Sequence record: AJ697969.1
Direction: 5' to 3' (one strand)
DNA: 64,000 nucleotides
Source: Pseudomonas phage EL
Program-made: the position numbers and the translations under genes
Shown here: one piece after another, positions 1 through 64,000 of the stretch
How the letters are laid out: every line of letters begins with the position of its first letter
How positions within the stretch are numbered: the stretch's first letter is position 1
Notes under the pieces: generated by a model
Told to the model about the DNA's origin: nothing
Databases searched by the model: none
Seen by the model: the letters and a program-made list of their open reading frames with translations, nothing else

Positions 1-87
1 ATTTTAACTTGCATGTTCTTTGAGGTCTATATCACTAGGGTGAATAAGGCATTGGTTTCCTTAGTCAATTAAAGGAGGATATGCTCT

Positions 88-609
88 ATGCTGGCGATAC
101 TAGACGAAAGTCTTGAGTTGGCTAAACGTTTCGAAAACGTGATGGCCCGCATAGATAATTCAATGGCTTTTGATCCCGAATGGAGGAGCTCAGGGAATAT
201 GTACGAGGGTGCTGTAGGACTTCAACTCCCAGTGGGTAAAGTCTTTAAAGCACTGGATCCTAAAACAGGTCGTCGTCTTATTTTGATCGGTACGGACTGT
301 GGTACCGTGGTGATCTTCGAACATAACGGTCGTGACAAGACCGGATCCAAGTTTGCCTTGGCGTATAACGCTGACCCTGCCTTAGACTTTATGTTGGGAG
401 GAAGTCGGCTCTCAATCGCCCAATTTAGTCTGGCGATTACGGATTATGATATCGAAGAGAACATCGGTATCAGTCTCCGTCGCTTGATTCAACAGGTGAA
501 CCGGAGCACGCAGGATAAGAACAAGGAAGAGAAGATCATAAAAACCCCAAAGGGAATACCCCCGTCTAAAGTACTGTCAGGGTTCTTTGGTTGGGGGGAG
601 TCTGCTTAA
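88..609 (+). CDS. hypothetical protein (173 aa)
   Basis: ORF with strong Shine-Dalgarno AAAGGAGG 8 nt upstream of ATG; no recognisable motifs. Confidence 0.55.
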   Translation: MLAILDESLELAKRFENVMARIDNSMAFDPEWRSSGNMYEGAVGLQLPVGKVFKALDPKTGRRLILIGTDCGTVVIFEHNGRDKTGSKFALAYNADPALDFMLGGSRLSIAQFSLAITDYDIEENIGISLRRLIQQVNRSTQDKNKEEKIIKTPKGIPPSKVLSGFFGWGESA

Positions 610-671
610 CACCTAAACGAATGAAACCCAACATCCACAAGGATGTACTTTCGCACACATGAGGATACTCC

Positions 672-1127
672 ATGAAAACGTTTTTCCTGTCTATTTCAAC
701 CGTCTTCACTTTCCTGTTCTTGCAACTGGCCAATGCGGCGGGTAATGAAGAAATCATGTTCAACTGCACCTTGAAGGACGGTGCTGAGGTCAAGCTGACC
801 CAGATTCCTCAAGGTGACCTGTGGACCCTGACCATCGGGTACCCGGAAAAAGTCCAAGTCAGTTTTACCAAGCCTGGGAATGACATGGGTCGGCAGTTCT
901 CCTACCATCGCGATAGCAATCTCGCTACCCGTGAAGTCTTCATAACCAACCCGACGGGTAACTGGTTCTATACCCTCGGGGTGGATGATAACGGTAAGGC
1001 TAAAAGCGGTTATATCCAAGTTATGAACAGCGGAACAGAAACAGCCTACGAACATTGTGTGACAGGAAGCCTTCGTGAGCAGTTCGAAAAAGAAGGTGCC
1101 TTTGTCAACATGACGGTTGTGGATTGA
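672..1127 (+). CDS. hypothetical secreted/exported protein (N-terminal signal-peptide-like hydrophobic segment ...FLFLQLANA/AG)
   Basis: ORF; N-terminal MKTFFLSISTVFTFLFLQLANAAG resembles a Sec signal peptide with AxA cleavage site. Confidence 0.5.
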   Translation: MKTFFLSISTVFTFLFLQLANAAGNEEIMFNCTLKDGAEVKLTQIPQGDLWTLTIGYPEKVQVSFTKPGNDMGRQFSYHRDSNLATREVFITNPTGNWFYTLGVDDNGKAKSGYIQVMNSGTETAYEHCVTGSLREQFEKEGAFVNMTVVD

Positions 1128-1134
1128 ACCTGTT

Positions 1135-1183
1135 GGGGGAGTGAGCGTTTGCTCCCCCTGTTCCAATCTTTATTTTTTTTTTC
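1135..1183 (+). terminator. hairpin GGGGGAG...CTCCCCC followed by T-run (putative rho-independent terminator)
   Basis: inverted repeat then TTTATTTTTTTTTTC immediately after stop of 672..1127; the T-run is somewhat distant from the stem. Confidence 0.4.
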
Positions 1184-1200
1184 TAGAAGGGATACCACCA

Positions 1201-1881
1201 ATGGAAGCCGATGCGAAAACCCTTGGAGAAATCAAATTACTGTCTGACATCAAACTTATCCTAAACGGCAGAATTCCCACGGATTTAGTACACAAGGTCT
1301 TTAACCACTTGAAGCATAATCATCAGGATGGGTATGACCACTACTACTTGCTGGATTCCCTCAACGTCGCTAAGCGTCTAATAGACCACCAGGATAATCT
1401 AACAGAACATGATGTTTTGCTTATCTACACTATTATCCTGTTACTTGAGACGGGTCGTCCTATTACGAAACGTCATCCCTATGAAGTCTCTCCAGGAGTA
1501 GGGTGGATGTTTCTTCGGTATTATGCGGACGGGATCTTTACACCTGAGGACGAACGTTTCATTTCACAATCCTGTCGGCCTATCAAAGCAGATACTATTC
1601 GAATGTCTTCCTACACCTTCGTTGAGTTGGTCATTCACACCACTAAGCGCTTAACGGATGTCGTCAATCAGAAGTATCAAAAGCTGTACGACGAGTTTGC
1701 TGTACTCACTGGATTACCCCCTTGTTCTAAGAAATTGAATAAGGCCTTTTTGGAGGAATATGGTCCTAAAGGTAATCTATGGGATGGGTTCACCACTTCA
1801 ACTAAGGACATTTTCGCTTTAGAAATATCCAACTTCAAGAAGAAAGTCGGTCCATTCGTGGACGAACTTAACGTTCGATGA
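1201..1881 (+). CDS. hypothetical protein (227 aa)
   Basis: ORF; start moved to the ATG at 1201, downstream of the terminator hairpin that the 1117 ORF extension would read through. Confidence 0.5.
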   Translation: MEADAKTLGEIKLLSDIKLILNGRIPTDLVHKVFNHLKHNHQDGYDHYYLLDSLNVAKRLIDHQDNLTEHDVLLIYTIILLLETGRPITKRHPYEVSPGVGWMFLRYYADGIFTPEDERFISQSCRPIKADTIRMSSYTFVELVIHTTKRLTDVVNQKYQKLYDEFAVLTGLPPCSKKLNKAFLEEYGPKGNLWDGFTTSTKDIFALEISNFKKKVGPFVDELNVR

Positions 1882-1893
1882 GAGGATAAACCT

Positions 1894-2298
1894 ATGTACA
1901 ACGTTATCGCAAATGCGGTGCTTCTGACCACATATGCTGTAATCGTGCTGCTAGTTGTTCAGCGCTATCTAGAAGCTAAGGGTATGCGTTACTCCATTAA
2001 GCGAATAGAGAACGGCCGTATTTTTAGCTTCTCGTTAGGGGTATACGCAGGGAAGATACGGATCCTGCATTCTCCGGACTGTACAGACCCGATCTTCAAA
2101 CGCCGTTATGATGGATGGGAAGTGACCTTTCCTGAACACTTTACGGAAGAGCAGATGGACCATTACATCATGCACCACGAACCCTTTGGGGAACACAATG
2201 CGTCTCATTCGAAGGATTTTGTTGTCTTCAGAGAAGTCATGATTCGCAAGAACAATGAGGTTTCGTGCGTAGATGGGAATATCTTCTGCCAAGCGTAA
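1894..2298 (+). CDS. hypothetical protein with N-terminal transmembrane helix
   Basis: ORF; hydrophobic N-terminus VLLTTYAVIVLLVV. Confidence 0.5.
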   Translation: MYNVIANAVLLTTYAVIVLLVVQRYLEAKGMRYSIKRIENGRIFSFSLGVYAGKIRILHSPDCTDPIFKRRYDGWEVTFPEHFTEEQMDHYIMHHEPFGEHNASHSKDFVVFREVMIRKNNEVSCVDGNIFCQA

Positions 2299-2311
2299 TG
2301 AACCCATACAG

Positions 2312-2362
2312 TACCCTCCCTACCCCGCAAAGGGTAGGGAGGGTATGCAGTACACCTTTTTT
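2312..2362 (+). terminator. 14-bp stem hairpin TACCCTCCCTACCC/GGGTAGGGAGGGTA followed by T-run, between convergent genes
   Basis: perfect inverted repeat with 6-nt loop, then TTTTTTG. Confidence 0.45.
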
Positions 2363-2364
2363 GT

Positions 2365-3273
2365 TTAACCCATGTACAACTGACCGGCAGTGCCGTCCAC
2401 TTGGGCTTTCTGATCGATCATCCGTTCGATGGTACCGGATGGCGACGAGGTGACAGCCGCAGAACGCTGTTTGAAGCCCGGAGGGGCAGCAATGGCATCC
2501 GGGTTGTACAGCGGAAGGAGTTTCAACATCTGACGAGCAATCTGTTTCACAGCCAGGGTGTCGAATTCCACCAAACCGGTGAACTCCATGGTGATCTGAC
2601 GGATTGCGCCTTCTTCGCTCTTGTTACGTTTGATTTCAATCGGAACAGAGGTACGGGGCATCATACCAACCACCAAGGCAGCGTGAGCAATGTCCTTCAT
2701 GGTGTGGGTGGGTTCGAAGTAGATGCACGAGACCGATACTTCATCGATCAGCATGTCACCCGGATTATCCAGGATGACAATCTTGGCGTTCAGGACTTCC
2801 GAATCCATGACCAGCCATTGTTGCCAGACCTTGAACATCTTGGTGAACACTTCACCGATGCAATCGTAACCAGTATGCGTGACTTGACCCATCGAACGGG
2901 TAGCGCCCGACGGAATGGAGAGTACGTGACCCGTCCATTCCATTTGGGCGAACTGAACTTCAGTCATGTCACGGAGACCTTCGAACGACTGAGAACGGTT
3001 TTCAAACCACGCCTTACACAGCGAATGCAACGCAGTGCCACCCGGCAGTCGGGAGAAGGCAGCAGGAGTCGAGAGGACAATACACCACCCCAGTTGACTG
3101 ACGTGAGGTTGTGCGCTGACATACTCGAAGACGTTACCAGCCCAACCGTACATACCCCCGAATTGGGCGTTAATAACCGGACGGTTTTGCAGGTCCAGAG
3201 CCCGTACGAAGGGATCGGACTTCGGGAGTAGGGTCGTACTGGACCGATGAGGGAAGTTCGTTTCATTAGCCAT
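2365..3273 (-). CDS. hypothetical protein, probably virion structural (302 aa)
   Basis: ORF with optimised codon usage; GAGGA RBS 7 nt upstream; directly downstream of the 722-aa structural-like gene on the same strand. The plus-strand antisense ORF looks like translation noise. Confidence 0.55.
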   Translation of the reverse strand: MANETNFPHRSSTTLLPKSDPFVRALDLQNRPVINAQFGGMYGWAGNVFEYVSAQPHVSQLGWCIVLSTPAAFSRLPGGTALHSLCKAWFENRSQSFEGLRDMTEVQFAQMEWTGHVLSIPSGATRSMGQVTHTGYDCIGEVFTKMFKVWQQWLVMDSEVLNAKIVILDNPGDMLIDEVSVSCIYFEPTHTMKDIAHAALVVGMMPRTSVPIEIKRNKSEEGAIRQITMEFTGLVEFDTLAVKQIARQMLKLLPLYNPDAIAAPPGFKQRSAAVTSSPSGTIERMIDQKAQVDGTAGQLYMG

Positions 3274-3283
3274 CTTTCATTCC

Positions 3284-5452
3284 TCAGGCCGCAGTAGTGG
3301 CCAGATCCTGTTGGTTGTAAGCGTAGAGATCGAATTCCATCATGTACTTGGCTTTGTTAAACCAAGCGTGGAGAATCACACGCAGTTTCGCACGGGATCC
3401 GAGCGTTCCAGTTTCGTAGAACGTTTCTGCGACGATGTTGGAGACTTCACCCCCTACTGCGTTACGGCACGCGCTCTCGATCTCGTCTTTCATGATGGAG
3501 GCGTAGTTATCTGCGGTGATGGTACGGTCACCACAAACGATGCGCCATTGATCCGCGGAGATCTTCTCCATCGCCACGCACAGGAACGGGTTAGCCAGGT
3601 CCTTGAGGACCGAGTCGGGGTTCGGGTGAATGGTGGGGAGGCCCGGACGGTACGTTTGAACGTTCCAGTCCCAAGGCTTCAGGGAGATATGGCCGTTGCT
3701 GAAGTTCTCAGCCGCCACTTCATCTTCTTCGAAGACGATGTTGGGGGAGTGCATCAGACGGAGTTTACGGTTATCCGCATGATCCGGTGCGTTCGGAGTG
3801 ACGATCAAACCGTCGATGTTACCTGCCCACAGCGCAAAGGCATAGGCCAGGTCGATGTTACCCGAGAAGTACCAGCCGGTCGGTTCATCGGTGACTTTCG
3901 CTTCGATGAGGTTCACAGCTGCACGGCAGGCTGGGGTACCCCACTTCTCAGACTCGACCGTCATGCGCAGTCGATTGGTGATCATTGCAGCCCGAGAATA
4001 GATCTCTTCGAGACTGTTCTTCTCACCCGGTCTCCAGACACAGGCGTCTGCCACAACCAGAATGTCCTTACGGGCACCCAGGAACTGTTCGGCGATATCT
4101 TTTACTTCTTGGGAATAACCAATATCCCAGAAGATCGATTGACGGTTACGGGTGGTGTCTTTCATTTCCACACCATTCACGTAACTGGTCAGATCCGCCA
4201 CCATCAGTTTGTTGGTGATTTCCCACGCCTGAAGGTGAGTGAGAGGACGCTCGGTGTTAGTCAGCAGACCAAAGGGATCGTTGACTGTCGGCTTGGTAAC
4301 GTAATCAGGTACCTTACCGTCCTTATCCAGGAACGGCGAAATACCGCCCGAGGATTTAATAGCGCCGCTCAGGTCCCACTTGATAACACCCGAGGTGGTG
4401 ATGGCGTAGTAAGGCGCGCCGTTGTGGTTGGTGCAGGTGAACGGGTTCATCTGCTTGTAGTACTCACCGGGAACACCGACTTCTACCAGGGTATCATTTT
4501 CCGGCTGTTCCACCACATACATCATCTGACACAGGGTGTCGATGTTGTCCTGGTAAACGACCAGGTCGTTGAACGGAGCCGGAACCGGGTTACCCGGGGC
4601 GTTCTTGTTACGACCAGTAAAGGAGCCGAAACCCGTTTGCAGGCTGTACTGAACGCCGTTGAGGGACACCGGGAACAGGGTGAACTTGGCACTTTCCTGT
4701 TGGAGGGTGGTTTTCGAATACACACGAGTCCCATCGACTCCATCGGTGAACTGACGGAGGTCGTAAGGGAAAGTCCCCGTGGACCGAACGAATTCGGAAA
4801 TGGAACGCCAATTCAGCGCGTCCGCACGGACACCCAGGTTAAGGCCCGACTTGTTGTATTCGTCACCGACACCAGCCACCCCTTCGAACAGGGGGAGTAC
4901 CAGGGTTTCAGGGGTATCACCACTGGCGGCGATGGTGCGGACTTCGAGCGCGCCGGGTTCTTTACCCGCTGCGGCATCATCGATTTTGATTTCGATGTTC
5001 AGACCGTTCGGGTAGGTTTTACCCGGGATCGGAATACGCTCGCCGTTTTCGTTATACTTCCAACGGCCGTTGGCATCTCGTTCGTAGGCCTGAACTTCCA
5101 CTTTCTGAACAAACGCAGAGAGCGAGGCTTTCGAGACCACTTCGTTGACCGAGAGGCGGCGAATGCCGATGGTATTCTGGCGACCCAGGGCGAGCGCCTG
5201 GATCAGGACCGACGTTGGGCCGTAGTAGGGCGACTTCTCGTCGAAAATGTCACCAAAGATCTTTTTGACGTCTTGGGGGGCTACCCATTGGGTGCCTGCT
5301 TTAGACGCCAGTTTTCCTTTGGGGAAGATACCGTGGATAACAGGAAGGTGGAGCGGGGTGGTTGGCGGGGACGTGTCATATTCTGGAATAGAGTTGTCCC
5401 GAATCCCACTAATGTCCACCTTTCCAGGGACGATTCTGTTGAAAACAGTCAT
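3284..5452 (-). CDS. large virion structural protein candidate (722 aa; e.g. tail sheath or capsid class)
   Basis: ORF with highly optimised codon usage; start chosen at MTVFNRIV (ATG complement at 5450..5452) because GAGG lies 6 nt upstream on the minus strand. The longer ORF to 5539 has no RBS. Confidence 0.55.
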   Translation of the reverse strand: MTVFNRIVPGKVDISGIRDNSIPEYDTSPPTTPLHLPVIHGIFPKGKLASKAGTQWVAPQDVKKIFGDIFDEKSPYYGPTSVLIQALALGRQNTIGIRRLSVNEVVSKASLSAFVQKVEVQAYERDANGRWKYNENGERIPIPGKTYPNGLNIEIKIDDAAAGKEPGALEVRTIAASGDTPETLVLPLFEGVAGVGDEYNKSGLNLGVRADALNWRSISEFVRSTGTFPYDLRQFTDGVDGTRVYSKTTLQQESAKFTLFPVSLNGVQYSLQTGFGSFTGRNKNAPGNPVPAPFNDLVVYQDNIDTLCQMMYVVEQPENDTLVEVGVPGEYYKQMNPFTCTNHNGAPYYAITTSGVIKWDLSGAIKSSGGISPFLDKDGKVPDYVTKPTVNDPFGLLTNTERPLTHLQAWEITNKLMVADLTSYVNGVEMKDTTRNRQSIFWDIGYSQEVKDIAEQFLGARKDILVVADACVWRPGEKNSLEEIYSRAAMITNRLRMTVESEKWGTPACRAAVNLIEAKVTDEPTGWYFSGNIDLAYAFALWAGNIDGLIVTPNAPDHADNRKLRLMHSPNIVFEEDEVAAENFSNGHISLKPWDWNVQTYRPGLPTIHPNPDSVLKDLANPFLCVAMEKISADQWRIVCGDRTITADNYASIMKDEIESACRNAVGGEVSNIVAETFYETGTLGSRAKLRVILHAWFNKAKYMMEFDLYAYNQQDLATTAA

Positions 5453-5561
5453 GGCAACCTCGTGGGGGAAAAGTTTGAAGCAATCGTATGAACCCATTTT
5501 CAGGGCCGTACAGTGTAATAAGGCACTGTCACATAACATGTTATTTTAAGGAATATCTACC

Positions 5562-6440
5562 ATGCTGATCAATGCCTATGACACCACGGTCGGTAAAGTG
5601 ATCCGGGCGTCTCACCACGTGGACGAAGTCATTAAAACCCTTCATCTGACCAATAATCTGTCTCCCACTAAGAAAGACAAGGTGTACGTTATTACGCACG
5701 CCACCAGCGTTCCATTTTCAACCATTGCTTTTCCGATTACCTTGCAGACCCATACCCGCCAAACCATTACGGTGTATGACGAACGTCCGTACCGGGATAA
5801 ACAGAACCGAGTCACGAACCAGAATGACCTGACCATTATGCGACTGGCGGCGTTTCTACAGCAGGATGTTGCCGAGTTGAACTTCAGCCCGGTTAAGCTG
5901 AGTCGCAATATGGTAACCAAAGCCTTTAGTGACGCGTTAACCCAACGGTTAACGATGCGGGGTGGTTTGGATATCGTAGAGTCTTCGACCCTGAAGGTGT
6001 TGATTGGGTATTATGTGGTTAGTCTTCAAGAGAACCCGAACAATGACCTGGTCTTTGTGGTTGAGAATGTCCTTCGTAATGTGTACGGGATGGAAAAAGA
6101 CTTTGTATTGGGGGTCATTGCTGATCTCCCCCATCTGAGTAAGCTGGAAGACCTCCTCAGTGAGATTCGTAAGAATCCTGTGTTGTATAAACTCAAAGGG
6201 ATGGGTCTTAAGGACTTCATTGCTGTGGTGGGTGGATTGGCCTTTACGGGGCTGGGGAAACAGGTCTTTGAAGCTGCGTCTGAAGCACCTTGCTTGTTGA
6301 CGGCCTTTGTCTATGGCGCAGCACGTTTCAGGGCGCTGAATAAAACACCGCTGGGTATGGCATTGGATCCTAAATACAACAAAGGGATCCTGGATACCTT
6401 CCTTAAGAACATCGATTACACGTATGATCTCAACGGGTAA
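5562..6440 (+). CDS. hypothetical protein (292 aa)
   Basis: ORF, first of a tightly packed plus-strand block 5562..10992. Confidence 0.55.
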   Translation: MLINAYDTTVGKVIRASHHVDEVIKTLHLTNNLSPTKKDKVYVITHATSVPFSTIAFPITLQTHTRQTITVYDERPYRDKQNRVTNQNDLTIMRLAAFLQQDVAELNFSPVKLSRNMVTKAFSDALTQRLTMRGGLDIVESSTLKVLIGYYVVSLQENPNNDLVFVVENVLRNVYGMEKDFVLGVIADLPHLSKLEDLLSEIRKNPVLYKLKGMGLKDFIAVVGGLAFTGLGKQVFEAASEAPCLLTAFVYGAARFRALNKTPLGMALDPKYNKGILDTFLKNIDYTYDLNG

Positions 6441-6445
6441 CAGTT

Positions 6446-9058
6446 ATGACCATGAAAGGGTTTGATACGGATAACCCATTGCTGGCCTACGCGACAGACC
6501 ACCTGTGGGGTAACCCGGAAGAGAATAACCAGTACCAGGTGCGTACAGTACGGCTCAGTGATTACTACGGAGATGTGGACAACTTCTCCTTTATGGGCAA
6601 ATGGCGGAGTTTGCCTAAGCGGGATACGTTCTATTACGTCTTTTCTGTAGGGGGGTTGGATGCAGGCTATTGGAACTTCCATACCAACTTACTGAAACGG
6701 AATCCCTTAGACCGGTGGATGAACCTGGCCGAGCTGTGTAAACGCCGGGGTGTTCAGCTGGATATCTACAACACCAAAGGGTACCAGTACAGCCGGAATA
6801 AAGCTTGGGTCATGATGACGTACGATAAGCTTACGTTTATTGCCCTGGAGAAGTATAATACCTACCCTATGCCAACGGGTCAGGAAATGTTCTTTCGATG
6901 CTACACCGCTTCCAGTGAGGTGGCGAAGAATGAACAAACCGCGAATGCTGCCAGTAACCCGTACGTCTATGAAACCATGGTGTACGAGAGTCAGGCTGAA
7001 CTGGCGGTCTTTAATAACCGGTACTTAGCCTGTAAAAGCAAACCTGGGTTTACCGGGGTGACGGTGAATGGGGTTTATTGGCACAGTAATCCAGGGTCGA
7101 TTCCTAACTTGGTCCTAGGGGATGTAGTGGAGTTCTTCCATGACCCCACTGTGATCCGTACGGAGCTGTACGCGTACAACACCCTGCAAGACTTCTATTC
7201 CACCTTGGATAAGAAACGGAAACTGATCCTGCATCCTCCTAAACGCCCAGGGGACTTTACCCTTCGGTATTTTGATGACAACGATTACTACCTGTTGGGT
7301 AAAGGGTCGACAGGTCTGTATTTCCATCGGAATGCGGTGAGTACGATTCGTCAGTTGACCCATGTGGATGTTGCCATTGCGGATGACCAGATCCAAGCCG
7401 CCAGTAATTACCACAAGGACCTCAGTGAGGTGAAGGATATTCGTATCCTGGTATTGGTTCGTAAAACGGATTGGGAATACCCTTGGCCGCATGATAATCA
7501 ACGGATCCGTTACCTCTACCGCATGACTGATGAAAACATCCTTAAAGCCATGACAGGTGATCGAGCAACGGTGCCGGAGTGGACCGCTCCTAATCTGGAA
7601 GCCGGGGTGGTGATGAGTTTTACCCGGAGTCAAATGAAAGCGCTGACCGTAGAGGGTGCTCGTAAAGCGGTGGGGTACAATGCGGCAACTCGGGTCCTCA
7701 GTGAAACCCCCCTTAAAGCGGTATACGAGGCGGGTGGTCGAGGGGTTGAGATCCCCATCAGTTACCGAGTCAGTTGTACCGCTTGGGAACATGATGAGAA
7801 CGGGTGCCTGTTGGAATACCACAATGTCAACAATATTCGGTACTACGCACCTCGGAATCCGAAGTGTCAACTCGTTGAGTTCACCTGTGGTCAATACGGG
7901 CGAACATTGGACTATGTGGTAACCAATACCGATCTACCCTTAGACCCCTTTAATGGGTTCAGGGTGTACACTGCTCACTTCAACGTGGATCGAGGTGAAA
8001 TCACCGGTGCGTTAACGGATGTCACTGGGGATAAGAAGATCTACGAGGTGGTTAATGAGGTCTTAGTCTGGAAAGGATTGGATCCCGTTAACCAACGTGG
8101 GGTGGTAGTCTTCAATACCCGGACCTTGACCTATGGGTTTGAACTGGATCACATTGATCACAGCTTGAGCTTTGCCATTACCCACATTTATGAACCGGGT
8201 GGATTGGCGGTGCCTCTGATTCCTGCTCAAATCGATATTTGGATGAACGGTCATCCATTGATTGATAATGTCGATTGGATCTTTGACAACGGGTACTGCT
8301 ACATCATCAACAAACAGTTCATCCGACCGGGTGCTCAACAGTTTGTGGTACGGTGCCATGACCTGTGGGAGGATAAGGAACGTCCTAAGGTAGAAACCGA
8401 ACTCGGGTTCGTGGACGGTGGGGTGATTGGACGGTTTAAACGGTATAACCTGAGGGAAGACCGGGTAACACGTACCGTCATTGGAGGTCGTTTGGTGGTA
8501 ACGGACGACGTGCCTACGGCCGAGCTGTCTTCTCCAGATAACCTCTGGAATCACCTCAATGGGTTACCGTACATGGTCAAACATGTCTTCCAACCCATTA
8601 AGTATGTCGTACCCTATGACAACTTCCCAGGGTATAAAGAGAGTCGGGAGATTGATCAACGGGTGAGTGACTACTTGACGGAATACTGTCCTAAGCCGTT
8701 GGTGGATCCGGTGATACCGACCCTTCAGGATAAGTACCGGTTGTTCAGCCCCTTCCTGAATGTGGTGGTGAATGCGATTAAGAACCGGTTGTTGGTGGTT
8801 CCGAATCGAGTAGACGGTGAAGAGACGTACAGTCCTCAGTTCATTGAGGAACAGGTCAGTCCGTACAAGTGGTGGTTGAAGTATGACCCGGTGATCCGGG
8901 ACTACGACCTCCGCTATTTTGCCGTTATGCCCTACGCGAATGATGAACTGCTCTCGGTAACACCCAACCAGTTTGTCTTCATTAAGCAAGTGAACGACCT
9001 TTACTTGAAGTCTGTCTGTGTCATTGAAGGCCACTTTGAAGTAAGTAACAGTGACTAA
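6446..9058 (+). CDS. hypothetical large protein (870 aa), likely virion or assembly protein
   Basis: long ORF 5 nt after the previous stop; all antisense ORFs on the minus strand look like noise. Confidence 0.6.
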   Translation: MTMKGFDTDNPLLAYATDHLWGNPEENNQYQVRTVRLSDYYGDVDNFSFMGKWRSLPKRDTFYYVFSVGGLDAGYWNFHTNLLKRNPLDRWMNLAELCKRRGVQLDIYNTKGYQYSRNKAWVMMTYDKLTFIALEKYNTYPMPTGQEMFFRCYTASSEVAKNEQTANAASNPYVYETMVYESQAELAVFNNRYLACKSKPGFTGVTVNGVYWHSNPGSIPNLVLGDVVEFFHDPTVIRTELYAYNTLQDFYSTLDKKRKLILHPPKRPGDFTLRYFDDNDYYLLGKGSTGLYFHRNAVSTIRQLTHVDVAIADDQIQAASNYHKDLSEVKDIRILVLVRKTDWEYPWPHDNQRIRYLYRMTDENILKAMTGDRATVPEWTAPNLEAGVVMSFTRSQMKALTVEGARKAVGYNAATRVLSETPLKAVYEAGGRGVEIPISYRVSCTAWEHDENGCLLEYHNVNNIRYYAPRNPKCQLVEFTCGQYGRTLDYVVTNTDLPLDPFNGFRVYTAHFNVDRGEITGALTDVTGDKKIYEVVNEVLVWKGLDPVNQRGVVVFNTRTLTYGFELDHIDHSLSFAITHIYEPGGLAVPLIPAQIDIWMNGHPLIDNVDWIFDNGYCYIINKQFIRPGAQQFVVRCHDLWEDKERPKVETELGFVDGGVIGRFKRYNLREDRVTRTVIGGRLVVTDDVPTAELSSPDNLWNHLNGLPYMVKHVFQPIKYVVPYDNFPGYKESREIDQRVSDYLTEYCPKPLVDPVIPTLQDKYRLFSPFLNVVVNAIKNRLLVVPNRVDGEETYSPQFIEEQVSPYKWWLKYDPVIRDYDLRYFAVMPYANDELLSVTPNQFVFIKQVNDLYLKSVCVIEGHFEVSNSD

Positions 9059-9069
9059 AGGGGATATTC

Positions 9070-10794
9070 ATGTTTGACAACAAACCCAGCACGAGTGCTG
9101 AGCGAGCGGTGGCGGGTACTGATTTGGCTCCTGAGAATGACGGCCAACGGTACAGGATCCATTATCTGCCTGACATCTATGATCCGGACAAGCATCCGCC
9201 GGAGGACATTGTTAAGTACGTGGTTCCCCGGGAACGGGAATTGGTGATCGATGTACCCAATAAACAGTTCCTGGAGGTGATTCATGTGGATTACCAGGGG
9301 AAGACCTTGAAGTCTACCTTGGTTCCGTGGGAACCTCGGACCAGTGAGGACGGTACCACAACTGAACAAGACTGGATCTTCGGTCTACGAGGAGGTCCTC
9401 TGTTGGGTGAAGCCTTGCTGAGTGTGGACTACAGCCAACGACCTAACGTAGCGCGTGTTGACAGCACCATCATGCGACCCGGCGCAGCGTACGCTAAACT
9501 CTACCTCGGTAACGACGCCAGTGACAACGGTCGGATCATCAGTGCCCAGTACGACAAGTCGGCGAATATGATCAGCAACAAGGTACCTACCAAGTTGGCT
9601 GAGATCGTAGACCGTACGAACCTGGAGATTATGACCACGGGTCCTTTCAGTGTCACGGAGAACGAGGAGGCCCTGAAAGACGGTACGCGTTGTACGTTGG
9701 TGTTCTATGACGAGGGGGGTAACTTCATTCCCCCGGTTCAACCTGTAATGGTCCAACATTGTGCATACATGCGGGATCACCAGATTGGTACCAAGTATGT
9801 CACGGAGATTGAACTGCTCACACCGTGGTTTACCAATACAGTCAATGCGGAGAAGATTATCATTCCGGTGAACGTATTGGTAACGGCTATTGAGTTCAGG
9901 GCGGTGATTCATTACTCGGATGGCAGTACCAGTGCGCCCATGCCGGTGAACGGTGAACGGTTCAACCTGTATGGGTTGAATGAATGGCGCCCCACCTGGC
10001 CGGGTCAAGAGGGTGAGATCGTTCTGACCCTTAAACTGGCAGCGAATGAACAGCATTACATTGCCAAACCCGGGAGTCCCGATCACATCAGTCGAACCTA
10101 TTCGGTAGAAGCCGGTCCTGTTAAAGGCGCGTACTCGCCGAAGATCTACACCTTCCCGCAATGGGATCCGAGTATTTCGGGGTATCGACTCCAACATTGG
10201 CTGTTGGATCTGGATCGGAAAACGGCCATTGATGTGACCGCTCAAGTGAAGTTCAATGAGAAGAGTGAAGTCTGGCGGCCTTCTGCCTACGGGGTTGCTC
10301 AATCGTTGATCTTTAACTTGAACCTGAGGGATGTATCGAGTCAGTACGAGAGTGTGATCTTCCGGCAGTACACCACCATTGTGTTGTATAAAGACATCAA
10401 TGGGCCGGGTAAACGCTTTGACGTGTCCTTCTCGCAGAATAAACCGTCGTACGAAGCGAAGTTCATTGTCGCTAAGAACGCCGGAGCTGCTACCACGGTC
10501 AATGTGGCCAACGGGTACGGTAATCAAACGGATTGGCTGAAAGCGTTGTATTGGGGGGTCGAACCTAGCTTCAATCGGTTCGATGAAGAGAAAGCTCCTT
10601 TACCCACTCATTTCTACCTGGTTCATGAAGACGGGCGTTCCTGGCGGTATCCGATCTCGGATTGGAATAAGAACAACGCCATCAACATTGAACTTCAGAA
10701 GGGTAAGACCTGGTTCCTTCGTTGGGTGGAACGCCAAACGTCTGGTGATGAGAAGCAACTGGCCGTTACTGGTGTAACGGTTGAATTTCCTTAA
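9070..10794 (+). CDS. hypothetical protein (574 aa)
   Basis: ORF with GGGGAT RBS-like sequence upstream. Confidence 0.6.
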   Translation: MFDNKPSTSAERAVAGTDLAPENDGQRYRIHYLPDIYDPDKHPPEDIVKYVVPRERELVIDVPNKQFLEVIHVDYQGKTLKSTLVPWEPRTSEDGTTTEQDWIFGLRGGPLLGEALLSVDYSQRPNVARVDSTIMRPGAAYAKLYLGNDASDNGRIISAQYDKSANMISNKVPTKLAEIVDRTNLEIMTTGPFSVTENEEALKDGTRCTLVFYDEGGNFIPPVQPVMVQHCAYMRDHQIGTKYVTEIELLTPWFTNTVNAEKIIIPVNVLVTAIEFRAVIHYSDGSTSAPMPVNGERFNLYGLNEWRPTWPGQEGEIVLTLKLAANEQHYIAKPGSPDHISRTYSVEAGPVKGAYSPKIYTFPQWDPSISGYRLQHWLLDLDRKTAIDVTAQVKFNEKSEVWRPSAYGVAQSLIFNLNLRDVSSQYESVIFRQYTTIVLYKDINGPGKRFDVSFSQNKPSYEAKFIVAKNAGAATTVNVANGYGNQTDWLKALYWGVEPSFNRFDEEKAPLPTHFYLVHEDGRSWRYPISDWNKNNAINIELQKGKTWFLRWVERQTSGDEKQLAVTGVTVEFP

Positions 10795-10806
10795 GGAGGA
10801 AACAAA

Positions 10807-10992
10807 ATGACCAGTACGGTTAACGTAACCGCTCATTGTACCGAAGATAAGGAAGTAGTGGTTCGGGTTCAGACGCCTGAAGATATCTCGCAAGAGGTTA
10901 TTCTTCAGAACGGTGAGAAGACGGAAGTGGTGGTGTTCGGCGCTAAGCACGTCATCATTCACGAACGGACTCGGTTGGAACCCGAAGGTTAA
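10807..10992 (+). CDS. small hypothetical protein (61 aa)
   Basis: perfect SD AAGGAGG 8 nt upstream of ATG. Confidence 0.45.
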   Translation: MTSTVNVTAHCTEDKEVVVRVQTPEDISQEVILQNGEKTEVVVFGAKHVIIHERTRLEPEG

Positions 10993-11017
10993 CGGCGGTT
11001 GATCCTATAGTTAAAGA

Positions 11018-11065
11018 GTAACCCTGGGCGGCGCCCAGGGTTACTTGATTGTTATAGGGTTTTCG
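11018..11065 (+). terminator. hairpin GTAACCCTGGGCGC/GCGCCCAGGGTTAC followed by T-rich tract
   Basis: 14-bp GC-rich palindrome then TTGATTGTTATAGGGTTTTCG. Confidence 0.4.
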
Positions 11066-11077
11066 TGGAGTTGATGT

Positions 11078-14000
11078 ATGACAGACGAACAAGACACATC
11101 CCTTTCCTATGCTAAATGGTTGGTTAAGTACCTGAGATGCAACAACCTGCCCAAAGAACTGATCGATGATAAACGCCTCCGTATTGATTGGGAGGCTCGA
11201 ACAGACGATGAAACCCTTTTAGCTCACTTCAATGAAGACAGCTTAAGTGGTATTAAGACTGTTCGTTTTCTCAAGGACTTTTTCAACTACCAAGCGGGTT
11301 ATGATCGGGAGACCCGGAATACCAGTTTCCTCAGAACCACCGAAGTGTTCAGGCAACAGGGGATCAATAACTTTTACTTCATCCTCCAATTGAACAATCC
11401 CCTGTTGAAAGGGGTGGATCCCTTTGATCCTAACCTCACTCCTGAGCAACAGGTGTGGGTCCTGGAGGAGTGTCGGAGTAACTTTTGGTACTTCCTACGG
11501 GAAGTTTGCCGGTTAAAGCCGAATCAGCCCTTCTTAGCGAACCGGGGGAATATCAGCTTTATTTGGTCGTATTTGAATCACATTACCACCTACATGATCA
11601 TGCCGCGGCAACAGGGTAAGCAGCAGCGGAACAGTGCTAAGGTTCGTATTGTGCCTAAGGATACCCTGAAGACTATTACCCCTCAGGATACTTGGAAACG
11701 GATTGAACACCTACGGGTGGGGGATCAAGTCCTGGACCGTTCCGGGAAGCCGTGTCAGGTGATTGGCATTCATCCCCAGGGTAAACGCCGGTTGTATCGC
11801 GTCATTACCAGTGACGGACGAGCCACGGATGTAGGGACTGAACATCTGTGGACCTTGAAGGATTATTCCAACTGCCTCAATGGACGTGCACTCTGGAATG
11901 ACTATTCGACCGTTGATGTCATTAACCTGTTGAAGAAGAAGGTTAAACTTCAATTGCCGTTACCGGCTCCGGTACCCGGGAGTGAACAGGACCTACCTAT
12001 TGACCCGTACGTTCTCGGGTTGATCTATTGCGGACAAGATCAAGACGGTAAGGTTATTATCCCCACGCGTACGGATGCGGTTAAACAGTACGTAGTTGAT
12101 CATCTCCCTCGGGGGGTAACAGTTATTCAGGGAGTGGCTAACAGTTGCTTAGAACGGACTGATAACCAACCTTATTTATTCAACAGGGAACACGGTTTAC
12201 CGGATCAATACCTAGAAGCCCCTTTAAACGCCCGGAGAGACCTCTTACAGGCGTTTTTAGACGTTAGGGGTAAGGTTGGTAGGGGTAAGGTCTTTATAGC
12301 CTTAAATCGCGTCCTAGGAGGTCAACTGGCGTATTTAGCCCGTAGTCTAGGTGGAACCGGTAAAGTCACCAAGAACGGAGTAGAGATTACCCTACCGGAA
12401 GAGGTGCCTCCGTTCAAGTTCAGGGAAGAGAATGTCGTCTTTGATAATCGGTTGCTGATCGAGCGGGTGACTTTCGTAGGGGATGACGATTGTACCTGTA
12501 TTGAAGTCGATAACAGTGAACAGTTGTATTTGACCGATGACTTCATTGTGACCCACAACACGGTATCGGTTCAGGTGATTGACTTCTGGTTAACGTACAT
12601 CATGGGCCGGGGGTATACGAGCCACTTGATTACCTTGAAGTCGGATAACCGAGCTCAGTTCATTGCGGCTATTAAGCAGATACGGAGTTCCATTCCCTCG
12701 TATTTGATTAACTCGACCTACAAGGACAAGGATGCTGGTACCAGTCTGACCTACAAGGCCTTTGGGGAAGATAACGTTAATACGCTGTACATTAACGTCC
12801 CTCAGATCAGTCAGGATGCAGCAGGGGATCTCGGTCGGGGGTTACGGGTAGGGACTACCAACTACGATGAGTCCGGGTATATTCGGTTCATCGACACCAT
12901 CATTGACGGGTGTTCCCCGTCCTCGCTAACGGAAATGGCGTTGTGCAGAGAGCAGGGGTTGCCGTATGGGATTACGCACATTACGACCCCCAATACCACG
13001 CTCCATCCCAGCGGGGAGTTTATGTTCAATAAACTCATGAGTGCAACGGAGTGGCGGGAGAAGTTCTTTGATTGCTTCAGTGAGAGTCACTTGAGGCAGA
13101 TGTTACTCAGGGCTTCCCCTACGAAGACAACCTCTCCGTCAGTCTCCATGGTGTACAATTACCTTCAACTGGGTAAGGACAAAGCCTGGGTGCGGGAAAC
13201 CATTGACCTGCTAGGATTGAGTTTGGCGAAAGCCAAGATCGACTTATTGCTCATGTGGGTGGAAGATGGGGAGAATCGGTTGTTTGACGATGTGACCCGG
13301 GAAGCCATTAACAACATGAAGCGGGACGTGGTGTGGAGTAAGGAGTATCGGGACTGTAACCTGTACGTGGACTTCTTTGTGACCCAACAGGAATTGTTGG
13401 AGATGGCAAAGAAGGAGTACAATGACCATTTCCTGATTGGTGTGGATACGTCCTCAGCCATTAACAAGGATGCCTGCACCATTGTGATTCGCAGTATGAA
13501 GACGGGTAAGGTCATTGGGGTGGGACGATATCCCTTAACCTTCTTGGATGATGTCACAGCCATTGTTGTGGATTTGCTGGACGTGATTCAGAACAGCACC
13601 TTGATCATAGAGCGTAACTACGCACATCACATGATCGACAGTCTGTTGATTATGCTGCCGGCTAAGGGTATGGATCCCTTTAAACGGGTCTTTAACCAAA
13701 TCTACCAAGACACCGTCAATAACGCCAAGGAGTTTGAGGAAGTCCAGAACACCAAATTTGCTTACCGGAATAAAGCGTTCTACCTGAAGTATAAACAATA
13801 CTTCGGGTTCGTGACGACCAAGACCACTCGGGACGTCCTGTACGGCCTCATCCAAGAGGCGGTTGGGAATACCGGGTACGGCCTCTGTTATGCGAAGCTC
13901 GCGGATGAATTGATCAACCTGAAACTCAAGGGGGATCGAATCGACCACGATGCGAAGCAGCACGATGACTTGGTCATTGCGTGGCTACTGAGCTACTGGT

Positions 14001-14344
14001 TCATTAAGCTCGGGGAGAACAAGTCCTTGTACGGGATCCCTCCGGGGATTGCCTTAACGGACACCCGTAACCTACTGAACTCTGCTCAGAACCAAGGACG
14101 AACCGAGTATGAGCCGTACGTGGTTCAACTCATCGATAAAGTCCGGAGTAAGGTTCACAGCCTAACTGAAGAACTGATGAGCACCCAGGACAATATCTTA
14201 GCACTTCGTCTAGAGGTGGAGATTCGGAAGTTAGCCAAGATGTTGCCTCCGGAACAGAATCGCATGATGACCATTGACGTGCTGTTGGAGAACGCTAAAG
14301 TGGAACGCAACAAACGCCTACTGCAACAACGCAGAACAGCATAA
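11078..14344 (+). CDS. terL: terminase large subunit, interrupted by an in-frame intein
   Basis: Extein N-part ends ...MPRQQGK and C-part resumes TVSVQVIDFW, reconstituting a T4 gp17-like Walker A (RQQGKT). The C-terminal region FLIGVDTSSAINKDACTIV ... HDDLVIAWLLSYW is the RNaseH-like terminase nuclease domain. Confidence 0.8.
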   Translation: MTDEQDTSLSYAKWLVKYLRCNNLPKELIDDKRLRIDWEARTDDETLLAHFNEDSLSGIKTVRFLKDFFNYQAGYDRETRNTSFLRTTEVFRQQGINNFYFILQLNNPLLKGVDPFDPNLTPEQQVWVLEECRSNFWYFLREVCRLKPNQPFLANRGNISFIWSYLNHITTYMIMPRQQGKQQRNSAKVRIVPKDTLKTITPQDTWKRIEHLRVGDQVLDRSGKPCQVIGIHPQGKRRLYRVITSDGRATDVGTEHLWTLKDYSNCLNGRALWNDYSTVDVINLLKKKVKLQLPLPAPVPGSEQDLPIDPYVLGLIYCGQDQDGKVIIPTRTDAVKQYVVDHLPRGVTVIQGVANSCLERTDNQPYLFNREHGLPDQYLEAPLNARRDLLQAFLDVRGKVGRGKVFIALNRVLGGQLAYLARSLGGTGKVTKNGVEITLPEEVPPFKFREENVVFDNRLLIERVTFVGDDDCTCIEVDNSEQLYLTDDFIVTHNTVSVQVIDFWLTYIMGRGYTSHLITLKSDNRAQFIAAIKQIRSSIPSYLINSTYKDKDAGTSLTYKAFGEDNVNTLYINVPQISQDAAGDLGRGLRVGTTNYDESGYIRFIDTIIDGCSPSSLTEMALCREQGLPYGITHITTPNTTLHPSGEFMFNKLMSATEWREKFFDCFSESHLRQMLLRASPTKTTSPSVSMVYNYLQLGKDKAWVRETIDLLGLSLAKAKIDLLLMWVEDGENRLFDDVTREAINNMKRDVVWSKEYRDCNLYVDFFVTQQELLEMAKKEYNDHFLIGVDTSSAINKDACTIVIRSMKTGKVIGVGRYPLTFLDDVTAIVVDLLDVIQNSTLIIERNYAHHMIDSLLIMLPAKGMDPFKRVFNQIYQDTVNNAKEFEEVQNTKFAYRNKAFYLKYKQYFGFVTTKTTRDVLYGLIQEAVGNTGYGLCYAKLADELINLKLKGDRIDHDAKQHDDLVIAWLLSYWFIKLGENKSLYGIPPGIALTDTRNLLNSAQNQGRTEYEPYVVQLIDKVRSKVHSLTEELMSTQDNILALRLEVEIRKLAKMLPPEQNRMMTIDVLLENAKVERNKRLLQQRRTA
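11621..12559 (+). mobile_element. intein with LAGLIDADG-type homing endonuclease remnant, inserted in the terminase P-loop after GK
   Basis: ends ...LYLTDDFIVTHN with +1 Thr; internal HPQGKRRLYRV...DGRATDVGTEHLW Hint block; LGLIYCGQDQDG and LLQAFLDVRGKV LAGLIDADG-like blocks; first residue Gln (non-nucleophilic). Confidence 0.65.
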
Positions 14345-14352
14345 GACCTGAC

Positions 14353-14400
14353 CCTCCTGGAGCCCGTGTGGGGCTCCAGGAGGTATCGGGTTATTTCTGC
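14353..14400. terminator. hairpin CCTCCTGGAGCCCC/GGGGCTCCAGGAGG plus T-rich tract between convergent genes
   Basis: 14-bp perfect inverted repeat, then TATCGGGTTATTTCTGCTTC. Confidence 0.5.
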
Positions 14401-14437
14401 TTCAGAAAGGGCGGTATAACCCACTTAGTTACAAGGG

Positions 14438-14734
14438 TTACGCTACAGCAAGCAGTGCATGTTCCAGTTCTTGCAGAGTGTGACCTTTAGCCGGCTTGCC
14501 GTTGGCCAATAGGTTGAAGGCTTCAGAGGCGGTGGTATGATCCAGATACCAACGGTAGTTCGGCGAGTTTTCGTCGAACATCGGCGAGCGGGAGGGTTCA
14601 CCTGGTGGTGTAGGGATCCAAGGGAAGATCATGAACACCCGGATTGACGCTGAACCACTTTCCACCATCACACTAACCATGGTGTGCGTATGGCACGAAC
14701 AGAGAAGCTTTTGGGTCAAGGGGAGTGCGTGCAT
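14438..14734 (-). CDS. hypothetical small protein (start uncertain; longer ORF to 14857 overlaps upstream gene)
   Basis: ORF; internal Met at 14734 has GGAG upstream and avoids a 76-nt overlap. Confidence 0.35.
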   Translation of the reverse strand: MHALPLTQKLLCSCHTHTMVSVMVESGSASIRVFMIFPWIPTPPGEPSRSPMFDENSPNYRWYLDHTTASEAFNLLANGKPAKGHTLQELEHALLAVA

Positions 14735-14781
14735 AGTGTCTGCTCCTACGCAGTCTGCATGAATAAATTCCTTGTAACTGG

Positions 14782-16143
14782 TTATTCGAAATAATCCTTG
14801 GACAGTACGCGCAGTACAATGAACAAGCACAACGCCGTACGAGTGGTTAATACCCACTGAGGGGTTTTACGTCCGGTAATGGCAATCACAATCTGATCAC
14901 CTAATTCCCGAATCGTCTTAACCATGTCATTCCGACTCCGACTCGCCCCGTAAGCACCGCGCATCTTGATCAACACGTTGTAGACTTTACTGCGTTTGAT
15001 GTTGTTGGCGTGCAGGTAATCAAACAGGTGCAATACGACCGTTTCAGCAAACTGTTTGTACTCAGGGGTTTTGGGGTTGTTGTACCGCTTAGGGAACTCT
15101 TGCAGGGTATACGTCAGCATGTTCATCCGAACATCCTCCAGTACACTGGCTGCATAGTTCATTAACTCTTCCTTGTAGAACGAGGTTTCCTCTGTCAGGA
15201 TACGGTCCAGGTACTGAACGTGTTGATTCACGTCTTTCGCTACCGACTTAATGGTCAGTTCATCTCCGAGGTTAACCTTAGAGTTCTCCAGTTTAACGAT
15301 GTTGGTCTTGTTCTTGACATCGTGGAAGACTTTGTTAATGTCGTTAATCGCCCTTCTAAGCCTGTTCTGAATATCTCCTACCATGTAAACGATTTTCTTA
15401 TCATCGTTCATCTGGGTAAAGGCTTCGTAGTGGATACCGGTCTTAGGGTTCAGGATAAACTCCGCCCGAGCCTCAATCAACGCCCTCCAGCTTCCATACC
15501 GTTTAATGTCATACTTCAAGCTCAACCGGTTATAGGTCTCCAAGACCACCTCTTTACGGGCGGTAAAGGGGTAGTCGTTGTGAATGATCGAAGTGAGGCA
15601 TTTGTAGTGGTACATGCACACCACATCTTTCATGGCTTGATGTTTAACTTTCTCCGGTAACTTCGAATGATGAATCCGGTACAGCAAGTAAGGAATGGTC
15701 ATATTGAACGCATCCCCTACGACCGCCCACTCTTTCTTGATGGCTGCCGCGTTGTGGAGGTTCTCTTTGAGTTCCTCTTCATCCAGGTCAATGATGTCAT
15801 TGAACCATTGGTTACGGTCTGCGGTGGTAAAGGTGATCTTCTGCAACCCTAGGTACGGGCTCCCAAAGAACTCCATGTGGTCCACCACACCCATACGGCG
15901 GGTAATGAACGCATACACGTACTTCTGAAGATCACTCGCCCACCGAGGGGTAATCTCCAAGTACGTCGCCAGTCGGGTAAAGATCTCCAGAATGGCATGG
16001 TTACTCTGGAATTCCACCCCTGACAGTAAAGCTTCATTCCCTTCCACGCCTAAGAGGTCACTATCAGGAGTCTTTGCCTCTTCAAAGAGACTAAAGATAT
16101 CCTGGTCCCCTACGAGGTCTTCCGTTCCGTCTAATACTAACAT
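14782..16143 (-). CDS. hypothetical protein (454 aa)
   Basis: ORF; start set at MLVLDGTED (ATG complement 16141..16143) with GAGG ~9 nt upstream, directly after stop of the upstream gene at 16160. Confidence 0.55.
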   Translation of the reverse strand: MLVLDGTEDLVGDQDIFSLFEEAKTPDSDLLGVEGNEALLSGVEFQSNHAILEIFTRLATYLEITPRWASDLQKYVYAFITRRMGVVDHMEFFGSPYLGLQKITFTTADRNQWFNDIIDLDEEELKENLHNAAAIKKEWAVVGDAFNMTIPYLLYRIHHSKLPEKVKHQAMKDVVCMYHYKCLTSIIHNDYPFTARKEVVLETYNRLSLKYDIKRYGSWRALIEARAEFILNPKTGIHYEAFTQMNDDKKIVYMVGDIQNRLRRAINDINKVFHDVKNKTNIVKLENSKVNLGDELTIKSVAKDVNQHVQYLDRILTEETSFYKEELMNYAASVLEDVRMNMLTYTLQEFPKRYNNPKTPEYKQFAETVVLHLFDYLHANNIKRSKVYNVLIKMRGAYGASRSRNDMVKTIRELGDQIVIAITGRKTPQWVLTTRTALCLFIVLRVLSKDYFE

Positions 16144-16159
16144 TGAAAACCCCTCTTGG

Positions 16160-17008
16160 TTAATTCCGACGTGGTGTTGCCATCCGTATTGCTTCAATAC
16201 GGGCTTGTTTATCCGACCACGTCATGCAGTTGATCCATGTGTTCTTGAAATACTCTTTGTATTGGGTCCACGCGTCACTGTAGGCCTGTATATCGTCCCG
16301 TATGGCGTCTAGGGGAACGCCTGAGCGATAAACCGCCTCTTGGGTAGGTCGCCTACAGGTTTTGTAAATATACGCCTTAACGGCCAATTCAACGAGCTCT
16401 GCGAACTGCCGGTAATGACGAGGGTGAATACTGCTCATCCCTTCATCGTATTCCAAGATTACTTTAGCACTCATGGAATACGTTCCCGCATTTAACCCAA
16501 AGATCACAAAGCAGTTATTACCGGTCATATGGACATTGGTGAACGTGACTGGCATACTGCGGTTAGAACTCAATCCCCCCAGTAAGCCATCCATCATGTC
16601 ATTCAGTACTCCGGACCCACACATCGTGTTCTCATTCACCCCGGCTCCTAACTGACCAACTGCGGAACTCATACTCCCCAGGTAGACTTCTGTCACACTG
16701 ATGATTTTAGCACCCCGAGTCGTCGCTTCCGGTACGTTCACCTCTACACACCCATTCCCCCGATCACGAATCATGGATCCTCCCAGATCCAACAACTCCG
16801 TCTTCCCACCCCCTACGTTACATTCCGGTAGAACAATACGGTGAATCACTTTCTCCCGTATACCCTGTTCCACGGTTGTCTGGTTAACCAGGTTATACCA
16901 ATTCCCCGCATAGTTCGCATTGGGGGTTTCAAAAGCGAGCTTCAACAAGTACTCATCGATATCACTGCCACTTACGACACGATTGATAGCATGGTCTACT
17001 GGATTCAT
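16160..17008 (-). CDS. hypothetical protein (282 aa)
   Basis: ORF; its 5' end faces the 650-bp divergent noncoding region. Confidence 0.55.
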   Translation of the reverse strand: MNPVDHAINRVVSGSDIDEYLLKLAFETPNANYAGNWYNLVNQTTVEQGIREKVIHRIVLPECNVGGGKTELLDLGGSMIRDRGNGCVEVNVPEATTRGAKIISVTEVYLGSMSSAVGQLGAGVNENTMCGSGVLNDMMDGLLGGLSSNRSMPVTFTNVHMTGNNCFVIFGLNAGTYSMSAKVILEYDEGMSSIHPRHYRQFAELVELAVKAYIYKTCRRPTQEAVYRSGVPLDAIRDDIQAYSDAWTQYKEYFKNTWINCMTWSDKQARIEAIRMATPRRN

Positions 17009-17009
17009 T

Positions 17010-17658
17010 TAAGGTGACCTCGTCTAACAAACCTTAACGGGTTTATATAAACCCGTTAACTAGGATTAGGGAATCATAACATCTTCCAGTAATTCATTAT
17101 TCGGTTTCCATTATATGTTCCACTTACCCAATTCTCATTTTGGAGGAGGGGGTAAGATTCTTTAGGACTGAGCGACATGAGCCTACGGCGAGTGGAGTGA
17201 AGGAGTAAAGAATCTTGGGGGAGGAGGCCCTACCGAAGGTAGAGTCCAGAGAAGAGAAAAGAGAAAATCCGAAGGAAAAACCTATTACTCCGTAATAGCT
17301 TTTGCTCTTTATATAAGCCCCGGAGGGGCTTATAAGGCAATAAAATTTAACTTTAGTATTTATTATTATTATAGGAAATTGCTTTTTTATTTAAAAAAGG
17401 AAAAATGAAGAGGAAATGAAAATGGGAAAAATACCTTTTAAATATTCCCTAAATTTCATTTGCTATTAAAGAAGTACCCCTTTCAAAGTCAATTACCCCG
17501 ACCGGCATTCCCGAACAGGGAAGCCGGCGTATAGGGTTTATAATGCAATACTGAAATAGGGTTAATGGATTTCAGTTCTACATTATCATTGGGTAATGAA
17601 AGAATACAGTTATTCGTATTGATATGTTTTGTTAAACCCAGAAGAGGAAGAGTGTGTA
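17010..17658. promoter_or_regulatory. 650-bp divergent intergenic regulatory region with palindromes, a long-range inverted repeat, purine mirror repeats and polypurine tracts
   Basis: no convincing ORF; perfect palindromes at 17034..17059, 17283..17299 and 17311..17337; inverted repeat AAGATTCTTTA (17154..17164) / TAAAGAATCTT (17206..17216) flanked by mirror repeats GGAGGAGGGGG / GGGGGAGGAGG; polypurine runs 17248..17282 and 17393..17433. Confidence 0.4.
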
Positions 17659-18207
17659 ATGACAACGATTGCTTATCGTGACGGTGTAATGGCGGCGGAT
17701 ACTCGTGTGGTCAACGGGGCCGATATGATCAACCTCGGAGAGCAACGTAAGATCCACGAACCGGGGGAAGGAGAGTACTGGAGTGTCAATGGTGACCGTA
17801 TTATCTGTTTTGGTTTGTCGGGGAGTCTGTCGGATCTGTTGGCCTTTAAAGAACTGTTGAGTGAAGGGATTACCTTTAAGACCAAAGCACCTGACCACCT
17901 CGTTGGGGACTCGAATATGCTCTGCGTGGGTGAACAGGGTAATGTTTGGCTGGTTTCAGCATTTAAACAACGAGACGGGAGTATGGTGTTTACGGTGTCA
18001 TGCGTACAACCCCCGTTTGCAATTGGATCGGGGGGTATTTACGCCAGTTCGGTGATGGCGGTGGGTAAAAGTGCGGTGGATGCAGTTAAAGTGGCGTGTA
18101 AGTTGGATATCTTTTCTGGCGGTCGTATTGATACCTGGGAACTCCCCCCTATTCCAGAAACCCCCAGTAAGCGCCCTGAACCGGCCGCCGATAAGACGGC
18201 AAAATAA
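17659..18207 (+). CDS. HslV / proteasome beta-subunit-like Ntn-hydrolase peptidase
   Basis: MTTIAYRDGVMAADTRV (Thr directly after initiator Met, as in HslV TTIVSVRRNG...AGDGQ); FAIGSGGIYA matches the HslV AIGSGGPYA motif; GLSGSLSD ~ GFAGGTAD; RBS GAGGAAG upstream. Confidence 0.7.
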   Translation: MTTIAYRDGVMAADTRVVNGADMINLGEQRKIHEPGEGEYWSVNGDRIICFGLSGSLSDLLAFKELLSEGITFKTKAPDHLVGDSNMLCVGEQGNVWLVSAFKQRDGSMVFTVSCVQPPFAIGSGGIYASSVMAVGKSAVDAVKVACKLDIFSGGRIDTWELPPIPETPSKRPEPAADKTAK

Positions 18208-18399
18208 TCCCTAGGGGGTAAGACCCTCAGAATGTAGGCGATGGAAACTAGAGTGTGTAGGTATTTTATGCCGATGACCTGCATTCACTCCATCGCCGGT
18301 CCTGGTGGGAAGGTTAGGAGTGTTAGACACCCACCACCCCTCAACTGCCCAAGCCTATTCTGTCAGGCTTGAGAGGGTTGCCTACAAAACGCTCCGCCC

Positions 18400-18460
18400 C
18401 TCCAGCTCTATGTCACTATGATGTAGAGCTGGAGGTCTTACTTCTTTTGTTTTTTATTTA
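18400..18460 (+). terminator. rho-independent terminator (stem CCTCCAGCTCTA/TAGAGCTGGAGG plus T-rich tract)
   Basis: 12-bp stem, 12-nt loop, then TCTTACTTCTTTTGTTTTTTATTT. Confidence 0.55.
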
Positions 18461-18560
18461 CCCAGGAGGGAATATCTTATACCGTTAAAGTGACCTGTTT
18501 CCACGCCATGGTTCTCTAGGTCACTGTAAGGGTACAACGTTATTGATCCTCTTGGATGCG

Positions 18561-18617
18561 CTAACGGGTGGTGTTATGGTCATATCGGCGGTTGCCCACC
18601 CGTTAGTCTTTTTTTTG
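18561..18617 (+). terminator. rho-independent terminator (stem CTAACGGGTGG/CCACCCGTTAG plus T8 run)
   Basis: 11-bp stem then TCTTTTTTTTG; lies inside the spurious N-terminal extension of the 18543 ORF. Confidence 0.65.
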
Positions 18618-18713
18618 ATTACGCTAGATAATTTGAAACCTAAATTATTAGCAGGCTATTGGAGAATAGTCCTTTTTAATGACTTCCCTGTAAACCAAAG
18701 AGAGCGATTCGAT

Positions 18714-19676
18714 ATGTCTCAGATTCAATACTACCTCATGGGCGGCGCGGGTATCAACATTGGTGCGGGTTTGAAAGAATATTCCCGTACGCGTGTGAAC
18801 AGTGATGCGGGGATGGTAGGTTTCGATACCAGTGATAAGAACTTCACGGCCGCGTTCCCCATTGAGCAACTCGAAGGGGTGAACGGGAGTGGTAAGGATT
18901 CCACCAAGCACTATGACAAACTCCTCCCCTTCGTAGCGGCTAACCTGAAGAAACACCGTCCCGGTGTTCACAACATCATCGTAGCCAGTACCGCTGGTGG
19001 TACTGGGCGTGTTATGGCGATGATTGCGTTGCGCCTGCTGGTCGAGTCGGGTAAAAACGTCATTCTCTGCCTGATCTCGGAACACACTTCCCTGGTGGAT
19101 AAAGAAAACGCAGTCAATGCCCTCCGTTCCTTTGCTAACCAGTGCCAACCCAATCAGCTGAACCGTCCGGTGTGCTACATGGAGTTCCTCAATACGCCGA
19201 ACCTGACCCGTAAGGAAGTCAACCTTCAGGCGATTGATTCACTGAATCTCCTGAGTCTCCTCTTTGATCCCGGTAATACGGAAATCGATGAGGAAGACAT
19301 TAAACGCTTCTTCAATTACTCGGCGGGGGGTAAAACCAGGCCGGCGTTGAGTCGTATTCATTTCTACGACCAGGATGGTGCAGCGGACTATACCGGTAAG
19401 GTACCGGTCTCGGTCGCCAGCCTGTACCCGAACAACGATGACGTGGTTCCTCGGTTTATGGGATCGGTTTACCGGACGACGGGTATTTTCTCCCCCAACA
19501 GTGATCGTCCGGAGGACATCAAAGAGCTGCACGTGACCCTCGATCACGGTGAAGCCCTGGAAGAACTGGAGAAAGAGATCGAAGGGCTGGAAACGGTTCA
19601 AGCTCAAGCTGCCGTTGACTTCTCTCAACAGAAGGACATTTCGGAAGGATCGAACGATCTGGGCTTCATGCTGTAA
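18714..19676 (+). CDS. phuZ: PhuZ-like phage tubulin/FtsZ-family GTPase
   Basis: MSQIQYYLMGGAGINIGAG (tubulin/FtsZ G-box N-terminal glycine loop) and IVASTAGGTGRV (tubulin T4 signature GGGTGSG-like); size 320 aa with acidic C-terminal tail, as in PhuZ. Start at 18714 chosen downstream of the two terminators. Confidence 0.8.
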   Translation: MSQIQYYLMGGAGINIGAGLKEYSRTRVNSDAGMVGFDTSDKNFTAAFPIEQLEGVNGSGKDSTKHYDKLLPFVAANLKKHRPGVHNIIVASTAGGTGRVMAMIALRLLVESGKNVILCLISEHTSLVDKENAVNALRSFANQCQPNQLNRPVCYMEFLNTPNLTRKEVNLQAIDSLNLLSLLFDPGNTEIDEEDIKRFFNYSAGGKTRPALSRIHFYDQDGAADYTGKVPVSVASLYPNNDDVVPRFMGSVYRTTGIFSPNSDRPEDIKELHVTLDHGEALEELEKEIEGLETVQAQAAVDFSQQKDISEGSNDLGFML

Positions 19677-19692
19677 GACAGACAGTGAATCG

Positions 19693-19752
19693 CTAAGGTA
19701 GGGAGCTCACGCTCCCTACCTTAGCCTTTATTACGCTTTGGGGTATTTTTTA
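19693..19752 (+). terminator. hairpin CTAAGGTAGGGAGC/GCTCCCTACCTTAG followed by T-rich tract
   Basis: 14-bp stem, 4-nt loop, then CCTTTATTACGCTTTGGGGTATTTTTTA. Confidence 0.45.
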
Positions 19753-19814
19753 TAATGAGTTTTTACTAAAATGGGCATTATTATACAGGCTTAATTAAAT
19801 ATAGGGGTTAGAAG

Positions 19815-20108
19815 GTGTCTATAAGCTTCTCTGTTGATTTATCAAGGGGTTACCTATACCGACCTACCGGTTCAGGTAAAAACGTCGTGTTAAGGAAAAT
19901 AGACCGGTTTGACGTGGTACACTGTTTACAGGCATTAGGGTACCACAACCTGAACGAACGCAGTCTGAATCGTCGAGCTATGGTCTTTATTCCGTCTCTG
20001 GAGGAGGACATCACGAAATTCACGATCGGTGTACCGAGTGATGCACAGGTTCGTATTCGTGGGATTGGGAAGTGCTCCCAACGGTTATTGATTACATTTG
20101 TTTATTAA
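19815..20108 (+). CDS. hypothetical protein (GTG start, weak)
   Basis: ORF only; no good RBS. Confidence 0.25.
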   Translation: MSISFSVDLSRGYLYRPTGSGKNVVLRKIDRFDVVHCLQALGYHNLNERSLNRRAMVFIPSLEEDITKFTIGVPSDAQVRIRGIGKCSQRLLITFVY

Positions 20109-20122
20109 GGAGACCTTGTCCC

Positions 20123-20689
20123 ATGTTACTGTTCAATGTGAAGGAGATGGCGAATGGTATCCTCATGCCATCTGAATTGTCTCGGGTAGAACGGGAGACC
20201 ATTATTAAGGACTTGATTGAAACGGCCTTGAGTATCTTCAATAACCCTTCTTTGTGCGACGGGATCCTGGATGACCTGTTGGAGCATTATGAGTTTAACG
20301 TAGGGATACTGAATACCGACCGTATCGTTCTGGATCTCGTAAAGGTCATTAAACACACCGCCCGTAAGCTGGGGTGGGACAGTCGTTTGAAGGCGAAGGT
20401 GGAGTTCAAGCAGGTCGGGAGTGGGTATCATAAAGCCCGTATTGTAATGGATTTGGATGAAACCCTCCAAGCGTTGTCTTCGAATGTAACAGAACCGGTT
20501 CGCCTCAACGACGTTATTAGTGACCATCCAGAAGTCGAGATGCTCAATGAAATCATTTCACTACGATCTAGCAAAGCCCCAAGGAGAGTTCCGGTACTAC
20601 CAGATCGACGTCCAGTGGTTGTTAAAGGAAATCAGGAGTCAGGTTGGGTACCTGGTTACCGGGAGCATTACCGGAAAATCGGTTACTGA
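20123..20689 (+). CDS. hypothetical protein (start at MLLFNVKEM with AAGGAG RBS)
   Basis: ORF; C-terminal 50 aa are Arg/Pro-rich and overlap the next ORF in another frame. Confidence 0.4.
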   Translation: MLLFNVKEMANGILMPSELSRVERETIIKDLIETALSIFNNPSLCDGILDDLLEHYEFNVGILNTDRIVLDLVKVIKHTARKLGWDSRLKAKVEFKQVGSGYHKARIVMDLDETLQALSSNVTEPVRLNDVISDHPEVEMLNEIISLRSSKAPRRVPVLPDRRPVVVKGNQESGWVPGYREHYRKIGY

Positions 20690-20978
20690 ACATTACGACG
20701 AAGTAGCCTTAGGGGTCCTACAGAAAGCCATTGATGAGTGTTTAGTCTTTAACCGCGGCTTTGAGTTGGAAGAGTCTCCTAACGTCTTTCCTCGTAGGCA
20801 AGCGGATAAGTATCTACTACCGGACGATCGAAATGAGTTGGTGATTGATGCAGTAGCTCATTTAAGCCGTTTAATAACCCTCCCCAGCCCCTATACTGCG
20901 TTTAGTCACCCGGTGGTGTACCGGGTGCTGCCGAATGGCAATCTCTTAGTTGGGATCGATAAGAGGGATTTATTATGA
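20520..20978 (+). CDS. hypothetical protein (overlaps the previous ORF by 170 nt in +1 frame)
   Basis: ORF; possible frameshift relationship with 20123..20689. Confidence 0.35.
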   Translation: MTIQKSRCSMKSFHYDLAKPQGEFRYYQIDVQWLLKEIRSQVGYLVTGSITGKSVTEHYDEVALGVLQKAIDECLVFNRGFELEESPNVFPRRQADKYLLPDDRNELVIDAVAHLSRLITLPSPYTAFSHPVVYRVLPNGNLLVGIDKRDLL

Positions 20979-21334
20979 TTACGAAAACCATTCCCCTCGC
21001 GTTGGTGAACCGTTGTTTTACGAACGCTGGCTTAAAGCCTGAGCAGACCTATTCGGTGATAGCGACCCTGGTACATATCTGGCGAATGAATGATCATAAC
21101 GAGGGAATGACCCGGGAGTTGATTTTCAATGAATTGGAATTGGATGAACTGACCGCTCAAACCCTGTGGAACACTCTTCAACAGCCATTACTGGCGATTA
21201 GTCAGCAAATTCGTGAGTTAGCACTGGCTGGGCGATTGGTTAGCTGGAAAGTTCTCCCCCTCACCATTATCTTGGAGATAGAAGATGAAAACCTTGTCCC
21301 ACTCAGTACCTATACCCCCGTTGACCGATCATAA
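20975..21334 (+). CDS. hypothetical protein (119 aa)
   Basis: ATGA start/stop overlap with the previous gene. Confidence 0.45.
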   Translation: MITKTIPLALVNRCFTNAGLKPEQTYSVIATLVHIWRMNDHNEGMTRELIFNELELDELTAQTLWNTLQQPLLAISQQIRELALAGRLVSWKVLPLTIILEIEDENLVPLSTYTPVDRS

Positions 21335-21608
21335 GGAATTCCTGGGGGCGTATAAAGCGTTGTTGAACGCTTTACAGATCCAAGAGAACATTCCTTTCCC
21401 GTTGTCTGCTGGCTTTACGCATCCGGTTGAAAAAGAGAACCAGGCGCTCACCACCCGCTTCTTTCACGATAAGAGCTTGTTCCAACAACTCAAGTTGAAC
21501 CATCCTTTACTTCGGTTACTGGAAGTGAGGGTCCACAACCACATGGCCACCTTTATTTTCGGTTACCCAGAGATCGGTCAAGATGAAAAAGCGTTTCCTC
21601 CGAGTTGA
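21285..21608 (+). CDS. hypothetical protein (107 aa)
   Basis: ORF overlapping its neighbours by 50 and 26 nt. Confidence 0.4.
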   Translation: MKTLSHSVPIPPLTDHKEFLGAYKALLNALQIQENIPFPLSAGFTHPVEKENQALTTRFFHDKSLFQQLKLNHPLLRLLEVRVHNHMATFIFGYPEIGQDEKAFPPS

Positions 21609-21963
21609 TTATGAGCGGATAGCTGAATACGTGTTAGACCGTTCGTTGAAAACTGACGACCTGCTGGTGGATACACCATCGAATGTCATTGACCTGTACC
21701 TCACCCACGCCTTACTTGCTCGTCATTTAAAGCACTTGGAAGCCGCCCTCCAACCATTCAATAGGAACGGTGAATGGGGGTCTTCCCTGGAGATTGAGGG
21801 TGAAGACGAGGATCCCCAATTGACCGAAGTGTTGTTTTCCGATCAAGGGGAAGACATCGTCCACACCTTCCAGGTGAGCTTACGACCGCGTGCGGTGGTT
21901 CACCTTCAGGGTAGAGTCGTGGTGTTACCCCTGATCAAAATAGAAGTGCTTACACGAGGTTAA
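21583..21963 (+). CDS. hypothetical protein (126 aa)
   Basis: ORF. Confidence 0.4.
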   Translation: MKKRFLRVDYERIAEYVLDRSLKTDDLLVDTPSNVIDLYLTHALLARHLKHLEAALQPFNRNGEWGSSLEIEGEDEDPQLTEVLFSDQGEDIVHTFQVSLRPRAVVHLQGRVVVLPLIKIEVLTRG

Positions 21964-21964
21964 T

Positions 21965-22387
21965 ATGGCAGTTACTCCCAGACTCAATGACATTGTGGAT
22001 TTCCAATTGGTACGTAATGGCATCCTTGGGGATGAACGGGTGGGGGTGTTGGTCATCTCAGCCTCTATGACGTATCAAGCGGCTAAGGCCATGGATCCTC
22101 AGATCAATGTAAAACACAGTAACCTGTTTCAATACTTCCAGAATAAAGTGGGTGGGGTAGACGATCCTTCCAAGTATCCGTACTTCGCGGTACAACTCAC
22201 CAATGGGCAATTTGAGGTCATTGGTGTCCCCTGGGTGAACGATGCGACCTTTAAGACTATCGAAGGGCGTATTCGCACCTACACGATCACCAATTACCAG
22301 GAATCCATGGCAGGCCCTATTGCCAACATGCTGCGTAACCTGGGTGCGAGTTATACCGTGCATGATACCACCACGACCAAGAATTAA
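21965..22387 (+). CDS. hypothetical protein (140 aa)
   Basis: ORF starting 1 nt after the previous stop; followed by a strong terminator. Confidence 0.5.
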   Translation: MAVTPRLNDIVDFQLVRNGILGDERVGVLVISASMTYQAAKAMDPQINVKHSNLFQYFQNKVGGVDDPSKYPYFAVQLTNGQFEVIGVPWVNDATFKTIEGRIRTYTITNYQESMAGPIANMLRNLGASYTVHDTTTTKN

Positions 22388-22391
22388 TTCA

Positions 22392-22441
22392 CTACCACAT
22401 CCTCTATTTAAACGGGGGATGTGGTAGAACCTTTATTTTTT
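22392..22441 (+). terminator. rho-independent terminator (CTACCACATCC/GGATGTGGTAG plus T-run)
   Basis: 11-bp stem then AACCTTTATTTTTTCG. Confidence 0.6.
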
Positions 22442-22488
22442 CGTCCCGTGTCTTTTTTAATAGACGTTTTGAACAGAGAGAAAGTCGT

Positions 22489-24591
22489 ATGAATGTTCCA
22501 GCGACTCAAGAGACTGAACCTTATCAGTCACCCTTTATAGAGAAAACGTATGTAAGTAATCGTAATTTCCTGAAAGCGTACCACTACTTAGCGGCCCGTT
22601 ACCTCTCCATTGTGTACGGGTGGGACTATGAGAACCTGCTAGAGATTTGTGAGAAGGTCTTCGTACCGAATGAGAATGGGTTCAAAGAAGCCAAGTTCGG
22701 GGTCTTTAAGAAAGACAAGTACGGAGACCGTGTCCCGACGGTAATGGGAACCCGGGAGTTCTTTAACGCAGTCCAAGAGAACAACTGGCACCTCTCCCCA
22801 TCCTTGGTCGCGTATACCAATACAGAGGAAGAACAATCTGTTAACGCGGCGGGCACCGAAGAGTTTATTGAGTTCCGTCGGTTGTACAAAGGTAAGAAAC
22901 AAGCCGCTAAAGACGTTGGGGACGAGGAAGCGGAGAAGGCGTTCCATGAAATTCAGAATGCCTTAAAGATCTTTAATAATTCTCAATCCGGCGGGATGTC
23001 GTCATCCGGTACCCCTTTGTTCAATAAGTCCGGTCATACGACACTCACCAGCACCTGCCGAGCCCTCACCAGTACGGCTAACCTGATCAATGAACGGTTA
23101 ATTACCGGTAACCGCTTGTTGTTAACTTACAACAAGACGATGGAACTGTTCGTCAGTCAGCTCCAGTTCGCCGACCGTGATTTAATCCAATCGGTGATTG
23201 ATGAGTACGGGATGACGTACGCCACGGTCGACCAGGTCATGGACATGGTGAGACGGTGTACCGCGTACTACTGGGATAACCCTGTTAAACTCAGGGCTAT
23301 TGAACAGTTCTTGAGGGATCTCACCCCCTTAGAACTGACCATTATCCTCTGTACCCAGGATTTGAGAGGGCTGTATACCACCAACCCAGATCTGATTAAA
23401 CGGTTCTTTAAGGAATGGTGTGATATCCCGGAGTTTCCGGAAGGGGTTAAGGAAGAGGATTATCCTAAACCCTTGAATGGGGATTATTACATCCTGTGTT
23501 TAACCAAGCTTGGGGAAAAGTCCAGTAAAGCCCAAATCAACTTCTTGAATGGTTATCACATGGAGGTTGAGAAACGCTGGGGGAACTTCATTAGTGCGTT
23601 CCTCAAATCTTCTATCCCTCCCACCGACATTTACAGCGTCAAAGAGTTGGTTCGTGAAAACGTAATGACCTCTGATACAGACGCCTGTATTTACAGCGTG
23701 GATCAACTGATTCAAGAGTTCTCGACTGACCCTACGGTTTCGTTGAGGTTCAATGGCGTTCTAACCTTCTTCATTCGCAACATTGCGATCGACCAGCACG
23801 CTAAACTTAGTCGCAACATGAATGTGGCTAAGAAGTACGAGCGTCGGTTGAACATGAAGAATGAGTACTTGTATGCGTCGTATGTCACGACCTCCATGTC
23901 GAAACACTACTTCGCGTTGCAACTCATGGTGGAAGGGGTCTTGAATAAGAAACCGAAGTTGGATTTGAAGGGTGTTCACTTACGAGGGGTTAAGATTGCG
24001 GAATTGGTGAGGAAGTTCACCGGGAAACTCATGCGGAAAATCTTGAATGCACTGTACAGCCGTGAGAAGCTGGATGCGCCTAAGATTTTGAGGGAAGTGG
24101 CTGACATCGAGCGTCAGCTGTTTGCCAACCTGGAAGAAGGGGGTTGGGCGTGGTTAACGATTGAAGGGGTTAAGGACCCATCAGCCTATACAGACCCAGA
24201 GAGTAACGAACGGTACATCAACCATTTGTTCTGGGACGAGGTATTGGCTCCTAAGTATGGAGATACCCCCCCATTCCCATATAAAGCCTACAAGATCAAC
24301 CTGACCTTAACCGGTAAGAAGAAACTGGAGGGTTTCTTTAACAGCATCGAGGACCCGAATTATAAAGCCCTGTTGATGGATCACCTTAAAGGACGAGATA
24401 AGCTGAGTTCCATCTATATCCCTACCGATCAGATTGATCAAATGGGTGGAATCCCTAAAGAGTTTATTCCGTTTATTGACAAACGCCAAATCGTTAGTCA
24501 TAACCTAAAATCCATTTATGCGATTCTAGAAGCGTTAGGACTCTTTATCTTAAATGCTAAGGTAACGAGGCTGGTTTCTGATGAACATTGA
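22489..24591 (+). CDS. hypothetical large protein (700 aa)
   Basis: long ORF; no recognisable catalytic motifs. Confidence 0.6.
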   Translation: MNVPATQETEPYQSPFIEKTYVSNRNFLKAYHYLAARYLSIVYGWDYENLLEICEKVFVPNENGFKEAKFGVFKKDKYGDRVPTVMGTREFFNAVQENNWHLSPSLVAYTNTEEEQSVNAAGTEEFIEFRRLYKGKKQAAKDVGDEEAEKAFHEIQNALKIFNNSQSGGMSSSGTPLFNKSGHTTLTSTCRALTSTANLINERLITGNRLLLTYNKTMELFVSQLQFADRDLIQSVIDEYGMTYATVDQVMDMVRRCTAYYWDNPVKLRAIEQFLRDLTPLELTIILCTQDLRGLYTTNPDLIKRFFKEWCDIPEFPEGVKEEDYPKPLNGDYYILCLTKLGEKSSKAQINFLNGYHMEVEKRWGNFISAFLKSSIPPTDIYSVKELVRENVMTSDTDACIYSVDQLIQEFSTDPTVSLRFNGVLTFFIRNIAIDQHAKLSRNMNVAKKYERRLNMKNEYLYASYVTTSMSKHYFALQLMVEGVLNKKPKLDLKGVHLRGVKIAELVRKFTGKLMRKILNALYSREKLDAPKILREVADIERQLFANLEEGGWAWLTIEGVKDPSAYTDPESNERYINHLFWDEVLAPKYGDTPPFPYKAYKINLTLTGKKKLEGFFNSIEDPNYKALLMDHLKGRDKLSSIYIPTDQIDQMGGIPKEFIPFIDKRQIVSHNLKSIYAILEALGLFILNAKVTRLVSDEH

Positions 24592-24637
24592 GGGTGGGTT
24601 TACGCTCAGAAACGAGGCGAATCAATAACACTGACAT

Positions 24638-24685
24638 ACCGAGAGAGGAGGCCCTAAGCCTGCCTCTCTCGGTAGTTTTTATTTA
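24638..24685. terminator. hairpin ACCGAGAGAGG/CCTCTCTCGGT plus T-run between convergent genes
   Basis: 11-bp stem, then AGTTTTTATTT. Confidence 0.55.
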
Positions 24686-24746
24686 ACTTTTTCAATAAGC
24701 TTATTGGGTAAGTCAATTTCTTGACCTCCCACAAGATGGCAGCGTG

Positions 24747-25847
24747 CTATTTCTTGAGGTTAATACGGTTTAGCGTATTCAACTCGTCTGCCAGTTCCAA
24801 GAACCATCCTTTGAAGTACGATTCAGGGATACGTTGGTAGTTATTCACCCGTTTCAAATGACTTCGTTCCACCACACTGTTAATGTCAGCCGCGGGGTAA
24901 TTCCCGTGGTTGCAAATACTCAAGTAGATGGAATACAGCTTCATTAAAGCCGGTTCCCAAACCCAACTGGTTTGCGTAAACAACGCGTTCTTACCCGCCG
25001 GAACGTAGTTGAAGTAGGGTTGTTTATAAATCGACTCAAGGGTAACGAGGAGGTGTTCCAGGTTAAAGAGTCTGCGTCCTGTTAAGGCCTCTCCCAGGAA
25101 AGCCAGGTAGAGGTCCATTAACCGTTGTTCACTGACCGTATTAAACACCACCTTATCCGAGTTCATCACACTCTTCAGTGGTTGTTGGTGAACGAAGTGA
25201 TCGTAGAGGGTGTTAATGACCGTAAGTTGGTTATGAATCAACTGGGCGTTGGCTAAGGGGATCTGGGCGACAAAGGCTCGTATACCCGTATCCCGCTCGT
25301 AGTCCATTTGCTGGTACGCCCACCACGCAACAGCCAACTCCACCAGGTCCACGCCTATAATGGCCAAGTCATTGATCTGTCCGTTAACCGTCTTATCCCG
25401 GTTGAGTGGGTGGGAATAACTTCGTTCGGTAACCGTAGAACACAACGGTACCACAGGACACATGGATACAAAGTCAATAGGAGCACTGTATTGCTTGGTA
25501 TTCTCAATCAGACACCAGTGTTCCCGTACACTATTCCGGTAGAACCCATTGGTGATTGCTTTACCCACATGACCCAACGAGGTAATATTAAACAACGTAC
25601 ATAATGAATACGCCCGGAACCTCGTATAACTGACCACGTAGGAGAGATCCCAATCCTTATTGATGCTTAACTGTTGAAGTAATCCTACCAGGACGTGTTC
25701 GTTCTCGGTATGGAACGGCTGTGCCCTGACGTAGTGGAAAAAGGCTTTACGGTTAAACGCTGTTTGCCGTTGCAGGTTACCCAAGTCACCGAACCGTAAC
25801 CGGGGATAAACCGTGTTAGACGGTTTAGGGAATGACAAGGTTAGCAT
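24747..25847 (-). CDS. hypothetical protein (~366 aa; start at MLTLSFPKPSN, upstream extension looks non-coding)
   Basis: ORF; the first 49 codons of the longer ORF have junk-like composition. Confidence 0.45.
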   Translation of the reverse strand: MLTLSFPKPSNTVYPRLRFGDLGNLQRQTAFNRKAFFHYVRAQPFHTENEHVLVGLLQQLSINKDWDLSYVVSYTRFRAYSLCTLFNITSLGHVGKAITNGFYRNSVREHWCLIENTKQYSAPIDFVSMCPVVPLCSTVTERSYSHPLNRDKTVNGQINDLAIIGVDLVELAVAWWAYQQMDYERDTGIRAFVAQIPLANAQLIHNQLTVINTLYDHFVHQQPLKSVMNSDKVVFNTVSEQRLMDLYLAFLGEALTGRRLFNLEHLLVTLESIYKQPYFNYVPAGKNALFTQTSWVWEPALMKLYSIYLSICNHGNYPAADINSVVERSHLKRVNNYQRIPESYFKGWFLELADELNTLNRINLKK

Positions 25848-26125
25848 GTGAGTATTTTTCCAGTGATGAACTATTATATAGCACACCACGGTCTCCCGGT
25901 TCGTCCGGGAGTCGTTGGAGTGCAATTTCGAAAATGGTATGAGTTTGAACAAGTACCTATAGCATTTCAGCCTAAAAAGCCGGAATGTGACCAAGTGCTA
26001 GAATTTTTCAAACCCATATTACCAGTGTGAATCGCCACAAGGATATTTGTGTGTGTAGGCAAACACTACGCGATTCCGCTATAGCGAAGCAAACCCTTTC
26101 TTAAGAAAACGATGGAGTTTACCCC

Positions 26126-28138
26126 ATGGCTGTGAATAAAGGTCGTTCGTCCGAATCCACCACTCCGAACTCTTCCTGGACCGATGAAGAAGCCGGCGAT
26201 AACGGTTTGAGCGCCAGCGTACGTCAAGACACCACCGGTCTGTCGGGCCTCTTCAGCCTGACCTCGATGACTTCGGACAACCGCAATATGGTGGAAGTCT
26301 CCGAAGTCGCCAAGATCCTCAAGGAACGTTTCACCCGTATCGCGGAGGCTACCACTCCGGAAGCTCAGCGCAACATCGTTCCGAACGTGGATGAAATGAC
26401 CGCCGGCATCTCCAGCATCCTCCCGGGCCTGGTACTGCACAAAGTCATCAACAACAAACTCTGGGTAATGGGTGTCCTGTTCTCCAACAAGGACCTGACC
26501 ATTTCCTCGGAGCCGATCCGTATCAACACCCTCAACGGTATCCAACAGCAAATCTCGGTGCCGCTGACCCCGACCAACTACGCCAACGAAGCGGTCATGA
26601 AGAACTTGGTGTCTTATTACACCCGTGTGGCGGAACAGCAAGGTGCGAAAGGGGTTGAAGTCATCAACATGGTCGTGGTTGACCTGGAGATGCTGAACCA
26701 CCCGGAAGCCGGCGATCCCAAGGACCGTCCGGCCAAGCTGGCGGGTTACCTCACCAACCAGTGGGAAACCGGTGTTCTGGTCCGTGCGACCATCGAGATC
26801 GCCAGCGCTGGCGTTCCGCTGCCGTCCCCGTTCGCGGATCCGAAGCATCCCTTCGGTAAAGACGGTTGTGCGGAAGCGCGGGTTACCGCTATCCAAGAAC
26901 GTGTTACCAAGGCGTTCACCCTGAGCGCTGCGAACATGGAAGTGGTGGCGGCTACCATCAGCGACCTCAACCGTAGTGGTGGTGTCTCTTCCCAGAACAA
27001 CAGCAAGGAGATCGCACGCGCTACGGCTATCGTCAGCCTGGCAGGTATCACCATGCAGGCTCACCAAGCCAACCTGGCTGCCAGCCGCGGTGCCGCTCAG
27101 CACAATGACCTGATCAATCAGTTCCTGAACCTGACCGGTGGTGTTTACCCGCACGGCTACCGTCCGCTGCACCCGGTGATCACCATGGAAACCGCGTACG
27201 CCGGTGAAATGATGAACTTCAACCAGGGTCTGTTCCCGTTCTTCTTCGGGCTGTACCTGCTGATGACCACCAACACCGACTACGTCTTCTCTGAAGCACT
27301 GCGTAAGGTGAGCGTGGGTCAACGGGGTAACCTGAGTGCACTGGAACCGCGTATCGACAGTCTGCTGGGTGGTGTGAACCCGCCGAACCGTCTGAAACTG
27401 AATGACAAAAACATCACGGATATCGATGTTGTTAACCAATGGATTCGTCAGAACGTTTCGCAACACGCGATCTTCCGTTCGAACATCGTCCTGAATGGTC
27501 CGGATTCCGCGATCAACAACTTCCTCAGCCGGCTGAGCCAGCAAAACCGTTCTAAGGAAGTGGGGATTGTGGTATCGGTGATCGATGCGATGACCAAGAA
27601 CAAGTTCTCTCAGATCATCGAGCAGAACCGTTCGGCGCGCACCGGTTGGACTCCGGAAAAACCGGTCCTGCACCGCACCCCGATCCTGGTGGTCAACGGC
27701 TTGGCTGAAGCGCCCAATGGTAAGAAACTGAATACCTTGGAAGTGGATGAAATGCTGCTGGGCCACTACAAAGGTGCGAACGGTGCCCAGGCGATGATGA
27801 ACTACCTGGCGGTCATGTACGGTGTTACCAACGAAGACCCCAAAGCCCGTTGCCAGAAGCTCAACCTGGAGCTGAACCAATCGCTGTTCAACGGCGCGGT
27901 TCACATCAACAGCTACTCGCAAGCGGCGGTCTGGGATCCGAACTTCATGGCAGCCCTGGCGCAAGCTATGGAAAGCCTGGGTAGCATGAACGCAGCGAAC
28001 TCCGCGGCCAGCTTCCGTCCGAATCAGGCTGTTTATGTGCCGGGTGCAGGTCTGGCTACTACTGCCTTTGCAGGTGGTAGTTCCCTGTCCAACCCGAACC
28101 TCATGAACGCCTTCCTGGGCGGTTTTGCGTTCGGCTGA
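26126..28138 (+). CDS. highly expressed 670-aa protein; candidate major structural protein (phage-nucleus shell/chimallin-like or capsid) - function unproven
   Basis: Strongest codon optimisation in the window (CGT/CTG/AAC/ACC/GGT/CCG almost exclusively); GGAG RBS; own strong terminator; disordered acidic N-terminus and Gly/hydrophobic C-terminal tail. The 632-aa antisense ORF is an artefact of codon bias. Confidence 0.65.
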   Translation: MAVNKGRSSESTTPNSSWTDEEAGDNGLSASVRQDTTGLSGLFSLTSMTSDNRNMVEVSEVAKILKERFTRIAEATTPEAQRNIVPNVDEMTAGISSILPGLVLHKVINNKLWVMGVLFSNKDLTISSEPIRINTLNGIQQQISVPLTPTNYANEAVMKNLVSYYTRVAEQQGAKGVEVINMVVVDLEMLNHPEAGDPKDRPAKLAGYLTNQWETGVLVRATIEIASAGVPLPSPFADPKHPFGKDGCAEARVTAIQERVTKAFTLSAANMEVVAATISDLNRSGGVSSQNNSKEIARATAIVSLAGITMQAHQANLAASRGAAQHNDLINQFLNLTGGVYPHGYRPLHPVITMETAYAGEMMNFNQGLFPFFFGLYLLMTTNTDYVFSEALRKVSVGQRGNLSALEPRIDSLLGGVNPPNRLKLNDKNITDIDVVNQWIRQNVSQHAIFRSNIVLNGPDSAINNFLSRLSQQNRSKEVGIVVSVIDAMTKNKFSQIIEQNRSARTGWTPEKPVLHRTPILVVNGLAEAPNGKKLNTLEVDEMLLGHYKGANGAQAMMNYLAVMYGVTNEDPKARCQKLNLELNQSLFNGAVHINSYSQAAVWDPNFMAALAQAMESLGSMNAANSAASFRPNQAVYVPGAGLATTAFAGGSSLSNPNLMNAFLGGFAFG

Positions 28139-28161
28139 TACGAGAGTGTGCTGAAAGAGTG

Positions 28162-28222
28162 AAGGTTAGGGGGCTTTCGGGCTCCCTAACCTTTATTCCG
28201 CTTTTGTCTTTTTGGAGTTTAT
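28162..28222 (+). terminator. rho-independent terminator (AAGGTTAGGGGGC/GCTCCCTAACCTT plus T-rich run)
   Basis: 13-bp stem with one G-U/mismatch, then TATTCCGCTTTTGTCTTTTTGG. Confidence 0.55.
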
Positions 28223-28225
28223 TCG

Positions 28226-29668
28226 ATGGAACTACCTGAACTGACTCCGAGTCTTTCGTTGGCCATTAAACGGTTAACGGAATACAGTGAAGAAGTGCTG
28301 GATCCCCTTAAGGACTTTGTCGGCTACGCCAGTAAGCTGGATTTTTCCTTGGAGGATGATCCTCGGTTCTCGATGCCGGCCTATCCCGATTTTGAAGACT
28401 ACGACTACCTGCACGATACCAGCCGTCTTAAGCAAGTCTACCTGAATGACTTCGATTTCAATCTGGAAGAAGACCGAGAAGCCCTCAGTCGTTTAACCCG
28501 GATGGAGTTTGAGGGTAATTCGTTTGATACCGTTGCGCGGTGTTTGTGTAAGGACGGCAAGGGACTCCGGGGTAACTACCTCCTGGGTACCGAACGGGTG
28601 TGTCCACGGTGTGGGAGTAAAGCAGAACTCTTCTTGGATCAAGGGGAAGACACCCGGATCTGGCTCAAATGCCCCGAAGGGGTGAAGAAGTTCGTTAATA
28701 TCGGGTTCTTTACGACCTTCTTTAACAATATCAGCATAGGAAACCCGTCCCCCAAGATCAATGTACCGCGTTACTTCATTGATCCTCTGTATCGAACCAA
28801 GGTTAAGAAGCAACGGAATGGAACCCTCATTGCCATTAACCAGATGCTCGGTGACTTGGAGATCCACCATGTCGACCTGAACACGTTCTATGATCACTGT
28901 GATCGGATCATGGAATACATTCTGGTAGGTCCAGGTGAGCGCTGGTCGAAGTACCGGGGAGGGGAAGGTGCTGAGATCCTGGAACTGTATCATCGGTATA
29001 AACACATCGCGTTCTGTAATTACATGAAGGTACCCAGTCGGTACTGCATGGTGCTGGAACGGGTGGGTAAAGAAGTCCGGAGTTATGAGCATCAGCCTGA
29101 AACAGCGAAGCTCTATAACGCCATTGCGGATACCATGAAGTCCAGCAATTGTTATCAGCTCACTGAAAAGGACTTGCAACGCAATGTGGACATTGTGGGT
29201 AAGAACCTGGTGGCGTTAGCTGATCAATTCAGGAGTGTCAATAACCCCAAAGCCGTGTTTAATAAACACGGGATCAACCGTAAGCATGTGTGCGCAGGTC
29301 CGGTGCCATTAACGGGACGGTCGGTGATTACCTCTCAAACGGGTATTATTAATCACTCTGAAGTGATTATGCCGTGGAAGATGGTCGTTACCATCCTGGA
29401 ACAACCCATTACGAACCACCTCTATCGGTTAGGGCATACCCCCCGGAGTGCCCGTAAGCTGATCTATAACGCGGCCTATCGGATCGTTCCAGAAATCGAT
29501 GCGTTCTTACGGCGTGCGGAGGAGAGTCGTAAAGTCCTGGTTCAAATGGGGCGTAACCCCTCGATTGAGTACCTCAGTCGGCGCACCAATTACCTGAGGG
29601 TGAACCGGGATCTGGAAGATGAGAGTATTAAGATCCCCATTACTTCAGTCGGTCCTTACAATGCTTAA
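28226..29668 (+). CDS. RNA polymerase beta' subunit, N-terminal part (exon 1), ending exactly at ...YNA of the NADFDGD catalytic motif
   Basis: RCLCKDGKGLRG...VCPRCGS matches the beta' N-terminal zinc ribbon (E. coli ECLCGKYKRLKHRG..ICEKCGV); C-terminal ESIKIPITSVGPYNA aligns to KAIQLHPLVCAAYNA(DFDGD). Confidence 0.65.
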   Translation: MELPELTPSLSLAIKRLTEYSEEVLDPLKDFVGYASKLDFSLEDDPRFSMPAYPDFEDYDYLHDTSRLKQVYLNDFDFNLEEDREALSRLTRMEFEGNSFDTVARCLCKDGKGLRGNYLLGTERVCPRCGSKAELFLDQGEDTRIWLKCPEGVKKFVNIGFFTTFFNNISIGNPSPKINVPRYFIDPLYRTKVKKQRNGTLIAINQMLGDLEIHHVDLNTFYDHCDRIMEYILVGPGERWSKYRGGEGAEILELYHRYKHIAFCNYMKVPSRYCMVLERVGKEVRSYEHQPETAKLYNAIADTMKSSNCYQLTEKDLQRNVDIVGKNLVALADQFRSVNNPKAVFNKHGINRKHVCAGPVPLTGRSVITSQTGIINHSEVIMPWKMVVTILEQPITNHLYRLGHTPRSARKLIYNAAYRIVPEIDAFLRRAEESRKVLVQMGRNPSIEYLSRRTNYLRVNRDLEDESIKIPITSVGPYNA

Positions 29669-31082
29669 CAATGATTACCCTATTCCTCTACCAGGAGGAA
29701 TTCGTGCAGATAGAAAGGATATACACAACTCCTATTGAACATCCAGAGGAAGTTGGGTTTTATAAACATCCAACATTGCCGATTTGGTTGTCTAAAGACG
29801 ACGATCGGATCCTCACAGAAACAGGTTTCGTGGAACCAAGCATAGGCGGCGAATACAAGTACTACATTCGTCAGCACCTCCATGTGTTGAAACTAGAGAC
29901 ATTTCTTGAGAAGCCCAGCTCAACTATCAAGTTGTGGGGGAATCACAGGGATGGCGACAAGCGCAATAATCACCTGGAAAACTTGGAGTGGTGTACTCCG
30001 TCAATGAATTTGATCCATGCGTTTAAGACCGGTCTTAGGTCGGATAACCTTCCCGGTTTACTCACCGATCTAGAAACAGGTGAGGTCAAATCATTTACGA
30101 GTTTAAGGGAATGCGCTACCTACTTAGGTATCAATCCTGGTACACTCACTGTTTACATGAAATCTGATAGAAAGTATCCGCTCAAGTTTAAGTACTCTGT
30201 GCGTCTAATATCGGAAGAGCCTAGCAAACTGACTGCTGACGACATTGGTAAAGTAAGGAAGGGTGGACCCAAACCTTGCAAGATCGTCAATAAACTCACT
30301 GGCGAAATAAAGCATCTGGCCTTTGAGAAAAGCATTCAGGAACTGTTCGGTTTATCTGAGAGACGTTATCAGCGTGCTTTGAAAGAACGTGGATACGAAG
30401 ACTGGATTTTCGAAGAAGTGAAGACGTATGAAGAATACGTCGAGTGTTTAAAGGATGATAAGGCGAAGACTGTAAAGTCTAACCGACATCTTTCTTTAGT
30501 CAAGGAAAAACAGTTGGCTACAGCTAAGAAGATTGTGGTTACTAACAATCTGACAGGCGAAATAACTGAATTCGACAATCTTAGTGACTTCTCAATGGAG
30601 AATGGTTTCATGATAAGCGAGATCAACCGCGCTTTGAAAACCAAAGATTCATGGAGAGAATTCACATTTAAATATCTGGAATAGGGTAATTGTTAAAGGC
30701 TCACCAGGCACGAAAGTCCTGGATGAGAATCTCTTTAATTGCTGGAACACCCACAAAAGTGAACCACCTTACGTAACCGTAAGGGGACGAAAGTCAGAAA
30801 CAACGGTTCACCTGTCCTACGCTAACCAATAACGCTAAGGGATACTGACAAGGGGCAACCAGCAGCGAAGCCTGTTGTTATTCAACAGGAACGTTCAACG
30901 GCCATTCGATGACCCGTAATCTGATTACGGCGAGAAGTAGGGTAGCAAGCTAATGGCACCCGAAACAGGAGACACCTAATCCCTAACCGGGAATGGTGAT
31001 GATATGGTCTGACCACGGTTTAATAGACCGTGCAGGTGTCTGTGCACACCGGGTAATGAGTAGCGTCATTACTGGACAAGTG
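29669..31082 (+). mobile_element. putative self-splicing group I intron carrying an HNH homing endonuclease ORF, inserted inside the beta' NADFDGD codons
   Basis: 5' exon ends in U (gcT); the proposed intron ends in G immediately before gat ttt gat ggt gat (DFDGD); the 3' ~400 nt (30685..31082) is non-coding and full of GNRA (GAAA) tetraloop hairpins and nested stems; HEG has divergent AT-rich codon usage. Confidence 0.5.
29671..30684 (+). CDS. HNH homing endonuclease with C-terminal NUMOD-like DNA-binding repeats
   Basis: WGNHRDGDKRNNHLENLEWCTPSMN is a classic phage HNH motif (H-N-H with invariant Asn); three helix-turn-helix-like repeats (ECATYLGINPGTLTVYM, ELFGLSERRYQRALKERG, MENGFMISEINRALKT); codon usage distinct from neighbours. 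Confidence 0.75.
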   Translation: MITLFLYQEEFVQIERIYTTPIEHPEEVGFYKHPTLPIWLSKDDDRILTETGFVEPSIGGEYKYYIRQHLHVLKLETFLEKPSSTIKLWGNHRDGDKRNNHLENLEWCTPSMNLIHAFKTGLRSDNLPGLLTDLETGEVKSFTSLRECATYLGINPGTLTVYMKSDRKYPLKFKYSVRLISEEPSKLTADDIGKVRKGGPKPCKIVNKLTGEIKHLAFEKSIQELFGLSERRYQRALKERGYEDWIFEEVKTYEEYVECLKDDKAKTVKSNRHLSLVKEKQLATAKKIVVTNNLTGEITEFDNLSDFSMENGFMISEINRALKTKDSWREFTFKYLE

Positions 31083-31274
31083 GATTTTGATGGTGATTCC
31101 ATGTATGCCATCTTCTTGATTGACTTGGAGTCTAAAGCGAAAGCCTACGGGGGATTAGGTCATCATCAGGTATTGGATAACAACGTTCCCTTCAAGATCA
31201 GCAAGTATGCGGGACAAACCGCTACCAACCTGATGAACTTCAATACCCTCATGCTACAGAAACCGATTGAGTAA
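31083..31274 (+). CDS. RNA polymerase beta' N-terminal part, exon 2 (begins DFDGDSMYAIF...). Alternatively an independently translated fragment 30993..31274 if the gene is split rather than spliced
   Basis: ITGQV-DFDGDSMYAIF matches the beta' Mg-binding motif NADFDGDQMAVHV; in frame with ORF 30993..31274. Confidence 0.5.
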   Translation, partial: DFDGDSMYAIFLIDLESKAKAYGGLGHHQVLDNNVPFKISKYAGQTATNLMNFNTLMLQKPIE

Positions 31275-31283
31275 GGAGGTGAA

Positions 31284-31931
31284 GTGTCGATGCGAAGTGC
31301 TAATGCCTTCAGTCACGCGATCTCAGGCAGTTTTACCGAAGAGTCCATAGCCAAGTACGCCGACTACGTAAACAACTCTACAGCGCTCCTACAGAACGCT
31401 GGAGGCTGGTTGGGGGAACAAGCCAAGAAGACCCTGGATTGTTTTACCAGCTTCGTAAACTCCCGCGCGTGGGAAATGGGTAAACGCCTGTTGAATAAGA
31501 ACGACGGGGAGTACGTCGGTCGGTATTCCATTGGCTACCTGGGGAGTATTGAAGCCCTCCAAGGTGCTGAGGGATATATGCGGGACTACATCATGGCCAA
31601 TCCCACCATGATGCAGCTGTACCTGGACGGTGAAATTGAAGGGTATGGTGGGGAGTTCAGTAAGTTCTGTTCAGGTGTTGGGGAGGAGAACCTCTTCTAT
31701 CGCCGCAGTATGAATGGGTTGCTGAATTTGACCACTGTGGATGATAAACCGCATCTACGCCATACCCATTACCACGACAGCCTAGGTGGTAAGATCTCCT
31801 TCAGGGAACGGTGTGATGTCCAGAAAACCTGGGCGGCCATCGATCACCATCGGGCTAAATCCCTGTTCGACCTCACCAGTCCTGCCGGGAATAAGCTGAA
31901 GAGCGCTGAAGAAGAAACCACCGAGGAGTAA
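31284..31931 (+). CDS. hypothetical protein (215 aa)
   Basis: ORF with GGAGG RBS (TAAGGAGGTGAAGTGTCGATG). Confidence 0.5.
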   Translation: MSMRSANAFSHAISGSFTEESIAKYADYVNNSTALLQNAGGWLGEQAKKTLDCFTSFVNSRAWEMGKRLLNKNDGEYVGRYSIGYLGSIEALQGAEGYMRDYIMANPTMMQLYLDGEIEGYGGEFSKFCSGVGEENLFYRRSMNGLLNLTTVDDKPHLRHTHYHDSLGGKISFRERCDVQKTWAAIDHHRAKSLFDLTSPAGNKLKSAEEETTEE

Positions 31932-31934
31932 GGT

Positions 31935-31996
31935 GTCTAAACCAAGCAGGGGTGGTTCCCTGCTTGGTTTATTATGACCTTTTATTTTGTCTTTCT
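31935..31996 (+). terminator. rho-independent terminator (AAACCAAGCAGGG/CCCTGCTTGGTTT plus T-rich run)
   Basis: 13-bp stem, 6-nt loop, then ATTATGACCTTTTATTTTGTCTTTC. Confidence 0.5.
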
Positions 31997-32030
31997 ATAG
32001 AGAGCCTTCTTTCTTTAGGGAGTTAACAGT

Positions 32031-32438
32031 ATGGCGCGGTTTTGCGTAGGGACAATGGACAGTAAGTTAGGGTGGGAGACTCAGTCTCCTGATACCGCTA
32101 TTTCACGTCATGTGACCTATTGGTTTACCAGTCGAGAGAACCAAGGTAAACTGATTGGAGGTGTGCCTAGTTTCTACATGATCTTTAAAGACTTCGCTCA
32201 ATACCCCGATCAAATGGTGGAACAAGTCCAGGACAAATTCAAGGCGTACCTGGAGGAATTGTTCGACGAAGTCATGGTGGGTGTAAGTCGACAAAATGTT
32301 ACTGGGAGTGTCAATAATTACAGGCTCATACTGACCGCTCGTGTCGTAGTGGACAATATGAAGTATGACTTGGCGCAAACCATTCTGATCACCGGTGAAC
32401 TGTACAAAGTTCTGGACTTAGAGAGACTTAAACGATGA
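32031..32438 (+). CDS. hypothetical protein (135 aa)
   Basis: ORF. Confidence 0.5.
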   Translation: MARFCVGTMDSKLGWETQSPDTAISRHVTYWFTSRENQGKLIGGVPSFYMIFKDFAQYPDQMVEQVQDKFKAYLEELFDEVMVGVSRQNVTGSVNNYRLILTARVVVDNMKYDLAQTILITGELYKVLDLERLKR

Positions 32439-33268
32439 CTGACAAACACAACGAAGACTTCCGGGGTAAAGTTCCTGATCATATCCAAGAGATGCACCTG
32501 GAGAATGACCTTGGTTGGTTGAAGGACTTGAAAGTCCACGAACTGGATGGTAAACTCCTGCTGGGTGAGCCGGGGGAAGAACTCCCCTTTAACGTGAGTC
32601 ATGTGATTGAAGAGAAGGAATTCGTTCAGAAATGGTTGATTCCCTTTGCGCTGGGGAATTCCACCGGAGTGAACTACTTCCCCTTCCAGGAATGGTGCTC
32701 CTTTACCTTTAACGGAACCCGGTCTGTATTGGTGGTTGCCCGGGATGCTGAAACCGGTAAATACGAACCGACTCTCTTGGTTCCGCCGATTATTTCCAAC
32801 TCCCTGACTGCGGATGACCGGTACAAGCTCCGGATGGCCTCGCTGGCTATTTACAATATCAGTGAAGACAACCGCCAGAAAGAGAATCTGAACGCCAGCT
32901 TGAAGGTTGCGAATGCCTTGGCGGATAGCAAAATAGGTCTGGAAGCTAAACCCACGACCTTGACGGATTTGATTACTCCGGCCTTCTTTGAGAAGTTCTC
33001 GGTCGTTCCGGAAGTGGAGCGTAAGGTTTACTGGATCCGGGATGTTATCCGGAAAGGAACTGAAACCAATCCCGACGACCTGACTCGTGCCCGGGAGTTG
33101 TTCTTTAAAGAACACAAAGGTGAAACCCTGACTCAGGAAGAGTTGAAATTCCTAAACCAACTGAGTTTAGGGGATTATGAGATTGAAGACCGTCTGGCTG
33201 ACGCACCGAGTGAACAGGCGGATAGCGAATCGCCAGACGATCCCAACTTCGATCCGTTGGCGTGTTAA
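32435..33268 (+). CDS. hypothetical acidic protein (277 aa)
   Basis: ORF with ATGA overlap with the upstream gene. Confidence 0.5.
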   Translation: MTDKHNEDFRGKVPDHIQEMHLENDLGWLKDLKVHELDGKLLLGEPGEELPFNVSHVIEEKEFVQKWLIPFALGNSTGVNYFPFQEWCSFTFNGTRSVLVVARDAETGKYEPTLLVPPIISNSLTADDRYKLRMASLAIYNISEDNRQKENLNASLKVANALADSKIGLEAKPTTLTDLITPAFFEKFSVVPEVERKVYWIRDVIRKGTETNPDDLTRARELFFKEHKGETLTQEELKFLNQLSLGDYEIEDRLADAPSEQADSESPDDPNFDPLAC

Positions 33269-33290
33269 GGTAGTAAGGGGTAGATTATTC

Positions 33291-34406
33291 ATGCGGATTC
33301 TTTGGACTTCCGACCACCATACGCTGCACCAGACAACCCCCACTACTCATGTACTGGGGAATATGTCGACGTTTTACTTTAAAGATCACGATCTGAACAA
33401 TATTGATCTGTCGATCTTTGGTGGGGACCTCACAGAACGCATGGTAGAGGCCCCTAATCCTGATTTCATTAAACTCAAGGAATGGGCCAAGGTTTACCTG
33501 AACGCGTGTGACAAGGCCCATACAGCCGTTCTAGTACTGGAAGGAACCCACTCCCACGACAGGGGTCAGCCTAAACACTTGGAGACGCTGGCTCCCGAGG
33601 GAATGGATTTCCGGTATGTGGATGCCTTGTCCATTCAGTATTACCCCCAATTCAACAATCTCAGTATTCTCTGTGTTCCTGACAACATGGGAACCCTGAC
33701 ACCTGATGAGATTTGGGACAAGACTGTCGCATTGCTCAATGAACACAAACTGAAGCAAGTGGACTTGATTGTGTTTCATGGTGCGTGGGAGCATCAATTG
33801 CCGGTGCAAGTACGACACAAGGCTCACCAGTTAGCCCGATGGGAAACCATTGTTAAGTACTTCATTCTGTCGGGTCATATCCACGTCCCCTCTGAAGTGG
33901 GTAAGATGCGGTGTTCGGGTTCCTTTGACCGTACAGCCCACGGGGAAGAACACCCGAAAGGGGGGTATTTGGTTGAGCTTGACCTGGAGAAGGAAACCGC
34001 CACTTCAACCTTCCAGGAAAATAAGAACGCCCTTCCGTATTTAACTCTGAAAGTCAAGGAAGACATTACGACCGAACAATTGGTCTTGGACCTCCAGCAG
34101 TTCATCCGCCGGAAGAAACTCCCGTACCACAGCCAAATCCGGGTCATGGGTGGTGCAGCGGATATCGTTAAACCGGTTATACGTATCTTTGAGAAAGAAT
34201 TCCCCTACTTTGGCTTTAAAGCGGAGAATGCGAAAGCCAAAGAACAGCATGTCCAAGACGACCTGTTCAATAACCAAACGTACGACTACCCTCAGTTAAC
34301 GAAAAAGAACTTGGCATCAGCCCTGTTACCTGAATGTCAAGGTGTCTTCGAGAAGGAAGGGATCTCTGATGAAGAAGCCTTGAAAGTCCTGGAGGAATTC
34401 CTATGA
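33291..34406 (+). CDS. SbcD/Mre11-like calcineurin-family metallophosphoesterase nuclease
   Basis: ordered phosphoesterase motifs ILWTSDHH (DxH), IFGGDLTER (GDxxxR), VLVLEGTHSHD (GNHD-like), IVFHGAWEH, LSGHIHV (GHxH); start set at MRILWTSD. Confidence 0.55.
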   Translation: MRILWTSDHHTLHQTTPTTHVLGNMSTFYFKDHDLNNIDLSIFGGDLTERMVEAPNPDFIKLKEWAKVYLNACDKAHTAVLVLEGTHSHDRGQPKHLETLAPEGMDFRYVDALSIQYYPQFNNLSILCVPDNMGTLTPDEIWDKTVALLNEHKLKQVDLIVFHGAWEHQLPVQVRHKAHQLARWETIVKYFILSGHIHVPSEVGKMRCSGSFDRTAHGEEHPKGGYLVELDLEKETATSTFQENKNALPYLTLKVKEDITTEQLVLDLQQFIRRKKLPYHSQIRVMGGAADIVKPVIRIFEKEFPYFGFKAENAKAKEQHVQDDLFNNQTYDYPQLTKKNLASALLPECQGVFEKEGISDEEALKVLEEFL

Positions 34407-35200
34407 GAAGTACAGGTGCTTTGGGAATGTCCGTAGGGACATCGTTGGCGTTTGAGAGTGATGCGGCTTCTCTAATACGTAATTCGGATACCATCCTGCT
34501 GAACCTTATGACGCTAATACGGAATGCGTATGACGCGTATGAGACCAAAGAGGAAAAGGATCAACTGACATCAGATCAACTGGTAGAGGCGGTTACCAGT
34601 GATCTGAAGATCCTGGCAAAATGGATGGAAGAGACGCGTAAAAGTAAACCGGTTGAACTGGTGGTGTATTATCCCACCTATACGGGTCTTAAGACCCGTT
34701 TCCGTCATGCGGATCTCAAACTCCCTACGACGAAGAATCAAATCCGGTACGATACCCTCTCGAAAGAGGCAGCAAAGAAGCTGTATACGAAATACGAGAA
34801 ACTGTTGTCTAAGACAGACATCGGTATGCCTGAATTCAAAGGGCGGGGTATTGTATTGACGCACCACGTGGTGGACCTCGCGGTATCGAACAGTGTTGGA
34901 CGTTTAATACTGTTGGAGTCGTATACGGGTAAAACCAAACCCTTTACCCAGTGGTACACTAAACTGACGGGAGGGGAGGATCTGTTTTACATGCCGTTTA
35001 ACCGGTTCACCATCCAGATCTTTGGTGACCGTTCAACCAATTTCATGTCGTCCTCAACAGGGATTAAGGAGCTGGTGAAGAAACTGGCGCTGGATAATAA
35101 GTGGACATCTGCCACAACACTGGGACGAATCAGAAGTCATATCAACAACCTGCCACAAGGGGTAGATCGAGCCGGTCTACAACTGATGCTGAACGGTTAG
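34403..35200 (+). CDS. hypothetical protein (265 aa), translationally coupled to the nuclease gene
   Basis: ATGA overlap with the previous stop. Confidence 0.5.
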   Translation: MRSTGALGMSVGTSLAFESDAASLIRNSDTILLNLMTLIRNAYDAYETKEEKDQLTSDQLVEAVTSDLKILAKWMEETRKSKPVELVVYYPTYTGLKTRFRHADLKLPTTKNQIRYDTLSKEAAKKLYTKYEKLLSKTDIGMPEFKGRGIVLTHHVVDLAVSNSVGRLILLESYTGKTKPFTQWYTKLTGGEDLFYMPFNRFTIQIFGDRSTNFMSSSTGIKELVKKLALDNKWTSATTLGRIRSHINNLPQGVDRAGLQLMLNG

Positions 35201-35269
35201 TCTCCCATCTATTCTCACTGAAAATTCTATCTTTATTGGTTAGGAATTTCGAATTTAAGGTAACCTCTC

Positions 35270-35968
35270 ATGAGTGACAATCAACATCGCAAGTTTACCC
35301 CCCGTAAGAAAACCCTCCTGAATGACTGGAAACAGCCTCATCCAACGACCTTGGAACCTTTGCCGGGAGCAAAGTACCCGGCGCAGGGGATGTTCGAGTG
35401 CAAGAACAGTGGGGCGTTTCCCATTGTCTTCAAGATCAACGACGGCATCTTTGAGAAAGGTTCCAACAGTAACCACAAAGAAGTCGAACTGAACTATTCG
35501 GATCGGGGCGCGCTCTTCGAAGCGATTATTGAGGCCTCGAATGATGCGAACTTTGGGTTCCGTCAGATCCCGATTTCGAAGAAGCAGATGATCTTCTCGG
35601 GTGGGAGCGCGCGTCAATCGGAGAACCCGATTGTTCAAGCGACCTTTACCATCATCCGGGATAAGAACGGTGTTATCCACCTGGGGTACACCAAAGGGGA
35701 TTACAAAGTCCCGCTGGTTTTCCGTGGTTCCAACTTCACGACGGTATACGTCAAGAATGAAGCCGGTGAACGCGTTGAAGACCAGGGTCTGATGTCCCGT
35801 TGGGTAGCTCGGGCCTGGGTGCGTTTCCACCAGGATCTCCTGAATGAGATCGAGCAGGCGGCTTGGGAACCCCCGAAACCGCGTGACGGTGGGGTAAATA
35901 ACAACCGGCAGCCTTCCAATGACTCCAGTTCTGCCACCCACGATGACTTCGATGACGTGGAATTCTAA
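35270..35968 (+). CDS. abundant hypothetical protein with acidic C-terminal tip ...DDFDDVEF (possible SSB-like protein)
   Basis: optimised codon usage; C-terminal acidic-Phe tip resembles the SSB DDDIPF tail; followed by a strong terminator. Confidence 0.5.
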   Translation: MSDNQHRKFTPRKKTLLNDWKQPHPTTLEPLPGAKYPAQGMFECKNSGAFPIVFKINDGIFEKGSNSNHKEVELNYSDRGALFEAIIEASNDANFGFRQIPISKKQMIFSGGSARQSENPIVQATFTIIRDKNGVIHLGYTKGDYKVPLVFRGSNFTTVYVKNEAGERVEDQGLMSRWVARAWVRFHQDLLNEIEQAAWEPPKPRDGGVNNNRQPSNDSSSATHDDFDDVEF

Positions 35969-35980
35969 TTAGACCAAAAA

Positions 35981-36025
35981 GGGTAGGAGGGGTTGCCCCT
36001 CCTACCCGGTCTATTCGTTTGGTTA
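35981..36025 (+). terminator. rho-independent terminator (GGGTAGGAGGGG/CCCCTCCTACCC plus T-rich run)
   Basis: 12-bp stem, 3-nt loop, then GGTCTATTCGTTTGGTT. Confidence 0.55.
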
Positions 36026-36085
36026 GAATATTTTAAACCTACATTATCTTCCCGTAATCCTGGACTATTCTGTTTGGAGTGAACC

Positions 36086-37639
36086 ATGTTTAACATCGAG
36101 GTTAAGCGGAAATCCAAGAAGACGATTAAAGCCATCATTGTTTCGTTGAATGAGAAGAGCCTCCGCTTTAACGGTGATGCAACAATCAAACTTGAACGGG
36201 TGATTAAAGAAAAGGATGCGAGTGATCCTAATCTCTTCAGTTGTTTCAACGAGTATGTGGAGAACATCTTCGATACGGATAAGAAGATTGAACTCTTTAA
36301 GTTGTATGAAAAGGCGTATCAGATTGCCGAAAGTCCTACGTATAAGGACTACCGGGTTGAAATCGCTGAAATTAAACCGATTATCAATGCTATTCTAAAC
36401 CTCATTGATGTTCCCAAGTACTGTAGCTTCATCCAGTATTCCGAACACATGGTCGTTCCTCCTGACCTGAGCGTTGCCTCCAGTAAGGGGGATTACCCGG
36501 AACAAACAACCATTACGGATTACGATTATAAAGAGTTGGTTAAGCTGACCTTTGTGATCCGTTCGGTTTATCCGATCATCTTCTCGTTAATTGCTCGCTT
36601 CGATGCGGCAATGGGAACAGGGTACAGTGAGCAGGTGTGTGGGAGTCTGATTAAAGATAACGCCCACATCGTTAACCTGTATGGGTGGAAGAAGCTTCAG
36701 ACCTATGTGAACTTTGCCTTTGGTAAACGAGGTATACCCCAGCAAGCAGACAGCATTGGGAGTGTAGAGTATTTCGTGGAGCGGGTGCTGTATGATACCC
36801 TCTTCTCCCGGCTGTGCTGTGCGGTCATCCCCGAAACCGAAGAAGGGAAGCACCTGGCCACCGCCATTAACGCTTCGGTACGCCATCATGGATCGATTGG
36901 GGGTGGGTTTAAAGCCAAGGATGCCCGGGAAGGTGAGGATGATAAGCGGTCCCTGTTGGAACGGTATCATATCAACGAAGAGATCAAGGCGGCAAATGAA
37001 ACCGTAGACGCTGAGTATTTCAGTTTAGGGTTGTTTGACGAGAATGACAATGAACGGTACGTGGATCGGTTCAAGATCCCGTGTCTGGGCCTAGGTATAA
37101 AGAATCCCCAGCTGGTGGAACAGGTCTACGACAACATGCCCCCGAACTGGGACATCACGTTGGACAATCATGTCATTACGTTGCTTCAACTGACGTTCGT
37201 CGATGCGATCTCTCCTATGATCTTCTGGAGTTGTGACGGGCATCAACTGCGGGCAGCCATTGCCTTGGCTCAGGTCCGTTTGAGCGAACAAGGGTATCAT
37301 TACCTTCCGTCGGTACTGGGAGCGAGTAATAATCCCGGAGGCATGCGATCCCTTTCGGATGGTTTGCGGTTGAACACCGAAGATAAAGAATTCCTGGTCA
37401 GTATTTGTGACATCCAAAGTCGTAATGACGAAGGACGGTCCTTTAATGAAGCCGTGGAGGTCGCAACGGAGTTCTTGGAAACCTTTGGGAATGGGCAATG
37501 GAAATCGAACCTGGAATATGGGGTATTGGATGATCCTGAAGTCTATCAACGGGTAGAACGCGCTGCGTTGTTCGACCTGGAGATTGATTTGGAAATCAAG
37601 AATGAGTTCATGCGGTTAGTTAGACAAGTCAATACCTGA
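36086..37639 (+). CDS. hypothetical protein (517 aa)
   Basis: ORF; preceded by the AACCTACATTAT motif 47 nt upstream. Confidence 0.55.
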   Translation: MFNIEVKRKSKKTIKAIIVSLNEKSLRFNGDATIKLERVIKEKDASDPNLFSCFNEYVENIFDTDKKIELFKLYEKAYQIAESPTYKDYRVEIAEIKPIINAILNLIDVPKYCSFIQYSEHMVVPPDLSVASSKGDYPEQTTITDYDYKELVKLTFVIRSVYPIIFSLIARFDAAMGTGYSEQVCGSLIKDNAHIVNLYGWKKLQTYVNFAFGKRGIPQQADSIGSVEYFVERVLYDTLFSRLCCAVIPETEEGKHLATAINASVRHHGSIGGGFKAKDAREGEDDKRSLLERYHINEEIKAANETVDAEYFSLGLFDENDNERYVDRFKIPCLGLGIKNPQLVEQVYDNMPPNWDITLDNHVITLLQLTFVDAISPMIFWSCDGHQLRAAIALAQVRLSEQGYHYLPSVLGASNNPGGMRSLSDGLRLNTEDKEFLVSICDIQSRNDEGRSFNEAVEVATEFLETFGNGQWKSNLEYGVLDDPEVYQRVERAALFDLEIDLEIKNEFMRLVRQVNT

Positions 37640-37673
37640 AAGTATCATCCGTAACTAGACAGAGGAAACAAAC

Positions 37674-39110
37674 ATGTCCGAAATGTTGGTGACATTGACC
37701 CGAGCCATTTTTGGTATGGGGAATAGCAACCACGATCACGTTCATCGTCATAACCAACTCAACCTGGACAGCACTGAGGTGGATGACCTCATCATGGAAC
37801 AGGTCAATGGAGGTGTTACCGCGGGTACCCTGAACCGCATTGCTGCCTCCAGCGGTAACCTGTCCCAGCGTCCTCAAGGCTACGTCTCCGTCGAAGAAGG
37901 CTTCGGCGTACGGCGTGGAATTGGACAACTCACGTTCGTTATTGAAAGCAATTCAAACTTCCATTCGGAAATGTGTGTGGTGGGGTACCTCTTTGGAGGC
38001 ACTGCGTCGGAACAAGGTATCTCGGATGACACCATGTTCGTTCCGGTACGGACTTGGTCAACCTTGACGACCAATACCCATGACAGTCAAGGCTTCCCGA
38101 TGACCAAGCGGATGATCGACAGTTCCCATCAGTTCCTCATGGGATCGGTGGATCAGAACAAAGACCTGAAAGCCGTACGTCCGTTGGATGTCGGGAATGA
38201 AGCCTTGGGGTTTGCCGCCAGTGAAGAAGATGGTTCTGAGATGATGTATGCCGGGACGGTGGGGAGCGACCTCAAGAACAACACCTTGATGTCGAAGACC
38301 CTCAACCTCAACCCCACGCATTATTCCCGGGAGTTGCTCAAACTGGCCACCAATGCAGGGTTCCACTCCTCCAATGGCAGTTCGTTGGAAGTGGAACTGT
38401 CCAACGGATTGATCGGCGAATCGATTGGAGAACTCTCCCCGCTCGAAAACCCTTTCATGCGGGCAATGATGCAATCCACCGGTCAGTACATGTTGGGTGG
38501 GTTCCAGGGGTTCAGTATTGGGGAAATCTATCAGGTCTTCGATAACCTGTTGGATGTCATGAACCTCAACCTGTTGAATCCCAGTTCCTTTGCGGAAGAC
38601 AACACCCTGCTCACCAGCAGTGAATATGGGTCTGCGGGTAACCATGAGGTGATTGCTACGGAACTGGCGATGATGTCGGTTCACCTGATGTTGCAGTGTG
38701 GTCTCTCCAGCCTACGGTTCTCCGCCACCAATAACCTCATGGAATATAGCACGATCATGGATGATGGTGTGGGTGTCGCTTTCGTCATCGGTGAAGCCAT
38801 GTCCATGTTGGACAATGACATGTTCGTGGAAAACCGGGTGGAGGACTTCAAGCGTCTGATTGCCCAACACTTCTTCTCGAAATACTCGGGACCTCATGTT
38901 CATTTGAGAACCTTGATGAATATTGAAGTGGAGTGTTACATGTTTGGTGAGATCGTTATTACGATTTCGTTCAATGGGGAAGCCAACGAGAAAACCTTCA
39001 CCAACGCTACCTACTACATTAATCATACCAGCAGCAGCATTGCCGGTAATGAAAACGGCCTGTTGGAAGCCAAGAACTTCCTGACCGGTATTCGTGAATA
39101 CTTCAGCTAA
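37674..39110 (+). CDS. hypothetical protein (478 aa)
   Basis: ORF with GAGGAAAC RBS. Confidence 0.55.
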   Translation: MSEMLVTLTRAIFGMGNSNHDHVHRHNQLNLDSTEVDDLIMEQVNGGVTAGTLNRIAASSGNLSQRPQGYVSVEEGFGVRRGIGQLTFVIESNSNFHSEMCVVGYLFGGTASEQGISDDTMFVPVRTWSTLTTNTHDSQGFPMTKRMIDSSHQFLMGSVDQNKDLKAVRPLDVGNEALGFAASEEDGSEMMYAGTVGSDLKNNTLMSKTLNLNPTHYSRELLKLATNAGFHSSNGSSLEVELSNGLIGESIGELSPLENPFMRAMMQSTGQYMLGGFQGFSIGEIYQVFDNLLDVMNLNLLNPSSFAEDNTLLTSSEYGSAGNHEVIATELAMMSVHLMLQCGLSSLRFSATNNLMEYSTIMDDGVGVAFVIGEAMSMLDNDMFVENRVEDFKRLIAQHFFSKYSGPHVHLRTLMNIEVECYMFGEIVITISFNGEANEKTFTNATYYINHTSSSIAGNENGLLEAKNFLTGIREYFS

Positions 39111-39124
39111 GAGGATAACCGCTC

Positions 39125-40561
39125 ATGCACGAAACCAATGAACTGAACAAACTGTACGAAGCGATGTGTTTGTCGTGGGGCGCGCAGGTTAAAGAACAGG
39201 GACGACTCGTCTTTATGATCGATGGGGAAGAATTCCCACTCCGTATTGATGGGATGACCCTCCACCTTCCGCTGAGCGAAGTCCTGGATGGGAACTGCGT
39301 GGATAAGGTCTTCTTCCACCCGGCCTGTGAAAACATCGTGTCGAAAGAAACGGAAGTGTTCAAGATCATCCGGCGGATGACCTGTATGAAACTGCTGGAT
39401 ACCTTCCGTCGTATTCCGATGGTGTTATTCACCGTTGCAGGCCATAAGCCCAAGAGTACCTGGAACCAACGTATCCACGACATGCTGGAGCCCCTTAAAG
39501 GTGCCAAGCGTGCGGTACGGGATGAACTCAACGCATTGTTCAGCCGTATGCATGTGGAAGTGGAAGAGAATGGGTTGGATAACCGTTTCATTCACTTCAA
39601 GGTATCTAAGGGCGGTGGTACCAGTAAGACCACGGGTCAACGGATCTATTACAAGACCCGTCCGGAGTTTCCGTTCTATACGGAAATCGTTCGTCGTCTG
39701 GCACGTTCGGATGGTCAATCGGATAACCAGACCATTGAAATCAATAACCACACGGTCTCCCGAGCGGCACTTCGTCTGGCCGCCCATATCTTCCAGAACG
39801 TCCTTCCGGCGGTAAACAGTCCCAGTGACTATGAGTTTGAATCGACTTCCCCGGTGGCGTCTCGTCTAGTGTCCTACATGGGGTGCTATGCGGAAATCGC
39901 AGATCAATTGAATAAGATCCAGAATACCTTCCGATCTGATTTCGATAAAGCCGGGTTGTACCCGATTGATCTGAGCTGGACGGAACGCCTGGAAGAACTA
40001 CCGGATATTTATCGCCAAGTCCCAGTACTGGATTACAACAGCCACAACACCCATGATGAAGTCCAGCATCAAGCAGTGAGTCGGAATGACATGGGTGGTC
40101 TGCTGTCGGTTACCAGTACCAACCAACAGGGTGTTTCTCAACATCAATCCCAACCGCAGCACGTTGCAGGAATGAGCGGGGACTATGACGTATCACCTCC
40201 GCAGATGCAAGCGGGAGACCGGTATGTCCGTACTGAGATCGATTACGTCGGTCAACGCGTTCTCCACCATGCGGTTAACCAAACCACCAATAACCCGGTC
40301 GTCTACATCTGTAGCCGTAAAGGGAACTTCCTGCAACGCTCTGAAACCAACATGATGCTCCAGCAAATGGGTATGTTGGGTGGGATGGGTGGTATGATGG
40401 GTGGAACGATGCTGGCCAACGGGATGGTTCAACTGCCGAACGGTATGATCGTGAATCCGCAGATGATGGGGGGTGTTTCGATGCCCACACCTACCGCCGC
40501 ACCGAGTGTATACCCGGACGCCGGTATGGGGTTTGACCTGGGAGCCCCAGGTATCTTCTAA
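39125..40561 (+). CDS. hypothetical protein with Met/Gly/Gln-rich low-complexity C-terminal tail
   Basis: ORF; C-terminus ...MMLQQMGMLGGMGGMMGGTMLANGMVQLPNGMIVNPQMMGGVSMPTPTAAPSVYPDAGMGFDLGAPGIF. Confidence 0.55.
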   Translation: MHETNELNKLYEAMCLSWGAQVKEQGRLVFMIDGEEFPLRIDGMTLHLPLSEVLDGNCVDKVFFHPACENIVSKETEVFKIIRRMTCMKLLDTFRRIPMVLFTVAGHKPKSTWNQRIHDMLEPLKGAKRAVRDELNALFSRMHVEVEENGLDNRFIHFKVSKGGGTSKTTGQRIYYKTRPEFPFYTEIVRRLARSDGQSDNQTIEINNHTVSRAALRLAAHIFQNVLPAVNSPSDYEFESTSPVASRLVSYMGCYAEIADQLNKIQNTFRSDFDKAGLYPIDLSWTERLEELPDIYRQVPVLDYNSHNTHDEVQHQAVSRNDMGGLLSVTSTNQQGVSQHQSQPQHVAGMSGDYDVSPPQMQAGDRYVRTEIDYVGQRVLHHAVNQTTNNPVVYICSRKGNFLQRSETNMMLQQMGMLGGMGGMMGGTMLANGMVQLPNGMIVNPQMMGGVSMPTPTAAPSVYPDAGMGFDLGAPGIF

Positions 40562-40577
40562 GCAACAATAACCTTAC

Positions 40578-40630
40578 CAGTACCTAGCGGGATATCCCGC
40601 TAGGTACTGTGTTTTCTCTATTTTATTCCA
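40578..40630 (+). terminator. rho-independent terminator (CAGTACCTAGCGGGA/TCCCGCTAGGTACTG plus T-rich run)
   Basis: 15-bp stem then TGTTTTCTCTATTTTATT. Confidence 0.55.
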
Positions 40631-41044
40631 GTATTTTTACGCTTGGGTCGTATTACTACGTGCAACGGCCTGGGTCAAATGGGCCTCGTCAATTATCTTG
40701 TAACTTTGCATGCCCGCACAATCCATAAAGGGATCTTCAATCCCATTCAGATAGGCGGTGACCCACAGCATATGGTTTTCAACCCCTTGAACCCTCAGGA
40801 ACCGATAGAAGTCATACCGATAGGCATACAGTTGTGCGTGAGAGACGATTGGAATCTCCTGGGTTTGACGGAGGAGTATTTCCCGTTCGGACCGCACCAA
40901 GACTTTGAACCGTTCAGTAAAGAAGAAATCACGTCCTTCACTGAAGTTAACAATAGACAGTGGCATGGAGAAGATCCTTATCGATGCAGCTAACCATTTT
41001 TGAACCTATATTATTTCTGTGACCCGACATAAGGAATTATCCCA

Positions 41045-42187
41045 ATGGAATACTTAACGACCCAACGAAGTCGATTGTATCCCAACCTGGATACTCGTCT
41101 GGTATTAAACAAAACCATAGGGTGTTCACGTTTCATATGGAACGCTCTACTGGGTAATCATAAGGAAGAATACGGTCTTTGGGTAGAGGATCCAGAAACT
41201 CATCCTAAACCGAGTTGTTCTTTAAGTTCCTTTAATCAAAAGCTGAACGAACTTAAAGTTGAATACCCCTGGTTAAATGAGGTCAGTTCTGTTGCTTTAC
41301 AACAAACAGTTCTTCATTTAACCAAGGCTTTTAGTGAGTTCTTCCAGGGTATTCATGGTTATCCAAAATTTAAATCTAAACGAGATCCCGGTGGATTTAA
41401 CCTCAGTAGTGCAGCGGGAACTTTAGCCAAGGACGGCAAGATTCGAATCCCCAAGATAAAGGGATACACCACCTGTCGACCTAAGCTCCCGTTGGATCAG
41501 GAAATTAGGAACTACAGCATTGTCAAAGACCGGGTTGGGAATTACTTTGTCAATTGCTTAGTAACTAAACCTTGTCTACCGAATACGGCTAAAGGTCAAG
41601 GACTGGTGGGGGTTGATCTGGGGATTAAATCCTTAGCGGTGGCGAAGCGGTCTACAGGTGAAATCTTTACCTTGGAGAATCCTCGAACCTACATGAAGTA
41701 CCACCGTAGACGTGTACGACTTCAACGGCGATTAGCCAAGAAACAGAAAGGGAGTCAAAACCGTAATAAAGCTAGAATTAAACTGGCCAAACTAGAACGT
41801 AAGGTCGGCAATATTCGCAAGAACACCCTGGATACCTTCACCTCTAAACTGATTAGCGAAAACCAAGTAATCAGTATTGAGGATTTGAATGTTAAAGGGA
41901 TGCTGAAAAACAGCCGGTTGGCTAAGCATATCCAAGACTGTGGATTTAGCACCCTCCGGAGGATGTTGGAACACAAGGCTAAACGGTATGAATCACCGGT
42001 TATTATTAGCCTGGTCCATCGATTTTACCCCAGCACCCAGTGTTGTTCAGCGTGTGGTATTAAACGTGAGATCAAACTGACCCTTAATGACCGGGAATGG
42101 ACCTGCGCTGAATGCGGGACCTCTCACGACAGAGACATCAATGCTGCAACGAATATCCTGTATGAAGGACTTCGGTTAGTGGTCTGA
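41045..42187 (+). CDS. tnpB: IS200/IS605-family TnpB (OrfB) RNA-guided nuclease
   Basis: RuvC-I GVDLGIKSLAV, RuvC-II VISIEDLNVKGM, zinc finger CCSACG...CAECG, RuvC-III HDRDINAATNI; 380 aa; AT-rich codon usage unlike the flanking phage genes. Confidence 0.85.
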   Translation: MEYLTTQRSRLYPNLDTRLVLNKTIGCSRFIWNALLGNHKEEYGLWVEDPETHPKPSCSLSSFNQKLNELKVEYPWLNEVSSVALQQTVLHLTKAFSEFFQGIHGYPKFKSKRDPGGFNLSSAAGTLAKDGKIRIPKIKGYTTCRPKLPLDQEIRNYSIVKDRVGNYFVNCLVTKPCLPNTAKGQGLVGVDLGIKSLAVAKRSTGEIFTLENPRTYMKYHRRRVRLQRRLAKKQKGSQNRNKARIKLAKLERKVGNIRKNTLDTFTSKLISENQVISIEDLNVKGMLKNSRLAKHIQDCGFSTLRRMLEHKAKRYESPVIISLVHRFYPSTQCCSACGIKREIKLTLNDREWTCAECGTSHDRDINAATNILYEGLRLVV

Positions 42188-42361
42188 TAGAAAATTTACT
42201 CTTTGGAGTAACTACCGAAGCCTACTCGGGATGTTAAGCCTGTGGAGCATCAGTGCGGTTAAGCTGAGCAATGAAGCAGGAAGTTTGAGGTTAAAACATT
42301 GGGATAAAGACAGTCTTAACTCATTATTGAAAAGACTGCTGTTGACTGTAATGGAGCCGTT
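42188..42361 (+). ncRNA. candidate TnpB omega-RNA (reRNA) / IS right end
   Basis: 174-nt non-coding tail immediately 3' of tnpB with several hairpins (e.g. CAGTCTT...AAGACTG); position matches where omega-RNA scaffolds of TnpB elements lie. Boundaries not determined. Confidence 0.3.
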
Positions 42362-44668
42362 ATGAGTAAAGAAAAATTGAATCAGGACCTGAAAGGTGTA
42401 AGTAGTGAGATCCGTGCCGCACTGGGTGCAGAGGATACGGATCTTACCCCTGACAGTGCAGCGGGTCAATTCCTCCAGGAAGTCCGTTACAAGTATCCCT
42501 GCGGGGAGAATCAAATCCATCCTGCTTTAGTGGGTGTCAGCAGTAACCTGATTCTCTTCCCGCACGAAGCCTCCGCGGGTCGTCTCTATATGGCGGGTAA
42601 CATGATCCCTAAATCCGTGCCGACCGAAGGAGCGGGTGAACGGATGATGGTAACCGGGTACGAATTTGAGGAACATTACGGTGGAACGGCTCGTAAGGTC
42701 GAAGCCCCTGCGAATATGCTGGTGGAAGAGATCTTCTTCGTTCAGAGTCTGGTTCCGGGTAAGGATACGGATGACTGGAATTCGATTTACGTGGTCTTTA
42801 AGAACGACGAACAGAACGCCTACGACCTTCTGGAGCTACCTCGGTATAACACCCATAACCACTACGTTGGGTTCGAATATAAATACGATAAAGAGAAACT
42901 CCGTAAGCTCCGTAAAGGTGCCACTTTCGCTAAAGGGACCGTCTTCGCTAAGAGTCCCCGTATCAGTGAGAATGGGGAATGGTGTTTTGCAATGCCGACC
43001 TTGGTAGCCGCCTATTCGGACCAAAGGACTGAGGAGGATGGCGTGCTTATCACCCGTTCCTATGCGGAACGTTCGGCTTGTATGTTCAAGCACGAGTTCA
43101 GCTATGAATGGAATGAGGATGAATGGATTCCTCTGATGCTGTACGGAACGGACGAGAACCCCCAACCGCTCCCTGAGTCGGGTGATAACATCCGTGAGGA
43201 TGGGATCGTCATGGGCTTCCGTCGCCGCATCAAAGAGAACGCGCTGGTTTCCCTGACCAAGAAGTCCCTACGAGAACCGGATCTGGTGTACGACAAGTTG
43301 TTCTATGCGCCGGTGGATGCGGTTGTGATGTCAGTCACTGTTCGGTCGGATCGGATGAAGAACCGGTCCAATAACCGGGGAACGGATTACATCGAACAAC
43401 ACCACAATGCCATGCTGGACCGCTATGAGAAACGCCAGAATGAAATGTGGAACAATGTGATCCGGTGGTACGAAGGGAAGATCGCTGCCAACCGCGGGGA
43501 AGACATTCCCATTACCTTTGACCTCGATACCTTCATTCGGAACGCGTATGGTAACTATACCCGCAATGGGTTGGGTCGTATTAACCCGTTGGCCCGAGTG
43601 GAACGGTGGGATAAACTGAAAGATTGGAACGTGACCATCGAACTGAAGGAACGGGTCAAAGGTCGTGTTAAATTCAAGTACGCGGGTTTGAACGGTGACA
43701 AAGGGGTGTGTGTACGGGTCATTGAAGACGACGAAGCTCCCACCTATCCGGATGGGACTCGGGCGGAGTTCATTAAAGATAACGTACCGGCGTTCCGTCG
43801 CCAGATCTTTTCGTTGCTCATGGAACTGAGTATCAACTATGTGAACATGAACGTTCAACGGGAAGTCAGACACCTACGGCTACAAGGGGATTATGAAGGC
43901 GCTTTCCAGGCGTTGATGACGTTCTATGAAACCGGTTTCCCTGAATTCAGTGAATTGGTTGCTCATGCGTTGGTTACGGAGGAGGAGAAACGTGAGCACG
44001 TCGACGATGTCTGTCGCCGGAAGATTTCCGTGCATGTGGTCAGTAACACGAAGTTGTATGGCGTGAACCTGATCAACGCCCTGCGTCGTCAATACCCGTA
44101 TAAGCCGCAGAAAGCCATTATCGTGAACGCACTGGGAGAACGGGTGGAAACCGAGAACCCTATCCTTATCAGCTGTCAGGACATTATGCTCCTGGATAAG
44201 TTTGGTACGGACATGAGTGCGCAGAGTATGCCGAAGGCTAACCTCTTTGGTATGCCAGCGAAGATGAACGAAGGCAGTAAATACGCCACCCCCATGAAAG
44301 ACAGTAATAACAAGAATACCGGTGAAACCGAAGGCCGGTTGCAAGTCAGTCACGCGGGCGGGCAGGAAATGATCAAGCAACTGGCTCTGGCGTATTCCCC
44401 CGAGAACCAGAAAAAAGCCTCCCAACGGGTTATTCGTGCGGATGATCCGTTTGAGATTCCTCGGTTGATTAAACCGGAGGAGTATTTGGGGAATCGGGCG
44501 TTGAAAATGGCGGTGGGAATGTTGTCGGATTCGGGTTATCGGCTGCGAGCTGAACTACCCAGTGATCGTCGGGAATATCCAACCTTTAACATGGATGAAA
44601 TCCCAGGGTTAGATGACGAGACCTTGAAGCAGCTTCAGTCATCCGAGAAACCCACTCAAGAACCTTAA
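42362..44668 (+). CDS. multisubunit RNA polymerase beta subunit, C-terminal half (separate polypeptide)
   Basis: [27 protein letters not shown] ~ [39 protein letters not shown] ~ [30 protein letters not shown] ~ FGGQRFGEMEVWALEAYGA. Confidence 0.7.
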   Translation: [768 protein letters not shown]

Positions 44669-44707
44669 CCCCATGATAGACTCACGGTATGGAGAGGAAT
44701 GTAACTC

Positions 44708-47700
44708 ATGGTAATGAAGATCAAACTCCGTGAATGGGCTAATTTACCAGAAGAAACTGTTCTCCGTTGGTTAAACACCCGCCGGTGGGTGGAGGTCACG
44801 GATGACCTGGACCAAGTCGCTCTAACGGATACCTACGCTCTGATCATTACCTGGCATGGAATGATCATCCACCGGCATTATAACGATGTCCCCTATTCCA
44901 TTAAGGAGATGGTACCCAGTAACAAGGTGGAAGGGGGTGAAGACACCGTCTATAACGATGGAACCAACGCGACGCCTATTAACCAGTTCTTAAAGGTCAT
45001 TCTTCCTACGATTATTGACCCGGTGGAAGTGGACGGGATTAAACGGCTTATTCATATCTGGCAGAATAAGCTGAATAACCTGCTGGTGGTGATGAGTGAA
45101 CGTTACGTTATTTCAGCCACCGCTGAATCCGTAGCGGAGTTCATGGAAGATGAAGGGATCTCTGGAATACGGGACCGTGTCCTGAGCAAGGAGATTTCAA
45201 TTGATGAGGGTGAGCGGGAGTTTGCGGATTATGTCCGGACCGCTCATTCCATTGCCAACAACACCCTCACCCTGCTGTCGCGTACGGGCGGGGTGGCCAT
45301 TAACCAGGCGTATCAGAAGACGATCATCCGGGGTAAAGTCTTTGACCTGAACAACTCGATCATGCCGAATGCGATTACGGTTCCGTATGCGCATGGGATT
45401 ACCAACCTGGCTGATATGCTGGGTGAACGGAATGCAGCAGGTAAAGCCGGGGTTTTGTCTTCAAAGATAAAAATCCCTGGTGGATGGAAGACCATGGGTA
45501 ACATCCGGGTGGGTGATGAAGTCGTTACACCCGATGGAGGTACCGCTAAGGTGCTGGCAGTTCACCCACAAGGTGTAACCAAGGTTGTACGGGTGCACTT
45601 CAAAGACGGTCGATATACTGACGTTAGTCCAGATCACCTGTGGAAGGTTAGACGTCATCATTGGTGCAACGATAAAGCCATGGCTAAACTCACTCGGGAG
45701 GAAGTGGAAGAACGTGTATGGCGAGTCATCACCACCAATGAGTTGAAAGACTATATTGGTCTGTCAACTAAGGTATACGTCCAACTGATTGAACCTGAAA
45801 GAAATGCCGATAAACCCTTCAAAATTCACCCGTATGTGCTCGGTGTCTTGTTGGGGGATGGATGCATTAGTCAAAAGGCTGTGGATATCACCAAACCTTA
45901 TCAACAGCTATTCGATAAGGTCCAATCGCTATTGCCAGAACATTTGGAATGTGTTTGGCGACCCAACCGTAAAGGTGATGGAGAACCTAAAACGTTTGGG
46001 ATCCGTTTTAAAGATCGTCGGTCCGAACAGCACATCAACTGGCATATCCGTGATGGCCTGAAGGAACTGGGCTTGTATGGAATGCGGTCGTGGGGAAAAG
46101 TCATTCCCGAAGAATATCTTCACGGATCGGCTAAACAACGTTTGGAGCTCCTCCAAGGACTGTTGGACACAGACGGAACTGTGGACAAACACAAATCGGT
46201 TAGCTTTAGCTCTTCGTCTAAGTTACTCTCCCTCGGAGTGCAATACTTGGTCAGAAGCCTAGGGGGGATGGCACGTCTCCAAGAACGTACTCCCCACTAC
46301 ACCCACAATGGAGAAAAAAGGGAAGGTCGTACGGACTATCGGGTTTATATCCGATACCCTCGACCAGAAGAACTCTTCACCCTAGACCACAAACGGGAAC
46401 GTGCGGTCTCGCACCAGCATACGGAAACCCTGAGACTGCAAGTAACTCATATTGAAGAACGTCCTGATGAGGAGACACAATGCATTACGATCGATCATCC
46501 TGATCATCTGTACATTACAGACGACTTCATTGTCACCCACAACAGCCTAACCAATAACGGCAAGGCCCTGAAATCATCGGAATGGTTCCACCGGAAGGTA
46601 CACATCCTGTCCGCTGTGGTGGCGGATATCGATCATTTCATGGACTGTGGAACGACCACTACAGTGCCGATCCGAATTCCCAATATGCAAGCGGCAATGG
46701 CACTGTTGGGTAAATTCAGGGTAACCGATACAGGAGAATTAGAACTCATTGATCAAACCACGGTGTGGTCAATTAAGCCAGGGGAGTGGGTTAATATTCG
46801 TAGTGTGGCCTTCTGTAATCACTACAATAGTGCTTCACCCTGCCGGGTATGCTACGGGATGATGGCGAGCTCTATCCCGTATAACGTGATGATGAAGAAA
46901 GGGGCTGATGTCGGGATGTGGTGTACCACCTCGATCTGTAACCCCATCGGCCAGGGAATGCTCTCCACCAAGCATTTCATTAGGAATGCAACGACCCGTA
47001 AGTTCGTTCCTGCGACTAAGGATAAGAACGTTATCTATTCCAATGGTGACGATATTTTCCTGACTAAGGAACTCTGTGCACCGGGCACTGAATTGGTGCT
47101 CAAAGCCGATATTGTAAACATCCTCTCGGATATCCGTTCCTTGGATGTTCTGGACAACTTGAGCCTGGATAAACTCCCGTACTTCTCTGAAGTCACATTC
47201 CGCTATGAAGTCGAAGACATCATGATGGGGGGTAAAACCCTCCAGCAGCATGCGGCTTGTACCTCGGTGTCGTCTCGGAATGCCCGGTTCTCGTTGGAGT
47301 TCCTGAACTATCTCCTGAGTAAAGGTTGGGCGAACGAAGGTAAGAAACATATTACCGTTGATTTGAGTGAATGGAATACGCTCAGTCCTATCTTCACACT
47401 GCCGTATGTTCGTGAAGACTTGGACATGCACCGGGCTCGGGTAGAGAACTTCATCACGTTCAATAAACGCAATAACGCCTGGAGACAGCAGATCGTTACA
47501 CCCCGTCTCTTTGGTGAGGTCTTAGCGGAATACTGGGGATTGATCAACCAGGAAACGAAAGGGATTAACATCATCCATCCTGAGGTCTTGCTCTATTCCA
47601 CGTTGTGTCGGGATCCCATGCGCGGGGATTATTCCCTGGCGAATGGTAAAGGACCTAAGTATTTCGTGAACTTCCAGGAGTGTATCAAAGGCAGGGGGGC

Positions 47701-47818
47701 GGGTATGCTCATGATCTACGAGAACCAGCAAAATGTGCTAAGTGATCCTAAGACATTCCGTGTGGTAAACCGTCAGGGGAGTCCGCTGGAGTGCTTCTTT
47801 AGCTTAGCGGTGAGTTGA
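44708..47818 (+). CDS. multisubunit RNA polymerase beta' subunit, C-terminal part, interrupted by an intein in the bridge helix
   Basis: after in-silico splicing, [28 protein letters not shown] ~ [28 protein letters not shown] (bridge helix); [21 protein letters not shown] ~ [45 protein letters not shown] ~ [25 protein letters not shown] (trigger loop). Confidence 0.75.
   Translation: [1036 protein letters not shown]
45446..46543 (+). mobile_element. intein with full LAGLIDADG homing endonuclease, inserted after GK in the beta' bridge helix
   Basis: starts [17 protein letters not shown] (Ala1), Hint block [39 protein letters not shown] motifs [13 protein letters not shown] and [12 protein letters not shown], ends [12 protein letters not shown] with +1 Ser. 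Confidence 0.7.
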
Positions 47819-47845
47819 GTGGGTGACCCCGTTCGTTAGTGTGGA

Positions 47846-47880
47846 CCTCTTAAGGGGGTCCTCGGAATCCCCCTTAAGAG
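47846..47880 (+). promoter_or_regulatory. 13-bp-stem hairpin whose 3' arm contains the Shine-Dalgarno (AAGAGG) of the helicase gene
   Basis: CCTCTTAAGGGGG / TCCCCCTTAAGAGG inverted repeat ending 1 nt before the spacer to ATG 47882; no downstream T-run. Confidence 0.35.
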
Positions 47881-47881
47881 G

Positions 47882-50170
47882 TTGATTATGCGAGCAACAG
47901 CAACTATCAGCAAAGCGAATCATTACTTCAGAATCAACGGGTTCTATGAGGAATTCGCGGTTCGGGTAATCCTACCGTTTTGTAAACTGAATCTCTGCAA
48001 GATGGCTAAGAAGCCAATACCGGGTACCCGGAAGCAGGCGTGGTTTGTTCAACACGTCTTTGCTCGGTCGAATTATGACAAGAGTGAATACCGGCTACCC
48101 ATTGAAACCCTTAAAGAGTTTGTGGAATTTGCGGGCTACCGGGGGTATAAAGAATCCCGCTTGAAGATTCAGGATGAACCGGAGATCGAAGGCAAGGATG
48201 TTGTATTCGAATTCAATCCAGGGTTTGATCAGTTCAGGGAAGGTCAAGGTGAATGGATTGAGTACATGCTGAGCGATGGGCACCTGAAGGTCAATAACGC
48301 CTCCACAGGCTTTGGGAAGATGCAACCGCTGTACGCGAAGATCAAAGTCCCGGGTGGTTGGAAGACAATGAGGGAGATGACCGTCGGTACCGAGGTCATT
48401 GCAGCGGATGGTACGGTCACTCAGGTGACTGGTGTTTACCCACACGGTAAACAACCCATTTACCGTTTGCACTTCGAAGACGGGCGTTATACCGATGCAG
48501 GACTGGATCACCTGTGGAAAGTGTTCACAGAGGAGACTCAGGCATGGACAGTCGTTAATACCCGTTCCGTACAGACCCTGTTGGCGAAAGAGCCGGATGG
48601 GGTATTTATCCCTCTGTGTGAGCCTGAAGACGGTCCGGAGAAGCCCTTTGTAACGGACCAATTGGAAGGTTCCCGCCAACAACGGTTGGAACACCTACGA
48701 CGACTCATGGATGAGAAAGGGTATGTGCGTGATGACGGTAGTCTGTCCTTTTCCAGTGAGGATGAGGTGGAAAGCACTACGGTTCAATACCTGGTTAGGA
48801 GTCTAGGGGGTATTGCCCGAAAGGTACCGTCTACAGGACTGTACCGCCGCAGGCAATACCGGGTGTACATCAAGCACCCTCGTCCTGAGGAACTCTTTAC
48901 CCTGACGAATAAGGGTGGCTACCTGACATCAAAGTCGGGTAACCAGTCCCTTAAGCTCCGGGTGAACCGCATTGAATTCATTGGGGAACATGAAGCCCAG
49001 TGCATCTCTGTAGCACACCCGGATCGTCTGTACATCACGGATGACTTCATCGTCACCCACAACACCTATATGGCCATCCACAGCATGGTGAAGATTGGTA
49101 AACGGACCTTAATCACCATGCAACCCCGTTACCAGATCAATTGGGTACGGGAACTCAACAAGATCGTTAAACTCATTCCAGGGGATCTCTTAATCTGGGA
49201 GAATACCCTGGAATCGTTGTATGAGTGTTTAGAAGACGGGAAGTTTGATCCTAAGATCATTATTATTCCGATGTCTCGTATTGAGGTCTTCCTCCGTAAA
49301 GGGAAAGAGACCCGAGACGGGTTACACATGGATGATTTGATCAAACGGATCAATCCGGGATTAAGGATCATTGATGAAGGGCATGAAGCGATTCATCAGA
49401 TCTTCTTGTCCTTAATGTTTGGGAATATCAAGAAACTCTTCCTGCTCTCAGCCACCTTGAAAGCAGACGATCCCTTTACGAACAAGATGTACCAGTACTT
49501 GTTCCCTAAACGGTTACGGTTAAAGGAGGCGGAACCCGAGCATTACATCGATGTAGTGGCGTACCTGTATCGCCTCAACACCCGTCGTTATCATCTCAAG
49601 ACGGAGCAGTTTGGAGCGTATAACGATAAGACGTTTGAAAAGAGCATCTTAAAGTCGGGTGTACTCCTGGCATTCTACTTTAAATTGGTCAATAAGGCCT
49701 TTAAGGAGTATTACCTCAATGTGAGGCGTGAAGGAACGAAGTGTTTGTTCTTCTTCTCCAGGGTCAGTATGTGCGATGCCATGTTGGAACTGTTCAGGAA
49801 AGAATATCCCGGCTGGGATTTCGAAACCTTTACTGGGGACGATTCCAAGCTGAAAGATAAGAAGGACAAGTACTTAAAGCACGAGATCATCATTACAACT
49901 CCGAACAGTTGTGGAACAGGTAAGGATATCGGGGGGTTGGTGACGGTGATCTGCGCCCACACGGTTGCGTCGACTCAGGCTAATAAGCAGATCATTGGAC
50001 GACTCAGGGCGTTGTCGGGTAAGTTCAATAATGAGATCGACCCTGCCTTTGTGTTCCTGGTGTGTTTGGACTTAGCGAAGCACGTGGAATATTTAGCCAA
50101 ACGGGAACAGGTGTTCTTTGAGAAACAGAAGACCTTCAAGCGTATCAATTCGGAATGCTCCCTGGACTGA
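47882..50170 (+). CDS. SF2 DEAH-box helicase interrupted by a mini-intein in the Walker A P-loop
   Basis: extein junction [17 protein letters not shown] reconstitutes GxGKT; downstream IIDEGHEA (DEAH box); AAGAGG RBS. Confidence 0.7.
   Translation: [762 protein letters not shown]
48320..49063 (+). mobile_element. mini-intein (248 aa) with degenerate homing endonuclease, inserted after GK of the helicase P-loop
   Basis: starts [17 protein letters not shown] (Met1), Hint block [30 protein letters not shown], only the second LAGLIDADG half remains ([16 protein letters not shown]...[10 protein letters not shown]), ends [12 protein letters not shown] with +1 Thr. Confidence 0.65.
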
Positions 50171-50210
50171 GGTCCCAGGGGGTTTCCCTTTATGTCGGGG
50201 TACCGCTACT

Positions 50211-50636
50211 ATGCCGCTATTCAAACGTCAGCCCATGCTGATCATTTCATGCCCTAACATCGGACAGATCAGCTGGGTAGCCACCCAGTTGGTCGAGGAC
50301 TCCCTTTACCACATCTTTGCGGATGGTTCACTCGTTGAAGATGATATTCTGGAAGAATGGTTAGAAACCGAAACCGAAAACATCCTTTTTGATGAAGAGG
50401 GACAGGTTAAAATGTCCCCCCTACTGCACGAGCAGGAATATTGGAACCTGGTTAAGGATCCTCACGCCATGACCGAGTTTTACATGGACGAAGCCCTCGG
50501 TATTCTGGATCACCTTTTCCAGTTAAATAAGGACAAGCTCGCAGAGGTGTCAAATACGCTCTCTGTTGAACGTTACTGGGTAATCCGACATCTCCCTAAC
50601 CATTGGCTCATAAAACTCTATGGTGACCCTAAATGA
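50211..50636 (+). CDS. hypothetical acidic protein (start uncertain)
   Basis: ORF; no clear RBS for any of the candidate starts. Confidence 0.4.
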   Translation: MPLFKRQPMLIISCPNIGQISWVATQLVEDSLYHIFADGSLVEDDILEEWLETETENILFDEEGQVKMSPLLHEQEYWNLVKDPHAMTEFYMDEALGILDHLFQLNKDKLAEVSNTLSVERYWVIRHLPNHWLIKLYGDPK

Positions 50637-51013
50637 CCTATTCCTGCAACCCTCACAGCCGTACTGTTAAGTCCCAGAACATCAGAACCCCCGGAATGGA
50701 GTTTTTGCGTCAGAAATTCATCCTGAAGATTCTGGTAACCGAACGGGTTCGATGCTTCATGGATGAAGTGAACTTTGATATGTCGGGTGAATTTATCCGT
50801 AAGTTCATTACAGTGCCTCCGGAGTATACGGAACCTGAAACCATCGAACAGTACATCCAAACCGAAGTCCTGGACATCATGGAAGCGTTTAAGCAGTATG
50901 AGGAGAACGCAGTGTACCAGGAGGATTTAAAAGCCCTGTTGCCGTATAAAGGCCATCGGTGGCATCTGGTGTCTTCAACAGACTCCGGAGTCCTGATTAC
51001 AGTCGAGGCGTAG
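50633..51013 (+). CDS. hypothetical protein (126 aa)
   Basis: ATGA overlap with the previous gene. Confidence 0.45.
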   Translation: MTYSCNPHSRTVKSQNIRTPGMEFLRQKFILKILVTERVRCFMDEVNFDMSGEFIRKFITVPPEYTEPETIEQYIQTEVLDIMEAFKQYEENAVYQEDLKALLPYKGHRWHLVSSTDSGVLITVEA

Positions 51014-51018
51014 GGTGT

Positions 51019-51498
51019 ATGAAGTCTGTTATCATTAACCTCGATCCTGATACCCGAGCGGAGCTGTATGCGGATGTTTCCAATACACTCATGGATTTCA
51101 TCCTGATAGAAGCCTTAACGATCGCTTTAAAGGACTATTCGTCATCCGTAGAAACGCTCCAAGACGCAATAGCGGATCCTGAATACTACAAAAATGATCC
51201 GGATACGAACATTGAACAGTCAATTGAATTACTGCTCGATGTACTGAAAGAGCTAGACCGACAGGACGGAGAAGATGTTGAGTCTCCCTTCTACGACGTG
51301 TCCAGTTATTCGGATTGGCTCAGGGATAAACTGTGTTTAGCCATTAGCTCCATAACAGATGCTAATAGCCCCTTGGATTTCATGATGTTGAATGATGTCC
51401 TCACTCTTCCTGAACTCAGTAAACAGTTCAACTTCCAAGGGAAACACCTGAATAACCGTGTTGTCATGTTGCTAACCGGAGTCGATGACCATCTCTAG
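51019..51498 (+). CDS. hypothetical acidic protein (160 aa)
   Basis: start at MKSVIINLD 5 nt after the previous stop, with GAGG upstream. Confidence 0.45.
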   Translation: MKSVIINLDPDTRAELYADVSNTLMDFILIEALTIALKDYSSSVETLQDAIADPEYYKNDPDTNIEQSIELLLDVLKELDRQDGEDVESPFYDVSSYSDWLRDKLCLAISSITDANSPLDFMMLNDVLTLPELSKQFNFQGKHLNNRVVMLLTGVDDHL

Positions 51499-51510
51499 AC
51501 AGTACACATA

Positions 51511-51564
51511 TACTACCTCCCTTCCGCAAGGAAGGGAGGTAGTAGTCGTTTATTTATTTATTTC
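51511..51564 (+). terminator. rho-independent terminator (TACTACCTCCCTTCC/GGAAGGGAGGTAGTA plus T-rich run) between convergent genes
   Basis: 15-bp stem, GCAA loop, then GTCGTTTATTTATTTATTTC. Confidence 0.55.
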
Positions 51565-52859
51565 AATGCCATCTCCAAGTCTAAGAGGTTCGTACGGCTG
51601 CCCGCTGTGTGGTGTGCCTTCATGCGCTGCAATAAAAATGCAGTAGGAATCAAGACCACCTCAGAGCTGAGACGATGCCCTAAAGCCCCTAGACCTTCCC
51701 CACAACAGGTCTTACAATAGTAACCGTCCTTTAGGGTACAGAACTGAGGGACTCTGGCTTGTACGGGTTTATTAACGTAACGATCCAGGTTTTCAGCGGT
51801 GAGCTGTATCAGGACTTTCCCATCCTGGATCCACGTTCCTACCCAGTATCCTTTATTGGTTGGTAGGATCGTAACGGTTTCGGTCACCGGGGTACCGCAA
51901 TCCACGACATCCTCGCTAACGGCCGTACGGCCTATTAGACGCAACGTTTCCTTAACCCTAGCCCCACCTTCACCGGTGGACATAGAACGGCTGTAAGAGC
52001 CCTCTACGGCCGTGTTAATGTAGTCTGCCAAGAAGTTCGGATCCCAACCCTCCGCCAGGGAGTTAGGGAGCAGTACCCAACCGTCTCCTGAGGCATTGGG
52101 TTCAATACCGAAGGAAATGAACATCCGTTTACGCGAGTTGTCAATAAACTTCTTTGCAATAAAGAACTTACGGCTAGGACCAGACATTACGATCTTCATG
52201 TCCAGCGCCACACACTGATCAATAATCGAGGTAGCAACAACCGGATCATTGAGTTCGTCTTTATGCTCTTTAAAGAGACGATCCCTGAGTTTAATGACTT
52301 CAGGACTCACCGTTAGGGCATCTACTCCACCCGGTTTAATGAAGTGAGACCCTAACCCTTCCAGGAACTGGCAGTTATGGGAGAACTTCAAACACTGGTC
52401 TACACTGGCCTTCCCTTCAGGTACCGCTTCCCCCGGTGGGGGATTATCCACCATGAGAGTTTCCAAGATCTTCAAGATAACCGGTTTGGTGAACTCCTGG
52501 TTAAGGTAGGGTTGGGTCTTCCCGAAGCATTCCCAGAAGAGGATAACGTTGAAGAGTAAGAGTCCAAAGGTAGTCGTGACCGCTTTACCTTGCAACACGG
52601 GATGGAAGTCTCCCGGGAGTTCCAGGATTTCATCCATGTAGAACAGGGGTTCATTCACCTCCCCATTTACGGTATGGGTAGAACCCTCTACCACGACATT
52701 GAACCGATTATCCTCCACAAAGACAGCATAGGGGTATTTCTTGAACTGTCCAGAGGAATCTTCGTCTTCAAACTGGATAGTAATAATCGATTGAATAGCC
52801 GCCTTTTCGTTATAGGCTCGGTTATTCAGAAAGAGTTTAAGGTAGTCGAGTTTAGTCAT
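51558..52859 (-). CDS. second RNA polymerase beta'-like subunit, C-terminal fragment (bridge helix to trigger-loop start), intein-free
   Basis: [29 protein letters not shown] ~ [54 protein letters not shown] ~ [27 protein letters not shown] ~ [12 protein letters not shown]. Confidence 0.6.
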   Translation of the reverse strand: [433 protein letters not shown]

Positions 52860-53785
52860 GGGAGTTCCACTCGCTGAATAAGGTCTTCAATACGGGTCAA
52901 CGTCAGAGGGTCTTCAATGACCGAATAGAGGTATTGGGTCATCTTATCCTTAAGCCATTCGTTATTGATTTCAGACACCAGGAAGAACCCAATAACCTCC
53001 TTGGCATACTGAAGGGTACTGTCTTCCGTTTGTTGAGCCAGGAGAACTTCCAAGTTACGACTGTAGAAACTCAGGAAGCTCTTTACACTCCCTCCCAGTT
53101 GTCCGTTCTTCTTAACGTGTTCAAAGGCCAGAGTTCCTTCAATAAGGGTTGCATTCGCCCGAATACGCTGTTCAATAGGGGTGGGAACGTTCTCAATCTC
53201 CTCGGGGTTAAAGAGAGCGTCCTTAATGGCTTTAAGGGTGACTTCTGAAACATCCTCAATAAAGGTTTCGTACTCTGACAGATCGAGGTCTTCACCCAGG
53301 TAGAGTTGCATCACCAGGAACAGTCGGTTCACAGGGGGGATGTCATACGCCTCCAAGACGTGTTTAAGACCAATCAGGTCTTCGTACTCCTGCAACTCCA
53401 TAAAGAACGACAACAACCGAGTTAAAGCAGGGAGGTTGTCTTCACCCAGGAAATCGTGATTGAAAACGAACCCTAGCTGTTCCAGCACATCGATTATATT
53501 GGTCGTTAGGATCAAATACACCTGATGCTTCTTAGCCGGGATTTCCAAAGCTTCATTAATCAACAGATCAGTCAGTTGACTGGGCATCAAGGACTCAGGT
53601 TGACTGAGCATAATTAAATTAAACGATTCATCCAATTCTTTAGCCTGATTGGCGGGTATGGCGTTCCGGAGTTCTGACCAGAGACCCCCTACCAGGGTGT
53701 CAGCCAGGTACGCTCCCTCTTCCAGGGTAACAGATTCTTCATGCTCAATAATCATTGGGTTAACTCTCGTAAAGTGCGTTTCCAA
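52856..53785 (-). CDS. hypothetical acidic protein (309 aa)
   Basis: ORF with ATGA-type overlap with the downstream beta'-like gene. Confidence 0.5.
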   Translation of the reverse strand: METHFTRVNPMIIEHEESVTLEEGAYLADTLVGGLWSELRNAIPANQAKELDESFNLIMLSQPESLMPSQLTDLLINEALEIPAKKHQVYLILTTNIIDVLEQLGFVFNHDFLGEDNLPALTRLLSFFMELQEYEDLIGLKHVLEAYDIPPVNRLFLVMQLYLGEDLDLSEYETFIEDVSEVTLKAIKDALFNPEEIENVPTPIEQRIRANATLIEGTLAFEHVKKNGQLGGSVKSFLSFYSRNLEVLLAQQTEDSTLQYAKEVIGFFLVSEINNEWLKDKMTQYLYSVIEDPLTLTRIEDLIQRVELP

Positions 53786-53800
53786 AGGGAATCATAGCAT

Positions 53801-54670
53801 ATGTCGACTAAACAGCAACAGCGTCGGGTTAAGAAACTCAATAAACGCAAGCAAGTGAGTAAGCAAAAACAACGGGCTAAGAACATCCAGGACGCTTACC
53901 TCCGACAGGACTTTGGTAAAGGCTACCAGGGGGAGGCCCTGAGTAAGGATGCCTTGTACGATAAGGTCAGGGGTGAAAACAAAGCCTTCTCGGTACGCGA
54001 CCTTATTAATAACCGTCAACGTCTGGCTGAGCTGGCTGAACAGATGAAGCTGACGGGTGATGAGGACATCCCTCAGCTCTTCAGTGGGGAAGAACTCCTC
54101 AACGCTATCAACGACATGATTACCGTCACCATTAAGCTCCACAGTGGGGTGATCGTGTACAACCGTCTGGTTGAAGAACGCCGCTTTGATATCAGTGAGG
54201 ATGACCGTGCCTTACTGGAGAACTACGAACGCAAAGTGGTGGAGTTTGCGGAAGATGTCTCAGTCGTCACGACCCTGCATGAAGCAGGTCAACAACCCGA
54301 GGATTACTTTGAAGTCGTCCTTAACCTGGCCGATGTCATGGCAGCCCTCAGTGAGGAGTTTGGGGAACCGGTTCTGGATCTCATTACCCAACAGGGTGAT
54401 CTGATCGAAGCCTATGCCGTTGAACACAAACCTGAAGGACTGTCTGTCTACGATTACATGTGTCAACTTCATAGTGAACGTATTACGGTTATCCAACAGT
54501 TGTACGGTGAGAGCCGGCTGAATGACGTCTTTAACGAATTGCACACCCTGGAGCAGGAACTCCCAGATTCCCCTGAAGAGATCCCAGGTGATAACCTCCC
54601 CTTCCCTGAGAAGGAAGAGGTTGGCGAATTCATCGCTATTTCCAACGATCCTGTCATTAACCCCCAGTAA
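53801..54670 (+). CDS. hypothetical protein with strongly basic Lys/Arg/Gln-rich N-terminus (possible nucleic-acid binding)
   Basis: MSTKQQQRRVKKLNKRKQVSKQKQRAKN... Confidence 0.5.
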   Translation: MSTKQQQRRVKKLNKRKQVSKQKQRAKNIQDAYLRQDFGKGYQGEALSKDALYDKVRGENKAFSVRDLINNRQRLAELAEQMKLTGDEDIPQLFSGEELLNAINDMITVTIKLHSGVIVYNRLVEERRFDISEDDRALLENYERKVVEFAEDVSVVTTLHEAGQQPEDYFEVVLNLADVMAALSEEFGEPVLDLITQQGDLIEAYAVEHKPEGLSVYDYMCQLHSERITVIQQLYGESRLNDVFNELHTLEQELPDSPEEIPGDNLPFPEKEEVGEFIAISNDPVINPQ

Positions 54671-54682
54671 GGGACTGTTTGT

Positions 54683-56407
54683 ATGTCTGAGAATGTAACC
54701 CCGAACGAAAACCCTGAACTGACTCCCCCTTCGGAGTTGAGCAAAGCTGTTGAACAAACGATTCCCAAAACGGAGCCTTCCAGCCACTTTGGCTTCATGG
54801 ATACCCACACGCCTCAGAATACACCCATGAAGGAGGTGGTGGAACCGCTCAACCCCATTACCAAAGAACTGGTTGAAGACGATCGAGCTAAGGGGTTCAC
54901 CAGTATCTTCCTGGGGGTTGGTAAAGAAGAGAATGAGAAAGCGGCTGAACTGATTACCAACTGGAGTGCGTGGAACACGTTCAAAGAATTGAATAAGGTA
55001 GGGGAGGTTTCCCCAACAGTCTTTGCATCAGCTAAGCAAGACTGGGATGCCTTTGTTCAAGAGAACTACCCGGATGTGAATCCCAATGAGTTGGAGAAGA
55101 CCGCTAGTGATCTGTTCAAGTTCATGAACAGTCTTCAGGAGAACCTCCAACTTCGTACCCGCATGGTGCGGGAAGAGAATATTACCAACGCCTCGCGCCG
55201 GTGTGATAAACTCACCACGACCGATATCGTTGGTAAAACCCCGTCGGTGAATAAGAAAGGGTTGAGTATTGCAGATCGCATGATTCGCTCGACCATTCGT
55301 TCGTCGGGGGGTGTATACCAGTATAACCAACTGCTGCGTAATTCGTTCCTGAGTATTACGTGGGAACGTCCTCAGAAGCTGGAAGTCGCCGATCTCATCA
55401 ACAACATTAACCGCCGTATTCGGGGGTATGTACGACGGGTCGGTGGGAACGCCATGGCGTTGTCTTACATCGCGGGATATATTGAGATCTGGGATTGGTT
55501 GAAGCCCCGCTTGGTCAGCAGCAGTGTCAAAGGCCTGGCGGATTTCGATGACCTCAGCAAGGTGATCCGTATTACGGACATGCCGGTGATCTGTGCAGGT
55601 CTCTTGGCGTCGATCACGGATGACGGCGTCCAAATGGACCTCCGCTGCATGAACCCCAGCTGTGACTGGTATCAGTTCGATCTCATTGATCCGACTAAGT
55701 TGGTGCAGCGTCGTCCGTCGATTGAAACCGATGAAGAAGCCGCCTTCTTTGGTAATATCTTCAGTGGGCGTGAACAACACACCGTCGATGAAATCCTCAA
55801 GATGATCGAACAGTCCACCTACGGGATGGACAATCGGTACGTGTACAACGAGGATCAATCCATTCGTCTGAAAGTAGGACCTCCCAGTCTGTCGGATGCC
55901 TTCGCTACCTTCGACTATTTCGTAGGGCGTGTAGATAAGCAGTTGGCGGATATTAGCAACAAAGTCAACACGGAACAAGACCTGGAAGAGCAACGTCTCC
56001 TTCTGCTTAACAGCTTGAGTGGGGCGGAGTACATGCACTGGGTGGAAGAGTTCGCTATTATGCCACCTCCGGGTGAGGACAGTGAACCCCAGGTCATTAA
56101 GCGGGCCAAGGAAGACCCTAACGAGTTCAATAAAGGTCTTATGGACTCCCTGCTGACCGATGAGGTGATGAATAAGAACTTGGTGTTGTTCGTCTACAAT
56201 AAAGCGCCTTATCTGACCCGGACCTTTATTGGTGTCCGTAACTTCGTGTGTCCGAAGTGCGGTACGGAGTCGGATGCTCACCAAGAGGATCGTAAACTCG
56301 GGTATACCCCGATCGATGCCTTTATGAGTTTTTTTATCCATTCCCAGCTGATGTTGATGAATCTGGCGATGGAGCGTCAAAAGGTAAACAACGAAGCCCT
56401 CTCCTGA
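54683..56407 (+). CDS. hypothetical protein (574 aa)
   Basis: long ORF; the 450-aa antisense ORF looks like noise. Confidence 0.55.
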   Translation: MSENVTPNENPELTPPSELSKAVEQTIPKTEPSSHFGFMDTHTPQNTPMKEVVEPLNPITKELVEDDRAKGFTSIFLGVGKEENEKAAELITNWSAWNTFKELNKVGEVSPTVFASAKQDWDAFVQENYPDVNPNELEKTASDLFKFMNSLQENLQLRTRMVREENITNASRRCDKLTTTDIVGKTPSVNKKGLSIADRMIRSTIRSSGGVYQYNQLLRNSFLSITWERPQKLEVADLINNINRRIRGYVRRVGGNAMALSYIAGYIEIWDWLKPRLVSSSVKGLADFDDLSKVIRITDMPVICAGLLASITDDGVQMDLRCMNPSCDWYQFDLIDPTKLVQRRPSIETDEEAAFFGNIFSGREQHTVDEILKMIEQSTYGMDNRYVYNEDQSIRLKVGPPSLSDAFATFDYFVGRVDKQLADISNKVNTEQDLEEQRLLLLNSLSGAEYMHWVEEFAIMPPPGEDSEPQVIKRAKEDPNEFNKGLMDSLLTDEVMNKNLVLFVYNKAPYLTRTFIGVRNFVCPKCGTESDAHQEDRKLGYTPIDAFMSFFIHSQLMLMNLAMERQKVNNEALS

Positions 56408-56502
56408 TTGGCGGTAAAGCGATTCACAATCCGGAGTTCTCGGCGGTTTACTTAAACCTCCAGAAGCAAGATCTCAGTGGTCTCAAGGAAGAGACTATCC
56501 TG

Positions 56503-56877
56503 TTGAACAACCAAGCGTTGCATGACATCAACATGGGATATGTCTCACCCCGTAATCTCCCCCCTCACCAATCGATTAAGTTCTTTCCGTCTGAAGTCAG
56601 GTATTACCACCCCTTCTCGTATGAGAGTATAGGGGAGTATTACGGGACTTTTCGGCTGGATGAATACCTGCCCTTAAGGGATTACTTGGAATTGCCCGCT
56701 AACTGTGCAGACACGTTGGTTAAGGCCGTTCAAAAGGGACGGGAAAAACGGTTGGTAATGGAGAAAGAGCATCTGAAGGAAGAGGAAGAGAAACAGGCGA
56801 AGAATGGGGGTAAACGAACCGCCTCGGAGTCGGTTTCTATGGATGCATTACTGGATCAATTGTCTAAACTTCGTTAA
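56503..56877 (+). CDS. hypothetical protein (124 aa)
   Basis: ORF. Confidence 0.45.
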   Translation: MNNQALHDINMGYVSPRNLPPHQSIKFFPSEVRYYHPFSYESIGEYYGTFRLDEYLPLRDYLELPANCADTLVKAVQKGREKRLVMEKEHLKEEEEKQAKNGGKRTASESVSMDALLDQLSKLR

Positions 56878-56884
56878 GAGAATG

Positions 56885-56925
56885 GGTAACCTGGGGGCCT
56901 AGAGCCCCCAGGTTATCTTATGACA
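56885..56925 (+). terminator. hairpin GGTAACCTGGGGGC/GCCCCCAGGTTATC with weak T-tract
   Basis: inverted repeat right after stop of 56503..56877. Confidence 0.35.
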
Positions 56926-56979
56926 TACATGGTGACACCTCGTCTCTATACCGCTGTCTAACTGAAAAGGGCCCTCCTA

Positions 56980-57588
56980 ATGTCCAACGATTACAAAGCA
57001 CCTGAGGTTACTGACCTCGGTAAGAAAGAAGAAAGTCCGAAGACCCAACCTACGCCTTCCATCCCCAATACGGTGGCTAAGGCTCAGGGTGCTAAATTCG
57101 AACCCGTACCTCTCCGTATTGGCATTGGCCAAATGGTCAATGGCAAAGGTAATGCGGTCACGGATATCATGAAAGAACGGATTGACCGTCACCTGACCTA
57201 CCTGGCCGGTAAGAAAGGCTTCACCAGTGATAGTGAACGGGAGGATGAACAAACCTCCTTTATCGAGATCATTGGTTCTACACTGACCCTTCCGTTTCCC
57301 CAGTACGTCATCGTTACTGACTACCTGTTGGCGGTTATCCGGGAGAACCGGGAAATCTTTGCCAACGGTACGGCATTCCGCTTTACCTACAAGCTCCGTA
57401 AGGAGTACCCGATAGAGAACGTTAAACTCTATCACACCTACATGACCTTCCTGACGTTCATCGCGGGTAACTGGGAAGCTCGTCATCGCCTTAACCGCAT
57501 CATTGATCTGGGAACGGCTATCCGCGATCTTCCTCGTAAGGGCAAAGAGAACGCCACCCAGTACTTCAATAAGCTGCAAAACGTTTGA
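56980..57588 (+). CDS. hypothetical protein (202 aa)
   Basis: ORF; the minus-strand ORF 56977..58578 is Leu/Phe-rich antisense noise. Confidence 0.5.
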   Translation: MSNDYKAPEVTDLGKKEESPKTQPTPSIPNTVAKAQGAKFEPVPLRIGIGQMVNGKGNAVTDIMKERIDRHLTYLAGKKGFTSDSEREDEQTSFIEIIGSTLTLPFPQYVIVTDYLLAVIRENREIFANGTAFRFTYKLRKEYPIENVKLYHTYMTFLTFIAGNWEARHRLNRIIDLGTAIRDLPRKGKENATQYFNKLQNV

Positions 57589-57624
57589 TTTCCCTTTAGA
57601 CTCTTTATCCAAGGAACGCTTCCA

Positions 57625-58701
57625 ATGGACAGTGTTGTACTTACCGAAGAAGACGGTAATGGTTATGAAATCCCGGATCTCCCTCATATCGGGATTGTGT
57701 ATGATGCGCTTAACGATACCCTGGATCAAGTGGATCGGGGTGTTGCAGGTACGGAAAGCCTGACCGCCTCCCAACAGTACCTGGTGGGTGCACTCGCTGC
57801 GAACCGACCTGGTTACTCGGTGACCGGTAACGAAGGCTTTATGGCCAATATCGGTGCAGGTCTTAAAGCCGCGTATGACTACGTGGTGAAGATGTTCAAG
57901 AGCCTCTGGGACTTCTTCTTCAAGCGTGATGTCTCTCAGAAGACCTCGGATGCTAAGAAGGAGATTGATGACCTCCAGACAAAACTGGAGGTGGTTCAGA
58001 CCGGGGGTAAGACGGAAGCGGAAACCCAGGAAGCCCTGCACTCCATGAAGGTCCAGGTTAAGGAACAGGCACAATCTGGCTTTAACATCGACGGGGTAGA
58101 CGCAGAAGAATGGGTGGAGAAAGAGACGAAGGCCTCCGCTACCCATGAGGAGAAGAAAGTCGCGGTTAAGACCCTGGCCAGAGAGCTTCCTAAGGTCAAC
58201 ACCCGGGGCAAGAAACGCCTCCAAGGTGTCATTGAGCGGATGATCAAAACTCAGCAATATTTGGTCAGTGTGATTGATATCGCCGATAAAGAAGCTCGGG
58301 AAACCCTGAATGAAAACCTCATGCGGGTAACGGACTCTATGAAACTCCTCCGCACCAATGTTCATCAGTCTACTGAGCAACTGAGTCGAGTGAAAGACGT
58401 CAAAGACCTGACGGCTGTACACAACGTCATGAACGGTGTTATTAAAGAGATCGATACCTTTAAGAATGCTGCTCAGGCCGTGCAGAGTGTTCGCGGCAAA
58501 ATGGCTGACAAGATTAAGATCGTTGAACAGCAATTGGCCGAGGTGGCTAAAGGTGGAGGTGACACCAAAGCGACTCAAGCAGCGCTGGATGAACTCCGCA
58601 AGATCATGAACTTCCTGGTTAAATGCGGTAAATGTATTACTAACATCATTGAAGACAGTGTGAAGCTCCAGAAAGCCTTTAATGGTGTCTTCGGGCTGTA
58701 A
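57625..58701 (+). CDS. hypothetical coiled-coil protein (358 aa)
   Basis: heptad-like K/E/Q-rich composition. Confidence 0.5.
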   Translation: MDSVVLTEEDGNGYEIPDLPHIGIVYDALNDTLDQVDRGVAGTESLTASQQYLVGALAANRPGYSVTGNEGFMANIGAGLKAAYDYVVKMFKSLWDFFFKRDVSQKTSDAKKEIDDLQTKLEVVQTGGKTEAETQEALHSMKVQVKEQAQSGFNIDGVDAEEWVEKETKASATHEEKKVAVKTLARELPKVNTRGKKRLQGVIERMIKTQQYLVSVIDIADKEARETLNENLMRVTDSMKLLRTNVHQSTEQLSRVKDVKDLTAVHNVMNGVIKEIDTFKNAAQAVQSVRGKMADKIKIVEQQLAEVAKGGGDTKATQAALDELRKIMNFLVKCGKCITNIIEDSVKLQKAFNGVFGL

Positions 58702-58712
58702 CCCTGGTAACC

Positions 58713-58752
58713 CTTACTACCCCTCTCCCCGTGAAGGGAGAGGGGTAGTAAG
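58713..58752. terminator. bidirectional hairpin CTTACTACCCCTCTCCC/GGGAGAGGGGTAGTAAG between convergent genes
   Basis: 17-bp perfect stem with 6-nt loop. Confidence 0.55.
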
Positions 58753-58757
58753 GTCTA

Positions 58758-60563
58758 TTATGCGGTGTCTTGCACGGGTTCTTCCGTATCGATGTTAATA
58801 CGGGATTTACGGTTACGAGCGTTCGCTTGCATCTCCTTAAGCAGTTCCTCTCGACCTGTTTCCACCATTAACCGTTCAAACTCATCCTTCAATTGATCTA
58901 ATTGAGGGAATCTAAACAAATCATGGCATAATCCAATGGCGTTCGCTTCTGCACTGCTCGCAAAGTTCACCCCAATCTGCCTGAACTTATTGCCGTCAGC
59001 GCCTTGAATCCGAAACACTTCCATTTGTGTGGTACGATTCCCGACGTTCAATGCCAAGGTCGCGTGAGGGTACGCACCTTCAACATCGATATCGGACGAA
59101 TCTGTACGCCCAGTGCTGTATACATCAGCGAGTCCATGGAAGAGCTGAGCGCCGACATCCGCATTCTTCTCGGTATCGAGTAACGCAATCCAGTTTGACA
59201 ACGGAGGCAGTTTATCAATAATGGATTGATCGCGTTTACGAGGGGTACTCCCCCACACAAACCCATACCGGCGTGCAAAGAAACTCAAGGTATCACTGAC
59301 CAACTTGGGTTGAGAGACGTAGTTAAAATACTCCGAATACTTCAACAACATAGGAAGTGACAATGACAAGTCATTGGTCTTCTCATTGATCTCTTCAATA
59401 ACGAAGTCATCCCCAATGTTGTACATGCAATACAGATACGGCCATTTCCGTTGCATGTAACGGTGCCACTGAGGCGTACCCGGTCGGATATGAGCACCTT
59501 CTTCGGTATACAGTTTACCCGGTACGTTCACATGCTTCGCTGCTCCTTCTAACGAAACATCAGGAAGTTTACCTTCAGACGGTTGACGCTTAATGCAGAA
59601 GAACGACATCGCGTCTAACCATTGCCAGGTGGCCATGGTTCGAACAGTGGGCCATTTCTCTTGAGGTTCCAAGGGCATTTTAGAACCGTCTTCCTTGACT
59701 TTGTGGGTTCTCCCTAAGTTCAGCTCGTAATACCGAAATTCCTTAGGAATACTGGGATCGCAATACACATCCTCCAATCGATACCCTTCATTCCTAAGGG
59801 CTTCCTCATTCTTGGTCATGTCGTATTCAGCATTCCAACTGGCGACCCAGTCCGGTTGCCATTCGTGCATCTTGTTGATACACGCCACCACCACTTGACC
59901 TGGGGTATCAAAGAGTTCGTATTGAACCACACACTGACGCCGTTTAAGGTGTTCACTCAACCACTTGCCTTCAGCGTCTTTAAGGTGCTTAAGAATCGTG
60001 GCGTCATCCGGTTCTTTAAACCAACTCCGTACGGCTGCAAAATACGCCTTACGCTTCATGGTAACCGAGGCCATCATAATGGGGTTACCGGGAGCATCCA
60101 TGTCGGTTTCAACGTCGTACGCTGCTACGGTAAAGGGTTCCTTCTCCTGATGTTCTCCATATTTCTTAAAGAACTGGTGTTTAATGTGCACCGGAGGGGT
60201 TTGGTCTAAGCCGAAGACGTAAGGACTTTCTTTAGCTTCCGCTAGACTGGCTTTATAATCTGCTCGTCCATAGAGCTGTTTAATCACATTAAAGGCAATC
60301 TGTGCCCGGGGAGCCTTGTACTCCCGACACCAGGATTCTTCAATGTAATCTTTATGCTGTTTGTACTTCCGTTTGTTCTCTTTAACAATGTAGTACGGTT
60401 GCTTATAATCCTTAATCGAAATAAACGATTGACTTCGACCACCATCTTCATGAATATTGGTGATCTTTACACACGTTAAATCACTGCCCCTGTTGAACCT
60501 GCTGACCGAGTAATTACTGTGTTTGCAGACTTTAGCGACAATGGGTGAAGTATTCTCGACCAT
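58758..60563 (-). CDS. family-B DNA polymerase, N-terminal fragment (3'-5' exonuclease domain plus palm motif A); C-terminal part presumably encoded elsewhere
   Basis: FTVAAYDVETD (Exo I DxE), YCMYNIGDDFVI (Exo II-like), SDIDVEGAYPHATLAL (motif A Dx4YP-like); no motif B/C before the stop. Confidence 0.5.
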   Translation of the reverse strand: MVENTSPIVAKVCKHSNYSVSRFNRGSDLTCVKITNIHEDGGRSQSFISIKDYKQPYYIVKENKRKYKQHKDYIEESWCREYKAPRAQIAFNVIKQLYGRADYKASLAEAKESPYVFGLDQTPPVHIKHQFFKKYGEHQEKEPFTVAAYDVETDMDAPGNPIMMASVTMKRKAYFAAVRSWFKEPDDATILKHLKDAEGKWLSEHLKRRQCVVQYELFDTPGQVVVACINKMHEWQPDWVASWNAEYDMTKNEEALRNEGYRLEDVYCDPSIPKEFRYYELNLGRTHKVKEDGSKMPLEPQEKWPTVRTMATWQWLDAMSFFCIKRQPSEGKLPDVSLEGAAKHVNVPGKLYTEEGAHIRPGTPQWHRYMQRKWPYLYCMYNIGDDFVIEEINEKTNDLSLSLPMLLKYSEYFNYVSQPKLVSDTLSFFARRYGFVWGSTPRKRDQSIIDKLPPLSNWIALLDTEKNADVGAQLFHGLADVYSTGRTDSSDIDVEGAYPHATLALNVGNRTTQMEVFRIQGADGNKFRQIGVNFASSAEANAIGLCHDLFRFPQLDQLKDEFERLMVETGREELLKEMQANARNRKSRINIDTEEPVQDTA

Positions 60564-60647
60564 TCCTTAACCCTGCATTTTATGATTGCTTTGGAGACTA
60601 TACCAATAGGGGTATAGGTCGGTATTTACAGTAGGAGTAACCCGTTA

Positions 60648-62009
60648 ATGTTGGACATGAGTTTTATTACCCGAAAGGTAGCGGGTACGGAGTTCATTGA
60701 GTTCCAGAATGCCACCTTTAAAGACGAATTAACCGCTTGTTTGGATCAGTACATTACGATTACTGATAAGCGTGTGGTATTATCCCCTGATTGCCAAGTG
60801 GACGTACTGGGACTCATTAAGAAACACACCGGCTTTAGCAACATAAAGCTGGAGTTGAACGACAGTGGTAACCTGTACATCGACGCGGGGTATTTCTCCC
60901 CGAACCATGTTCTGAACAACACGGGTACTGATGTGTTGATTCCAGCCTCTAAGACTACCCTGTATCGGTGGTTTGTGGAGAACAAGAACAAGATCTTTAA
61001 AGGAGGTGTTGATTACCGCTCCGGTAAAGTGACTGGTTCGTTCCAAGACGTCCCCTTGACTATTGGGATCAATGTCAACCTGCATCAGTTCTTCCCGTTG
61101 GATAAGATCACCAAATGGAAAGTCTCCATGGGGGGCGCGCTAGCGGGTGGTATTGCTCACGAACTGGGACATGCCTTTGGGGGGTGTGCGCTCCTGCTGA
61201 CTCACCTGGAAGACAACCTGGTAGCCCGAGCTGGCTTGGATCAGTACCGTAAAGCCACCAAAGCAGAAGAACGGGTGATTATCCTGAAAGACACCGCTGC
61301 TATTCTGGATGTCCCAGAAGCCAAGTTGGAGGAACTGAAGAGCTTTGCCGCCCAAGAAGATGGAGAGAACTACCTCCTCTACTACACCAAACTGCTCTCT
61401 CAACGGAATAACCGTCGTGCCCTGTCAGTTGGGGTTCCTGAGATGACCAGTGAAGTGATTGCGGATATGTACGCCATTCGTATGGGCTTCAGTAAGGAAG
61501 TGATTGCTGGGATCAGCGCTTTGGTGGACCGTGGTGTTTTTACCATCGCGACGGAGACCTTCCTGTTCGGTGCCGTTGCAACACTCTTCTTGTTTTGGCC
61601 TACAGCCGCTGTCACTATCATTGTTACCGGGGGAACGACGGCGCTGGGGGGTATGTTGTGGGGGGTCTTTGCCCTCAGTTCGGCCTTCGCGTATTTCCAA
61701 GCCGGGTATTCCGGGGTCTACAATTCCGACCACCGCCGTATGGAAGATGCTCTGCGTCAATTGATTGCTAAACTGAAAGCCAGTAAAACTGTTTCCAGTG
61801 AGGAACGGGTACGGTTGATTGACGACATCACCAAAGCCCTGGAAGCGGTTAAGAAACTTAAACCCTGGTACGACAACACTGTCCTCTACCGCTTTATTGG
61901 TTGGGTTTTCTCAGGCAGCGATTTCCGTAAGCAAGAAATCGAACACTTTACTCAATCCCTTAATAACCATGAACTGGCAGTCTTGTCCAGTCAACTGAAA
62001 ACGCTCTAA
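60648..62009 (+). CDS. putative membrane-anchored HExxH zinc metallopeptidase
   Basis: GGIAHELGHAFGG zinc-binding motif; C-terminal hydrophobic helices TFLFGAVATLFLFWPTAAVTIIVTGG / GMLWGVFALSSAFAYF. Confidence 0.5.
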   Translation: MLDMSFITRKVAGTEFIEFQNATFKDELTACLDQYITITDKRVVLSPDCQVDVLGLIKKHTGFSNIKLELNDSGNLYIDAGYFSPNHVLNNTGTDVLIPASKTTLYRWFVENKNKIFKGGVDYRSGKVTGSFQDVPLTIGINVNLHQFFPLDKITKWKVSMGGALAGGIAHELGHAFGGCALLLTHLEDNLVARAGLDQYRKATKAEERVIILKDTAAILDVPEAKLEELKSFAAQEDGENYLLYYTKLLSQRNNRRALSVGVPEMTSEVIADMYAIRMGFSKEVIAGISALVDRGVFTIATETFLFGAVATLFLFWPTAAVTIIVTGGTTALGGMLWGVFALSSAFAYFQAGYSGVYNSDHRRMEDALRQLIAKLKASKTVSSEERVRLIDDITKALEAVKKLKPWYDNTVLYRFIGWVFSGSDFRKQEIEHFTQSLNNHELAVLSSQLKTL

Positions 62010-62019
62010 GGAGTTTATA

Positions 62020-62466
62020 ATGTCTCACCTCGCCCATGTAAACGATTACCGGGGTTACCTGACCAGTCAAGGGGTTACGTGCCCGTATGCGTTGACCACG
62101 GCCTGCCAGGAAGCCTACATCCGCGCCATTCTCAAACGCCATGCTCGTTCCCAGGACAGTTTCACCCTGGCAGAAGACGAAGAGAATAGCATCTGGGTGC
62201 AGCTCGATAAGTGGAATTCGGTGTATCCGATCAATGCTTCCTTCATCGTGGAATCGGTTAAACTCCGTCTGACCCGTATTCGCGGCTGTCTGATGAAAGA
62301 AGGTAAAACACCCGGTAATGCGGAATTCGATGTGTATCTGGATGTGAAGCGAACCTGTCCCGAGTCGGGTGACACCACGGTGGATAAACTCGATGCCACG
62401 GACAATGATCTGTTCTGTGAGCTGGTTCATTTCCTCTACAATGAATTGGTGAAAGGCAATGAGTAA
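62020..62466 (+). CDS. hypothetical protein (148 aa)
   Basis: ORF with AAGGAG RBS. Confidence 0.45.
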   Translation: MSHLAHVNDYRGYLTSQGVTCPYALTTACQEAYIRAILKRHARSQDSFTLAEDEENSIWVQLDKWNSVYPINASFIVESVKLRLTRIRGCLMKEGKTPGNAEFDVYLDVKRTCPESGDTTVDKLDATDNDLFCELVHFLYNELVKGNE

Positions 62467-63976
62467 TCCAGTGAGTTCGTATTTCCAATTGAGTGATCCG
62501 GTTGACGGCGTGCTCCCAGGTGATGATAAACAACTCATTGACCTGGATGAGTACTACGAAGAAACCGGTCAACCCGTGGTGGATGCGATGGTCCAAGGGA
62601 GTGAGAGCCTCGCGCTCAATCGCTTCTCTCGGGACATTGCTATCCAACTCAAACTGAAGAATGCGTATGAAATGGATCCTTTCCCAACGGAACGTAATGC
62701 CGTGATGGGAGCGGAAGGGTTTATCTCTACCATTACGGAAGGGTTCAAGAAGTTCATTGAAGGGATCATCAAGTACATCAAGATGGCCTTTAAATGGGTT
62801 ATGGAACACATTAAAGGTCTCCTGGGCTTCCGTAAGAGCGCGCGTATTAACCAGGCGATTAATGACTCCTTTGAGAACCTCCGGGAGGAGTTCCGTCAGA
62901 CCTTGAACGGTCTGGGCTTCCCAAGTGCGAATTACAACCTGGAGAAGTTCATTGGGGAGTTCCCTAATGCCACCGACCGCATTGGTCAACTGACGATCCT
63001 CCGTACAAAGTTCGAAACCGATGAAGAGAGTATCGAGGCTCTTCGTAAAGTCTTCCCACTCTTCGAACAAATCATTGGTAAACTAACGGAGGCTTCTGAC
63101 AAGGCAATACGTGCGTCTGAAAACCTTAAAAGGACCATCCGTAACGAATACAACGCTACCCGGGGTCGGGCTCACCTCCGAGAGTACGTAGACGGTGCGA
63201 ACTCCCCTGAGGTTAACCGAGTCCAGAAAGCGGTGTTGGAAACCCTGACCTTCGTTAAACCGGATGGTTTAGTGGAACAGATCGGTCAGCTCCTGGAAAC
63301 CCTCTACAAGGTGAAGTTCGAAAACGAGGCGTTGAATGAAGGGTTCCATACCGTCCGAGAGACCCTTAAAGAGAACATTCAGGCTCAACGGGTGAAGTTG
63401 ACTCGGGTGAACACTCCGGTGATCATGGATCTCGTTCAGCAGCTCAACGCAGCGTATCTGACGATCTCGGATAAGGCGATCGACATGTCTCGGATTCGTC
63501 TGAGTGAGTTGGGTAATCTGGTGGATGTAACCGATGCTGAGAAGGTCAAGAGCATTGCGGGATACTACCAAGTCCCTGGACTCCTCAGTGATTACCAGGG
63601 CGTGGCGGTTGCCATGCGTAACTTCAGCCAATATTGCCAATCTGTAACCAGTCAGCTGTTGGCGGTTGAAAACCAAGTAGCAGCGTTGGTGGGTTGGTAT
63701 CACCGTTCTCACATGTGGTATTACCATGGTCTGCTGGATGACATTGAAAAGCTTCGTGAAATCAATATCCAAGCTCGCGAGGCGGGGCACTCTCCTGTGG
63801 CGAATGCGGAGGGTTATCCGACATTGACGTTGGATTTTATTCCGGAAGCGGATGCAAAGACCTTCCTGGAGAAGATGAGTGGGACGATGAAAATCGTGAT
63901 TGAAAACGACATTGGTGAGCTTCGTTCCAAGTACAATGCCTTGGCACGACAAACTGGATGGGGGAGACCCGTATGA
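62459..63976 (+). CDS. hypothetical protein (505 aa)
   Basis: ORF overlapping the previous gene by 8 nt. Confidence 0.5.
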   Translation: MSNPVSSYFQLSDPVDGVLPGDDKQLIDLDEYYEETGQPVVDAMVQGSESLALNRFSRDIAIQLKLKNAYEMDPFPTERNAVMGAEGFISTITEGFKKFIEGIIKYIKMAFKWVMEHIKGLLGFRKSARINQAINDSFENLREEFRQTLNGLGFPSANYNLEKFIGEFPNATDRIGQLTILRTKFETDEESIEALRKVFPLFEQIIGKLTEASDKAIRASENLKRTIRNEYNATRGRAHLREYVDGANSPEVNRVQKAVLETLTFVKPDGLVEQIGQLLETLYKVKFENEALNEGFHTVRETLKENIQAQRVKLTRVNTPVIMDLVQQLNAAYLTISDKAIDMSRIRLSELGNLVDVTDAEKVKSIAGYYQVPGLLSDYQGVAVAMRNFSQYCQSVTSQLLAVENQVAALVGWYHRSHMWYYHGLLDDIEKLREINIQAREAGHSPVANAEGYPTLTLDFIPEADAKTFLEKMSGTMKIVIENDIGELRSKYNALARQTGWGRPV

Positions 63977-64000
63977 ATCGTGAAGTGTGTGAACTGGGTA
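63973..64000 (+). CDS. 5' end of the next gene (partial)
   Basis: ATGA overlap; runs off the window. Confidence 0.3.

Follow-up and report, generated by a model that had tools for sequence, protein, structure and literature searches.

The PhuZ tubulin gene of an EL-like Pseudomonas jumbo phage and the conserved non-coding elements on its 5' side

The gene at 18714..19676 (+ strand) of the 64,000-nt stretch of DNA analysed here (the window) very probably codes for PhuZ, the tubulin and predicted spindle protein of a Pseudomonas aeruginosa jumbo phage of the EL type (Elvirus, Chimalliviridae), and appears to form an early monocistronic unit. This finding is correct and already known, because the identical protein is public as 'tubulin PhuZ' in Pseudomonas phage MIZ-Pa99. 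The only possibly new thing here is a pair of conserved non-coding elements, termed A and B, located upstream of the gene.

The coding sequence starts with the ATG at 18714, ends with the stop codon at 19676, and specifies 320 amino acids, exactly the open reading frame in which an earlier note on this DNA had recognized a PhuZ-like tubulin. A PHROG search placed the protein, over its full length, in phrog_4733, 'tubulin PhuZ' (E=1.5e-99). When the PDB was searched with a profile of the family, all solved PhuZ structures were matched at 3e-28 to 5e-22 (9pm9 at 3e-28, phiKZ gp39 at 2e-27, and PhuZ-201 at 4e-22), and TubZ was matched at 0.0019. The single sequence, searched with phmmer, matched PhuZ from Goslar (4.8e-18) and phiKZ gp39; PhuZ-201 had no match in this search and was found by the family profile only. 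Pfam alone was indecisive on the family, as its matches to Tubulin (0.0089) and TubZ_C_2 (9e-5) were both under the gathering scores; PHROGs, the PDB profile search, and a fold search were therefore required. The AF2 model (pLDDT 87, pTM 0.86) has the two-domain tubulin/FtsZ fold, consisting of an N-terminal GTPase domain and a C-terminal activation domain. Searched with Foldseek, this model retrieved PhuZ structures as all of its best five PDB matches, with Goslar, phiKZ, and 201phi2-1 in the lead (E 1e-20 to 1e-23, TM 0.74-0.84 for PhuZ structures), followed by TubZ (5e-11) and then FtsZ (~1e-10); the Foldseek probability was 1.00 against PhuZ, TubZ, and FtsZ structures. The structural check against PhuZ and TubZ that the earlier note had proposed thus gave a confident tubulin fold, with PhuZ closest and TubZ behind in both Foldseek and the PDB profile search.

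The rank of TubZ brings up the alternative that the protein serves in a type III DNA-partition system (TubZ/TubR/tubC), segregating a plasmid or prophage as a tubulin of the TubZ type. TubZ of Clostridium phage c-st represents the next-best structural class (TM 0.63-0.67), the Pfam match bears the name 'TubZ_C_2', and some homolog records are labelled 'chain A monomeric subunit of TubZ'. However, PhuZ beats TubZ by at least 10 orders of magnitude in both the fold and the profile searches, and Pfam's own text for TubZ_C_2 reads 'Phage tubulin-like protein, C-terminal domain'. Furthermore, the gene resides in a jumbo phage genome, 6.4 kb from a chimallin gene. As far as PHROG matches and open reading frames show, no TubR-like partner is evident: the ORF downstream of PhuZ (19815..20108) lacks a match in PHROG, and the 506 nt 5' of the gene do not code for protein. 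We consider a TubZ identity highly improbable and treat the protein as PhuZ.

The residues expected of such a GTPase are in place. The T1 glycine loop (LMGGAGINIGAG, residues 8-19, with GGAGIN at residues 10-15) and the T4 signature (ASTAGGTGRV, residues 90-99), both of which had been picked out in the earlier note, align with the loops of PhuZ-201 and phiKZ PhuZ. Residues G10, G11, G13, I14, and N15 of T1 and residues G95, G96, and G98 of T4 are invariant in 25 homologs. The T4 core, AGGTGR (residues 94-99), deviates from the canonical GGGTGS, with the first Gly replaced by Ala; the same loop is GGGSGS in 201phi2-1 and phiKZ PhuZ. The T7 region contains D192 and the catalytic residue D195, which is also invariant in 25 homologs and aligns with D190 of PhuZ-201; the D190A mutant of PhuZ-201 is catalytically dead (PMC4244570). 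In the AF2 model, a C-terminal helix (residues 279-304) is followed by a tail of lower confidence (pLDDT 61-74). The tail is acidic, as had been claimed: the final 20 residues comprise four D/E and one K/R (net -3), and the final 45 have a net charge of -10, compared with a net charge of -4 for the final 20 printed residues of PhuZ-201. The tail has a conserved Gly317, and its acidic residues are clustered less strongly than in PhuZ-201, whose strongly acidic IIDADDNVDEDG is replaced here by DISEGSNDLG. Kraemer 2012 and Zehr 2014 reportedly describe the PhuZ C-terminal tail as touching neighbouring subunits.

Compared with PhuZ from 201phi2-1 (gp59; PDB 3R4V, 3RB8, 3J5V) and phiKZ (gp39; PDB 3ZBP, 3ZBQ), both of which are likewise chimallin-encoding Pseudomonas jumbo phages, the protein has the same fold (TM 0.74-0.84) and length class (315-333 aa), the T1 GGxGxN and T4 GG(T/S)G motifs, the T7 Asp (D195 = D190 = D204), a predicted long C-terminal helix, an acidic tail, and the conserved terminal Gly, although sequence identity is just 16-22% (Foldseek). 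The best solved match is Goslar PhuZ from an E. coli phage (PDB 9PM9; phmmer 4.8e-18, Foldseek 7.6e-23, TM 0.81), with ~20% identity and an alignment that stops ~15 residues before the end. Annotated PhuZ proteins of the Elvirus type (MIZ-Pa99, HHBS8_1, HHBS47_1) show no substantive difference.

Genomic context agrees with this assignment. The window is 99.2% identical to and co-linear with MIZ-Pa99; the difference in the PhuZ region is 0.8%, and a TnpB insertion lies 22 kb off. The MIZ-Pa99 coding sequence XRX11484.1, whose product is 100% identical, carries the annotation 'tubulin PhuZ'. In eight close Pseudomonas phage records, PhuZ occupies the same genomic position and is 98.4-100% identical (100% in MIZ-Pa99, GXNNE2, and GXNNA8), and half of these records (MIZ-Pa99, HHBS8_1, HHBS47_1, and vB_PQ1) use the label 'tubulin PhuZ'. 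The next clade comprises the Erwinia phages RisingSun and Joad, with a PhuZ identity of 45%. The close relatives are assigned to Elvirus, in the family Chimalliviridae, and have genomes of 184-212 kb. The earlier note had suggested searching the remainder of the genome for chimallin, but a homolog of this nuclear shell protein (ChmA) is already present in the window at 26126..28138 (+; phrog_4795, E=1.3e-167, residues 13-670), and its counterpart in MIZ-Pa99 is annotated 'nuclear shell protein'. The split multisubunit RNA polymerase (RNAP) genes mentioned in the same note are represented by four beta-type matches: 28226..29668 (+; phrog_2987, E=2.4e-131), 42362..44668 (+; phrog_3295, E=7.2e-244), 44708..47818 (+; phrog_3015, E=4.1e-212), and 51558..52859 (-; phrog_2962, E=3.2e-144). 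The product of 44708..47818 matches the 653-position phrog_3015 profile over residues 2-1034 and has an intein-like insert (Pfam LAGLIDADG_3 and Hom_end at residues 466-539). With chimallin and four split beta-type RNAP genes within 64,000 nt, this is a segment of a nucleus-forming Chimalliviridae genome, as had been supposed. A search of the window for tRNA and tmRNA was negative.

By analogy with PhuZ of 201phi2-1, phiKZ, PhiPA3, Goslar, and RAY, the protein would bind GTP via the T1 and T4 loops and polymerise head to tail, with D195, the T7 Asp, of each subunit triggering GTP hydrolysis in the next. Its dynamic filaments may place or turn the chimallin-enclosed phage nucleus and bring capsids to it, and neighbouring subunits would be contacted by the long C-terminal helix and the acidic tail. 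Filament architecture varies across PhuZ clades: phiKZ-like phages have a three-stranded spindle, RAY has five-stranded tubes, and Goslar filaments are organised differently, so that no particular filament form is predicted for this protein. We found no experimental work on PhuZ of any EL-like phage in the literature searched. PhuZ is dispensable, and a third of chimallin-encoding phages do not have it.

The earlier note had implied that the gene has its own promoter, and a good candidate is present. An EL-type early promoter motif, ATTTGAAACCTAAATTATT, lies at 18631..18649 (+) between the second of two upstream hairpins and the PhuZ ATG, and its end is 64 nt 5' of the ATG. It agrees at 17 of 19 positions (two mismatches) with the published EL consensus WTTTYAAACCTACATTATY, which is itself a bioinformatic prediction (PMC7058600, Table 2). 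With up to three mismatches allowed, the motif has five matches in the window versus 0.09 expected, all of them intergenic and on the + strand, including sites at an HslV-like gene (17569..17587), at PhuZ, and at chimallin (26005..26023). An equivalent CTA(T/A/C)AT(T/C)A(C/T) block is found 71-99 nt 5' of PhuZ in nearly all relatives. Given the common promoter type, PhuZ would be an early gene like chimallin. A sigma-70 promoter scan gave nothing relevant, and no such promoter is expected because the phage uses its own RNA polymerases.

Three hairpins around the gene are predicted intrinsic terminators, each a stable stem followed by a U-run (z -4.6 to -6.5). Hairpin 1 (18399..18435; 17 bp, -29.3 kcal/mol, z = -6.5) has a T-rich tail to 18455, and hairpin 2 (18560..18607; -32.4 kcal/mol for an 81-nt stretch, z = -4.6) is followed by T8 at 18610..18617. 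The third is directly 3' of the PhuZ stop codon (19692..19725, +; 15 bp, z = -5.8, then a T-rich tail), and its equivalent in the relative L005 (4987..5016) shows compensatory changes. A generic terminator scan found three versus 2.7 expected from shuffles, which is no enrichment, so support for the hairpins comes from their fold z-scores and their conservation in relatives and not from this count. The sole Rfam match (E up to 1) in 17000..20500 was a sub-threshold one to FinP that covers the 3' terminator hairpin on the minus strand and that we take as chance. PhuZ would form a monocistronic unit, running from the early promoter (18631..18649) through a ~60-nt leader and the coding sequence to the terminator at 19692..19725, where the phage RNA polymerases presumably stop.

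Hairpins 1 and 2 are the two tandem terminators (18400..18460 and 18561..18617) that the earlier note saw as isolating the gene from upstream transcription. The hairpins are real, but that description needs refining: they are probably more than a redundant pair serving the upstream gene, and each marks the 3' end of its own non-coding element, kept 5' of PhuZ in distant relatives. In element A (18306..18455, +), the block AAGGTTAGGAG lies on the 5' side; the predicted structure comprises P1, which is a long-range helix (GGAGTGTT / AACGCTCC), inner helices, and hairpin 1 as the terminal hairpin with a U-rich tail. The covariance model (R1) detected a single copy of element A in the window and also found it 5' of PhuZ in relatives, at 1e-26 to 1e-32 within a close group made up of the training sequences plus the untrained L021 and others, and at 0.002-0.03 in three distant subgroups. 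In element A, 91% of cells are paired versus 75% in shuffles, and 18 of the 26 pairs show double changes, in an alignment fitted to the model; none of 500 shuffles reached the observed value. Covariation is 0.478 versus at most 0.145 in slid controls, and the fold z is -4.9. No Rfam family matched element A. In a swap control for P1, matched strands gave 5.7 bp versus 4.7 bp for swapped strands, with the A-run anchor misplaced in some subgroups; this discrimination is weak, and we do not rely on it for P1.

Element B (18473..18617, +; fold z = -5.5) begins with a conserved block, TATCTTATACC, predicted to supply the 5' strand of a long hairpin whose loop, CACGCCATGGTTCTC, is also conserved, and ends with hairpin 2 and its T8. 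Relatives have the TATNTTATAC block too, in a like arrangement; the first hairpin shows only one or two double changes within subgroups, a weak covariation, and the element is shrunk to ~70 nt in L005. Only the subgroup alignments and the covariance model are informative for the structure of the elements: MAFFT with RNAalifold over all subgroups recovered just the terminator stem of element A and failed for element B. Both elements lie 5' of PhuZ in relatives with a PhuZ identity of 33-67%. The 506 nt upstream of PhuZ contain no conserved ORF, and the tiny coding sequences annotated inside the MIZ-Pa99 spacer are not conserved as proteins; these entries in public annotations are spurious.

We tentatively propose that A and B are two undescribed, independently terminated candidate small RNAs that have remained upstream of phuZ across a large sub-clade of Chimalliviridae (EL-like phages and related lineages from the environment, PhuZ identity as low as ~33%) and are absent from phiKZ-like phages. 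A somewhat less likely explanation is that the two hairpins are only a fail-safe terminator pair of the upstream HslV-like gene and that the conserved blocks are promoter or terminator signals or 3'-UTR stabilisers, not separate functional RNAs. The HslV-like gene does have its own early promoter, and no gene is located between it and hairpin 1. Compensatory changes would be expected in terminator hairpins anyway, and 14 of the 26 element A pairs belong to the terminal hairpin; covariation in element B is weak, and TAT-N-TTAT(G/A) blocks occur in the window about as often as expected. On the other hand, the elements accompany PhuZ and not the upstream gene, as the upstream neighbour varies (in L032-L034 it is a tRNA cluster). 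Moreover, the helices of element A outside the terminator, P1 and P2, are 93% and 90% paired, with double changes in 7 of 12 pairs, and the unpaired AGGTTAGG and GTTGCCTAMAAAA and the element B loop CCATGGTTC are kept at a PhuZ identity of 33-67%, where intergenic DNA is normally unalignable.

Alternatively, A and B could together be a cis-acting leader, with later transcription of PhuZ from a promoter 5' of A or B and with hairpins 1 and 2 as attenuator-type terminators that set read-through. There are precedents in phiKZ, where, at 34 of 42 5'UTR terminators, transcription either yields a short RNA of <250 nt or continues into the gene (PMC10914365) and where chimallin has an early and a middle promoter (PMC8244752). 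In addition, TATTTTATG (18262) and TATCTTATA (18473) include, or are similar to, the TATG core found in late promoters of phiKZ (PMC7598289), and A and B remain together with PhuZ among relatives. However, the blocks that would serve as promoters are not enriched: as a second promoter class, TATNTTATR (TAT-N-TTAT(G/A)) blocks number three in the window versus 2.75 expected and TATNTTATACC blocks four versus 2.8, so we dropped the promoter reading for both. The high stability of the two hairpins and the long T-runs behind them point to termination that is efficient and not conditional, and L005 has kept PhuZ and the early promoter and lost most of element B. We regard a leader of this kind as unlikely, more so than the fail-safe terminator pair, and give a slight preference to the candidate small RNAs.

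As candidate small RNAs, A and B resemble the short 5'UTR RNAs of phiKZ and other Pseudomonas phages, the ncRNA candidates from ONT-cappable-seq (PMC10914365), in that they are ~140-200 nt long, structured, terminator-ended, located 5' of a gene, and conserved; A and B are known from sequence alone. They are conserved far past the genus (33-67% PhuZ identity), whereas the candidates in that study were compared within genera at >90% DNA identity. Neither Rfam nor, as judged by R1, the phiKZ PhuZ region holds a counterpart: phiKZ PhuZ starts 50 nt after gp38, with no upstream spacer or elements. We also considered the phiKZ ncRNA candidate '5'UTR_gp40/p40' (PMC10914365), as gp40 follows PhuZ, and rejected it because the gaps around phiKZ PhuZ are just 50 and 54 nt and R1 matches nothing there. 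In P1 of element A, a Shine-Dalgarno-like 5' strand (UAGGAGG) pairs with an anti-SD-like 3' strand (ACCUCC); because of this pairing, one might speculate that the candidate RNAs influence translation or a conditional read-through into phuZ.

The identification of PhuZ itself adds nothing new, as PhuZ is a well-studied, non-essential protein of Chimalliviridae, and the gene is a correct marker of nucleus-forming phage origin. Since PhuZ of the EL clade has apparently not been studied experimentally and filament architecture is clade-dependent, it is a reasonable comparison point. If transcribed, elements A and B would be a deeply conserved pair of phage ncRNAs tied to a cytoskeletal gene.

The open reading frame at 18714..19676 (+ strand; PHROG 'tubulin PhuZ') encodes 320 aa between an ATG at 18714 and a stop codon ending at 19676, as the earlier note had it. 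Both motifs from which that note read a PhuZ-like tubulin are present, LMGGAGINIGAG at residues 8-19 and ASTAGGTGRV at residues 90-99, and the C terminus is indeed acidic (net charge of -3 in the final 20 residues and -10 in the final 45). Pfam is equivocal by itself: TubZ_C_2 (9e-5) and Tubulin (0.0089) both fall under the gathering threshold. The full-length PHROGs match is 'tubulin PhuZ' (E = 1.5e-99), and phmmer against PDB sequences found Goslar PhuZ (9pm9, 4.8e-18) and phiKZ gp39 (3zbp, 4.1e-11). A profile of 25 homologs, used for both a PDB profile search and an AlphaFold2 model, matches every solved PhuZ (9pm9 at 3e-28, 3zbp at 2e-27, and the PhuZ-201 structures 3j5v, 3rb8, and 3r4v at ~4e-22), with TubZ reaching only 0.0019. 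The model is confident (pLDDT 87, pTM 0.86), and its top five Foldseek matches in the PDB are exclusively PhuZ structures (E 1e-20 to 1e-23, TM 0.74-0.84), followed by TubZ (5e-11) and then FtsZ (about 1e-10). A joint alignment places the T1 loop (GGAGIN), T4 loop (AGGTGR), and T7 aspartates opposite those of PhuZ-201 and phiKZ gp39; D195, invariant across the family, corresponds to PhuZ-201 D190, whose replacement in the D190A mutant yields a catalytically dead protein and non-dynamic filaments (PMC4244570). A tubulin fold is thus predicted and the motifs align to T1 and T4, the opposite of what would have spoken against the assignment; these results support the identification of the product as PhuZ.

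This identification is public knowledge, already annotated. Pseudomonas phage MIZ-Pa99 matches the region at 99.2% identity, with coordinates common to both, and its CDS 18714..19676, labelled 'tubulin PhuZ', encodes a 100% identical protein. Six ~210 kb P. aeruginosa phages (HHBS47_1, HHBS8_1, phiRU, IR-QUMS-PaBa1, GXNNE2, and GXNNA8) show 97-98% identity, and vB_PQ1, a 184-kb record, shows 99.1% identity over 78% of the query; beyond this close group, Erwinia phages RisingSun and Joad have the nearest named PhuZ proteins (45% identity). HHBS8_1 and HHBS47_1 have been assigned to Elvirus (PMC12141865), a genus that NCBI taxonomy places in Chimalliviridae. The GenBank taxonomy line of MIZ-Pa99 (PV472050.1) reads Pantevenvirales; Straboviridae. 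Since this phage encodes chimallin, PhuZ, and split RNA polymerases (RNAPs) and its close relatives belong to Elvirus, that line looks like a deposition error.

By homology, EL PhuZ would bind GTP via its T1 and T4 loops and then polymerize, with D195 of the next subunit completing the active site, so that GTP hydrolysis would make the filaments dynamic. In studied relatives, PhuZ filaments center and rotate the chimallin shell and bring capsids to it (PMC12908238). PhuZ of the phiKZ type forms three-stranded filaments and a bipolar spindle, and that of RAY forms five-stranded tubes (PMC10299810). The protein is dispensable and is missing in a third of chimallin-encoding phages (PMC10299810, PMC12908238). 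The literature searched contained no experiments on PhuZ of the EL clade.

The earlier note proposed looking for a chimallin homolog elsewhere in the genome; one lies already inside the window, at 26126..28138 (+; PHROG 'nuclear shell protein', 1.3e-167). The split RNAP genes noticed earlier are also there: PHROG matches identify four beta-type genes, at 28226..29668 (+), 42362..44668 (+), 44708..47818 (+), and 51558..52859 (-). This agrees with the earlier reading of the window as part of a nucleus-forming jumbo phage. An HNH endonuclease gene with a NUMOD1 domain (29671..30684, +) starts 3 nt past the first of the four and probably encodes a free-standing homing endonuclease adjoining a split RNAP gene. 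The product of the third (1,036 aa) aligns end to end to a 653-position PHROG profile and carries a ~390 aa insert, at about residues 230-620, with matches to Pfam LAGLIDADG_3 and Hom_end and to terminase, primase, and helicase families that contain inteins; the insert resembles an intein housing a homing endonuclease within a phage RNAP subunit. MIZ-Pa99 splits this region into two overlapping CDSs. An IS605-family TnpB element of ~1.26 kb (41017..42276; TnpB ORF 41045..42187; Pfam OrfB_IS605 1.3e-22, Cas12f1-like_TNB 1.5e-20, and HTH_OrfB_IS605) sits between an early-promoter motif immediately upstream and the RNAP gene starting with the ATG at 42362. Given its insertion right behind that motif, TnpB would use the phage early promoter, and the ~90 nt non-coding tail 3' of its stop codon could be a guide RNA. 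phiRU and IR-QUMS-PaBa1 carry the element too; the site is empty in MIZ-Pa99, GXNNE2, GXNNA8, vB_PQ1, HHBS8_1, and HHBS47_1.

The early promoters predicted in the N1M2 phage paper are WTTTYAAACCTACATTATY for EL and TATATTAC for phiKZ (PMC7058600). Allowing up to 3 mismatches, the EL motif occurs five times in the window versus 0.09 expected, always on the + strand and intergenic: 5' of an HslV-like gene (17569..17587), 5' of PhuZ (18631..18649, 2 mismatches), 5' of chimallin (26005), 5' of a gene at 36086 (36030), and directly before the TnpB element (40997..41015). An independent PhuZ promoter, which the earlier note had deduced from the two terminators, thus has a candidate. Its equivalent in nearly all relatives examined is a CTA(T/A/C)AT(T/C)A(C/T) block 71-99 nt 5' of PhuZ. 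Known jumbo-phage early promoters are AT-rich, ~10 nt long, centered near -10, and recognized by the virion RNAP (PMC7598289), and the phiKZ chimallin gene has one as well (PMC8244752). Judging from the motif enrichment, the conserved block, and these known promoters, PhuZ is therefore most likely its own early transcription unit. Its transcript is predicted to start near 18650-18660, with a leader of ~60 nt, and to end at a hairpin directly 3' of the PhuZ stop codon (19692..19725, +), which is kept with compensatory changes in the relative L005.

The 506-nt spacer between the HslV-like gene and PhuZ (18208..18713) does contain two hairpins at the positions proposed as terminators, both on the + strand and folding far better than shuffled sequence: one at 18399..18435 (17-bp stem, z = -6.5, T-rich tail) and one at 18560..18607 (z = -4.6), followed by T8 at 18610..18617. 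The spacer is not just a pair of terminators: each hairpin closes a longer conserved element, A (18306..18455, +) or B (18473..18617, +). The spacers of metagenomic relatives align blockwise with that of EL despite PhuZ identities of only 53-67%. In ~30 loci retrieved via PhuZ homologs, the recurrent order is a GGTTAGG-type block, 140-165 nt, a first T-run, a TAT-N-TTATAC block ~20 nt on, ~150 nt, a second T-run, the early promoter, and PhuZ. The gene upstream of the spacer varies among relatives (a putative tRNA cluster in L032-L034); elements A and B are therefore linked to phuZ and not to the HslV-like gene. That gene (17659..18207, +; phrog_1040, 5.9e-39; no Pfam match) encodes an HslV-family peptidase homolog, lies directly 5' of the spacer behind its own early-promoter motif, and gives way to a different gene in more distant relatives. 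In L032..L034 and L036, tRNA-like 3' ends (e.g., GGTTCGATTCC...CCACC), ~450-560 nt upstream of PhuZ, directly adjoin the element A homolog on its upstream side, so the element probably lies at the edge of a tRNA cluster there.

The fold of element A comprises the terminal hairpin, inner helices, and a long-range helix, P1, whose 5' strand is of the GGAGG type and whose 3' strand, of the CCTCC type, follows an A-run. In the 64-kb window, a covariance model derived from seven EL-like sequences has a single hit. Upstream of PhuZ it scores 1e-26 to 1e-32 in the close group, which takes in the training sequences and one untrained locus (L021), and E 0.002-0.03 in three more distant subgroups, at sites earlier picked by eye; neither the phiKZ-like loci L039-L063 nor the phiKZ PhuZ region gave a match. 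In an alignment fitted to the model and composed of related sequences, 91% of cells are paired versus 75% in shuffles, both sides change in 18 of 26 pairs (matched by 0 of 500 shuffles), and the covariation score is 0.478 versus at most 0.145 in slid registers. Double changes affect 7 of the 12 pairs in the non-terminator helices P1 and P2, and an independent swap control for P1 discriminated weakly. Taken together, the fold, model, and covariation lend moderate support to element A as a conserved non-coding structure. Element B opens with a conserved TATCTTATACC block. Folded singly, the sequences of 17 of 19 relatives place this block in the 5' strand of a long hairpin with a conserved loop. 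The element ends with the second hairpin and T8; most of it is lost in L005. Covariation in its first hairpin was weak within subgroups (1-2 double changes), and support for element B as a conserved non-coding structure is weak.

TAT-N-TTAT(G/A) blocks on the 5' side of both elements resemble the phiKZ late promoter core TATG (PMC7598289); they are not enriched in the window, so we do not call them promoters. Apart from these blocks, the window has a single exact TATNTTATR match, TATCTTATG (56914..56922). It overlaps a GC-rich hairpin, AACCTGGGGGC...GCCCCCAGGTT (56887..56922), at the hairpin's 3' end and stands ~60 nt 5' of an ATG at 56980. This succession of hairpin and motif resembles that of the first terminator and the motif opening element B, a layout that hints, without statistical support, at a second promoter class.

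Rfam gave no match over the spacer except a sub-threshold chance one on the 3' terminator, no tRNA was found in it, and RNA annotation at this spacer is absent from every named phage record. MIZ-Pa99 carries three tiny 'hypothetical protein' CDSs (18240..18371, 18377..18487, and 18542..18631) over the elements and terminators; they show no protein-level conservation in relatives and are probably over-calls. What remains new is a putative non-coding module that relatives share in front of phuZ. In phiKZ, transcription is known to yield short RNAs that lie in 5'UTRs and end at terminators (PMC10914365). If transcribed, elements A and B would be new members of this class, notable mainly for their deep conservation and constant linkage to phuZ.

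Follow-up and report, generated by a model that had tools for sequence, protein, structure and literature searches.

In Pseudomonas phage EL (record AJ697969.1), the gene for the beta'-N subunit of the non-virion RNA polymerase (RNAP) is interrupted within the codons of its catalytic motif NADFDGD by a 1417-nt insert. This insert is very probably a mobile group I intron that carries an HNH/NUMOD1 gene, is spliced out of the RNA and homes by means of the encoded endonuclease. As predicted from the joined exons, splicing of the RNA almost certainly yields an undivided polymerase subunit. An earlier note on the same DNA had proposed a group I intron with an HNH homing endonuclease at this place, and the Rfam match, the covariation and the intron-less allele described below support that proposal. 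All positions refer to the window, that is, the whole stretch of 64,000 nucleotides that was analyzed. The main features of the locus are as follows:

26126..28138, + strand: gene for the nuclear shell protein (chimallin)
28226..29665, + strand: exon 1 of the non-virion RNAP beta'-N gene, 480 codons, C-terminus ...SVGPYNA
29666..31082, + strand: predicted group I intron, 1417 nt, from the TAA that terminates the frame of exon 1 through G31082
29704..30684, + strand: putative HNH/NUMOD1 homing-endonuclease gene, in loop L1
30683..31082, + strand: ribozyme core, delimited by Rfam alignment, RNAalifold consensus and pair counts
30993..31082, + strand: intron-internal portion of ORF 30993..31274 (EL 'gp026'), with its ATG within the 3' strand of P8
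31083..31274, + strand: exon 2, DFDGDSMYAIF...QKPIE, 63 codons and a stop

Host gene and exact boundaries of the insert

The region is 97-98% identical to genomes of EL-like Pseudomonas phages (genus Elvirus, Chimalliviridae). The gene directly upstream of the interrupted one encodes the nuclear shell protein (PHROG phrog_4795, E 1e-167; sibling phages are annotated alike), and on the basis of this context the beta'-N gene is the equivalent of phiKZ gp55. Database records show three separate CDSs at the locus, and each was matched exactly: exon 1 by EL CAG27118.1 (480 aa, 'RNA polymerase beta subunit'), the ORF inside the insert by CAG27119.1 (326 aa, gp025, 'putative replication protein') and the third ORF by CAG27120.1 (93 aa, 'hypothetical protein PPEV_gp026'). 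No group I intron annotation at this site was present in the EL and sibling-phage database records examined. Exon 2 matches PHROG phrog_34135, which appears to be a family of orphan exon-2 peptides, and the upstream part of gp026 was judged to be an annotation artefact because its ATG (30993) sits in the 3' strand of ribozyme helix P8. When the two exons are joined, the product matches the PHROG family 'RNA polymerase beta subunit' (E 1e-148) and, over residues 50-520, chain A of PDB 7OGP (labelled 'PHIKZ055' and 'PHIKZ056.1'; E 3.6e-20). Another RNAP subunit gene within the 64-kb window carries a LAGLIDADG domain, which is typical of inteins.

The motif had been described earlier as split after ...YNA by an insert of about 1.4 kb, and such a split is indeed present. 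The DNA of exon 1 ends in ...GGT CCT TAC AAT GCT, followed by TAA, and exon 2 opens at 31083 with GAT TTT GAT GGT GAT (DFDGD), the preceding base being G31082. Thus, the resumption of the DFDGD codons at 31083 is confirmed in the sequence. Of the limits given in the earlier note (exon 1 to 29668, insert 29669..31082), the 3' end stands, whereas the 5' end was three bases off: the insert begins at 29666 and not at 29669, because the TAA at 29666-29668 is its first triplet and hence intronic.

The boundaries are fixed exactly by the uninterrupted allele of GXNNE2, which reads GATTTTGATGGT at the site. In both GXNNE2 and GXNNA8, 62% of the query was matched, in two pieces that abut in their genomes, and the beta'-N CDS is continuous over 543 codons. 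In-silico splicing from 29665 to 31083 gave a protein of 543 aa with 541 residues identical to the GXNNE2 CDS, in which YNADFDGD is intact and the junction is spanned by SVGPYNADFDGDSMYAIF and by GPYNADFDGDSMY; precise removal of the insert thereby restores the reading frame. The DNA flanking the spliced junction is identical to that of GXNNE2, where the insert is missing base for base. Furthermore, neither end of the insert repeats the adjoining exon base, so the boundaries are unambiguous. The exact excision seen in the intron-less allele also agrees with the earlier observation that the last exon base is U (U29665) and the last insert base is G (G31082).

Ribozyme fold and covariation

A search with the Rfam group I model, which had been named earlier as a check, was positive. 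RF00028 (group I intron) matched 30681..31032 on the + strand with 54.9 bits (gathering score 50), and the match covers model positions 1-253, that is, the full length. The E-value was 1.6e-12 when 3 kb were searched and 3.4e-11 over all 64 kb of the window; given the latter value, and as the sole Rfam match at the gathering threshold in the window, it is not a chance match. The following strands and helices were assigned:

29663..29665, + strand: P1 5' strand (exon GCU), which can pair with the guide GGC at 30698-30700
29670..29681, + strand: P1 extension 5' strand, pairing with 30683-30694 (12 bp including 2 G-U)
30683-30700, + strand: P1 extension 3' strand and guide
30703-30723, + strand: P2, whose GAAA-loop hairpin spans 30700-30727
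30730-35/30967-72, + strand: P3
30739-45/30859-65, + strand: P4
30750-52/30853-55, + strand: P5, with a branched extension at 30759-30844
30871-77/30883-89, + strand: P6a
30900-04/31005-09, + strand: P7
30914-30 and 30940-61, + strand: P7.1 and P7.2
30973-98, + strand: P8
31014-32, 31033-51 and 31052-73, + strand: P9, P9.1 and P9.2

Two GAAA-loop hairpins noticed earlier were recovered at their places, the first as P2 and the second as the P5 extension (30759-30811).

Relatives of the ribozyme comprised the vB_PQ1 variant, Klebsiella phage phiKp_32 and eight further viral or metagenome contig loci, which were retrieved with a conserved ribozyme DNA pattern; a search of IMG/VR using the HNH protein as query gave no matches. 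The ORF-less ribozyme variant of vB_PQ1 is 86% identical to that of EL. Covariation was examined in a structure-blind MAFFT alignment of six homologous ribozymes. The RNAalifold consensus recovers P2, P3, P4, P5 with its branches, P7.2, P8, P9, P9.1 and P9.2. This consensus was edited by adding P7 as a pseudoknot and dropping three spurious helices, and P1 and the P5a helix were excluded from the covariation count, since P1 and one P5a strand had been misaligned by MAFFT. Across 15 helices in the six homologues, 96.6% of the cells were standard pairs, and a compensatory change occurred at 32 of the 74 pairs. None of 500 shuffled controls equalled the observed covariation, and pairing fell to 36-44% when partners were slid by 1-3 columns. 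P7 was 100% paired, with one compensatory pair (C-G to U-A). The core helices P2-P9.2, including the P3/P7 pseudoknot, are therefore supported by covariation among the aligned homologues, and a group I core can be folded. The single-sequence fold had a z of -3.66.

Hairpins P7.1 and P7.2 are located after the 5' strand of P7 and before the 3' strand of P3, and two more hairpins lie past P9. Because of these extra P7.1/P7.2 and P9.1/P9.2 hairpins, which we take to be the pattern of subgroup IA phage introns, the EL intron looks IA-like.

At the 5' splice site, the last exon base U29665 can form a U-G wobble with G30698. The guide GGC is nearly invariant (G, G and C in five, six and six of the six homologues, respectively), the PDCC-1-like relative reading GTC. 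An exon ending in ...AATGCT precedes the intron in five of six aligned homologues, and the intron 3' end ...UGGACAA(N2-3)G is conserved in all homologues, with G31082 as the terminal base in EL. It should be noted that P1 with the exon amounts to only 3 bp plus one more past an internal loop, and that this P1 with the guide was absent from the single-sequence minimum-free-energy fold. For P10 (guide with 3' exon), inspection by eye gave a pairing of 2-3 bp at most, which is not convincing; many introns can do without P10. The P1 extension closes the loop that holds the ORF, with ATG 29671 buried in its stem, and nine of its base pairs are present in the single-sequence fold. The equivalent layout was observed in phiKp_32, with a different stem of 14 bp.

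On this fold, exon GCU (29663-65) would pair with the guide GGC (30698-700) in the pre-mRNA, and free guanosine would attack after U29665. The freed 3'-OH of exon 1 would then attack after the terminal G31082, and ligation of AAT GCT to GAT TTT would yield a single 543-aa subunit.

The putative endonuclease gene and the occupation of the motif

A complete HNH gene had also been reported in the insert, and homology searches are largely in line with this. Pfam NUMOD1 matched residues 132-162 (E 3e-8, 34 bits; cut-off 22.8), and PHROG HNH families matched with E 1e-25 (phrog_59, 'HNH endonuclease') and 3e-9 (another family), whereas Pfam HNH_3 scored just below its cut-off (E 8.6e-5, 22.5 bits; cut-off 24.8). 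The HNH motif of the ORF (NHRDGDKRNNHLENLEW) aligned weakly with that of I-HmuI 1U3E (E 0.42), the His and Asn residues being present. Considering the HNH_3 score below cut-off and the weak I-HmuI match, endonuclease activity is not certain. The ORF of phiKp_32 at the same intron position is 37% identical to that of EL from end to end. The AT-rich codon usage previously ascribed to the gene holds only moderately, with a GC content of 39-45% over the ORF versus 47-52% in the flanks.

The ORF encodes 326 aa from GTG 29704 and 337 aa from ATG 29671. The latter, which is the mechanical ORF start, lies inside the stem 2 nt past the TAA. The former is the start in the EL record, is located in the loop and has AGGAGG (29693-29698) five bases upstream; from these positions, GTG 29704 is likely to be the start rather than ATG 29671. 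The stop codon TAG (30682-84) directly adjoins the 3' strand of the P1 extension. In ORF-less variants, the same P1-extension stem closes a loop of 21 nt, and for this reason the endonuclease gene looks like an insertion into L1.

Four states of the site were found among EL-like phages:

State 1, no intron: GXNNE2, GXNNA8 and the members of the 543-aa cluster
State 2, EL intron with ORF: EL, phiRU, MIZ-Pa99 and IR-QUMS
State 3, EL intron without ORF, 404-409 nt: four independent assemblies
State 4, a different insert of 1425 nt: HHBS8_1 and HHBS47_1, 12 nt downstream, after NADFDG/D

The beta'-N protein cluster contains 480-aa, 490-aa and 543-aa forms. The ORF-less intron of vB_PQ1 was accepted once four independent assemblies agreed. 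A tandem exon end plus intron in the vB_PQ1 record was rejected, the record being a chimeric assembly of overlapping tiles. The HHBS8_1-type insert reached 39.9 bits with the Rfam group I model (E 2.5e-7), which is below the gathering score. Its core comes first and is followed by a 330-aa HNH ORF, which resembles the EL endonuclease only locally, in two segments of 24-29% identity. The P1 of this insert is formed by exon GACGGU and guide GCCGUC. The exon version of the site in HHBS8_1 is GACTTCGACGGT; this allele has three clustered synonymous changes, GAT TTT GAT to GAC TTC GAC.

In a wider set of phages, three insertion sites were distinguished within the motif:

Site A, NA/DFDGD: EL, Klebsiella phage phiKp_32 and a third lineage
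Site B, DFDG/D: HHBS8_1, Miami, USC-1 and FishSpeaker
Site C, DFDGD/: phiKZ-like phages

The EL ribozyme family occupies the identical site A in the gp55-like gene of phiKp_32, where the host protein is 42% identical. In the third lineage (six contigs of 220-228 kb), the intron at site A is ORF-less and 350 nt long, and the host protein is about 20% identical. Such a distribution, with one ribozyme family at one site in divergent genes, would be expected if the intron homes to a conserved DNA target. In phiKp_32, sites A and B are both occupied, leaving a micro-exon of 12 nt; its second insert (311 nt) matched no Rfam family, even at E up to 10.

These data bear on whether the EL intron is mobile. 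It is unlikely, although it deserves serious weight, that the intron splices but its endonuclease is inactive or immobile, the whole being a fixed and vertically inherited passenger. The marginally low HNH_3 score would fit such a passenger, as would the ORF-less derivatives, which indicate that ORF loss occurs. The exon flanks would fit as well: they are identical between intron-plus and intron-less alleles from -68 to +201, and thus no co-conversion tract marks a recent homing of the EL intron. However, the ORF is intact over 326-337 codons and can be aligned end to end with its 37%-identical homologue, and the HNH motif retains its His and Asn. In addition, phages that are 97-98% identical differ in the presence of the intron and a second intron lies 12 nt away, which points to recent turnover. 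On the preferred reading of a mobile intron, the endonuclease would be translated from unspliced or excised RNA, beginning at GTG 29704 and using the AGGAGG in front of it. On the model of I-HmuI and PhiPA3 gp210, it would nick or cut intron-less copies of the site in co-infecting relatives, and recombinational repair would copy the intron into the cut allele (homing).

Far less probable, indeed highly improbable, is that a freestanding HNH gene has split beta'-N into two polypeptides that assemble with no splicing, the ribozyme being a dead relic. A natural split of this type had been left open earlier and is now disfavoured. The three separate CDSs in database records and the short P1 with the exon are compatible with it, and in-frame starts exist before DFDGD, namely ATG 30993 and GTG 31080, the latter adjoining GAT. 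Split RNAP subunits are also normal in these phages (PMC7598289), but the natural beta' split falls after the double-psi beta-barrel (DPBB) and not inside NADFDGD (PMC7598289). The phiKZ orthologue is one contiguous chain across the motif in PDB 7OGP (fused gp55-gp56.1). Exon 2 has no credible start or ribosome-binding site: the in-frame starts before it all fall in structured RNA, ATG 30993 within P8, and sequence inspection revealed no Shine-Dalgarno sequence at the candidate exon 2 starts, including ATG 30993 and GTG 31080. A ribozyme core that is complete, scores above the Rfam gathering threshold and is kept by compensatory changes argues against a relic, and ORF-less introns at the same site would be senseless as a split by a freestanding endonuclease. 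Finally, an intein removed at the protein level, which the LAGLIDADG domain in another RNAP subunit gene of the window might suggest, is refuted by the stop codon and the frame, as the very first triplet of the insert (TAA 29666-29668) terminates the frame of exon 1 and the HNH ORF is in a different frame from exon 2 and is followed by about 400 nt of structured non-coding RNA.

Known introns and implications for nucleus-forming phages

It is established that RNAP genes of these phages can harbour group I introns with HNH genes, and the EL element is, by its sequence, a further and distinct intron of that sort. Introns of phiKZ at gp55/gp56, gp72 and gp179/gp180 have been mentioned (PMC11512511). 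The intron at phiKZ gp55/gp56/PHIKZ056.1 resembles that of EL in several respects: the gene is orthologous and lies beside the nuclear shell gene, the intron is of group I with an HNH ORF, and the NADFDGD region is interrupted. For fnug, a phage of the phiKZ species, Rfam group I scores of 74.8 and 87.5 bits were obtained. Its intron lies after NADFDGD/ (P1 GGAGAU:GGUCUCC), 15 nt downstream of the NA/DFDGD site of EL. In fnug the ORF is placed after the ribozyme core, whereas that of EL is inside the P1 loop. The HNH proteins of the two phages are about 26% identical over two thirds of their length, and fnug carries a second intron about 35 codons upstream.

Further parallels were also considered. 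I-HmuI, I-HmuII and I-BasI combine HNH and NUMOD-type modules and are encoded in group I introns of the DNA polymerase genes of SPO1, SP82 and Bastille, and related phages bear different endonucleases of the I-HmuI type at the same or nearby sites. The EL intron shares with this group the HNH and NUMOD-type modules within a phage group I intron and the location at a conserved enzyme site. On the other hand, the host gene is different and the similarity is confined to the HNH motif (E 0.42); in the I-HmuI, I-HmuII and I-BasI introns, the ORF is not known to lie in the P1 loop. The td, nrdB and nrdD introns of T4 (subgroup IA2) possess P7.1/P7.2 and P9.1/P9.2 hairpins and a homing-endonuclease ORF looped out from the core, and the EL intron is similar to them in overall fold, peripheral hairpins and looped-out ORF. 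The T4 intron endonucleases are of the GIY-YIG or another HNH type and are encoded in other loops than that of EL. The abstract of the EL genome paper by Hertveldt in 2005 is said to speak, in general terms, of endonucleases of the HNH and LAGLIDADG types 'associated with group I intron and intein' sequences.

A functional parallel is PhiPA3 gp210, an intron-encoded nicking endonuclease with a harmful effect on co-infecting phiKZ (Birkholz et al. 2024, Science; PMC11620839). Like the EL element, it belongs to a group I intron with an HNH gene at the catalytic aspartate codons of a multisubunit RNAP gene, in a nucleus-forming Pseudomonas jumbo phage, and the intron is polymorphic among relatives (PMC11620839). 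The PhiPA3 intron resides in the virion RNAP beta gene (gp211/209), whereas that of EL resides in the non-virion beta' gene. The activity and competitive effect of gp210 were established by experiment (PMC11620839). We consider it possible, although rather doubtful, that at least three unrelated HNH introns contend for the 15 bp coding for DFDGD in the non-virion RNAP beta' gene of chimalliviruses as a landing site, and that the A and B introns of EL-like phages are mutually exclusive, competing 'weapons' of the PhiPA3 gp210 kind. If this were true, each endonuclease would attack alleles without its own intron, and the synonymous changes of the B allele would either have arrived together with the intron or represent recoding as a protection from the A endonuclease.

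With the insert read as an intron, EL gp024, gp025 ('putative replication protein') and gp026 reduce to a single polymerase gene and the endonuclease encoded in its intron. The annotation of the reference genome is corrected in this way; the same error is repeated in sibling genomes, and it produced a PHROG family that is apparently made of orphan exon-2 peptides. The EL intron leaves the knowledge of how such elements work unchanged. The element is ordinary in kind, and what it adds is a view of how the motif is occupied across a phage population, together with the annotation fix for a reference phage. For the recent finding that intron endonucleases act in competition between nucleus-forming phages, it also offers a natural test system: close, culturable P. 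aeruginosa phages either lack an intron or carry intron A (with or without its ORF) or intron B, at positions within 12 bp of one another in an essential catalytic motif.

Insertion sites in the gp55-type gene

The non-virion RNAP beta'-N gene (gp55 equivalent), which in EL is split by a group I intron between NA and DFDGD (site A), was found to carry a second, different group I intron in Pseudomonas phage HHBS8_1 (PQ287644). This intron, which scores 39.9 bits in Rfam (E 2.5e-7), is inserted after NADFDG and before the last D of the motif (site B), 12 nt downstream of the EL insertion site, and has its ribozyme at the 5' end, followed by a 330-aa HNH ORF (L002 2342-3334). An intron of the same type is also present at site B of HHBS47_1. 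In Klebsiella phage phiKp_32 (LC768500), both sites are filled (L005 4381-6133). Pseudomonas phage fnug, which belongs to the phiKZ species, has two strong group I matches (87.5 and 74.8 bits) in its gp55 orthologue.

Inserts in the gp55-type gene of three phages (each comparison locus in its own coordinates)
L002 (HHBS8_1) 1953-3377: site-B group I intron, 1425 nt
L005 (phiKp_32) 4381-5810: site-A intron with HNH ORF
L005 5811-5822: micro-exon GATTTTGACGGT, 12 nt, directly after the site-A intron
L005 5823-6133: second insert, 311 nt, after the micro-exon
L009 (fnug) about 968-2208 and 2335-3846: two group I introns, with an ORF in each

No Rfam match could be obtained for the 311-nt insert of phiKp_32, even at E values up to 10, and no similarity was found between it and the other comparison loci. 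One of the fnug introns lies upstream of the motif, at a distance of about 35 codons, and separates FHRN from PTLQ; the other comes after NADFDGD. Thus, there are at least four insertion sites in the gp55-type gene across the family. Site B is also filled in several distant chimalliviruses, namely Klebsiella phage Miami (L006), Vibrio phage USC-1 (L007) and Shewanella phage FishSpeaker (L008), the last of which contains an ORF-less intron of 395 nt (72.5 bits). In addition, many further gp55 homologues aligned as two pieces in the tblastn table, which suggests that these genes contain additional introns.

Exon sequence beside site B

The four codons preceding the HHBS8_1 intron (L002 1941-1952) are GAC TTC GAC GGT, compared with GAT TTT GAT GGT in EL (window 31083-31094), its intron-containing relative MIZ-Pa99 and the intron-less EL-like phage GXNNE2. 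When the four alleles were compared from -68 to +201, these three synonymous changes within 9 bp were the sole differences between any of them. Miami, in which the start of the site-B intron is homologous, has the same GACTTCGACGGT as HHBS8_1 (L006 about 4381-4392), suggesting that the changes may represent either exon sequence brought in with the intron or recoding of an endonuclease target.

ORF-less relatives and annotation of the EL intron

The EL intron also occurs without its ORF, as a 404-409-nt element at the same site, in four metagenome or SRA contigs (L019-L022) and in vB_PQ1 (PQ516283). The GenBank record of vB_PQ1 is chimeric, with overlapping tiles that derive from two or more variants, and is unreliable as a genome. 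A further EL-related ribozyme was detected in an IMG/VR contig of 237,509 bp.

L004 (vB_PQ1) 2652-3055: ORF-less EL-type intron
L012 (IMG/VR contig) 11599-12010: EL-related ribozyme, Rfam 38.7 bits

The L012 ribozyme has the conserved P5 extension and the ...UGGACAAUAAG end, both of which are common to the EL ribozyme family, and a distant homolog of the EL endonuclease is located upstream of it. The sequence on its 3' side is not DFDGD, and a search of the L012 locus gave no match to beta'-N.

In the EL reference record, the intron endonuclease (window 29704-30684) is named 'putative replication protein', and the exon-2 piece (window 30993-31274) is given as a 'hypothetical protein' of 93 aa, the start of which falls within the ribozyme. 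The 62-aa PHROG family phrog_34135, of unknown function, aligns with exon 2 at residues 485-537 of the joined protein and therefore appears to consist of orphan exon-2 peptides.

Other mobile-element candidates and ORFs in the window

41045-42187, + strand: TnpB-type protein, 380 aa (OrfB_IS605, E 1e-22; Cas12f1-like TNB domain, E 1.5e-20; HTH_OrfB, E 5e-8)
44708-47818, + strand: 1036-aa ORF; LAGLIDADG_3 domain at residues 477-534 (E 3e-11)
11078-14344, + strand: 1088-aa ORF, terminase large subunit by MIZ-Pa99 annotation

For the terminase-annotated ORF, whose length is unusual (long) for a terminase, no Pfam match was found at E 1e-3. The TnpB-type gene is located immediately upstream of an RNAP beta-like ORF (window 42362-44668) and is apparently missing at the corresponding position in the sibling phage MIZ-Pa99. 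In the same phage, the counterpart of the 1036-aa ORF is annotated as RNAP beta subunit, in two overlapping CDSs. The LAGLIDADG_3 region of the 1036-aa ORF probably represents an intein that includes a homing endonuclease. If so, this ORF would be a further mobile-element candidate in the window, besides the intron and the TnpB-type gene.

Follow-up and report, generated by a model that had tools for sequence, protein, structure and literature searches.

Cas12 descends from TnpB, whose own survival is attributed to RNA-guided homing as a back-up for transposition by TnpA. A tnpB gene lies directly in front of an essential RNA polymerase (RNAP) gene in a 64,000-nt stretch of DNA from Pseudomonas phage EL (AJ697969.1; hereafter called the window), which belongs to Elvirus (Chimalliviridae), the EL-like Pseudomonas jumbo phages. 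Several questions are raised by this locus. Where does the element begin and end? Can it still be moved by a transposase? What does its guide RNA read? How has it spread among virulent phages, and does it serve them or itself? On the evidence reviewed below, we lean towards the view that the TnpB/omega-RNA cassette of these EL-like (Chimalliviridae) jumbo phages persists by homing to one specific site, guided by RNA and without TnpA.

The tnpB gene and its product

The gene occupies 41045-42187 on the + strand, as defined by the list of open reading frames, domain models and alignment to ISDra2 TnpB, and encodes a protein of 380 aa. Its identity as TnpB, proposed in an earlier sequence-only reading of the window, is borne out: the Pfam models HTH_OrfB_IS605 (PF12323), OrfB_IS605 (PF01385) and Cas12f1-like_TNB (PF07282) all exceed their cut-offs, in the domain order HTH, OrfB_IS605 (RuvC) and zinc-ribbon TNB, and the NCBIfam model guided_TnpB scores 301 bits (cut-off 100). 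ISDra2 TnpB (PDB 8BF8, 8EXA, 8H1J) shares with this protein the domain order, the catalytic D-E-D, the zinc finger and the size class, and a phmmer comparison of the two gives E = 6e-51 over residues 10-376 at about 37% identity. In a residue-by-residue alignment, D191, E279 and D364 fall on the catalytic D191/E278/D361 of ISDra2 TnpB (8BF8/8EXA), and C334/C337/C354/C357 on its zinc finger (CxxC..CxxC). The RuvC triad and the zinc-finger cysteines, which the same reading had taken to be intact, are invariant in the clade alignment (22/22 members). Judged by its sequence, TnpB looks catalytically intact; with the whole triad in place, there is no TldR-type loss of RuvC catalytic residues. The ORFs of the three genomes that carry the element show three differences among them, all synonymous. 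The protein does not group with type V CRISPR-Cas effectors, as the Cas12f2 and C2c8 models score well under their cut-offs, and no CRISPR repeat array is found in 40500-43000.

The foreign composition ascribed to the element is also evident. GC content drops to 0.385-0.465 at the element from about 0.50-0.55, and the GC3 of tnpB (0.441 vs 0.586 +/- 0.051) is the lowest among the 29 long ORFs in the window.

Boundaries of the element and loss of transposition machinery

Comparison with TnpB-free relatives, which had been suggested as a way of defining the ends, places the whole insert at 41018-42285 (+ strand; 1268 nt), comprising a leader, tnpB and the omega-RNA scaffold. It sits between a resident promoter-like motif (ending in ..AACCTATATTATTTC) and the 5'UTR (beginning with TGAGGTTAAAAC..) of the RNAP beta-like subunit gene, which is co-oriented with the element (42362-44668, +; phrog_3295, E = 7e-244). 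The left junction was placed against TnpB-free Elvirus genomes, and the right junction is where clade-wide conservation ends, distant relatives having CTTC(N) and then TGAG directly. At this site distant TnpB-free relatives read CTATATTATCTTC-(C/T)-TGAG.., and therefore the insertion in the window is clean: the arrangement TATTTC-element-TGAGG, compared with CTTC(N)TGAG, contains no target-site duplication, which is also how IS200/IS605 elements insert. Other right ends were considered and rejected. A junction at 42277, with CAGGAA as flank homology, conflicts with CAGGAAGTT being the conserved scaffold end, paired with GCCUG. Ends at 42312/42313 (after AAAGACAG, as suggested by the tails of the Miami group, which end in AAGACA) and at 42298/42299 (AAAACA) were discarded because distant TnpB-free relatives have the native 5'UTR, TGAG..GTCTT, right after CTTC(N).

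A phage promoter-like motif had been noticed upstream of the tnpB ATG. It is indeed present, as TTTTTGAACCTATATTATTTC at 40997-41017 (+ strand) with its AACCTATATTAT part at 41003-41014, but by comparison with relatives it is the phage's own and not the element's. All four TnpB-free Elvirus genomes have it, as do L389-L392, distant relatives without TnpB, in front of the same RNAP beta gene. It persists in other genera and in TnpB-free relatives whose RNAP beta identity is as low as 59%; Miami and Erwinia Joad contain related forms. On its + strand, the window has three copies, at 18637, 36036 and 41003, the last within a divergent intergenic region directly after a terminator. Assignment of the motif to the element was thus rejected, since relatives without TnpB have it in several genera and the window has it at a second locus that contains no TnpB. 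The last bases of the motif, TTTC at 41014-41017, are a candidate TAM immediately 5' of the insertion point; the general form YTTC is assigned from position alone.

The left end is a 27-nt leader (41018-41044, +) with a ribosome-binding site, AAGGAA, at 41031-41036. An IS200/IS605 left-end hairpin is absent from this leader (DNA fold -2.0 kcal/mol, z = +0.49). The ends of the element fold no better than shuffled sequences (z = +0.49 and -0.57), compared with z = -3.1 in the canonical relative L183, and there are no inverted repeats at them. As had been supposed, no TnpA is adjacent: no TnpA-like gene or transposase match was found among ORFs, domain matches or neighbouring genes within several kb of tnpB, and its neighbours are phage genes that are also conserved in relatives without TnpB. 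With neither end hairpin present, the element is, as read from its ends, no longer a transposable IS. The cassette has, on these comparisons, lost everything that TnpA-mediated transposition needs.

Omega-RNA scaffold and predicted guide

Between tnpB and the next ATG (42362) there is a real non-coding tail of 174 nt, and a terminator scan found no terminator between the element and the RNAP beta gene. The omega-RNA expected in this tail has a covarying scaffold, modelled at 42175-42285 (+ strand; ending ..AUGAAGCAGGAAGUU), which is the only match in the window to the covariance model (88.3 bits, E = 9e-21); its 5' end probably lies some tens of nt further upstream, inside the end of the ORF. 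Conservation halts abruptly at ..CAGGAAGTT across elements in differing contexts. Among nine sequences, 10 of 21 pairs are compensatory, and four helices covary over 41 homologous loci, where 92.8% of cells are paired, against 65.6% in shuffles and 40-47% in slid controls, and double-sided changes number 197 against 58 in shuffles. An Rfam scan of 40500-43000 (E <= 10) gave chance matches only, Rfam having no family for this scaffold, and a text search of TnpB papers for the scaffold motif found nothing. The covariation argues that a genuine structured omega-RNA is encoded on the same strand at the 3' end of tnpB.

Since the insert ends at 42285, the predicted guide template would be the next 16 nt, TGAGGTTAAAACATTG (42286-42301, +), a length assumed from ISDra2. 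These bases, directly 3' of the scaffold end, are also the first of the RNAP beta 5'UTR. The guide had been expected to read into the start region of the RNAP beta gene; it would lie within its 5'UTR, 61-76 nt before the ATG, but does not reach the coding sequence. The guide sequence occurs once in the window, and its first 12 nt match the TnpB-free allele of MIZ-Pa99 (12/12). Compared with the ancestral target, positions 1-12 match, and a rearrangement in the carrier's own flank has made positions 13-16 different. This rearranged part, covering target positions 13 onward (42298-42327, +), consists of ATTGGG and a 21-nt block, 42304-42324, that matches the GXNNE2 allele exactly in reverse complement (21/21, minus strand). 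TnpB-family nucleases cut 15-21 nt from the TAM, as established for ISDra2, and the rearranged block falls in this zone. A reconstructed naive site puts TTTC/CTTC directly 5' of the guide-matching target; in the carrier, the presumed TAM is missing in front of the DNA that the guide matches.

Occupied and empty alleles in Elvirus

Sequenced Elvirus genomes, with the error-ridden assembly of vB_PQ1 left out, comprise three that have the element (EL and phiRU are carriers) and four that do not. Carriers and non-carriers, which come from Iran, China, Germany and elsewhere, are 98% identical, and the element occurs at one site only. Its presence is thus polymorphic, and it is not a domesticated gene fixed in all relatives. 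Between carriers, the element is 20-40 times less diverged than the flanking DNA: a tract of 1595 nt (40827-42421) has 1 and 6 differences compared with 37 and 35 expected (Poisson P = 2e-15 and 3e-9). This tract perhaps reflects one or two transfer events, and general recombination during co-infection could yield it without any nuclease. Flanking SNPs are mosaic with regard to occupancy within 100-200 nt; in a test for co-conversion, no fixed difference between occupied and empty flanks was found within 900 nt, the only nearby one being at 43279.

The empty alleles are themselves altered. In all four, a 5-nt remnant of the scaffold end, (A/G)GGAA, lies between the presumed TAM and the target, and three of them, GXNNE2 included, also lack 1 nt of the seed; about 25% of the 24-nt target region varies among the four, compared with about 2% in the flanks. 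As the remnant splits the TAM from the target, and the seed deletion is added to it in three cases, these alleles are predicted to be resistant to TnpB. They do not contain the GTT of the scaffold end, so that their origin takes more than one step. No naive, cleavable allele is present among the Elvirus genomes, and a scan of IMG/VR for one, with the motif as anchor, gave 99 matches of which only an already known distant relative was real; the TAM and the match of guide to target therefore rest on reconstruction. Between the two fates that had been envisaged for the element, selfish cargo and co-option, the population data favour selfish homing.

Sister elements and the wider TnpB clade

The closest relatives of this TnpB share 48-61% identity with it, after which there is a gap to 45% or less. 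This close clade is found almost only in chimallivirus-like jumbo phages, including the Miamivirus group, and is nearly absent from 185,579 bacterial and archaeal genomes; its elements in chimallivirus-like phages are likewise site-specific and polymorphic. Sister elements of the Miamivirus group occupy at least six different sites, each polymorphic, and are 70-84% identical to each other, whereas their host phages are 95-99% identical. Elements more diverged than their hosts are also the pattern of free-standing homing endonuclease genes, and the copies found at separate sites represent old lineages that have diverged, not recent transpositions. The sister elements carry element-borne tails of 16-18 nt, and two of them are flanked by 9-bp repeats, unlike the element of the window; these tails and repeats break the simple rule, which counts against homing. 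The Miami-group tails match their own empty sites on neither strand. The idea that the 16-nt tails of this group were copied from an ancestral home site in front of RNAP beta was rejected, the sequence being absent upstream of the Miami RNAP beta gene. TnpB found elsewhere in phages (363 phage records, e.g., Gifsy-1 GipA, mycobacteriophages and Lak megaphages) belongs to the same protein family at 37-41% identity, but forms part of the general bacterial TnpB diversity, whereas the protein of the window belongs to a separate clade. TnpB in phages is thus already known; the homing lifestyle that these data suggest would be new.

A model of homing and its alternatives

In the model that we favour, transcription from the resident motif would take in tnpB and the omega-RNA before continuing into the RNAP beta gene, and TnpB would bind the scaffold with its 16-nt guide, a copy of the neighbouring 5'UTR. 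A co-infecting relative with the naive site, ..ATTAT(C)TTC followed by TGAGGTTAAAAC.. (reconstructed naive allele, ..ATTATTTC-TGAGGTTAAAACTCGTCTT..), would be cut by the TnpB complex, and the break would be repaired from the TnpB-carrying genome so that the 1268-nt element and a short flank are copied in. The carrier's own genome would be safe from its TnpB, because the scaffold end, not the TAM, precedes the target. The low-diversity tract and the patchy presence at one site fit what is expected of a homing element. The Chimalliviridae genome replicates in a protein shell that excludes many nucleases, and the need for TnpB to enter this phage nucleus, or to act before the shell closes, counts against homing. 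More tentatively, the stripped-down TnpB/omega-RNA lineage, found almost only in nucleus-forming jumbo phages, may be a natural transposase-free RNA-guided gene drive between co-infecting phages that acts inside the nucleus and leaves traces of an arms race, in the form of protective scaffold-end footprints and seed mutations in TnpB-free genomes; if the drive acts there, the shell must admit TnpB or its RNP.

How else might the element have spread? It might be passive cargo, an intact cassette spread solely by homologous recombination of co-infecting phages, with TnpB cutting no phage DNA during infection, for example for want of access to the nucleus. Elvirus genomes are highly mosaic throughout the region, so that recombination alone moves alleles, the low-diversity tract may be a single event, and no cleavable allele is known. 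We nevertheless consider this unlikely, in view of an ORF, with synonymous changes only, and an omega-RNA that have not decayed, of catalytic residues that are invariant across the whole phage clade, and of the alteration of every TnpB-free allele exactly at the TAM-target junction or the seed, in a hypervariable region.

A still less probable account is that the nuclease is a weapon that mainly aids its carrier by cutting the promoter-proximal region of the essential RNA polymerase gene of rivals, with copying of the element as a by-product. Another case is known from this phage family, in which gp210, an intron endonuclease of PhiPA3, gains a competitive advantage by cutting PhiKZ in its RNAP beta gene (PMC11620839). 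In the window, the target is flanked by the promoter and the RNAP beta gene, and the next RNAP gene contains a second homing element, a LAGLIDADG intein. However, a break among 98%-identical genomes would be repaired from the carrier, which amounts to homing, and the conversion tract speaks for copying and not for killing alone. The two accounts are not exclusive, and use as a weapon is compatible with homing as the best explanation.

Could a TnpA of the bacterial host be moving the element in trans, as it would any ordinary, non-autonomous member of IS200/IS605 (IS1341-like)? TnpB-only elements are common in bacteria, and the clean insertion without target duplication would suit one, but both subterminal hairpins required for TnpA binding are missing, there is a single site in Elvirus, the close clade is near-absent from the bacterial and archaeal genomes surveyed and the sister copies at other sites are old and diverged, so that this origin is very improbable. 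It is just as hard to believe in a domesticated regulator, a TnpB-RNA complex binding near the RNAP beta promoter and tuning transcription like the nuclease-dead TldR repressors known among TnpB relatives (PMC13565253), for although the element sits between a promoter and an essential gene, its catalytic triad is intact and invariant, the DNA that the guide matches in the carrier lacks the presumed TAM in front of it, and the gene is missing from more than half of the sequenced Elvirus genomes and is therefore not needed.

Relation to known systems

As in ISDra2, the insertion shows no target duplication, and the 3' end of the gene specifies the guide RNA, whose predicted guide would extend into the flank. 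Unlike ISDra2, the element has no TnpA partner and no hairpin at its left or right end, its omega-RNA is located almost entirely beyond the stop codon, and its candidate TAM is YTTC instead of TTGAT. The omega-RNA is also without the terminal hairpin and the ..AGTTCAC that canonical relatives have between CAGGAAGnn and the guide.

TnpB-driven homing, reportedly described by Meers et al. in 2023, shares with our proposal a flank-derived RNA that guides the nuclease to the empty site, followed by repair from an occupied copy. In bacteria such homing restores, from the sister chromosome, the copy lost upon TnpA excision, whereas the present element has no TnpA to work with, and a different, co-infecting phage genome would receive it. 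'Transposon restorative / non-restorative homing' has been reviewed, and TnpA-independent TnpB homing between plasmids or phages is present in the literature, the case of a co-infecting phage as recipient being treated as theoretical (PMC13565253). Phage homing endonuclease genes (T4 Seg/Mob and PhiPA3 gp210; PMC11620839) resemble the element in their fixed site between conserved genes, patchy presence and foreign composition, as well as in short co-conversion tracts, resistant alleles and a site at chimallivirus RNA polymerase genes. They differ in that recognition here would be by a 16-nt RNA guide and a TAM, as predicted, and not by protein-DNA contacts, and in that the nuclease is of the RuvC type.

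Implications

In this element, the transposition half of the TnpB life cycle is gone, and the homing half appears to carry it alone in virulent phages. The carrier, footprint and reconstructable naive alleles of one site make up a testable natural system, to which a small omega-RNA without the terminal hairpin is a gain. TnpB may reach DNA within the phage nucleus, where these phages are sheltered from CRISPR and restriction enzymes and are hard to engineer; if this is true, a compact nuclease already adapted for entry into the chimallivirus nucleus would be at hand. The homing proposed here would, if true, be the first natural population-level evidence of phage-to-phage RNA-guided homing, and would extend the picture of chimallivirus RNA polymerase genes as hotspots of competing homing elements.

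Genomic Setting of the Element

The window comes from an Elvirus, one of the EL-like Chimalliviridae, and its host is Pseudomonas aeruginosa. A megablast search with 39000–45000 yielded seven such genomes at 98.1–98.5% identity and one poor assembly, that of Pseudomonas phage vB_PQ1 (PQ516283.1), a frameshift-ridden Elvirus record with 488 tiny CDS, whose RNAP gene bears several false CRISPR calls and which is unusable for comparison. The tnpB element is carried by the window, phiRU and IR-QUMS-PaBa1 (n = 3), and four genomes are TnpB-free (MIZ-Pa99, GXNNE2, HHBS8_1 and HHBS47_1). Upstream, a strong terminator hairpin (40578–40609, a perfect palindrome of 16+16 nt with a T-rich run after it) lies between a 478-aa gene on the plus strand and a 109-aa gene on the opposite strand, which places the element in a short divergent intergenic region. 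Downstream lies the gene for an RNA polymerase beta-like subunit (42362–44668; phrog_3295, E = 7e-244), and a terminator scan found none between this gene and the element. The next gene, for a second beta-like subunit (44708–47818), is interrupted by a LAGLIDADG intein of ~380 aa (about 45410–46550), with a GC3 of 0.464 vs 0.60 in the exteins. Lying 3 kb from TnpB, this intein makes a second homing element and is likewise polymorphic among Elvirus genomes, as GXNNE2 departs from the window sequence at ~45447 and its second beta-like gene encodes only 670 aa.

TnpB and the Missing Transposition Features

The tnpB ORF (41045–42187, plus strand) encodes 380 aa containing all three TnpB Pfam domains, each above its curated cut-off, and scores 301 bits (cut-off 100) with the NCBIfam model "RNA-guided endonuclease TnpB family." The top matches among solved structures are ISDra2 TnpB (E = 6e-51, residues 10–376), in which the catalytic D191/E278/D361 align with D191, E279 and D364 of the window protein. 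All four zinc-finger cysteines are retained in this alignment, and both they and the catalytic triad are invariant across 21 close relatives. The gene is foreign in composition: its GC content is 0.385–0.465 vs 0.50–0.55 in the neighbours, and its GC3 (0.441) is the lowest among the 29 window ORFs of at least 300 aa (mean 0.586, sd 0.051). The sequence-only reading, which had proposed intact RuvC residues and zinc finger, foreign codon usage and the absence of an adjacent TnpA, was thus sound in both observation and interpretation; ORF, domain and neighbour-gene checks found no transposase gene near the element. Neither terminal inverted repeats nor repeat arrays were found at the element, and the fold of its ends is no stronger than that of shuffled controls (z = +0.49 and −0.57), in contrast to the right end of a canonical relative (z = −3.1). 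Lacking both TnpA and hairpins for TnpA binding, the element cannot transpose in the manner of IS200/IS605.

Omega-RNA

No Rfam family matches the omega-RNA region. The 3′ tails of the closest protein homologues (48–61% identity) align with that of the window, and the similarity ends abruptly past ..ATGAAGCAGGAAGTT despite the differing contexts of the elements. RNAalifold gave 21 pairs for nine tails, compensatory changes being seen in 10; in one helix an invariant GCCUG pairs with the terminal CAGG. A covariance model of the non-coding part matches the window once, at 42175–42285 on the plus strand (E = 9e-21, 88.3 bits), and other loci 40 times. In the resulting 41-sequence alignment, standard pairs fill 92.8% of cells vs 65.6% in column shuffles, double-sided changes number 197 vs 58, and shifting the pairing partners by 1–3 columns lowers pairing to 40–47%. 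This bears out the earlier placement of an omega-RNA in the 3′ tail. The core GUUAAGCCUGUGGAG...GAAGCAGGAA is common to a wide family of TnpB elements, whose canonical members continue with a ~20-nt hairpin and ..AGTTCAC before copies diverge; the phage elements lack this terminal hairpin. An annotated CDS of IR-QUMS-PaBa1, a 44-aa ORF at 42231–42365 overlying the omega-RNA and 5′UTR, is probably spurious.

Boundaries and a Possible Footprint

How are the ends of the element determined? The sequence-only reading had suggested comparison with TnpB-free relatives. The left junction lies past 41017, where ..CCTATATTATTTC gives way to TGTGACC.., and the TnpB-free Elvirus alleles read ..TTC-(A/G)GGAA-TGAG(G)TTAA(A/G)AC... 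Four distant TnpB-free relatives from IMG/VR, with RNAP beta 59–75% identical and synteny kept, retain the motif TTTnAAnCTATATTATCTTC, which in the two closest is separated by a single base from a downstream TGAG... Thus both the motif and TGAG.. belong to the phage, the insert spans 41018–42285 (1268 nt) without target duplication, and the flank, hence the guide template, begins at 42286 (TGAGGTTAAAACATTG). The promoter-like motif noted earlier upstream of the ATG is indeed present, but as phage sequence kept in all four distant relatives; in the 27 nt preceding the ATG, the only feature is a ribosome-binding site.

The additional (A/G)GGAA of all four TnpB-free Elvirus alleles equals the last scaffold bases before GTT (CAGGAA) and may be read as the footprint of a lost element, in which case the missing GTT means that loss was not one simple deletion. 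In all four it separates TTC from the presumed target, and a G at guide position 5 is also missing from GXNNE2, HHBS8_1 and HHBS47_1. In MIZ-Pa99 (record 41025), RNAP beta is annotated 19 aa longer, starting at an ATG in the footprint region.

Signs of Movement

Occupancy is uncoupled from flanking haplotypes, both SNP haplotypes occurring in carriers and non-carriers within 100–200 nt on either side. Between 40827 and 42421 the window has 1 difference from phiRU, 37 being expected from a flank divergence of 2.2–2.4% (Poisson P = 2e-15), and 6 from PaBa1, with 35 expected on the same basis (P = 3e-9); all three differences in the ORF among carriers are synonymous. The element and its immediate flanks (~190 nt on the left, 135 nt on the right) are therefore far younger than the genomes that carry them. 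One or two recombination events could have produced such a low-diversity tract without help from a nuclease.

A further sign of movement, beside the footprint and the lost G, is the 24-nt stretch holding the presumed target, which is ~25% variable among TnpB-free genomes. The guide matches the ancestral target over positions 1–12 only; from 13 onwards the carrier flank reads ATTGGG, then a 21-nt block (42304–42324) matching the reverse complement of the TnpB-free GXNNE2 allele exactly. At the centre of this block is the palindrome AAGAC-N-GTCTT of the RNAP beta 5′UTR, about which the sequence has been inverted or duplicated in inverted orientation. Its position coincides with the cutting zone of TnpB-type nucleases, and the rearranged flank may be a repair scar.

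Sister Elements

The close clade of the protein is nearly absent from bacteria and archaea surveyed at one genome per species (185,579 species), where the only match is a 1.8-kb contig matching phiKp_32 flanks, and IMG/VR gave no match above 43% identity. Its members are found in Klebsiella phages Miami and phiKp_32, Raoultella phage VB_ZK_P1, Stenotrophomonas phage BUCTxx100 and phage-like metagenome contigs, none with a TnpA gene beside the element; Miami shares proteins with EL and Vibrio chimalliviruses. Elements of the clade tend to lie 2–4 nt past promoter-like motifs (TTTnAAACCTAnATTAT(C)TTC), three of which occur in the window (18637, 36036 and 41003), all on the plus strand in intergenic AT-rich DNA. 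The closest homologue (L172, 61% identity) lies at a different locus of an Elvirus-related genome, just past a motif copy whose TnpB-free counterpart is 36036.

In the Miamivirus group, at least six sites are filled in one phage and empty in others 95–99% identical, and elements at different sites are only 70–84% identical in DNA. These elements are old, site-specific, patchy lineages, resembling free-standing homing endonuclease genes, rather than fresh transposition copies. Elements of this group (L168–L171, L174, L176, L379 and L380) have a 16–18-nt tail after the scaffold, ending in A(A/G)GACA, that travels with the element; two insertions have 9-bp flanking direct repeats (TAAGTAGTT, ACATTATCT), and NNNAT precedes the empty-allele flank at five of six sites. 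IS200/IS605 chemistry explains neither tail nor repeats. At L380 (2612–3900; GCA_008916925.1, contig SKEH01000004.1), a hybrid frameshifted tnpB (124 + 254 aa) beside a Cpn60 gene precedes a set of nested ends (the tail of one element, 12 nt of another's scaffold end, then the latter's tail), as if one element had invaded or recombined with a resident one.

Proposed Mechanism and Significance

In the likeliest scheme of homing, the resident motif would drive one RNA that spans tnpB, omega-RNA and polymerase gene. Loaded with the scaffold and a 16-nt guide, TnpB would cut the naive site (YTTC then TGAGGTTAAAAC..) in a co-infecting relative, and repair from the carrier genome would copy the element into it. 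The carrier would be spared because the scaffold end precedes its own copy of the target, and footprint alleles likewise by the scaffold-end remnant. We infer the TAM, the cleavage step and a role for the nuclease in the spread; TnpB would have to reach DNA in the phage nucleus.

In the published TnpB model, homing restores the copy after TnpA excision, and movement without TnpA into a different phage or plasmid has been treated as theory where phages are concerned (PMC13565253). The same virus family supplies a protein-guided precedent: gp210, an intron endonuclease of PhiPA3, cleaves the PhiKZ RNAP beta gene once it is within the phage nucleus (PMC11620839), whereas the window element is predicted to be RNA-guided. 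Our literature search found no paper joining TnpB with chimalliviruses or the phage nucleus. TnpB is common in phages (363 phage records), so that its mere presence there is not new. What is new is the stripped-down, transposase-independent architecture, its confinement to one clade of nucleus-forming jumbo phages, and a population signature of homing with putatively resistant footprint alleles.

Follow-up and report, generated by a model that had tools for sequence, protein, structure and literature searches.

The window, a stretch of 64,000 nucleotides from the Pseudomonas jumbo phage EL (AJ697969.1), carries on its plus strand an open reading frame (44708..47818) encoding a protein of 1036 amino acids that exactly matches phage EL ORF39 (CAG27133.1/YP_418072.1). 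Searching with phmmer, we see that ORF39 is a homologue of gp74, a subunit of the non-virion RNA polymerase (nvRNAP) of phiKZ (7OGP_D, PHIKZ074; E=3.7e-30), with a further match to the AR9 protein 7S00_D (E=2.5e-6); the gene upstream is in turn a homologue of gp71-73. Homology to gp74, together with synteny involving the gp71-73 homologue, shows the host enzyme to be the non-virion RNAP; mass spectrometry of virions would therefore miss the subunit, and infected cells would be required. This identification draws on PDB, PHROGs and structure; searches of ORF39 against Pfam and NCBIfam profiles detected no RNAP domains. Only one copy of the subunit gene was found per genome. The reading frame is divided into two exteins by a long insert, the features of which are collected in Table 1 together with those of two related inteins found elsewhere in the window.

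Table 1. The ORF39 intein, its exteins and motifs, and the two related inteins, in window positions.
Feature	Position	Strand	Basis
N-extein, aa 1-246, nvRNAP beta'-C-like subunit	44708..45445	+	phmmer to 7OGP_D, 7S00_D; exact CAG27133.1 match
Intein, 366 aa, 42.3 kDa, 1098 nt; class 3 HINT domain split by LAGLIDADG endonuclease domain	45446..46543	+	missing precisely from GXNNE2/GXNNA8; PDB matches; AF2; Foldseek
Block B, His64-Leu65-Trp66; activating His and the 'W' of WCT	45635..45643	+	aligned to H65/W67 of Msm DnaBi1; H in 67/67 and W in 66/67 homologues
LAGLIDADG motif 1, LGVLLGDGC; catalytic Asp138 at 45857..45859	45839..45865	+	read directly; Asp in 62/67 homologues
LAGLIDADG motif 2, LLQGLLDTDG; catalytic Asp243 at 46172..46174	46148..46177	+	Pfam LAGLIDADG_3; Asp in 67/67 homologues
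Block F, Cys346 (F:4), predicted initiating nucleophile	46481..46483	+	aligned to Cys118 of Msm DnaBi1 (6BS8); 67/67 homologues, 9/9 phage inteins
Block G, Thr364-His365-Asn366, then Ser+1 (first C-extein residue)	46535..46546	+	read directly; T, H and N each 67/67, +1 T or S 67/67
C-extein, aa 247-670 of mature protein, plus stop codon	46544..47818	+	alignment to gp74, AR9
Related class 3 intein, 248 aa, Walker A GFGK|T of helicase gene 47882..50170	48320..49063	+	GXNNE2 intein-free helicase allele STGFGK|TYMAIH
Third class 3 intein, more distantly related, 313 aa, P-loop RQQGK|T of terminase large subunit gene 11078..14344	11621..12559	+	tblastn match 11693..12559; N boundary inferred

The insert is in frame, starts AGVLSSKIKIPGGW and ends DDFIVTHN, and lies between the flanks ...ERNAAGK and SLTNNGK.... 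Its boundaries are proven by the existence of a natural intein-free allele: in phage vB_PaeM_GXNNE2 (PV400809) the gene is 2013 nt long and encodes 670 amino acids, equal to the N-extein plus the C-extein of the window with only three substitutions. The allele of GXNNA8 is identical to that of GXNNE2, both being without exactly 366 amino acids and reading ...NAAGK|SLTNNGK..., and a further intein-free protein of 670 residues is found in P0031 (Logan assembly). At the DNA level, the GXNNE2 allele runs ...GCAGCGGGTAAG|AGCTTGACCAA... across the site, the candidate target of the endonuclease being ...GAATGCAGCGGGTAAGAGCTTGACCAATAAC...; a total of 94 intein-free homologues are uninterrupted at this point. 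The earlier note had described an insert of this length at 45446-46543, between AAGK and SLTNNGK, and had named beforehand, as a result that would refute it, an alignment with intein-free homologues that placed the junction elsewhere; GXNNE2 and GXNNA8 place it exactly as claimed.

The N-extein closes with 13 bridge-helix residues, LADMLGERNAAGK (45407..45445), and the C-extein opens with the remaining 23, SLTNNGKALKSSEWFHRKVHILS (46544..46612); the insertion point lies 13 residues into a helix of 36-38. An AF2 model of the intein-free protein folds this region into a single continuous helix (residues 234-269), and residues 246|247 flank the junction. Beyond its bridge-helix part, the C-extein holds the cysteines that bind Zn, as well as the trigger helix; Cys 281, 337, 346 and 349 (intein-free numbering) are invariant and correspond to the ligands of the Zn site in gp74 (taken for comparison from PMC8287921), and the model shows a helix at 369-387 followed by a disordered tip. 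An ungapped alignment sets the junction at K254|A255 of gp74, the bridge helix of which spans L242-Y279 (PMC8287921). In E. coli beta' the equivalent position is K781|G782, inside helix 773-806 and adjoining the N-terminal hinge, the register being anchored by the AR9 segment GARK|ALITNYQQVRNSGYLTRK and by hhalign, which aligns EL SSEWFHRK to E. coli NSGYLTRR. The assignment to the bridge helix made in the earlier note is therefore sound, but the E. coli register that it gave, Y795|L796, has to be abandoned, as these alignments put the junction 14 residues upstream. That the polymerase cannot function unless the insert is excised is a reasonable expectation from the position, from the essential nature of the bridge helix and from the intein-free alleles.

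Both sequence and fold identify the insert as an intein with a two-motif LAGLIDADG endonuclease, in line with what had been proposed from the letters of the DNA, where both motifs had been recognised. In phmmer searches of the PDB, the best matches are class 3 DnaB inteins (6BS8, E=1.3e-10; 6RIX), with 6RIZ, gp41-1 and PI-SceI also found; those to 6BS8, 6RIX and 6RIZ cover both termini of the insert. An AF2 model of the insert (pLDDT 94.9) most resembles PI-SceI when compared using Foldseek (E=3e-16; TM 0.69-0.73), with additional matches to TliVMA, PI-PfuI, I-DmoI and 6BS8 (TMt 0.78). Taken together, the two E-values place the resemblance to inteins far above chance. Searches of Pfam and NCBIfam detected no splicing domain; for the endonuclease, which has the alpha-beta-beta-alpha-beta-beta-alpha pseudo-dimer fold of double-motif LAGLIDADG enzymes, Pfam LAGLIDADG_3 matches residues 477-534 of the protein (E=3.3e-11).

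Both catalytic aspartates are kept in the RNAP intein, unlike in the helicase and terminase inteins of the EL genome, and the endonuclease is presumably active. Presence or absence of the intein varies among genomes that are ~98% identical, the RNAP and helicase inteins are seen both together, each alone and both missing, and patches within the endonuclease domain have been replaced in mosaic fashion among alleles, which points to ongoing recombination between them. Co-conversion was considered as a sign of recent homing and rejected, as flanking SNPs do not strictly track the intein: of the four polymorphic synonymous sites no more than 9 nt from the junction, not one consistently separates the intein-plus from the intein-minus genomes. 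The lack of a co-conversion tract separating the two sets of flanks would suit an intein that splices but is immobile—its endonuclease inactive, its inheritance vertical only, and the intein-free alleles rare precise deletions—as would the clearly decayed endonuclease motifs of the RNAP-site inteins P0049, P0064 and P0099. We consider such immobility unlikely: EL keeps the two aspartates and the full PI-SceI-like fold, and both the presence/absence polymorphism and the mosaic patches speak for movement.

Inteins of class 3 are defined by Trp, Cys and Thr at positions B:12, F:4 and G:5 (the 'WCT' triplet) and by the lack of an N-terminal nucleophile (PMC2807308, PMC5050341). In the insert the triplet is W66/C346/T364, kept in all nine phage inteins compared, and residue 1 is a non-nucleophilic Ala, as it is in 64 of the 67 homologues. 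By this signature the insert is a class 3 intein, an assignment that went unnoticed in the earlier note, and splicing by class 3 chemistry is expected of it. Class 1 calls for Cys, Ser or Thr at position 1, where EL has Ala, and class 2 (KlbA-like) for the absence of the WCT triplet, which is present here. A genuine intein might still splice by a route other than that of class 3, either through direct attack by Ser+1 (class 2, KlbA-like) or, in alleles that start with Ser such as that of phiRU (SQTLSS, as against AGVLSS in EL), through a class 1 N-O acyl shift; one homologue among the 67 starts with Ser and one with Cys, and WCT inteins with such starts are known for which Tori et al. (PMC2807308) left the mechanism undetermined. 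With Ala1 predominant, an invariant triplet that defines class 3 and is missing from class 2, and Cys346 aligning to the experimentally essential Cys118 of Msm DnaBi1, we give these other routes only a slim chance.

Among the six Elvirus alleles, the ratio of synonymous to non-synonymous substitutions is 64:12 in the exteins, and in the intein, outside three replaced patches, ~14 to 4-6, with the changes in the splicing domain nearly all synonymous. Of six GenBank records with the intein, two (MIZ-Pa99 and HHBS8_1) have frameshifts inside it, one of them in an A6 run and probably a sequencing error; were the frameshifts real, the gene could be broken. The two-CDS arrangement of MIZ-Pa99 was also considered as a natural split intein, and set aside because a sequencing error was judged more likely. 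A non-working insert, be it retained as a lineage-specific insertion domain of the sort that multisubunit RNAPs tolerate, at large size, elsewhere, or a dead element that disables the gene copy, as the frameshifts might be read, is scarcely credible, given that the splicing residues are all intact and invariant in a domain whose changes are almost wholly silent, that the site is mid-bridge helix and no surface loop, that each genome has a single gene for the subunit, that intein-free alleles with the same exteins show the insert to contribute nothing the enzyme needs, and that the frameshifted phages are viable isolates, one shift lying in a homopolymer where sequencing error is likely. We judge it probable that the insert, seated where the nvRNAP beta'-C-like subunit has its bridge helix, is a class 3 intein that is mobile and whose LAGLIDADG homing endonuclease is intact.

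Turning to the wider family, in 60 of the 67 homologous inteins the -2/-1 residues are GK, followed by T or S (an ATPase P-loop context), and the host proteins are of the PhoH, AAA, ABC, SNF2 and RecA types. The ORF39 site is no ATPase P-loop—the typical, but not the defining, location of class 3 inteins—as its host is an RNAP beta' homologue and its position the bridge helix; the flank AAGK|S resembles the P-loop context in local residues only. Within the window, the helicase gene that adjoins the RNAP gene carries an intein 49% identical to that of ORF39, with the WCT triplet kept, Met as its first residue and the endonuclease half-deleted. The terminase intein starts with Gln, has degenerate LAGLIDADG motifs and is found in 7/7 Elvirus genomes.

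The closest relatives of the RNAP intein, at 58-59% identity over their full length and with the same endonuclease, are helicase-site inteins beside the beta'C genes of related phages: those of gene 46 of Raoultella phage VB_ZK_P1, which starts AGVLSS as in EL, and of the metagenomic contig L008, which starts AQTLSS. They differ in site, as these two and that of EL ORF40 interrupt no RNAP but an SF2 helicase, encoded directly downstream of beta'C, at its Walker A motif (GxGK|T). Three divergent metagenomic relatives (52-61% extein identity) have inteins at the identical bridge-helix site, in some of which the endonuclease has decayed. A single clade of RNAP-site inteins finds no clean support, as they share 42-49% identity with one another and 58-59% with helicase-site inteins; this makes the history reticulate, and an account in terms of a single jump is simplified. 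Comparison of the RNAP and helicase target DNA gives 20 of 60 shared nucleotides in the same genome background and 27 of 60 for VB_ZK_P1, a modest similarity that is suggestive only. Transfer probably ran from the helicase to the RNAP gene. We also considered, and rejected, the idea that Ser+1 is the scar of a lost intein, as Ser is present in 66 of the 94 intein-free homologues, some of which have M, V or F at -1.

In the mechanism we propose, translation would produce a precursor of 117.9 kDa in which the intein splits the bridge helix after Lys246; this precursor would be inactive because the insert adjoins the N-terminal hinge of the helix, within the active-centre cleft. Cys346, activated by His64 and Trp66, would attack the Lys246-Ala1 bond to give a branched thioester, the N-extein then being transferred to the hydroxyl of Ser+1; cyclisation of Asn366 would free the intein, and an O-to-N acyl shift would restore ...NAAGK-SLTNNGK..., yielding a subunit of 75.7 kDa with its bridge helix intact. 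The ligated product would hold the Glu-C junction peptide RNAAGKSLTNNGKALKSSE. During co-infection, the freed intein would cleave alleles that lack it, GXNNE2 having one of these, at AAG|AGC and be copied in by recombination, i.e. homing. The element itself would have arrived by an ectopic jump, most likely from the neighbouring helicase gene, into an AGK|S sequence offering the same flanking residues.

Set against known systems, the EL intein shares with the class 3 DnaB and terminase inteins (MP-Be DnaB, Msm DnaBi1, 6BS8; Mch DnaB1, 6RIX) the absence of an N-terminal nucleophile, the WCT triplet, the His-Asn end and Ser/Thr at +1. This family is phage-associated (PMC2807308, PMC5050341), and all such inteins known to Tori et al. 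(PMC2807308) lay in putative helicase-type proteins. The difference is one of place: theirs are in ATPase P-loops, whereas that of EL is in an RNAP bridge helix, a non-NTPase site at which AGK|S imitates the P-loop; in addition, the class 3 structures solved are of mini-inteins, whereas the EL intein has a full LAGLIDADG domain. It is in this latter respect that it resembles yeast PI-SceI (VMA1) and archaeal VMA/PI-PfuI, which likewise combine HINT with a two-motif LAGLIDADG endonuclease in which both catalytic aspartates are conserved, but which belong to class 1 (Cys1), have only ~15% sequence identity to it, and are hosted by V-ATPase and RNR.

Catalytic subunits of multisubunit RNAPs also host inteins in archaea (RpoA'/RpoA'') and in eukaryotes and viruses (RPB2/RPA2/RPC2); as far as is known these are class 1, and the subunits and/or the sites differ from those in EL. 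The A' subunit of M. jannaschii is numbered 'intein-free' in studies of the bridge helix (PMC2776397), and eukaryotic RNAP inteins are reported in PMC1635734. A further parallel is offered by gp210 of PhiPA3: as in EL, a mobile element that splices itself out and encodes a homing endonuclease interrupts a Chimalliviridae RNAP gene at a conserved catalytic position and is polymorphic between related co-infecting phages (PMC11620839). The PhiPA3 element is, however, a group I intron acting at the RNA level, with a nicking HNH enzyme and a virion RNAP beta gene as its host, whereas in EL we see a protein-level intein with LAGLIDADG motifs in non-virion beta'.

A full-text literature search covering jumbo phages, nvRNAPs and bridge-helix inteins, with the 2005 EL genome paper and InBase outside its scope, returned no description of the EL intein or of any phage RNAP bridge-helix intein, and the word 'intein' is absent from a 2025 review of nucleus-forming phages. 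Intein-associated LAGLIDADG endonucleases are reportedly mentioned in the 2005 genome paper on EL, and inteins under the name 'PhiEL ORF11/ORF39/ORF40/Helicase' were presumably entered in InBase; in that case the intein was already catalogued at a time when its host protein had not been identified. What we have is a real intein at an unusual, new insertion site, but an ordinary kind of mobile element. Class 3 inteins have been thought tied to the P-loops of helicases and terminases; to judge by EL, their requirement may be for the local GK|S/T context and not for an ATPase.

A more ambitious reading, which we regard as doubtful, makes the bridge-helix intein more than a passenger in two ways, as a LAGLIDADG weapon or gene drive and as a splicing gate on nvRNAP maturation; it would, in addition, be the first documented escape of the class 3 intein family from the P-loop to a non-NTPase active site. 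As a weapon among co-infecting Elvirus strains, its enzyme would cut the essential nvRNAP gene of intein-free rivals within a phage nucleus common to both, much as PhiKZ is attacked by the intron endonuclease of PhiPA3. Class 3 inteins need a reactive internal cysteine, and in mycobacterial DnaB this is reversibly blocked by oxidants and zinc; splicing could therefore control when the nvRNAP matures, and hence when transcription passes from early to middle/late. The escape, if it took place, would have been enabled by sequence mimicry at AGK|S.

Intein-plus phages (EL, phiRU and others) and the intein-free GXNNE2, ~98% identical and infecting the same host, form a natural on/off pair, which permits direct tests of homing, marker exclusion, competition in the phage nucleus and splicing-dependent maturation of the polymerase. 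The intein may also be of use as a tool for protein engineering, as it would splice at a Lys/Ser junction lying within a helix and dispense with a cysteine at its N-terminus.

Two observations concern annotation. The NCBIfam model of RpoA'' (PRK14898.1) gives a weak, sub-threshold match to the endonuclease region of the intein (E=0.0054; 14.8 bits against a cutoff of 783), suggesting that the model may itself include an intein. In GenBank/UniProt the ORF39 gene is misannotated as 'terminase large subunit' or 'ATP-dependent DNA helicase', the intein-free allele included, a systematic misannotation of the nvRNAP gene that we ascribe to the intein.

The β′-C-like subunit gene, ORF 44708..47818, encodes 1036 residues that match CAG27133.1/YP_418072.1 from Pseudomonas phage EL (genome 211,215 bp) exactly, which identifies the window as EL DNA; counting by accession order, we take the gene to be EL ORF39. 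It contains an in-frame insert of 366 amino acids, running from AGVLSSKIKIPGGW to DDFIVTHN and flanked by ...ERNAAGK and SLTNNGK.... Megablast shows the gene, 98% identical, in five more Elvirus (Chimalliviridae) genomes (IR-QUMS-PaBa1, phiRU, MIZ-Pa99, HHBS47_1 and HHBS8_1), and in two pieces, at a query coverage of 65%, in the sister phages GXNNE2 and GXNNA8. The GXNNE2 gene (2013 nt) encodes a 670-amino acid product that differs by three substitutions from the window's N- and C-exteins joined together (...NAAGK|SLTNNGK...); a second intein-free protein of 670 amino acids, P0031, comes from a Logan assembly. As both lack the insert, its boundaries are exact: the GXNNE2 allele joins precisely at the point predicted by an earlier note, which had placed the insert at 45446..46543. 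The insert is a discrete element, present or absent between near-identical genomes.

In the PDB, phmmer ranks class 3 DnaB inteins first, from M. smegmatis (6BS8, E=1.3e-10) and from M. chimaera (6RIX/6RIY), and then gp41-1; the middle part of the insert matches PI-SceI and PI-PfuI. An AlphaFold2 model built on 67 homologs (pLDDT 94.9, pTM 0.93) recovers PI-SceI in Foldseek searches of the PDB (E=3e-16, TMq 0.69–0.73), along with the TliVMA and PhoVMA inteins and PI-PfuI; its splicing domain recovers 6BS8 (TMt 0.78). Both LAGLIDADG motifs claimed from the sequence alone are present (see table; Pfam LAGLIDADG_3, E=3.3e-11). From these sequence and fold matches we conclude that the insert is a bipartite intein: a HINT splicing domain split by a two-motif LAGLIDADG endonuclease. 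A helical insertion within the N-terminal splicing domain (intein residues ~70–125, window ~45653..45820; VRRHHWCND...LTREEVEERVW) is shared with the divergent metagenomic relatives P0049 and P0064 and with the intein of Raoultella phage VB_ZK_P1, is truncated in the mini-intein P0099, and is missing from the helicase inteins of EL and of a metagenomic contig (L008); it may be a DNA-recognition region as in PI-SceI, and may have a bearing on target choice.

Since intein residue 1 is alanine, the standard first splicing step is impossible. Class 3 inteins have a non-nucleophilic residue 1, a Trp-Cys-Thr triplet at B:12/F:4/G:5 and Ser/Thr at +1, and start splicing from the block F cysteine (PMC2807308, PMC5050341, PMC7664689, PMC5222942). 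The EL intein has Ala1, His64-x-Trp66, Cys346, Thr364-His365-Asn366 and Ser+1, with Cys346 aligned to Cys118 of Msm DnaBi1 and His64/Trp66 to His65/Trp67. Across 67 database homologs (33–55% identical), the histidine, the cysteine and the Thr-His-Asn are invariant (67/67 each) and the tryptophan is found in 66/67; residue 1 is alanine in 64/67, and +1 is threonine in 56 and serine in 11. The class 3 residues are also kept across nine phage inteins just 28–59% identical, in which residue 1 (A, M, Q, S) and the penultimate residue (H, R, S) vary. Judged by its sequence, the insert has every hallmark that marks out class 3 inteins and PI-SceI-type LAGLIDADG endonucleases. From the residues conserved here and the chemistry published for class 3 inteins, we infer that splicing would convert a 117.9-kDa precursor into a 75.7-kDa subunit and a 42.3-kDa intein.

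With the intein removed, the protein is similar in sequence to phiKZ gp74 (PDB 7OGP chain D, E=3.7e-30) and to the β′ chain of the AR9 non-virion RNAP (7S00_D, E=2.5e-6), whilst the upstream ORF 42362..44668 matches phiKZ gp71-73 (7OGP_C, E=1.4e-39); gene order is as in phiKZ, and the host enzyme is therefore the non-virion RNAP (nvRNAP). The gp74 bridge helix spans L242–Y279 in the phiKZ structure (PMC8287921). Aligned without gaps, EL residue i falls on gp74 residue i+8, and the junction comes after 13 residues of this helix, at K254|A255 of gp74. When the intein-free protein is modelled with AlphaFold2 from 93 aligned sequences (pLDDT 84.9), a single continuous helix runs through 234–269 with the junction at 246|247; later come a helix at 369–387 and a disordered tip, as expected of the trigger element. 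The AR9 segment aligned to EL, GARK|ALITNYQQVRNSGYLTRK, pairs gaplessly with E. coli β′ 778–799, a numbering that was verified, and in an hhalign alignment of the family profile EL SSEWFHRK falls opposite E. coli NSGYLTRR; the junction thus corresponds to E. coli K781|G782. The earlier note was right to place the junction inside the bridge helix, but its E. coli register was off by 14 residues. In archaeal RNAP the N-terminal hinge of this helix is formed by mjA′ G809/G810 (PMC2988716), and by alignment the junction directly follows the equivalent residues. We conclude that the EL nvRNAP bridge helix contains a genuine class 3 intein with exactly defined limits. The site is new for a known kind of element, which here differs from known class 3 inteins in both host and insertion site. 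Its interest, which we consider moderate, lies mainly in the natural intein-plus and intein-minus phages, which make splicing, homing and competition directly testable.

Literature searches brought up no intein described from a phage RNAP, nor one from any bridge helix. The EL sequence has been public since 2005, and the intein reportedly had an entry in InBase under an ORF name that carried no functional information. The β′C product is named ‘putative ATP-dependent DNA helicase’ in UniProt, and in several GenBank records its gene is a ‘terminase large subunit’, a further label being ‘LAGLIDADG family homing endonuclease’; even the intein-free GXNNE2 allele is named terminase large subunit and noted as ‘intein-containing’, and the helicase gene is likewise labelled terminase. 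The helicase and terminase names of the β′C gene are artefacts of the intein, and the labels as a whole amount to systematic misannotation caused by the inteins. Other RNAP subunits are known to carry inteins: M. jannaschii A′ does (PMC2776397), and inteins are reported from eukaryotic RPB2-type genes (PMC1635734); a weak, sub-threshold match of the EL intein to the NCBIfam RpoA″ model suggests that archaeal RpoA″ is possibly also intein-bearing.

In an annotated phage collection, 256 records contain β′C homologs; five Elvirus records have the RNAP-site intein at 96–99% identity, and a sixth record, vB_PQ1, gives a partial match (79% identical). A large protein database has an insert in 4 of ~97 full-length β′C homolog clusters, all at the identical position: the EL type, P0049 (AQPLYS...VTRN|S), P0064 (AQPLTS...VTSN|S) and P0099 (a 251-aa mini-intein). 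In all but the EL type the endonuclease motifs have decayed. The RNAP and helicase inteins are found together, each without the other, and both missing, as would be expected if an intein homing cycle had operated at an old insertion site.

The two residues preceding the intein are the GK of a Walker A motif (GxxGxGK|T/S) in 60/67 homologs, whose hosts are PhoH, AAA, ABC, SNF2 and RecA proteins; the family is confined almost entirely to ATPase P-loops, and WCT-type (class 3) inteins have been located in helicase-type proteins, mostly at the P-loop (PMC2807308). The RNAP site, AAGK|S, is not a P-loop but offers the same flanking residues. The inteins closest to the one in the RNAP occupy helicase genes just downstream of an intein-free β′C gene: that of VB_ZK_P1 (58% identical, its first six residues also AGVLSS) and that of the 228-kb contig L008 (59% identical). 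A helicase P-loop intein has most likely moved ectopically into a look-alike sequence in the neighbouring RNAP gene. The permissive serine predates the intein, as serine is common at this site in intein-free homologs (K|S in 44, K|A in 28 and M/V/F|S in 22 of 94). RNAP-site inteins are 42–49% identical to each other, no closer than to helicase-site inteins, and the DNA similarity of the two target sites is modest; for these reasons we regard the history as reticulate rather than a single event.

Among six Elvirus alleles, the exteins differ by 64 synonymous versus 12 non-synonymous codon changes, and the intein, excluding three short replaced patches, by ~14 versus 4–6; changes in its splicing-domain halves are almost solely synonymous. 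EL keeps both catalytic aspartates of the endonuclease, D138 and D243 (conserved in 62/67 and 67/67 homologs). On these sequence grounds the EL RNAP intein is almost certainly functional. In phiRU, residues 1–4 are replaced (AGVL to SQTL, giving Ser1; L004 4739..4750), as is an eight-residue block after LAGLIDADG motif 1 (residues 140–147; L004 5155..5179); MIZ-Pa99 has another eight-residue replacement (L002 ~5305..5330), and a 6-nt indel at window 45963..45968 sets EL and phiRU apart from the other alleles. The intein alleles are thus mosaics: all these changes are in frame, block replacements of a kind typical of recombination among intein alleles, and they resemble the outcome of gene conversion by other intein copies. 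The intein of MIZ-Pa99 has a 1-nt insertion and that of HHBS8_1 a 1-nt deletion in an A6 run (equivalent to window ~45968 and 46314), their RNAP gene being annotated as two or three CDS. If true, the MIZ-Pa99 shift would resemble a split-intein arrangement broken inside the endonuclease domain; as both are viable isolates with a single gene copy, the frameshifts are probably sequencing errors.

Endonuclease motifs of the RNAP intein and other mobile elements in the window
Feature	Coordinates	Strand	Remarks
RNAP intein, LAGLIDADG motif 1	45839..45865	+	read from sequence
RNAP intein, LAGLIDADG motif 2	46148..46177	+	read from sequence
Class 3 intein (248 aa), Walker A (GFGK|T) of adjacent SF2 helicase	48320..49063 in ORF 47882..50170	+	intein-free GXNNE2 allele
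Class 3 intein (313 aa), P-loop (RQQGK|T) of terminase large subunit	11621..12559 in ORF 11078..14344	+	N boundary inferred
Group I intron	core 30681..31032, within 29671..31082		Rfam RF00028, 54.9 bits
HNH-type endonuclease ORF	29671..30684		precedes group I intron
TnpB/OrfB_IS605-family gene	ORF 41045..42187, segment ~41018..42320		Pfam OrfB_IS605 1.3e-22, Cas12f1-like TNB 1.5e-20

The EL helicase intein has lost its first LAGLIDADG half, and its second motif (MDEKG) is without the catalytic aspartate; the GXNNE2 helicase is 512 amino acids long, with no intein. The terminase intein, its endonuclease motifs degenerate, is fixed in 7/7 Elvirus genomes, including those without the other two inteins, and no intein-free terminase allele was found among these seven. 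The RNAP intein has similarity to four places in each EL-like genome; with three of them accounted for in the window, the rest of the genome probably harbours a fourth related intein. The group I intron and HNH ORF are flanked by ORF 28226..29668, which is homologous to phiKZ gp55 and terminates in ...GPYNA, and by an ORF with the sequence DFDGDSMY; the intron thus splits the universal Mg-binding NADFDGD motif of β′. The EL nvRNAP has mobile elements in two of its catalytic hallmarks, a second subunit gene also being interrupted. From another jumbo phage, a group I intron that sits in an RNAP gene and has an HNH endonuclease has been shown to mediate inter-phage competition (PMC11620839). The TnpB segment (~1.3 kb) lies about 40 nt upstream of the RNAP β-C gene and is a recent IS insertion polymorphism: EL, phiRU and IR-QUMS-PaBa1 have it, whereas GXNNE2, MIZ-Pa99, HHBS47_1 and HHBS8_1 lack it cleanly.
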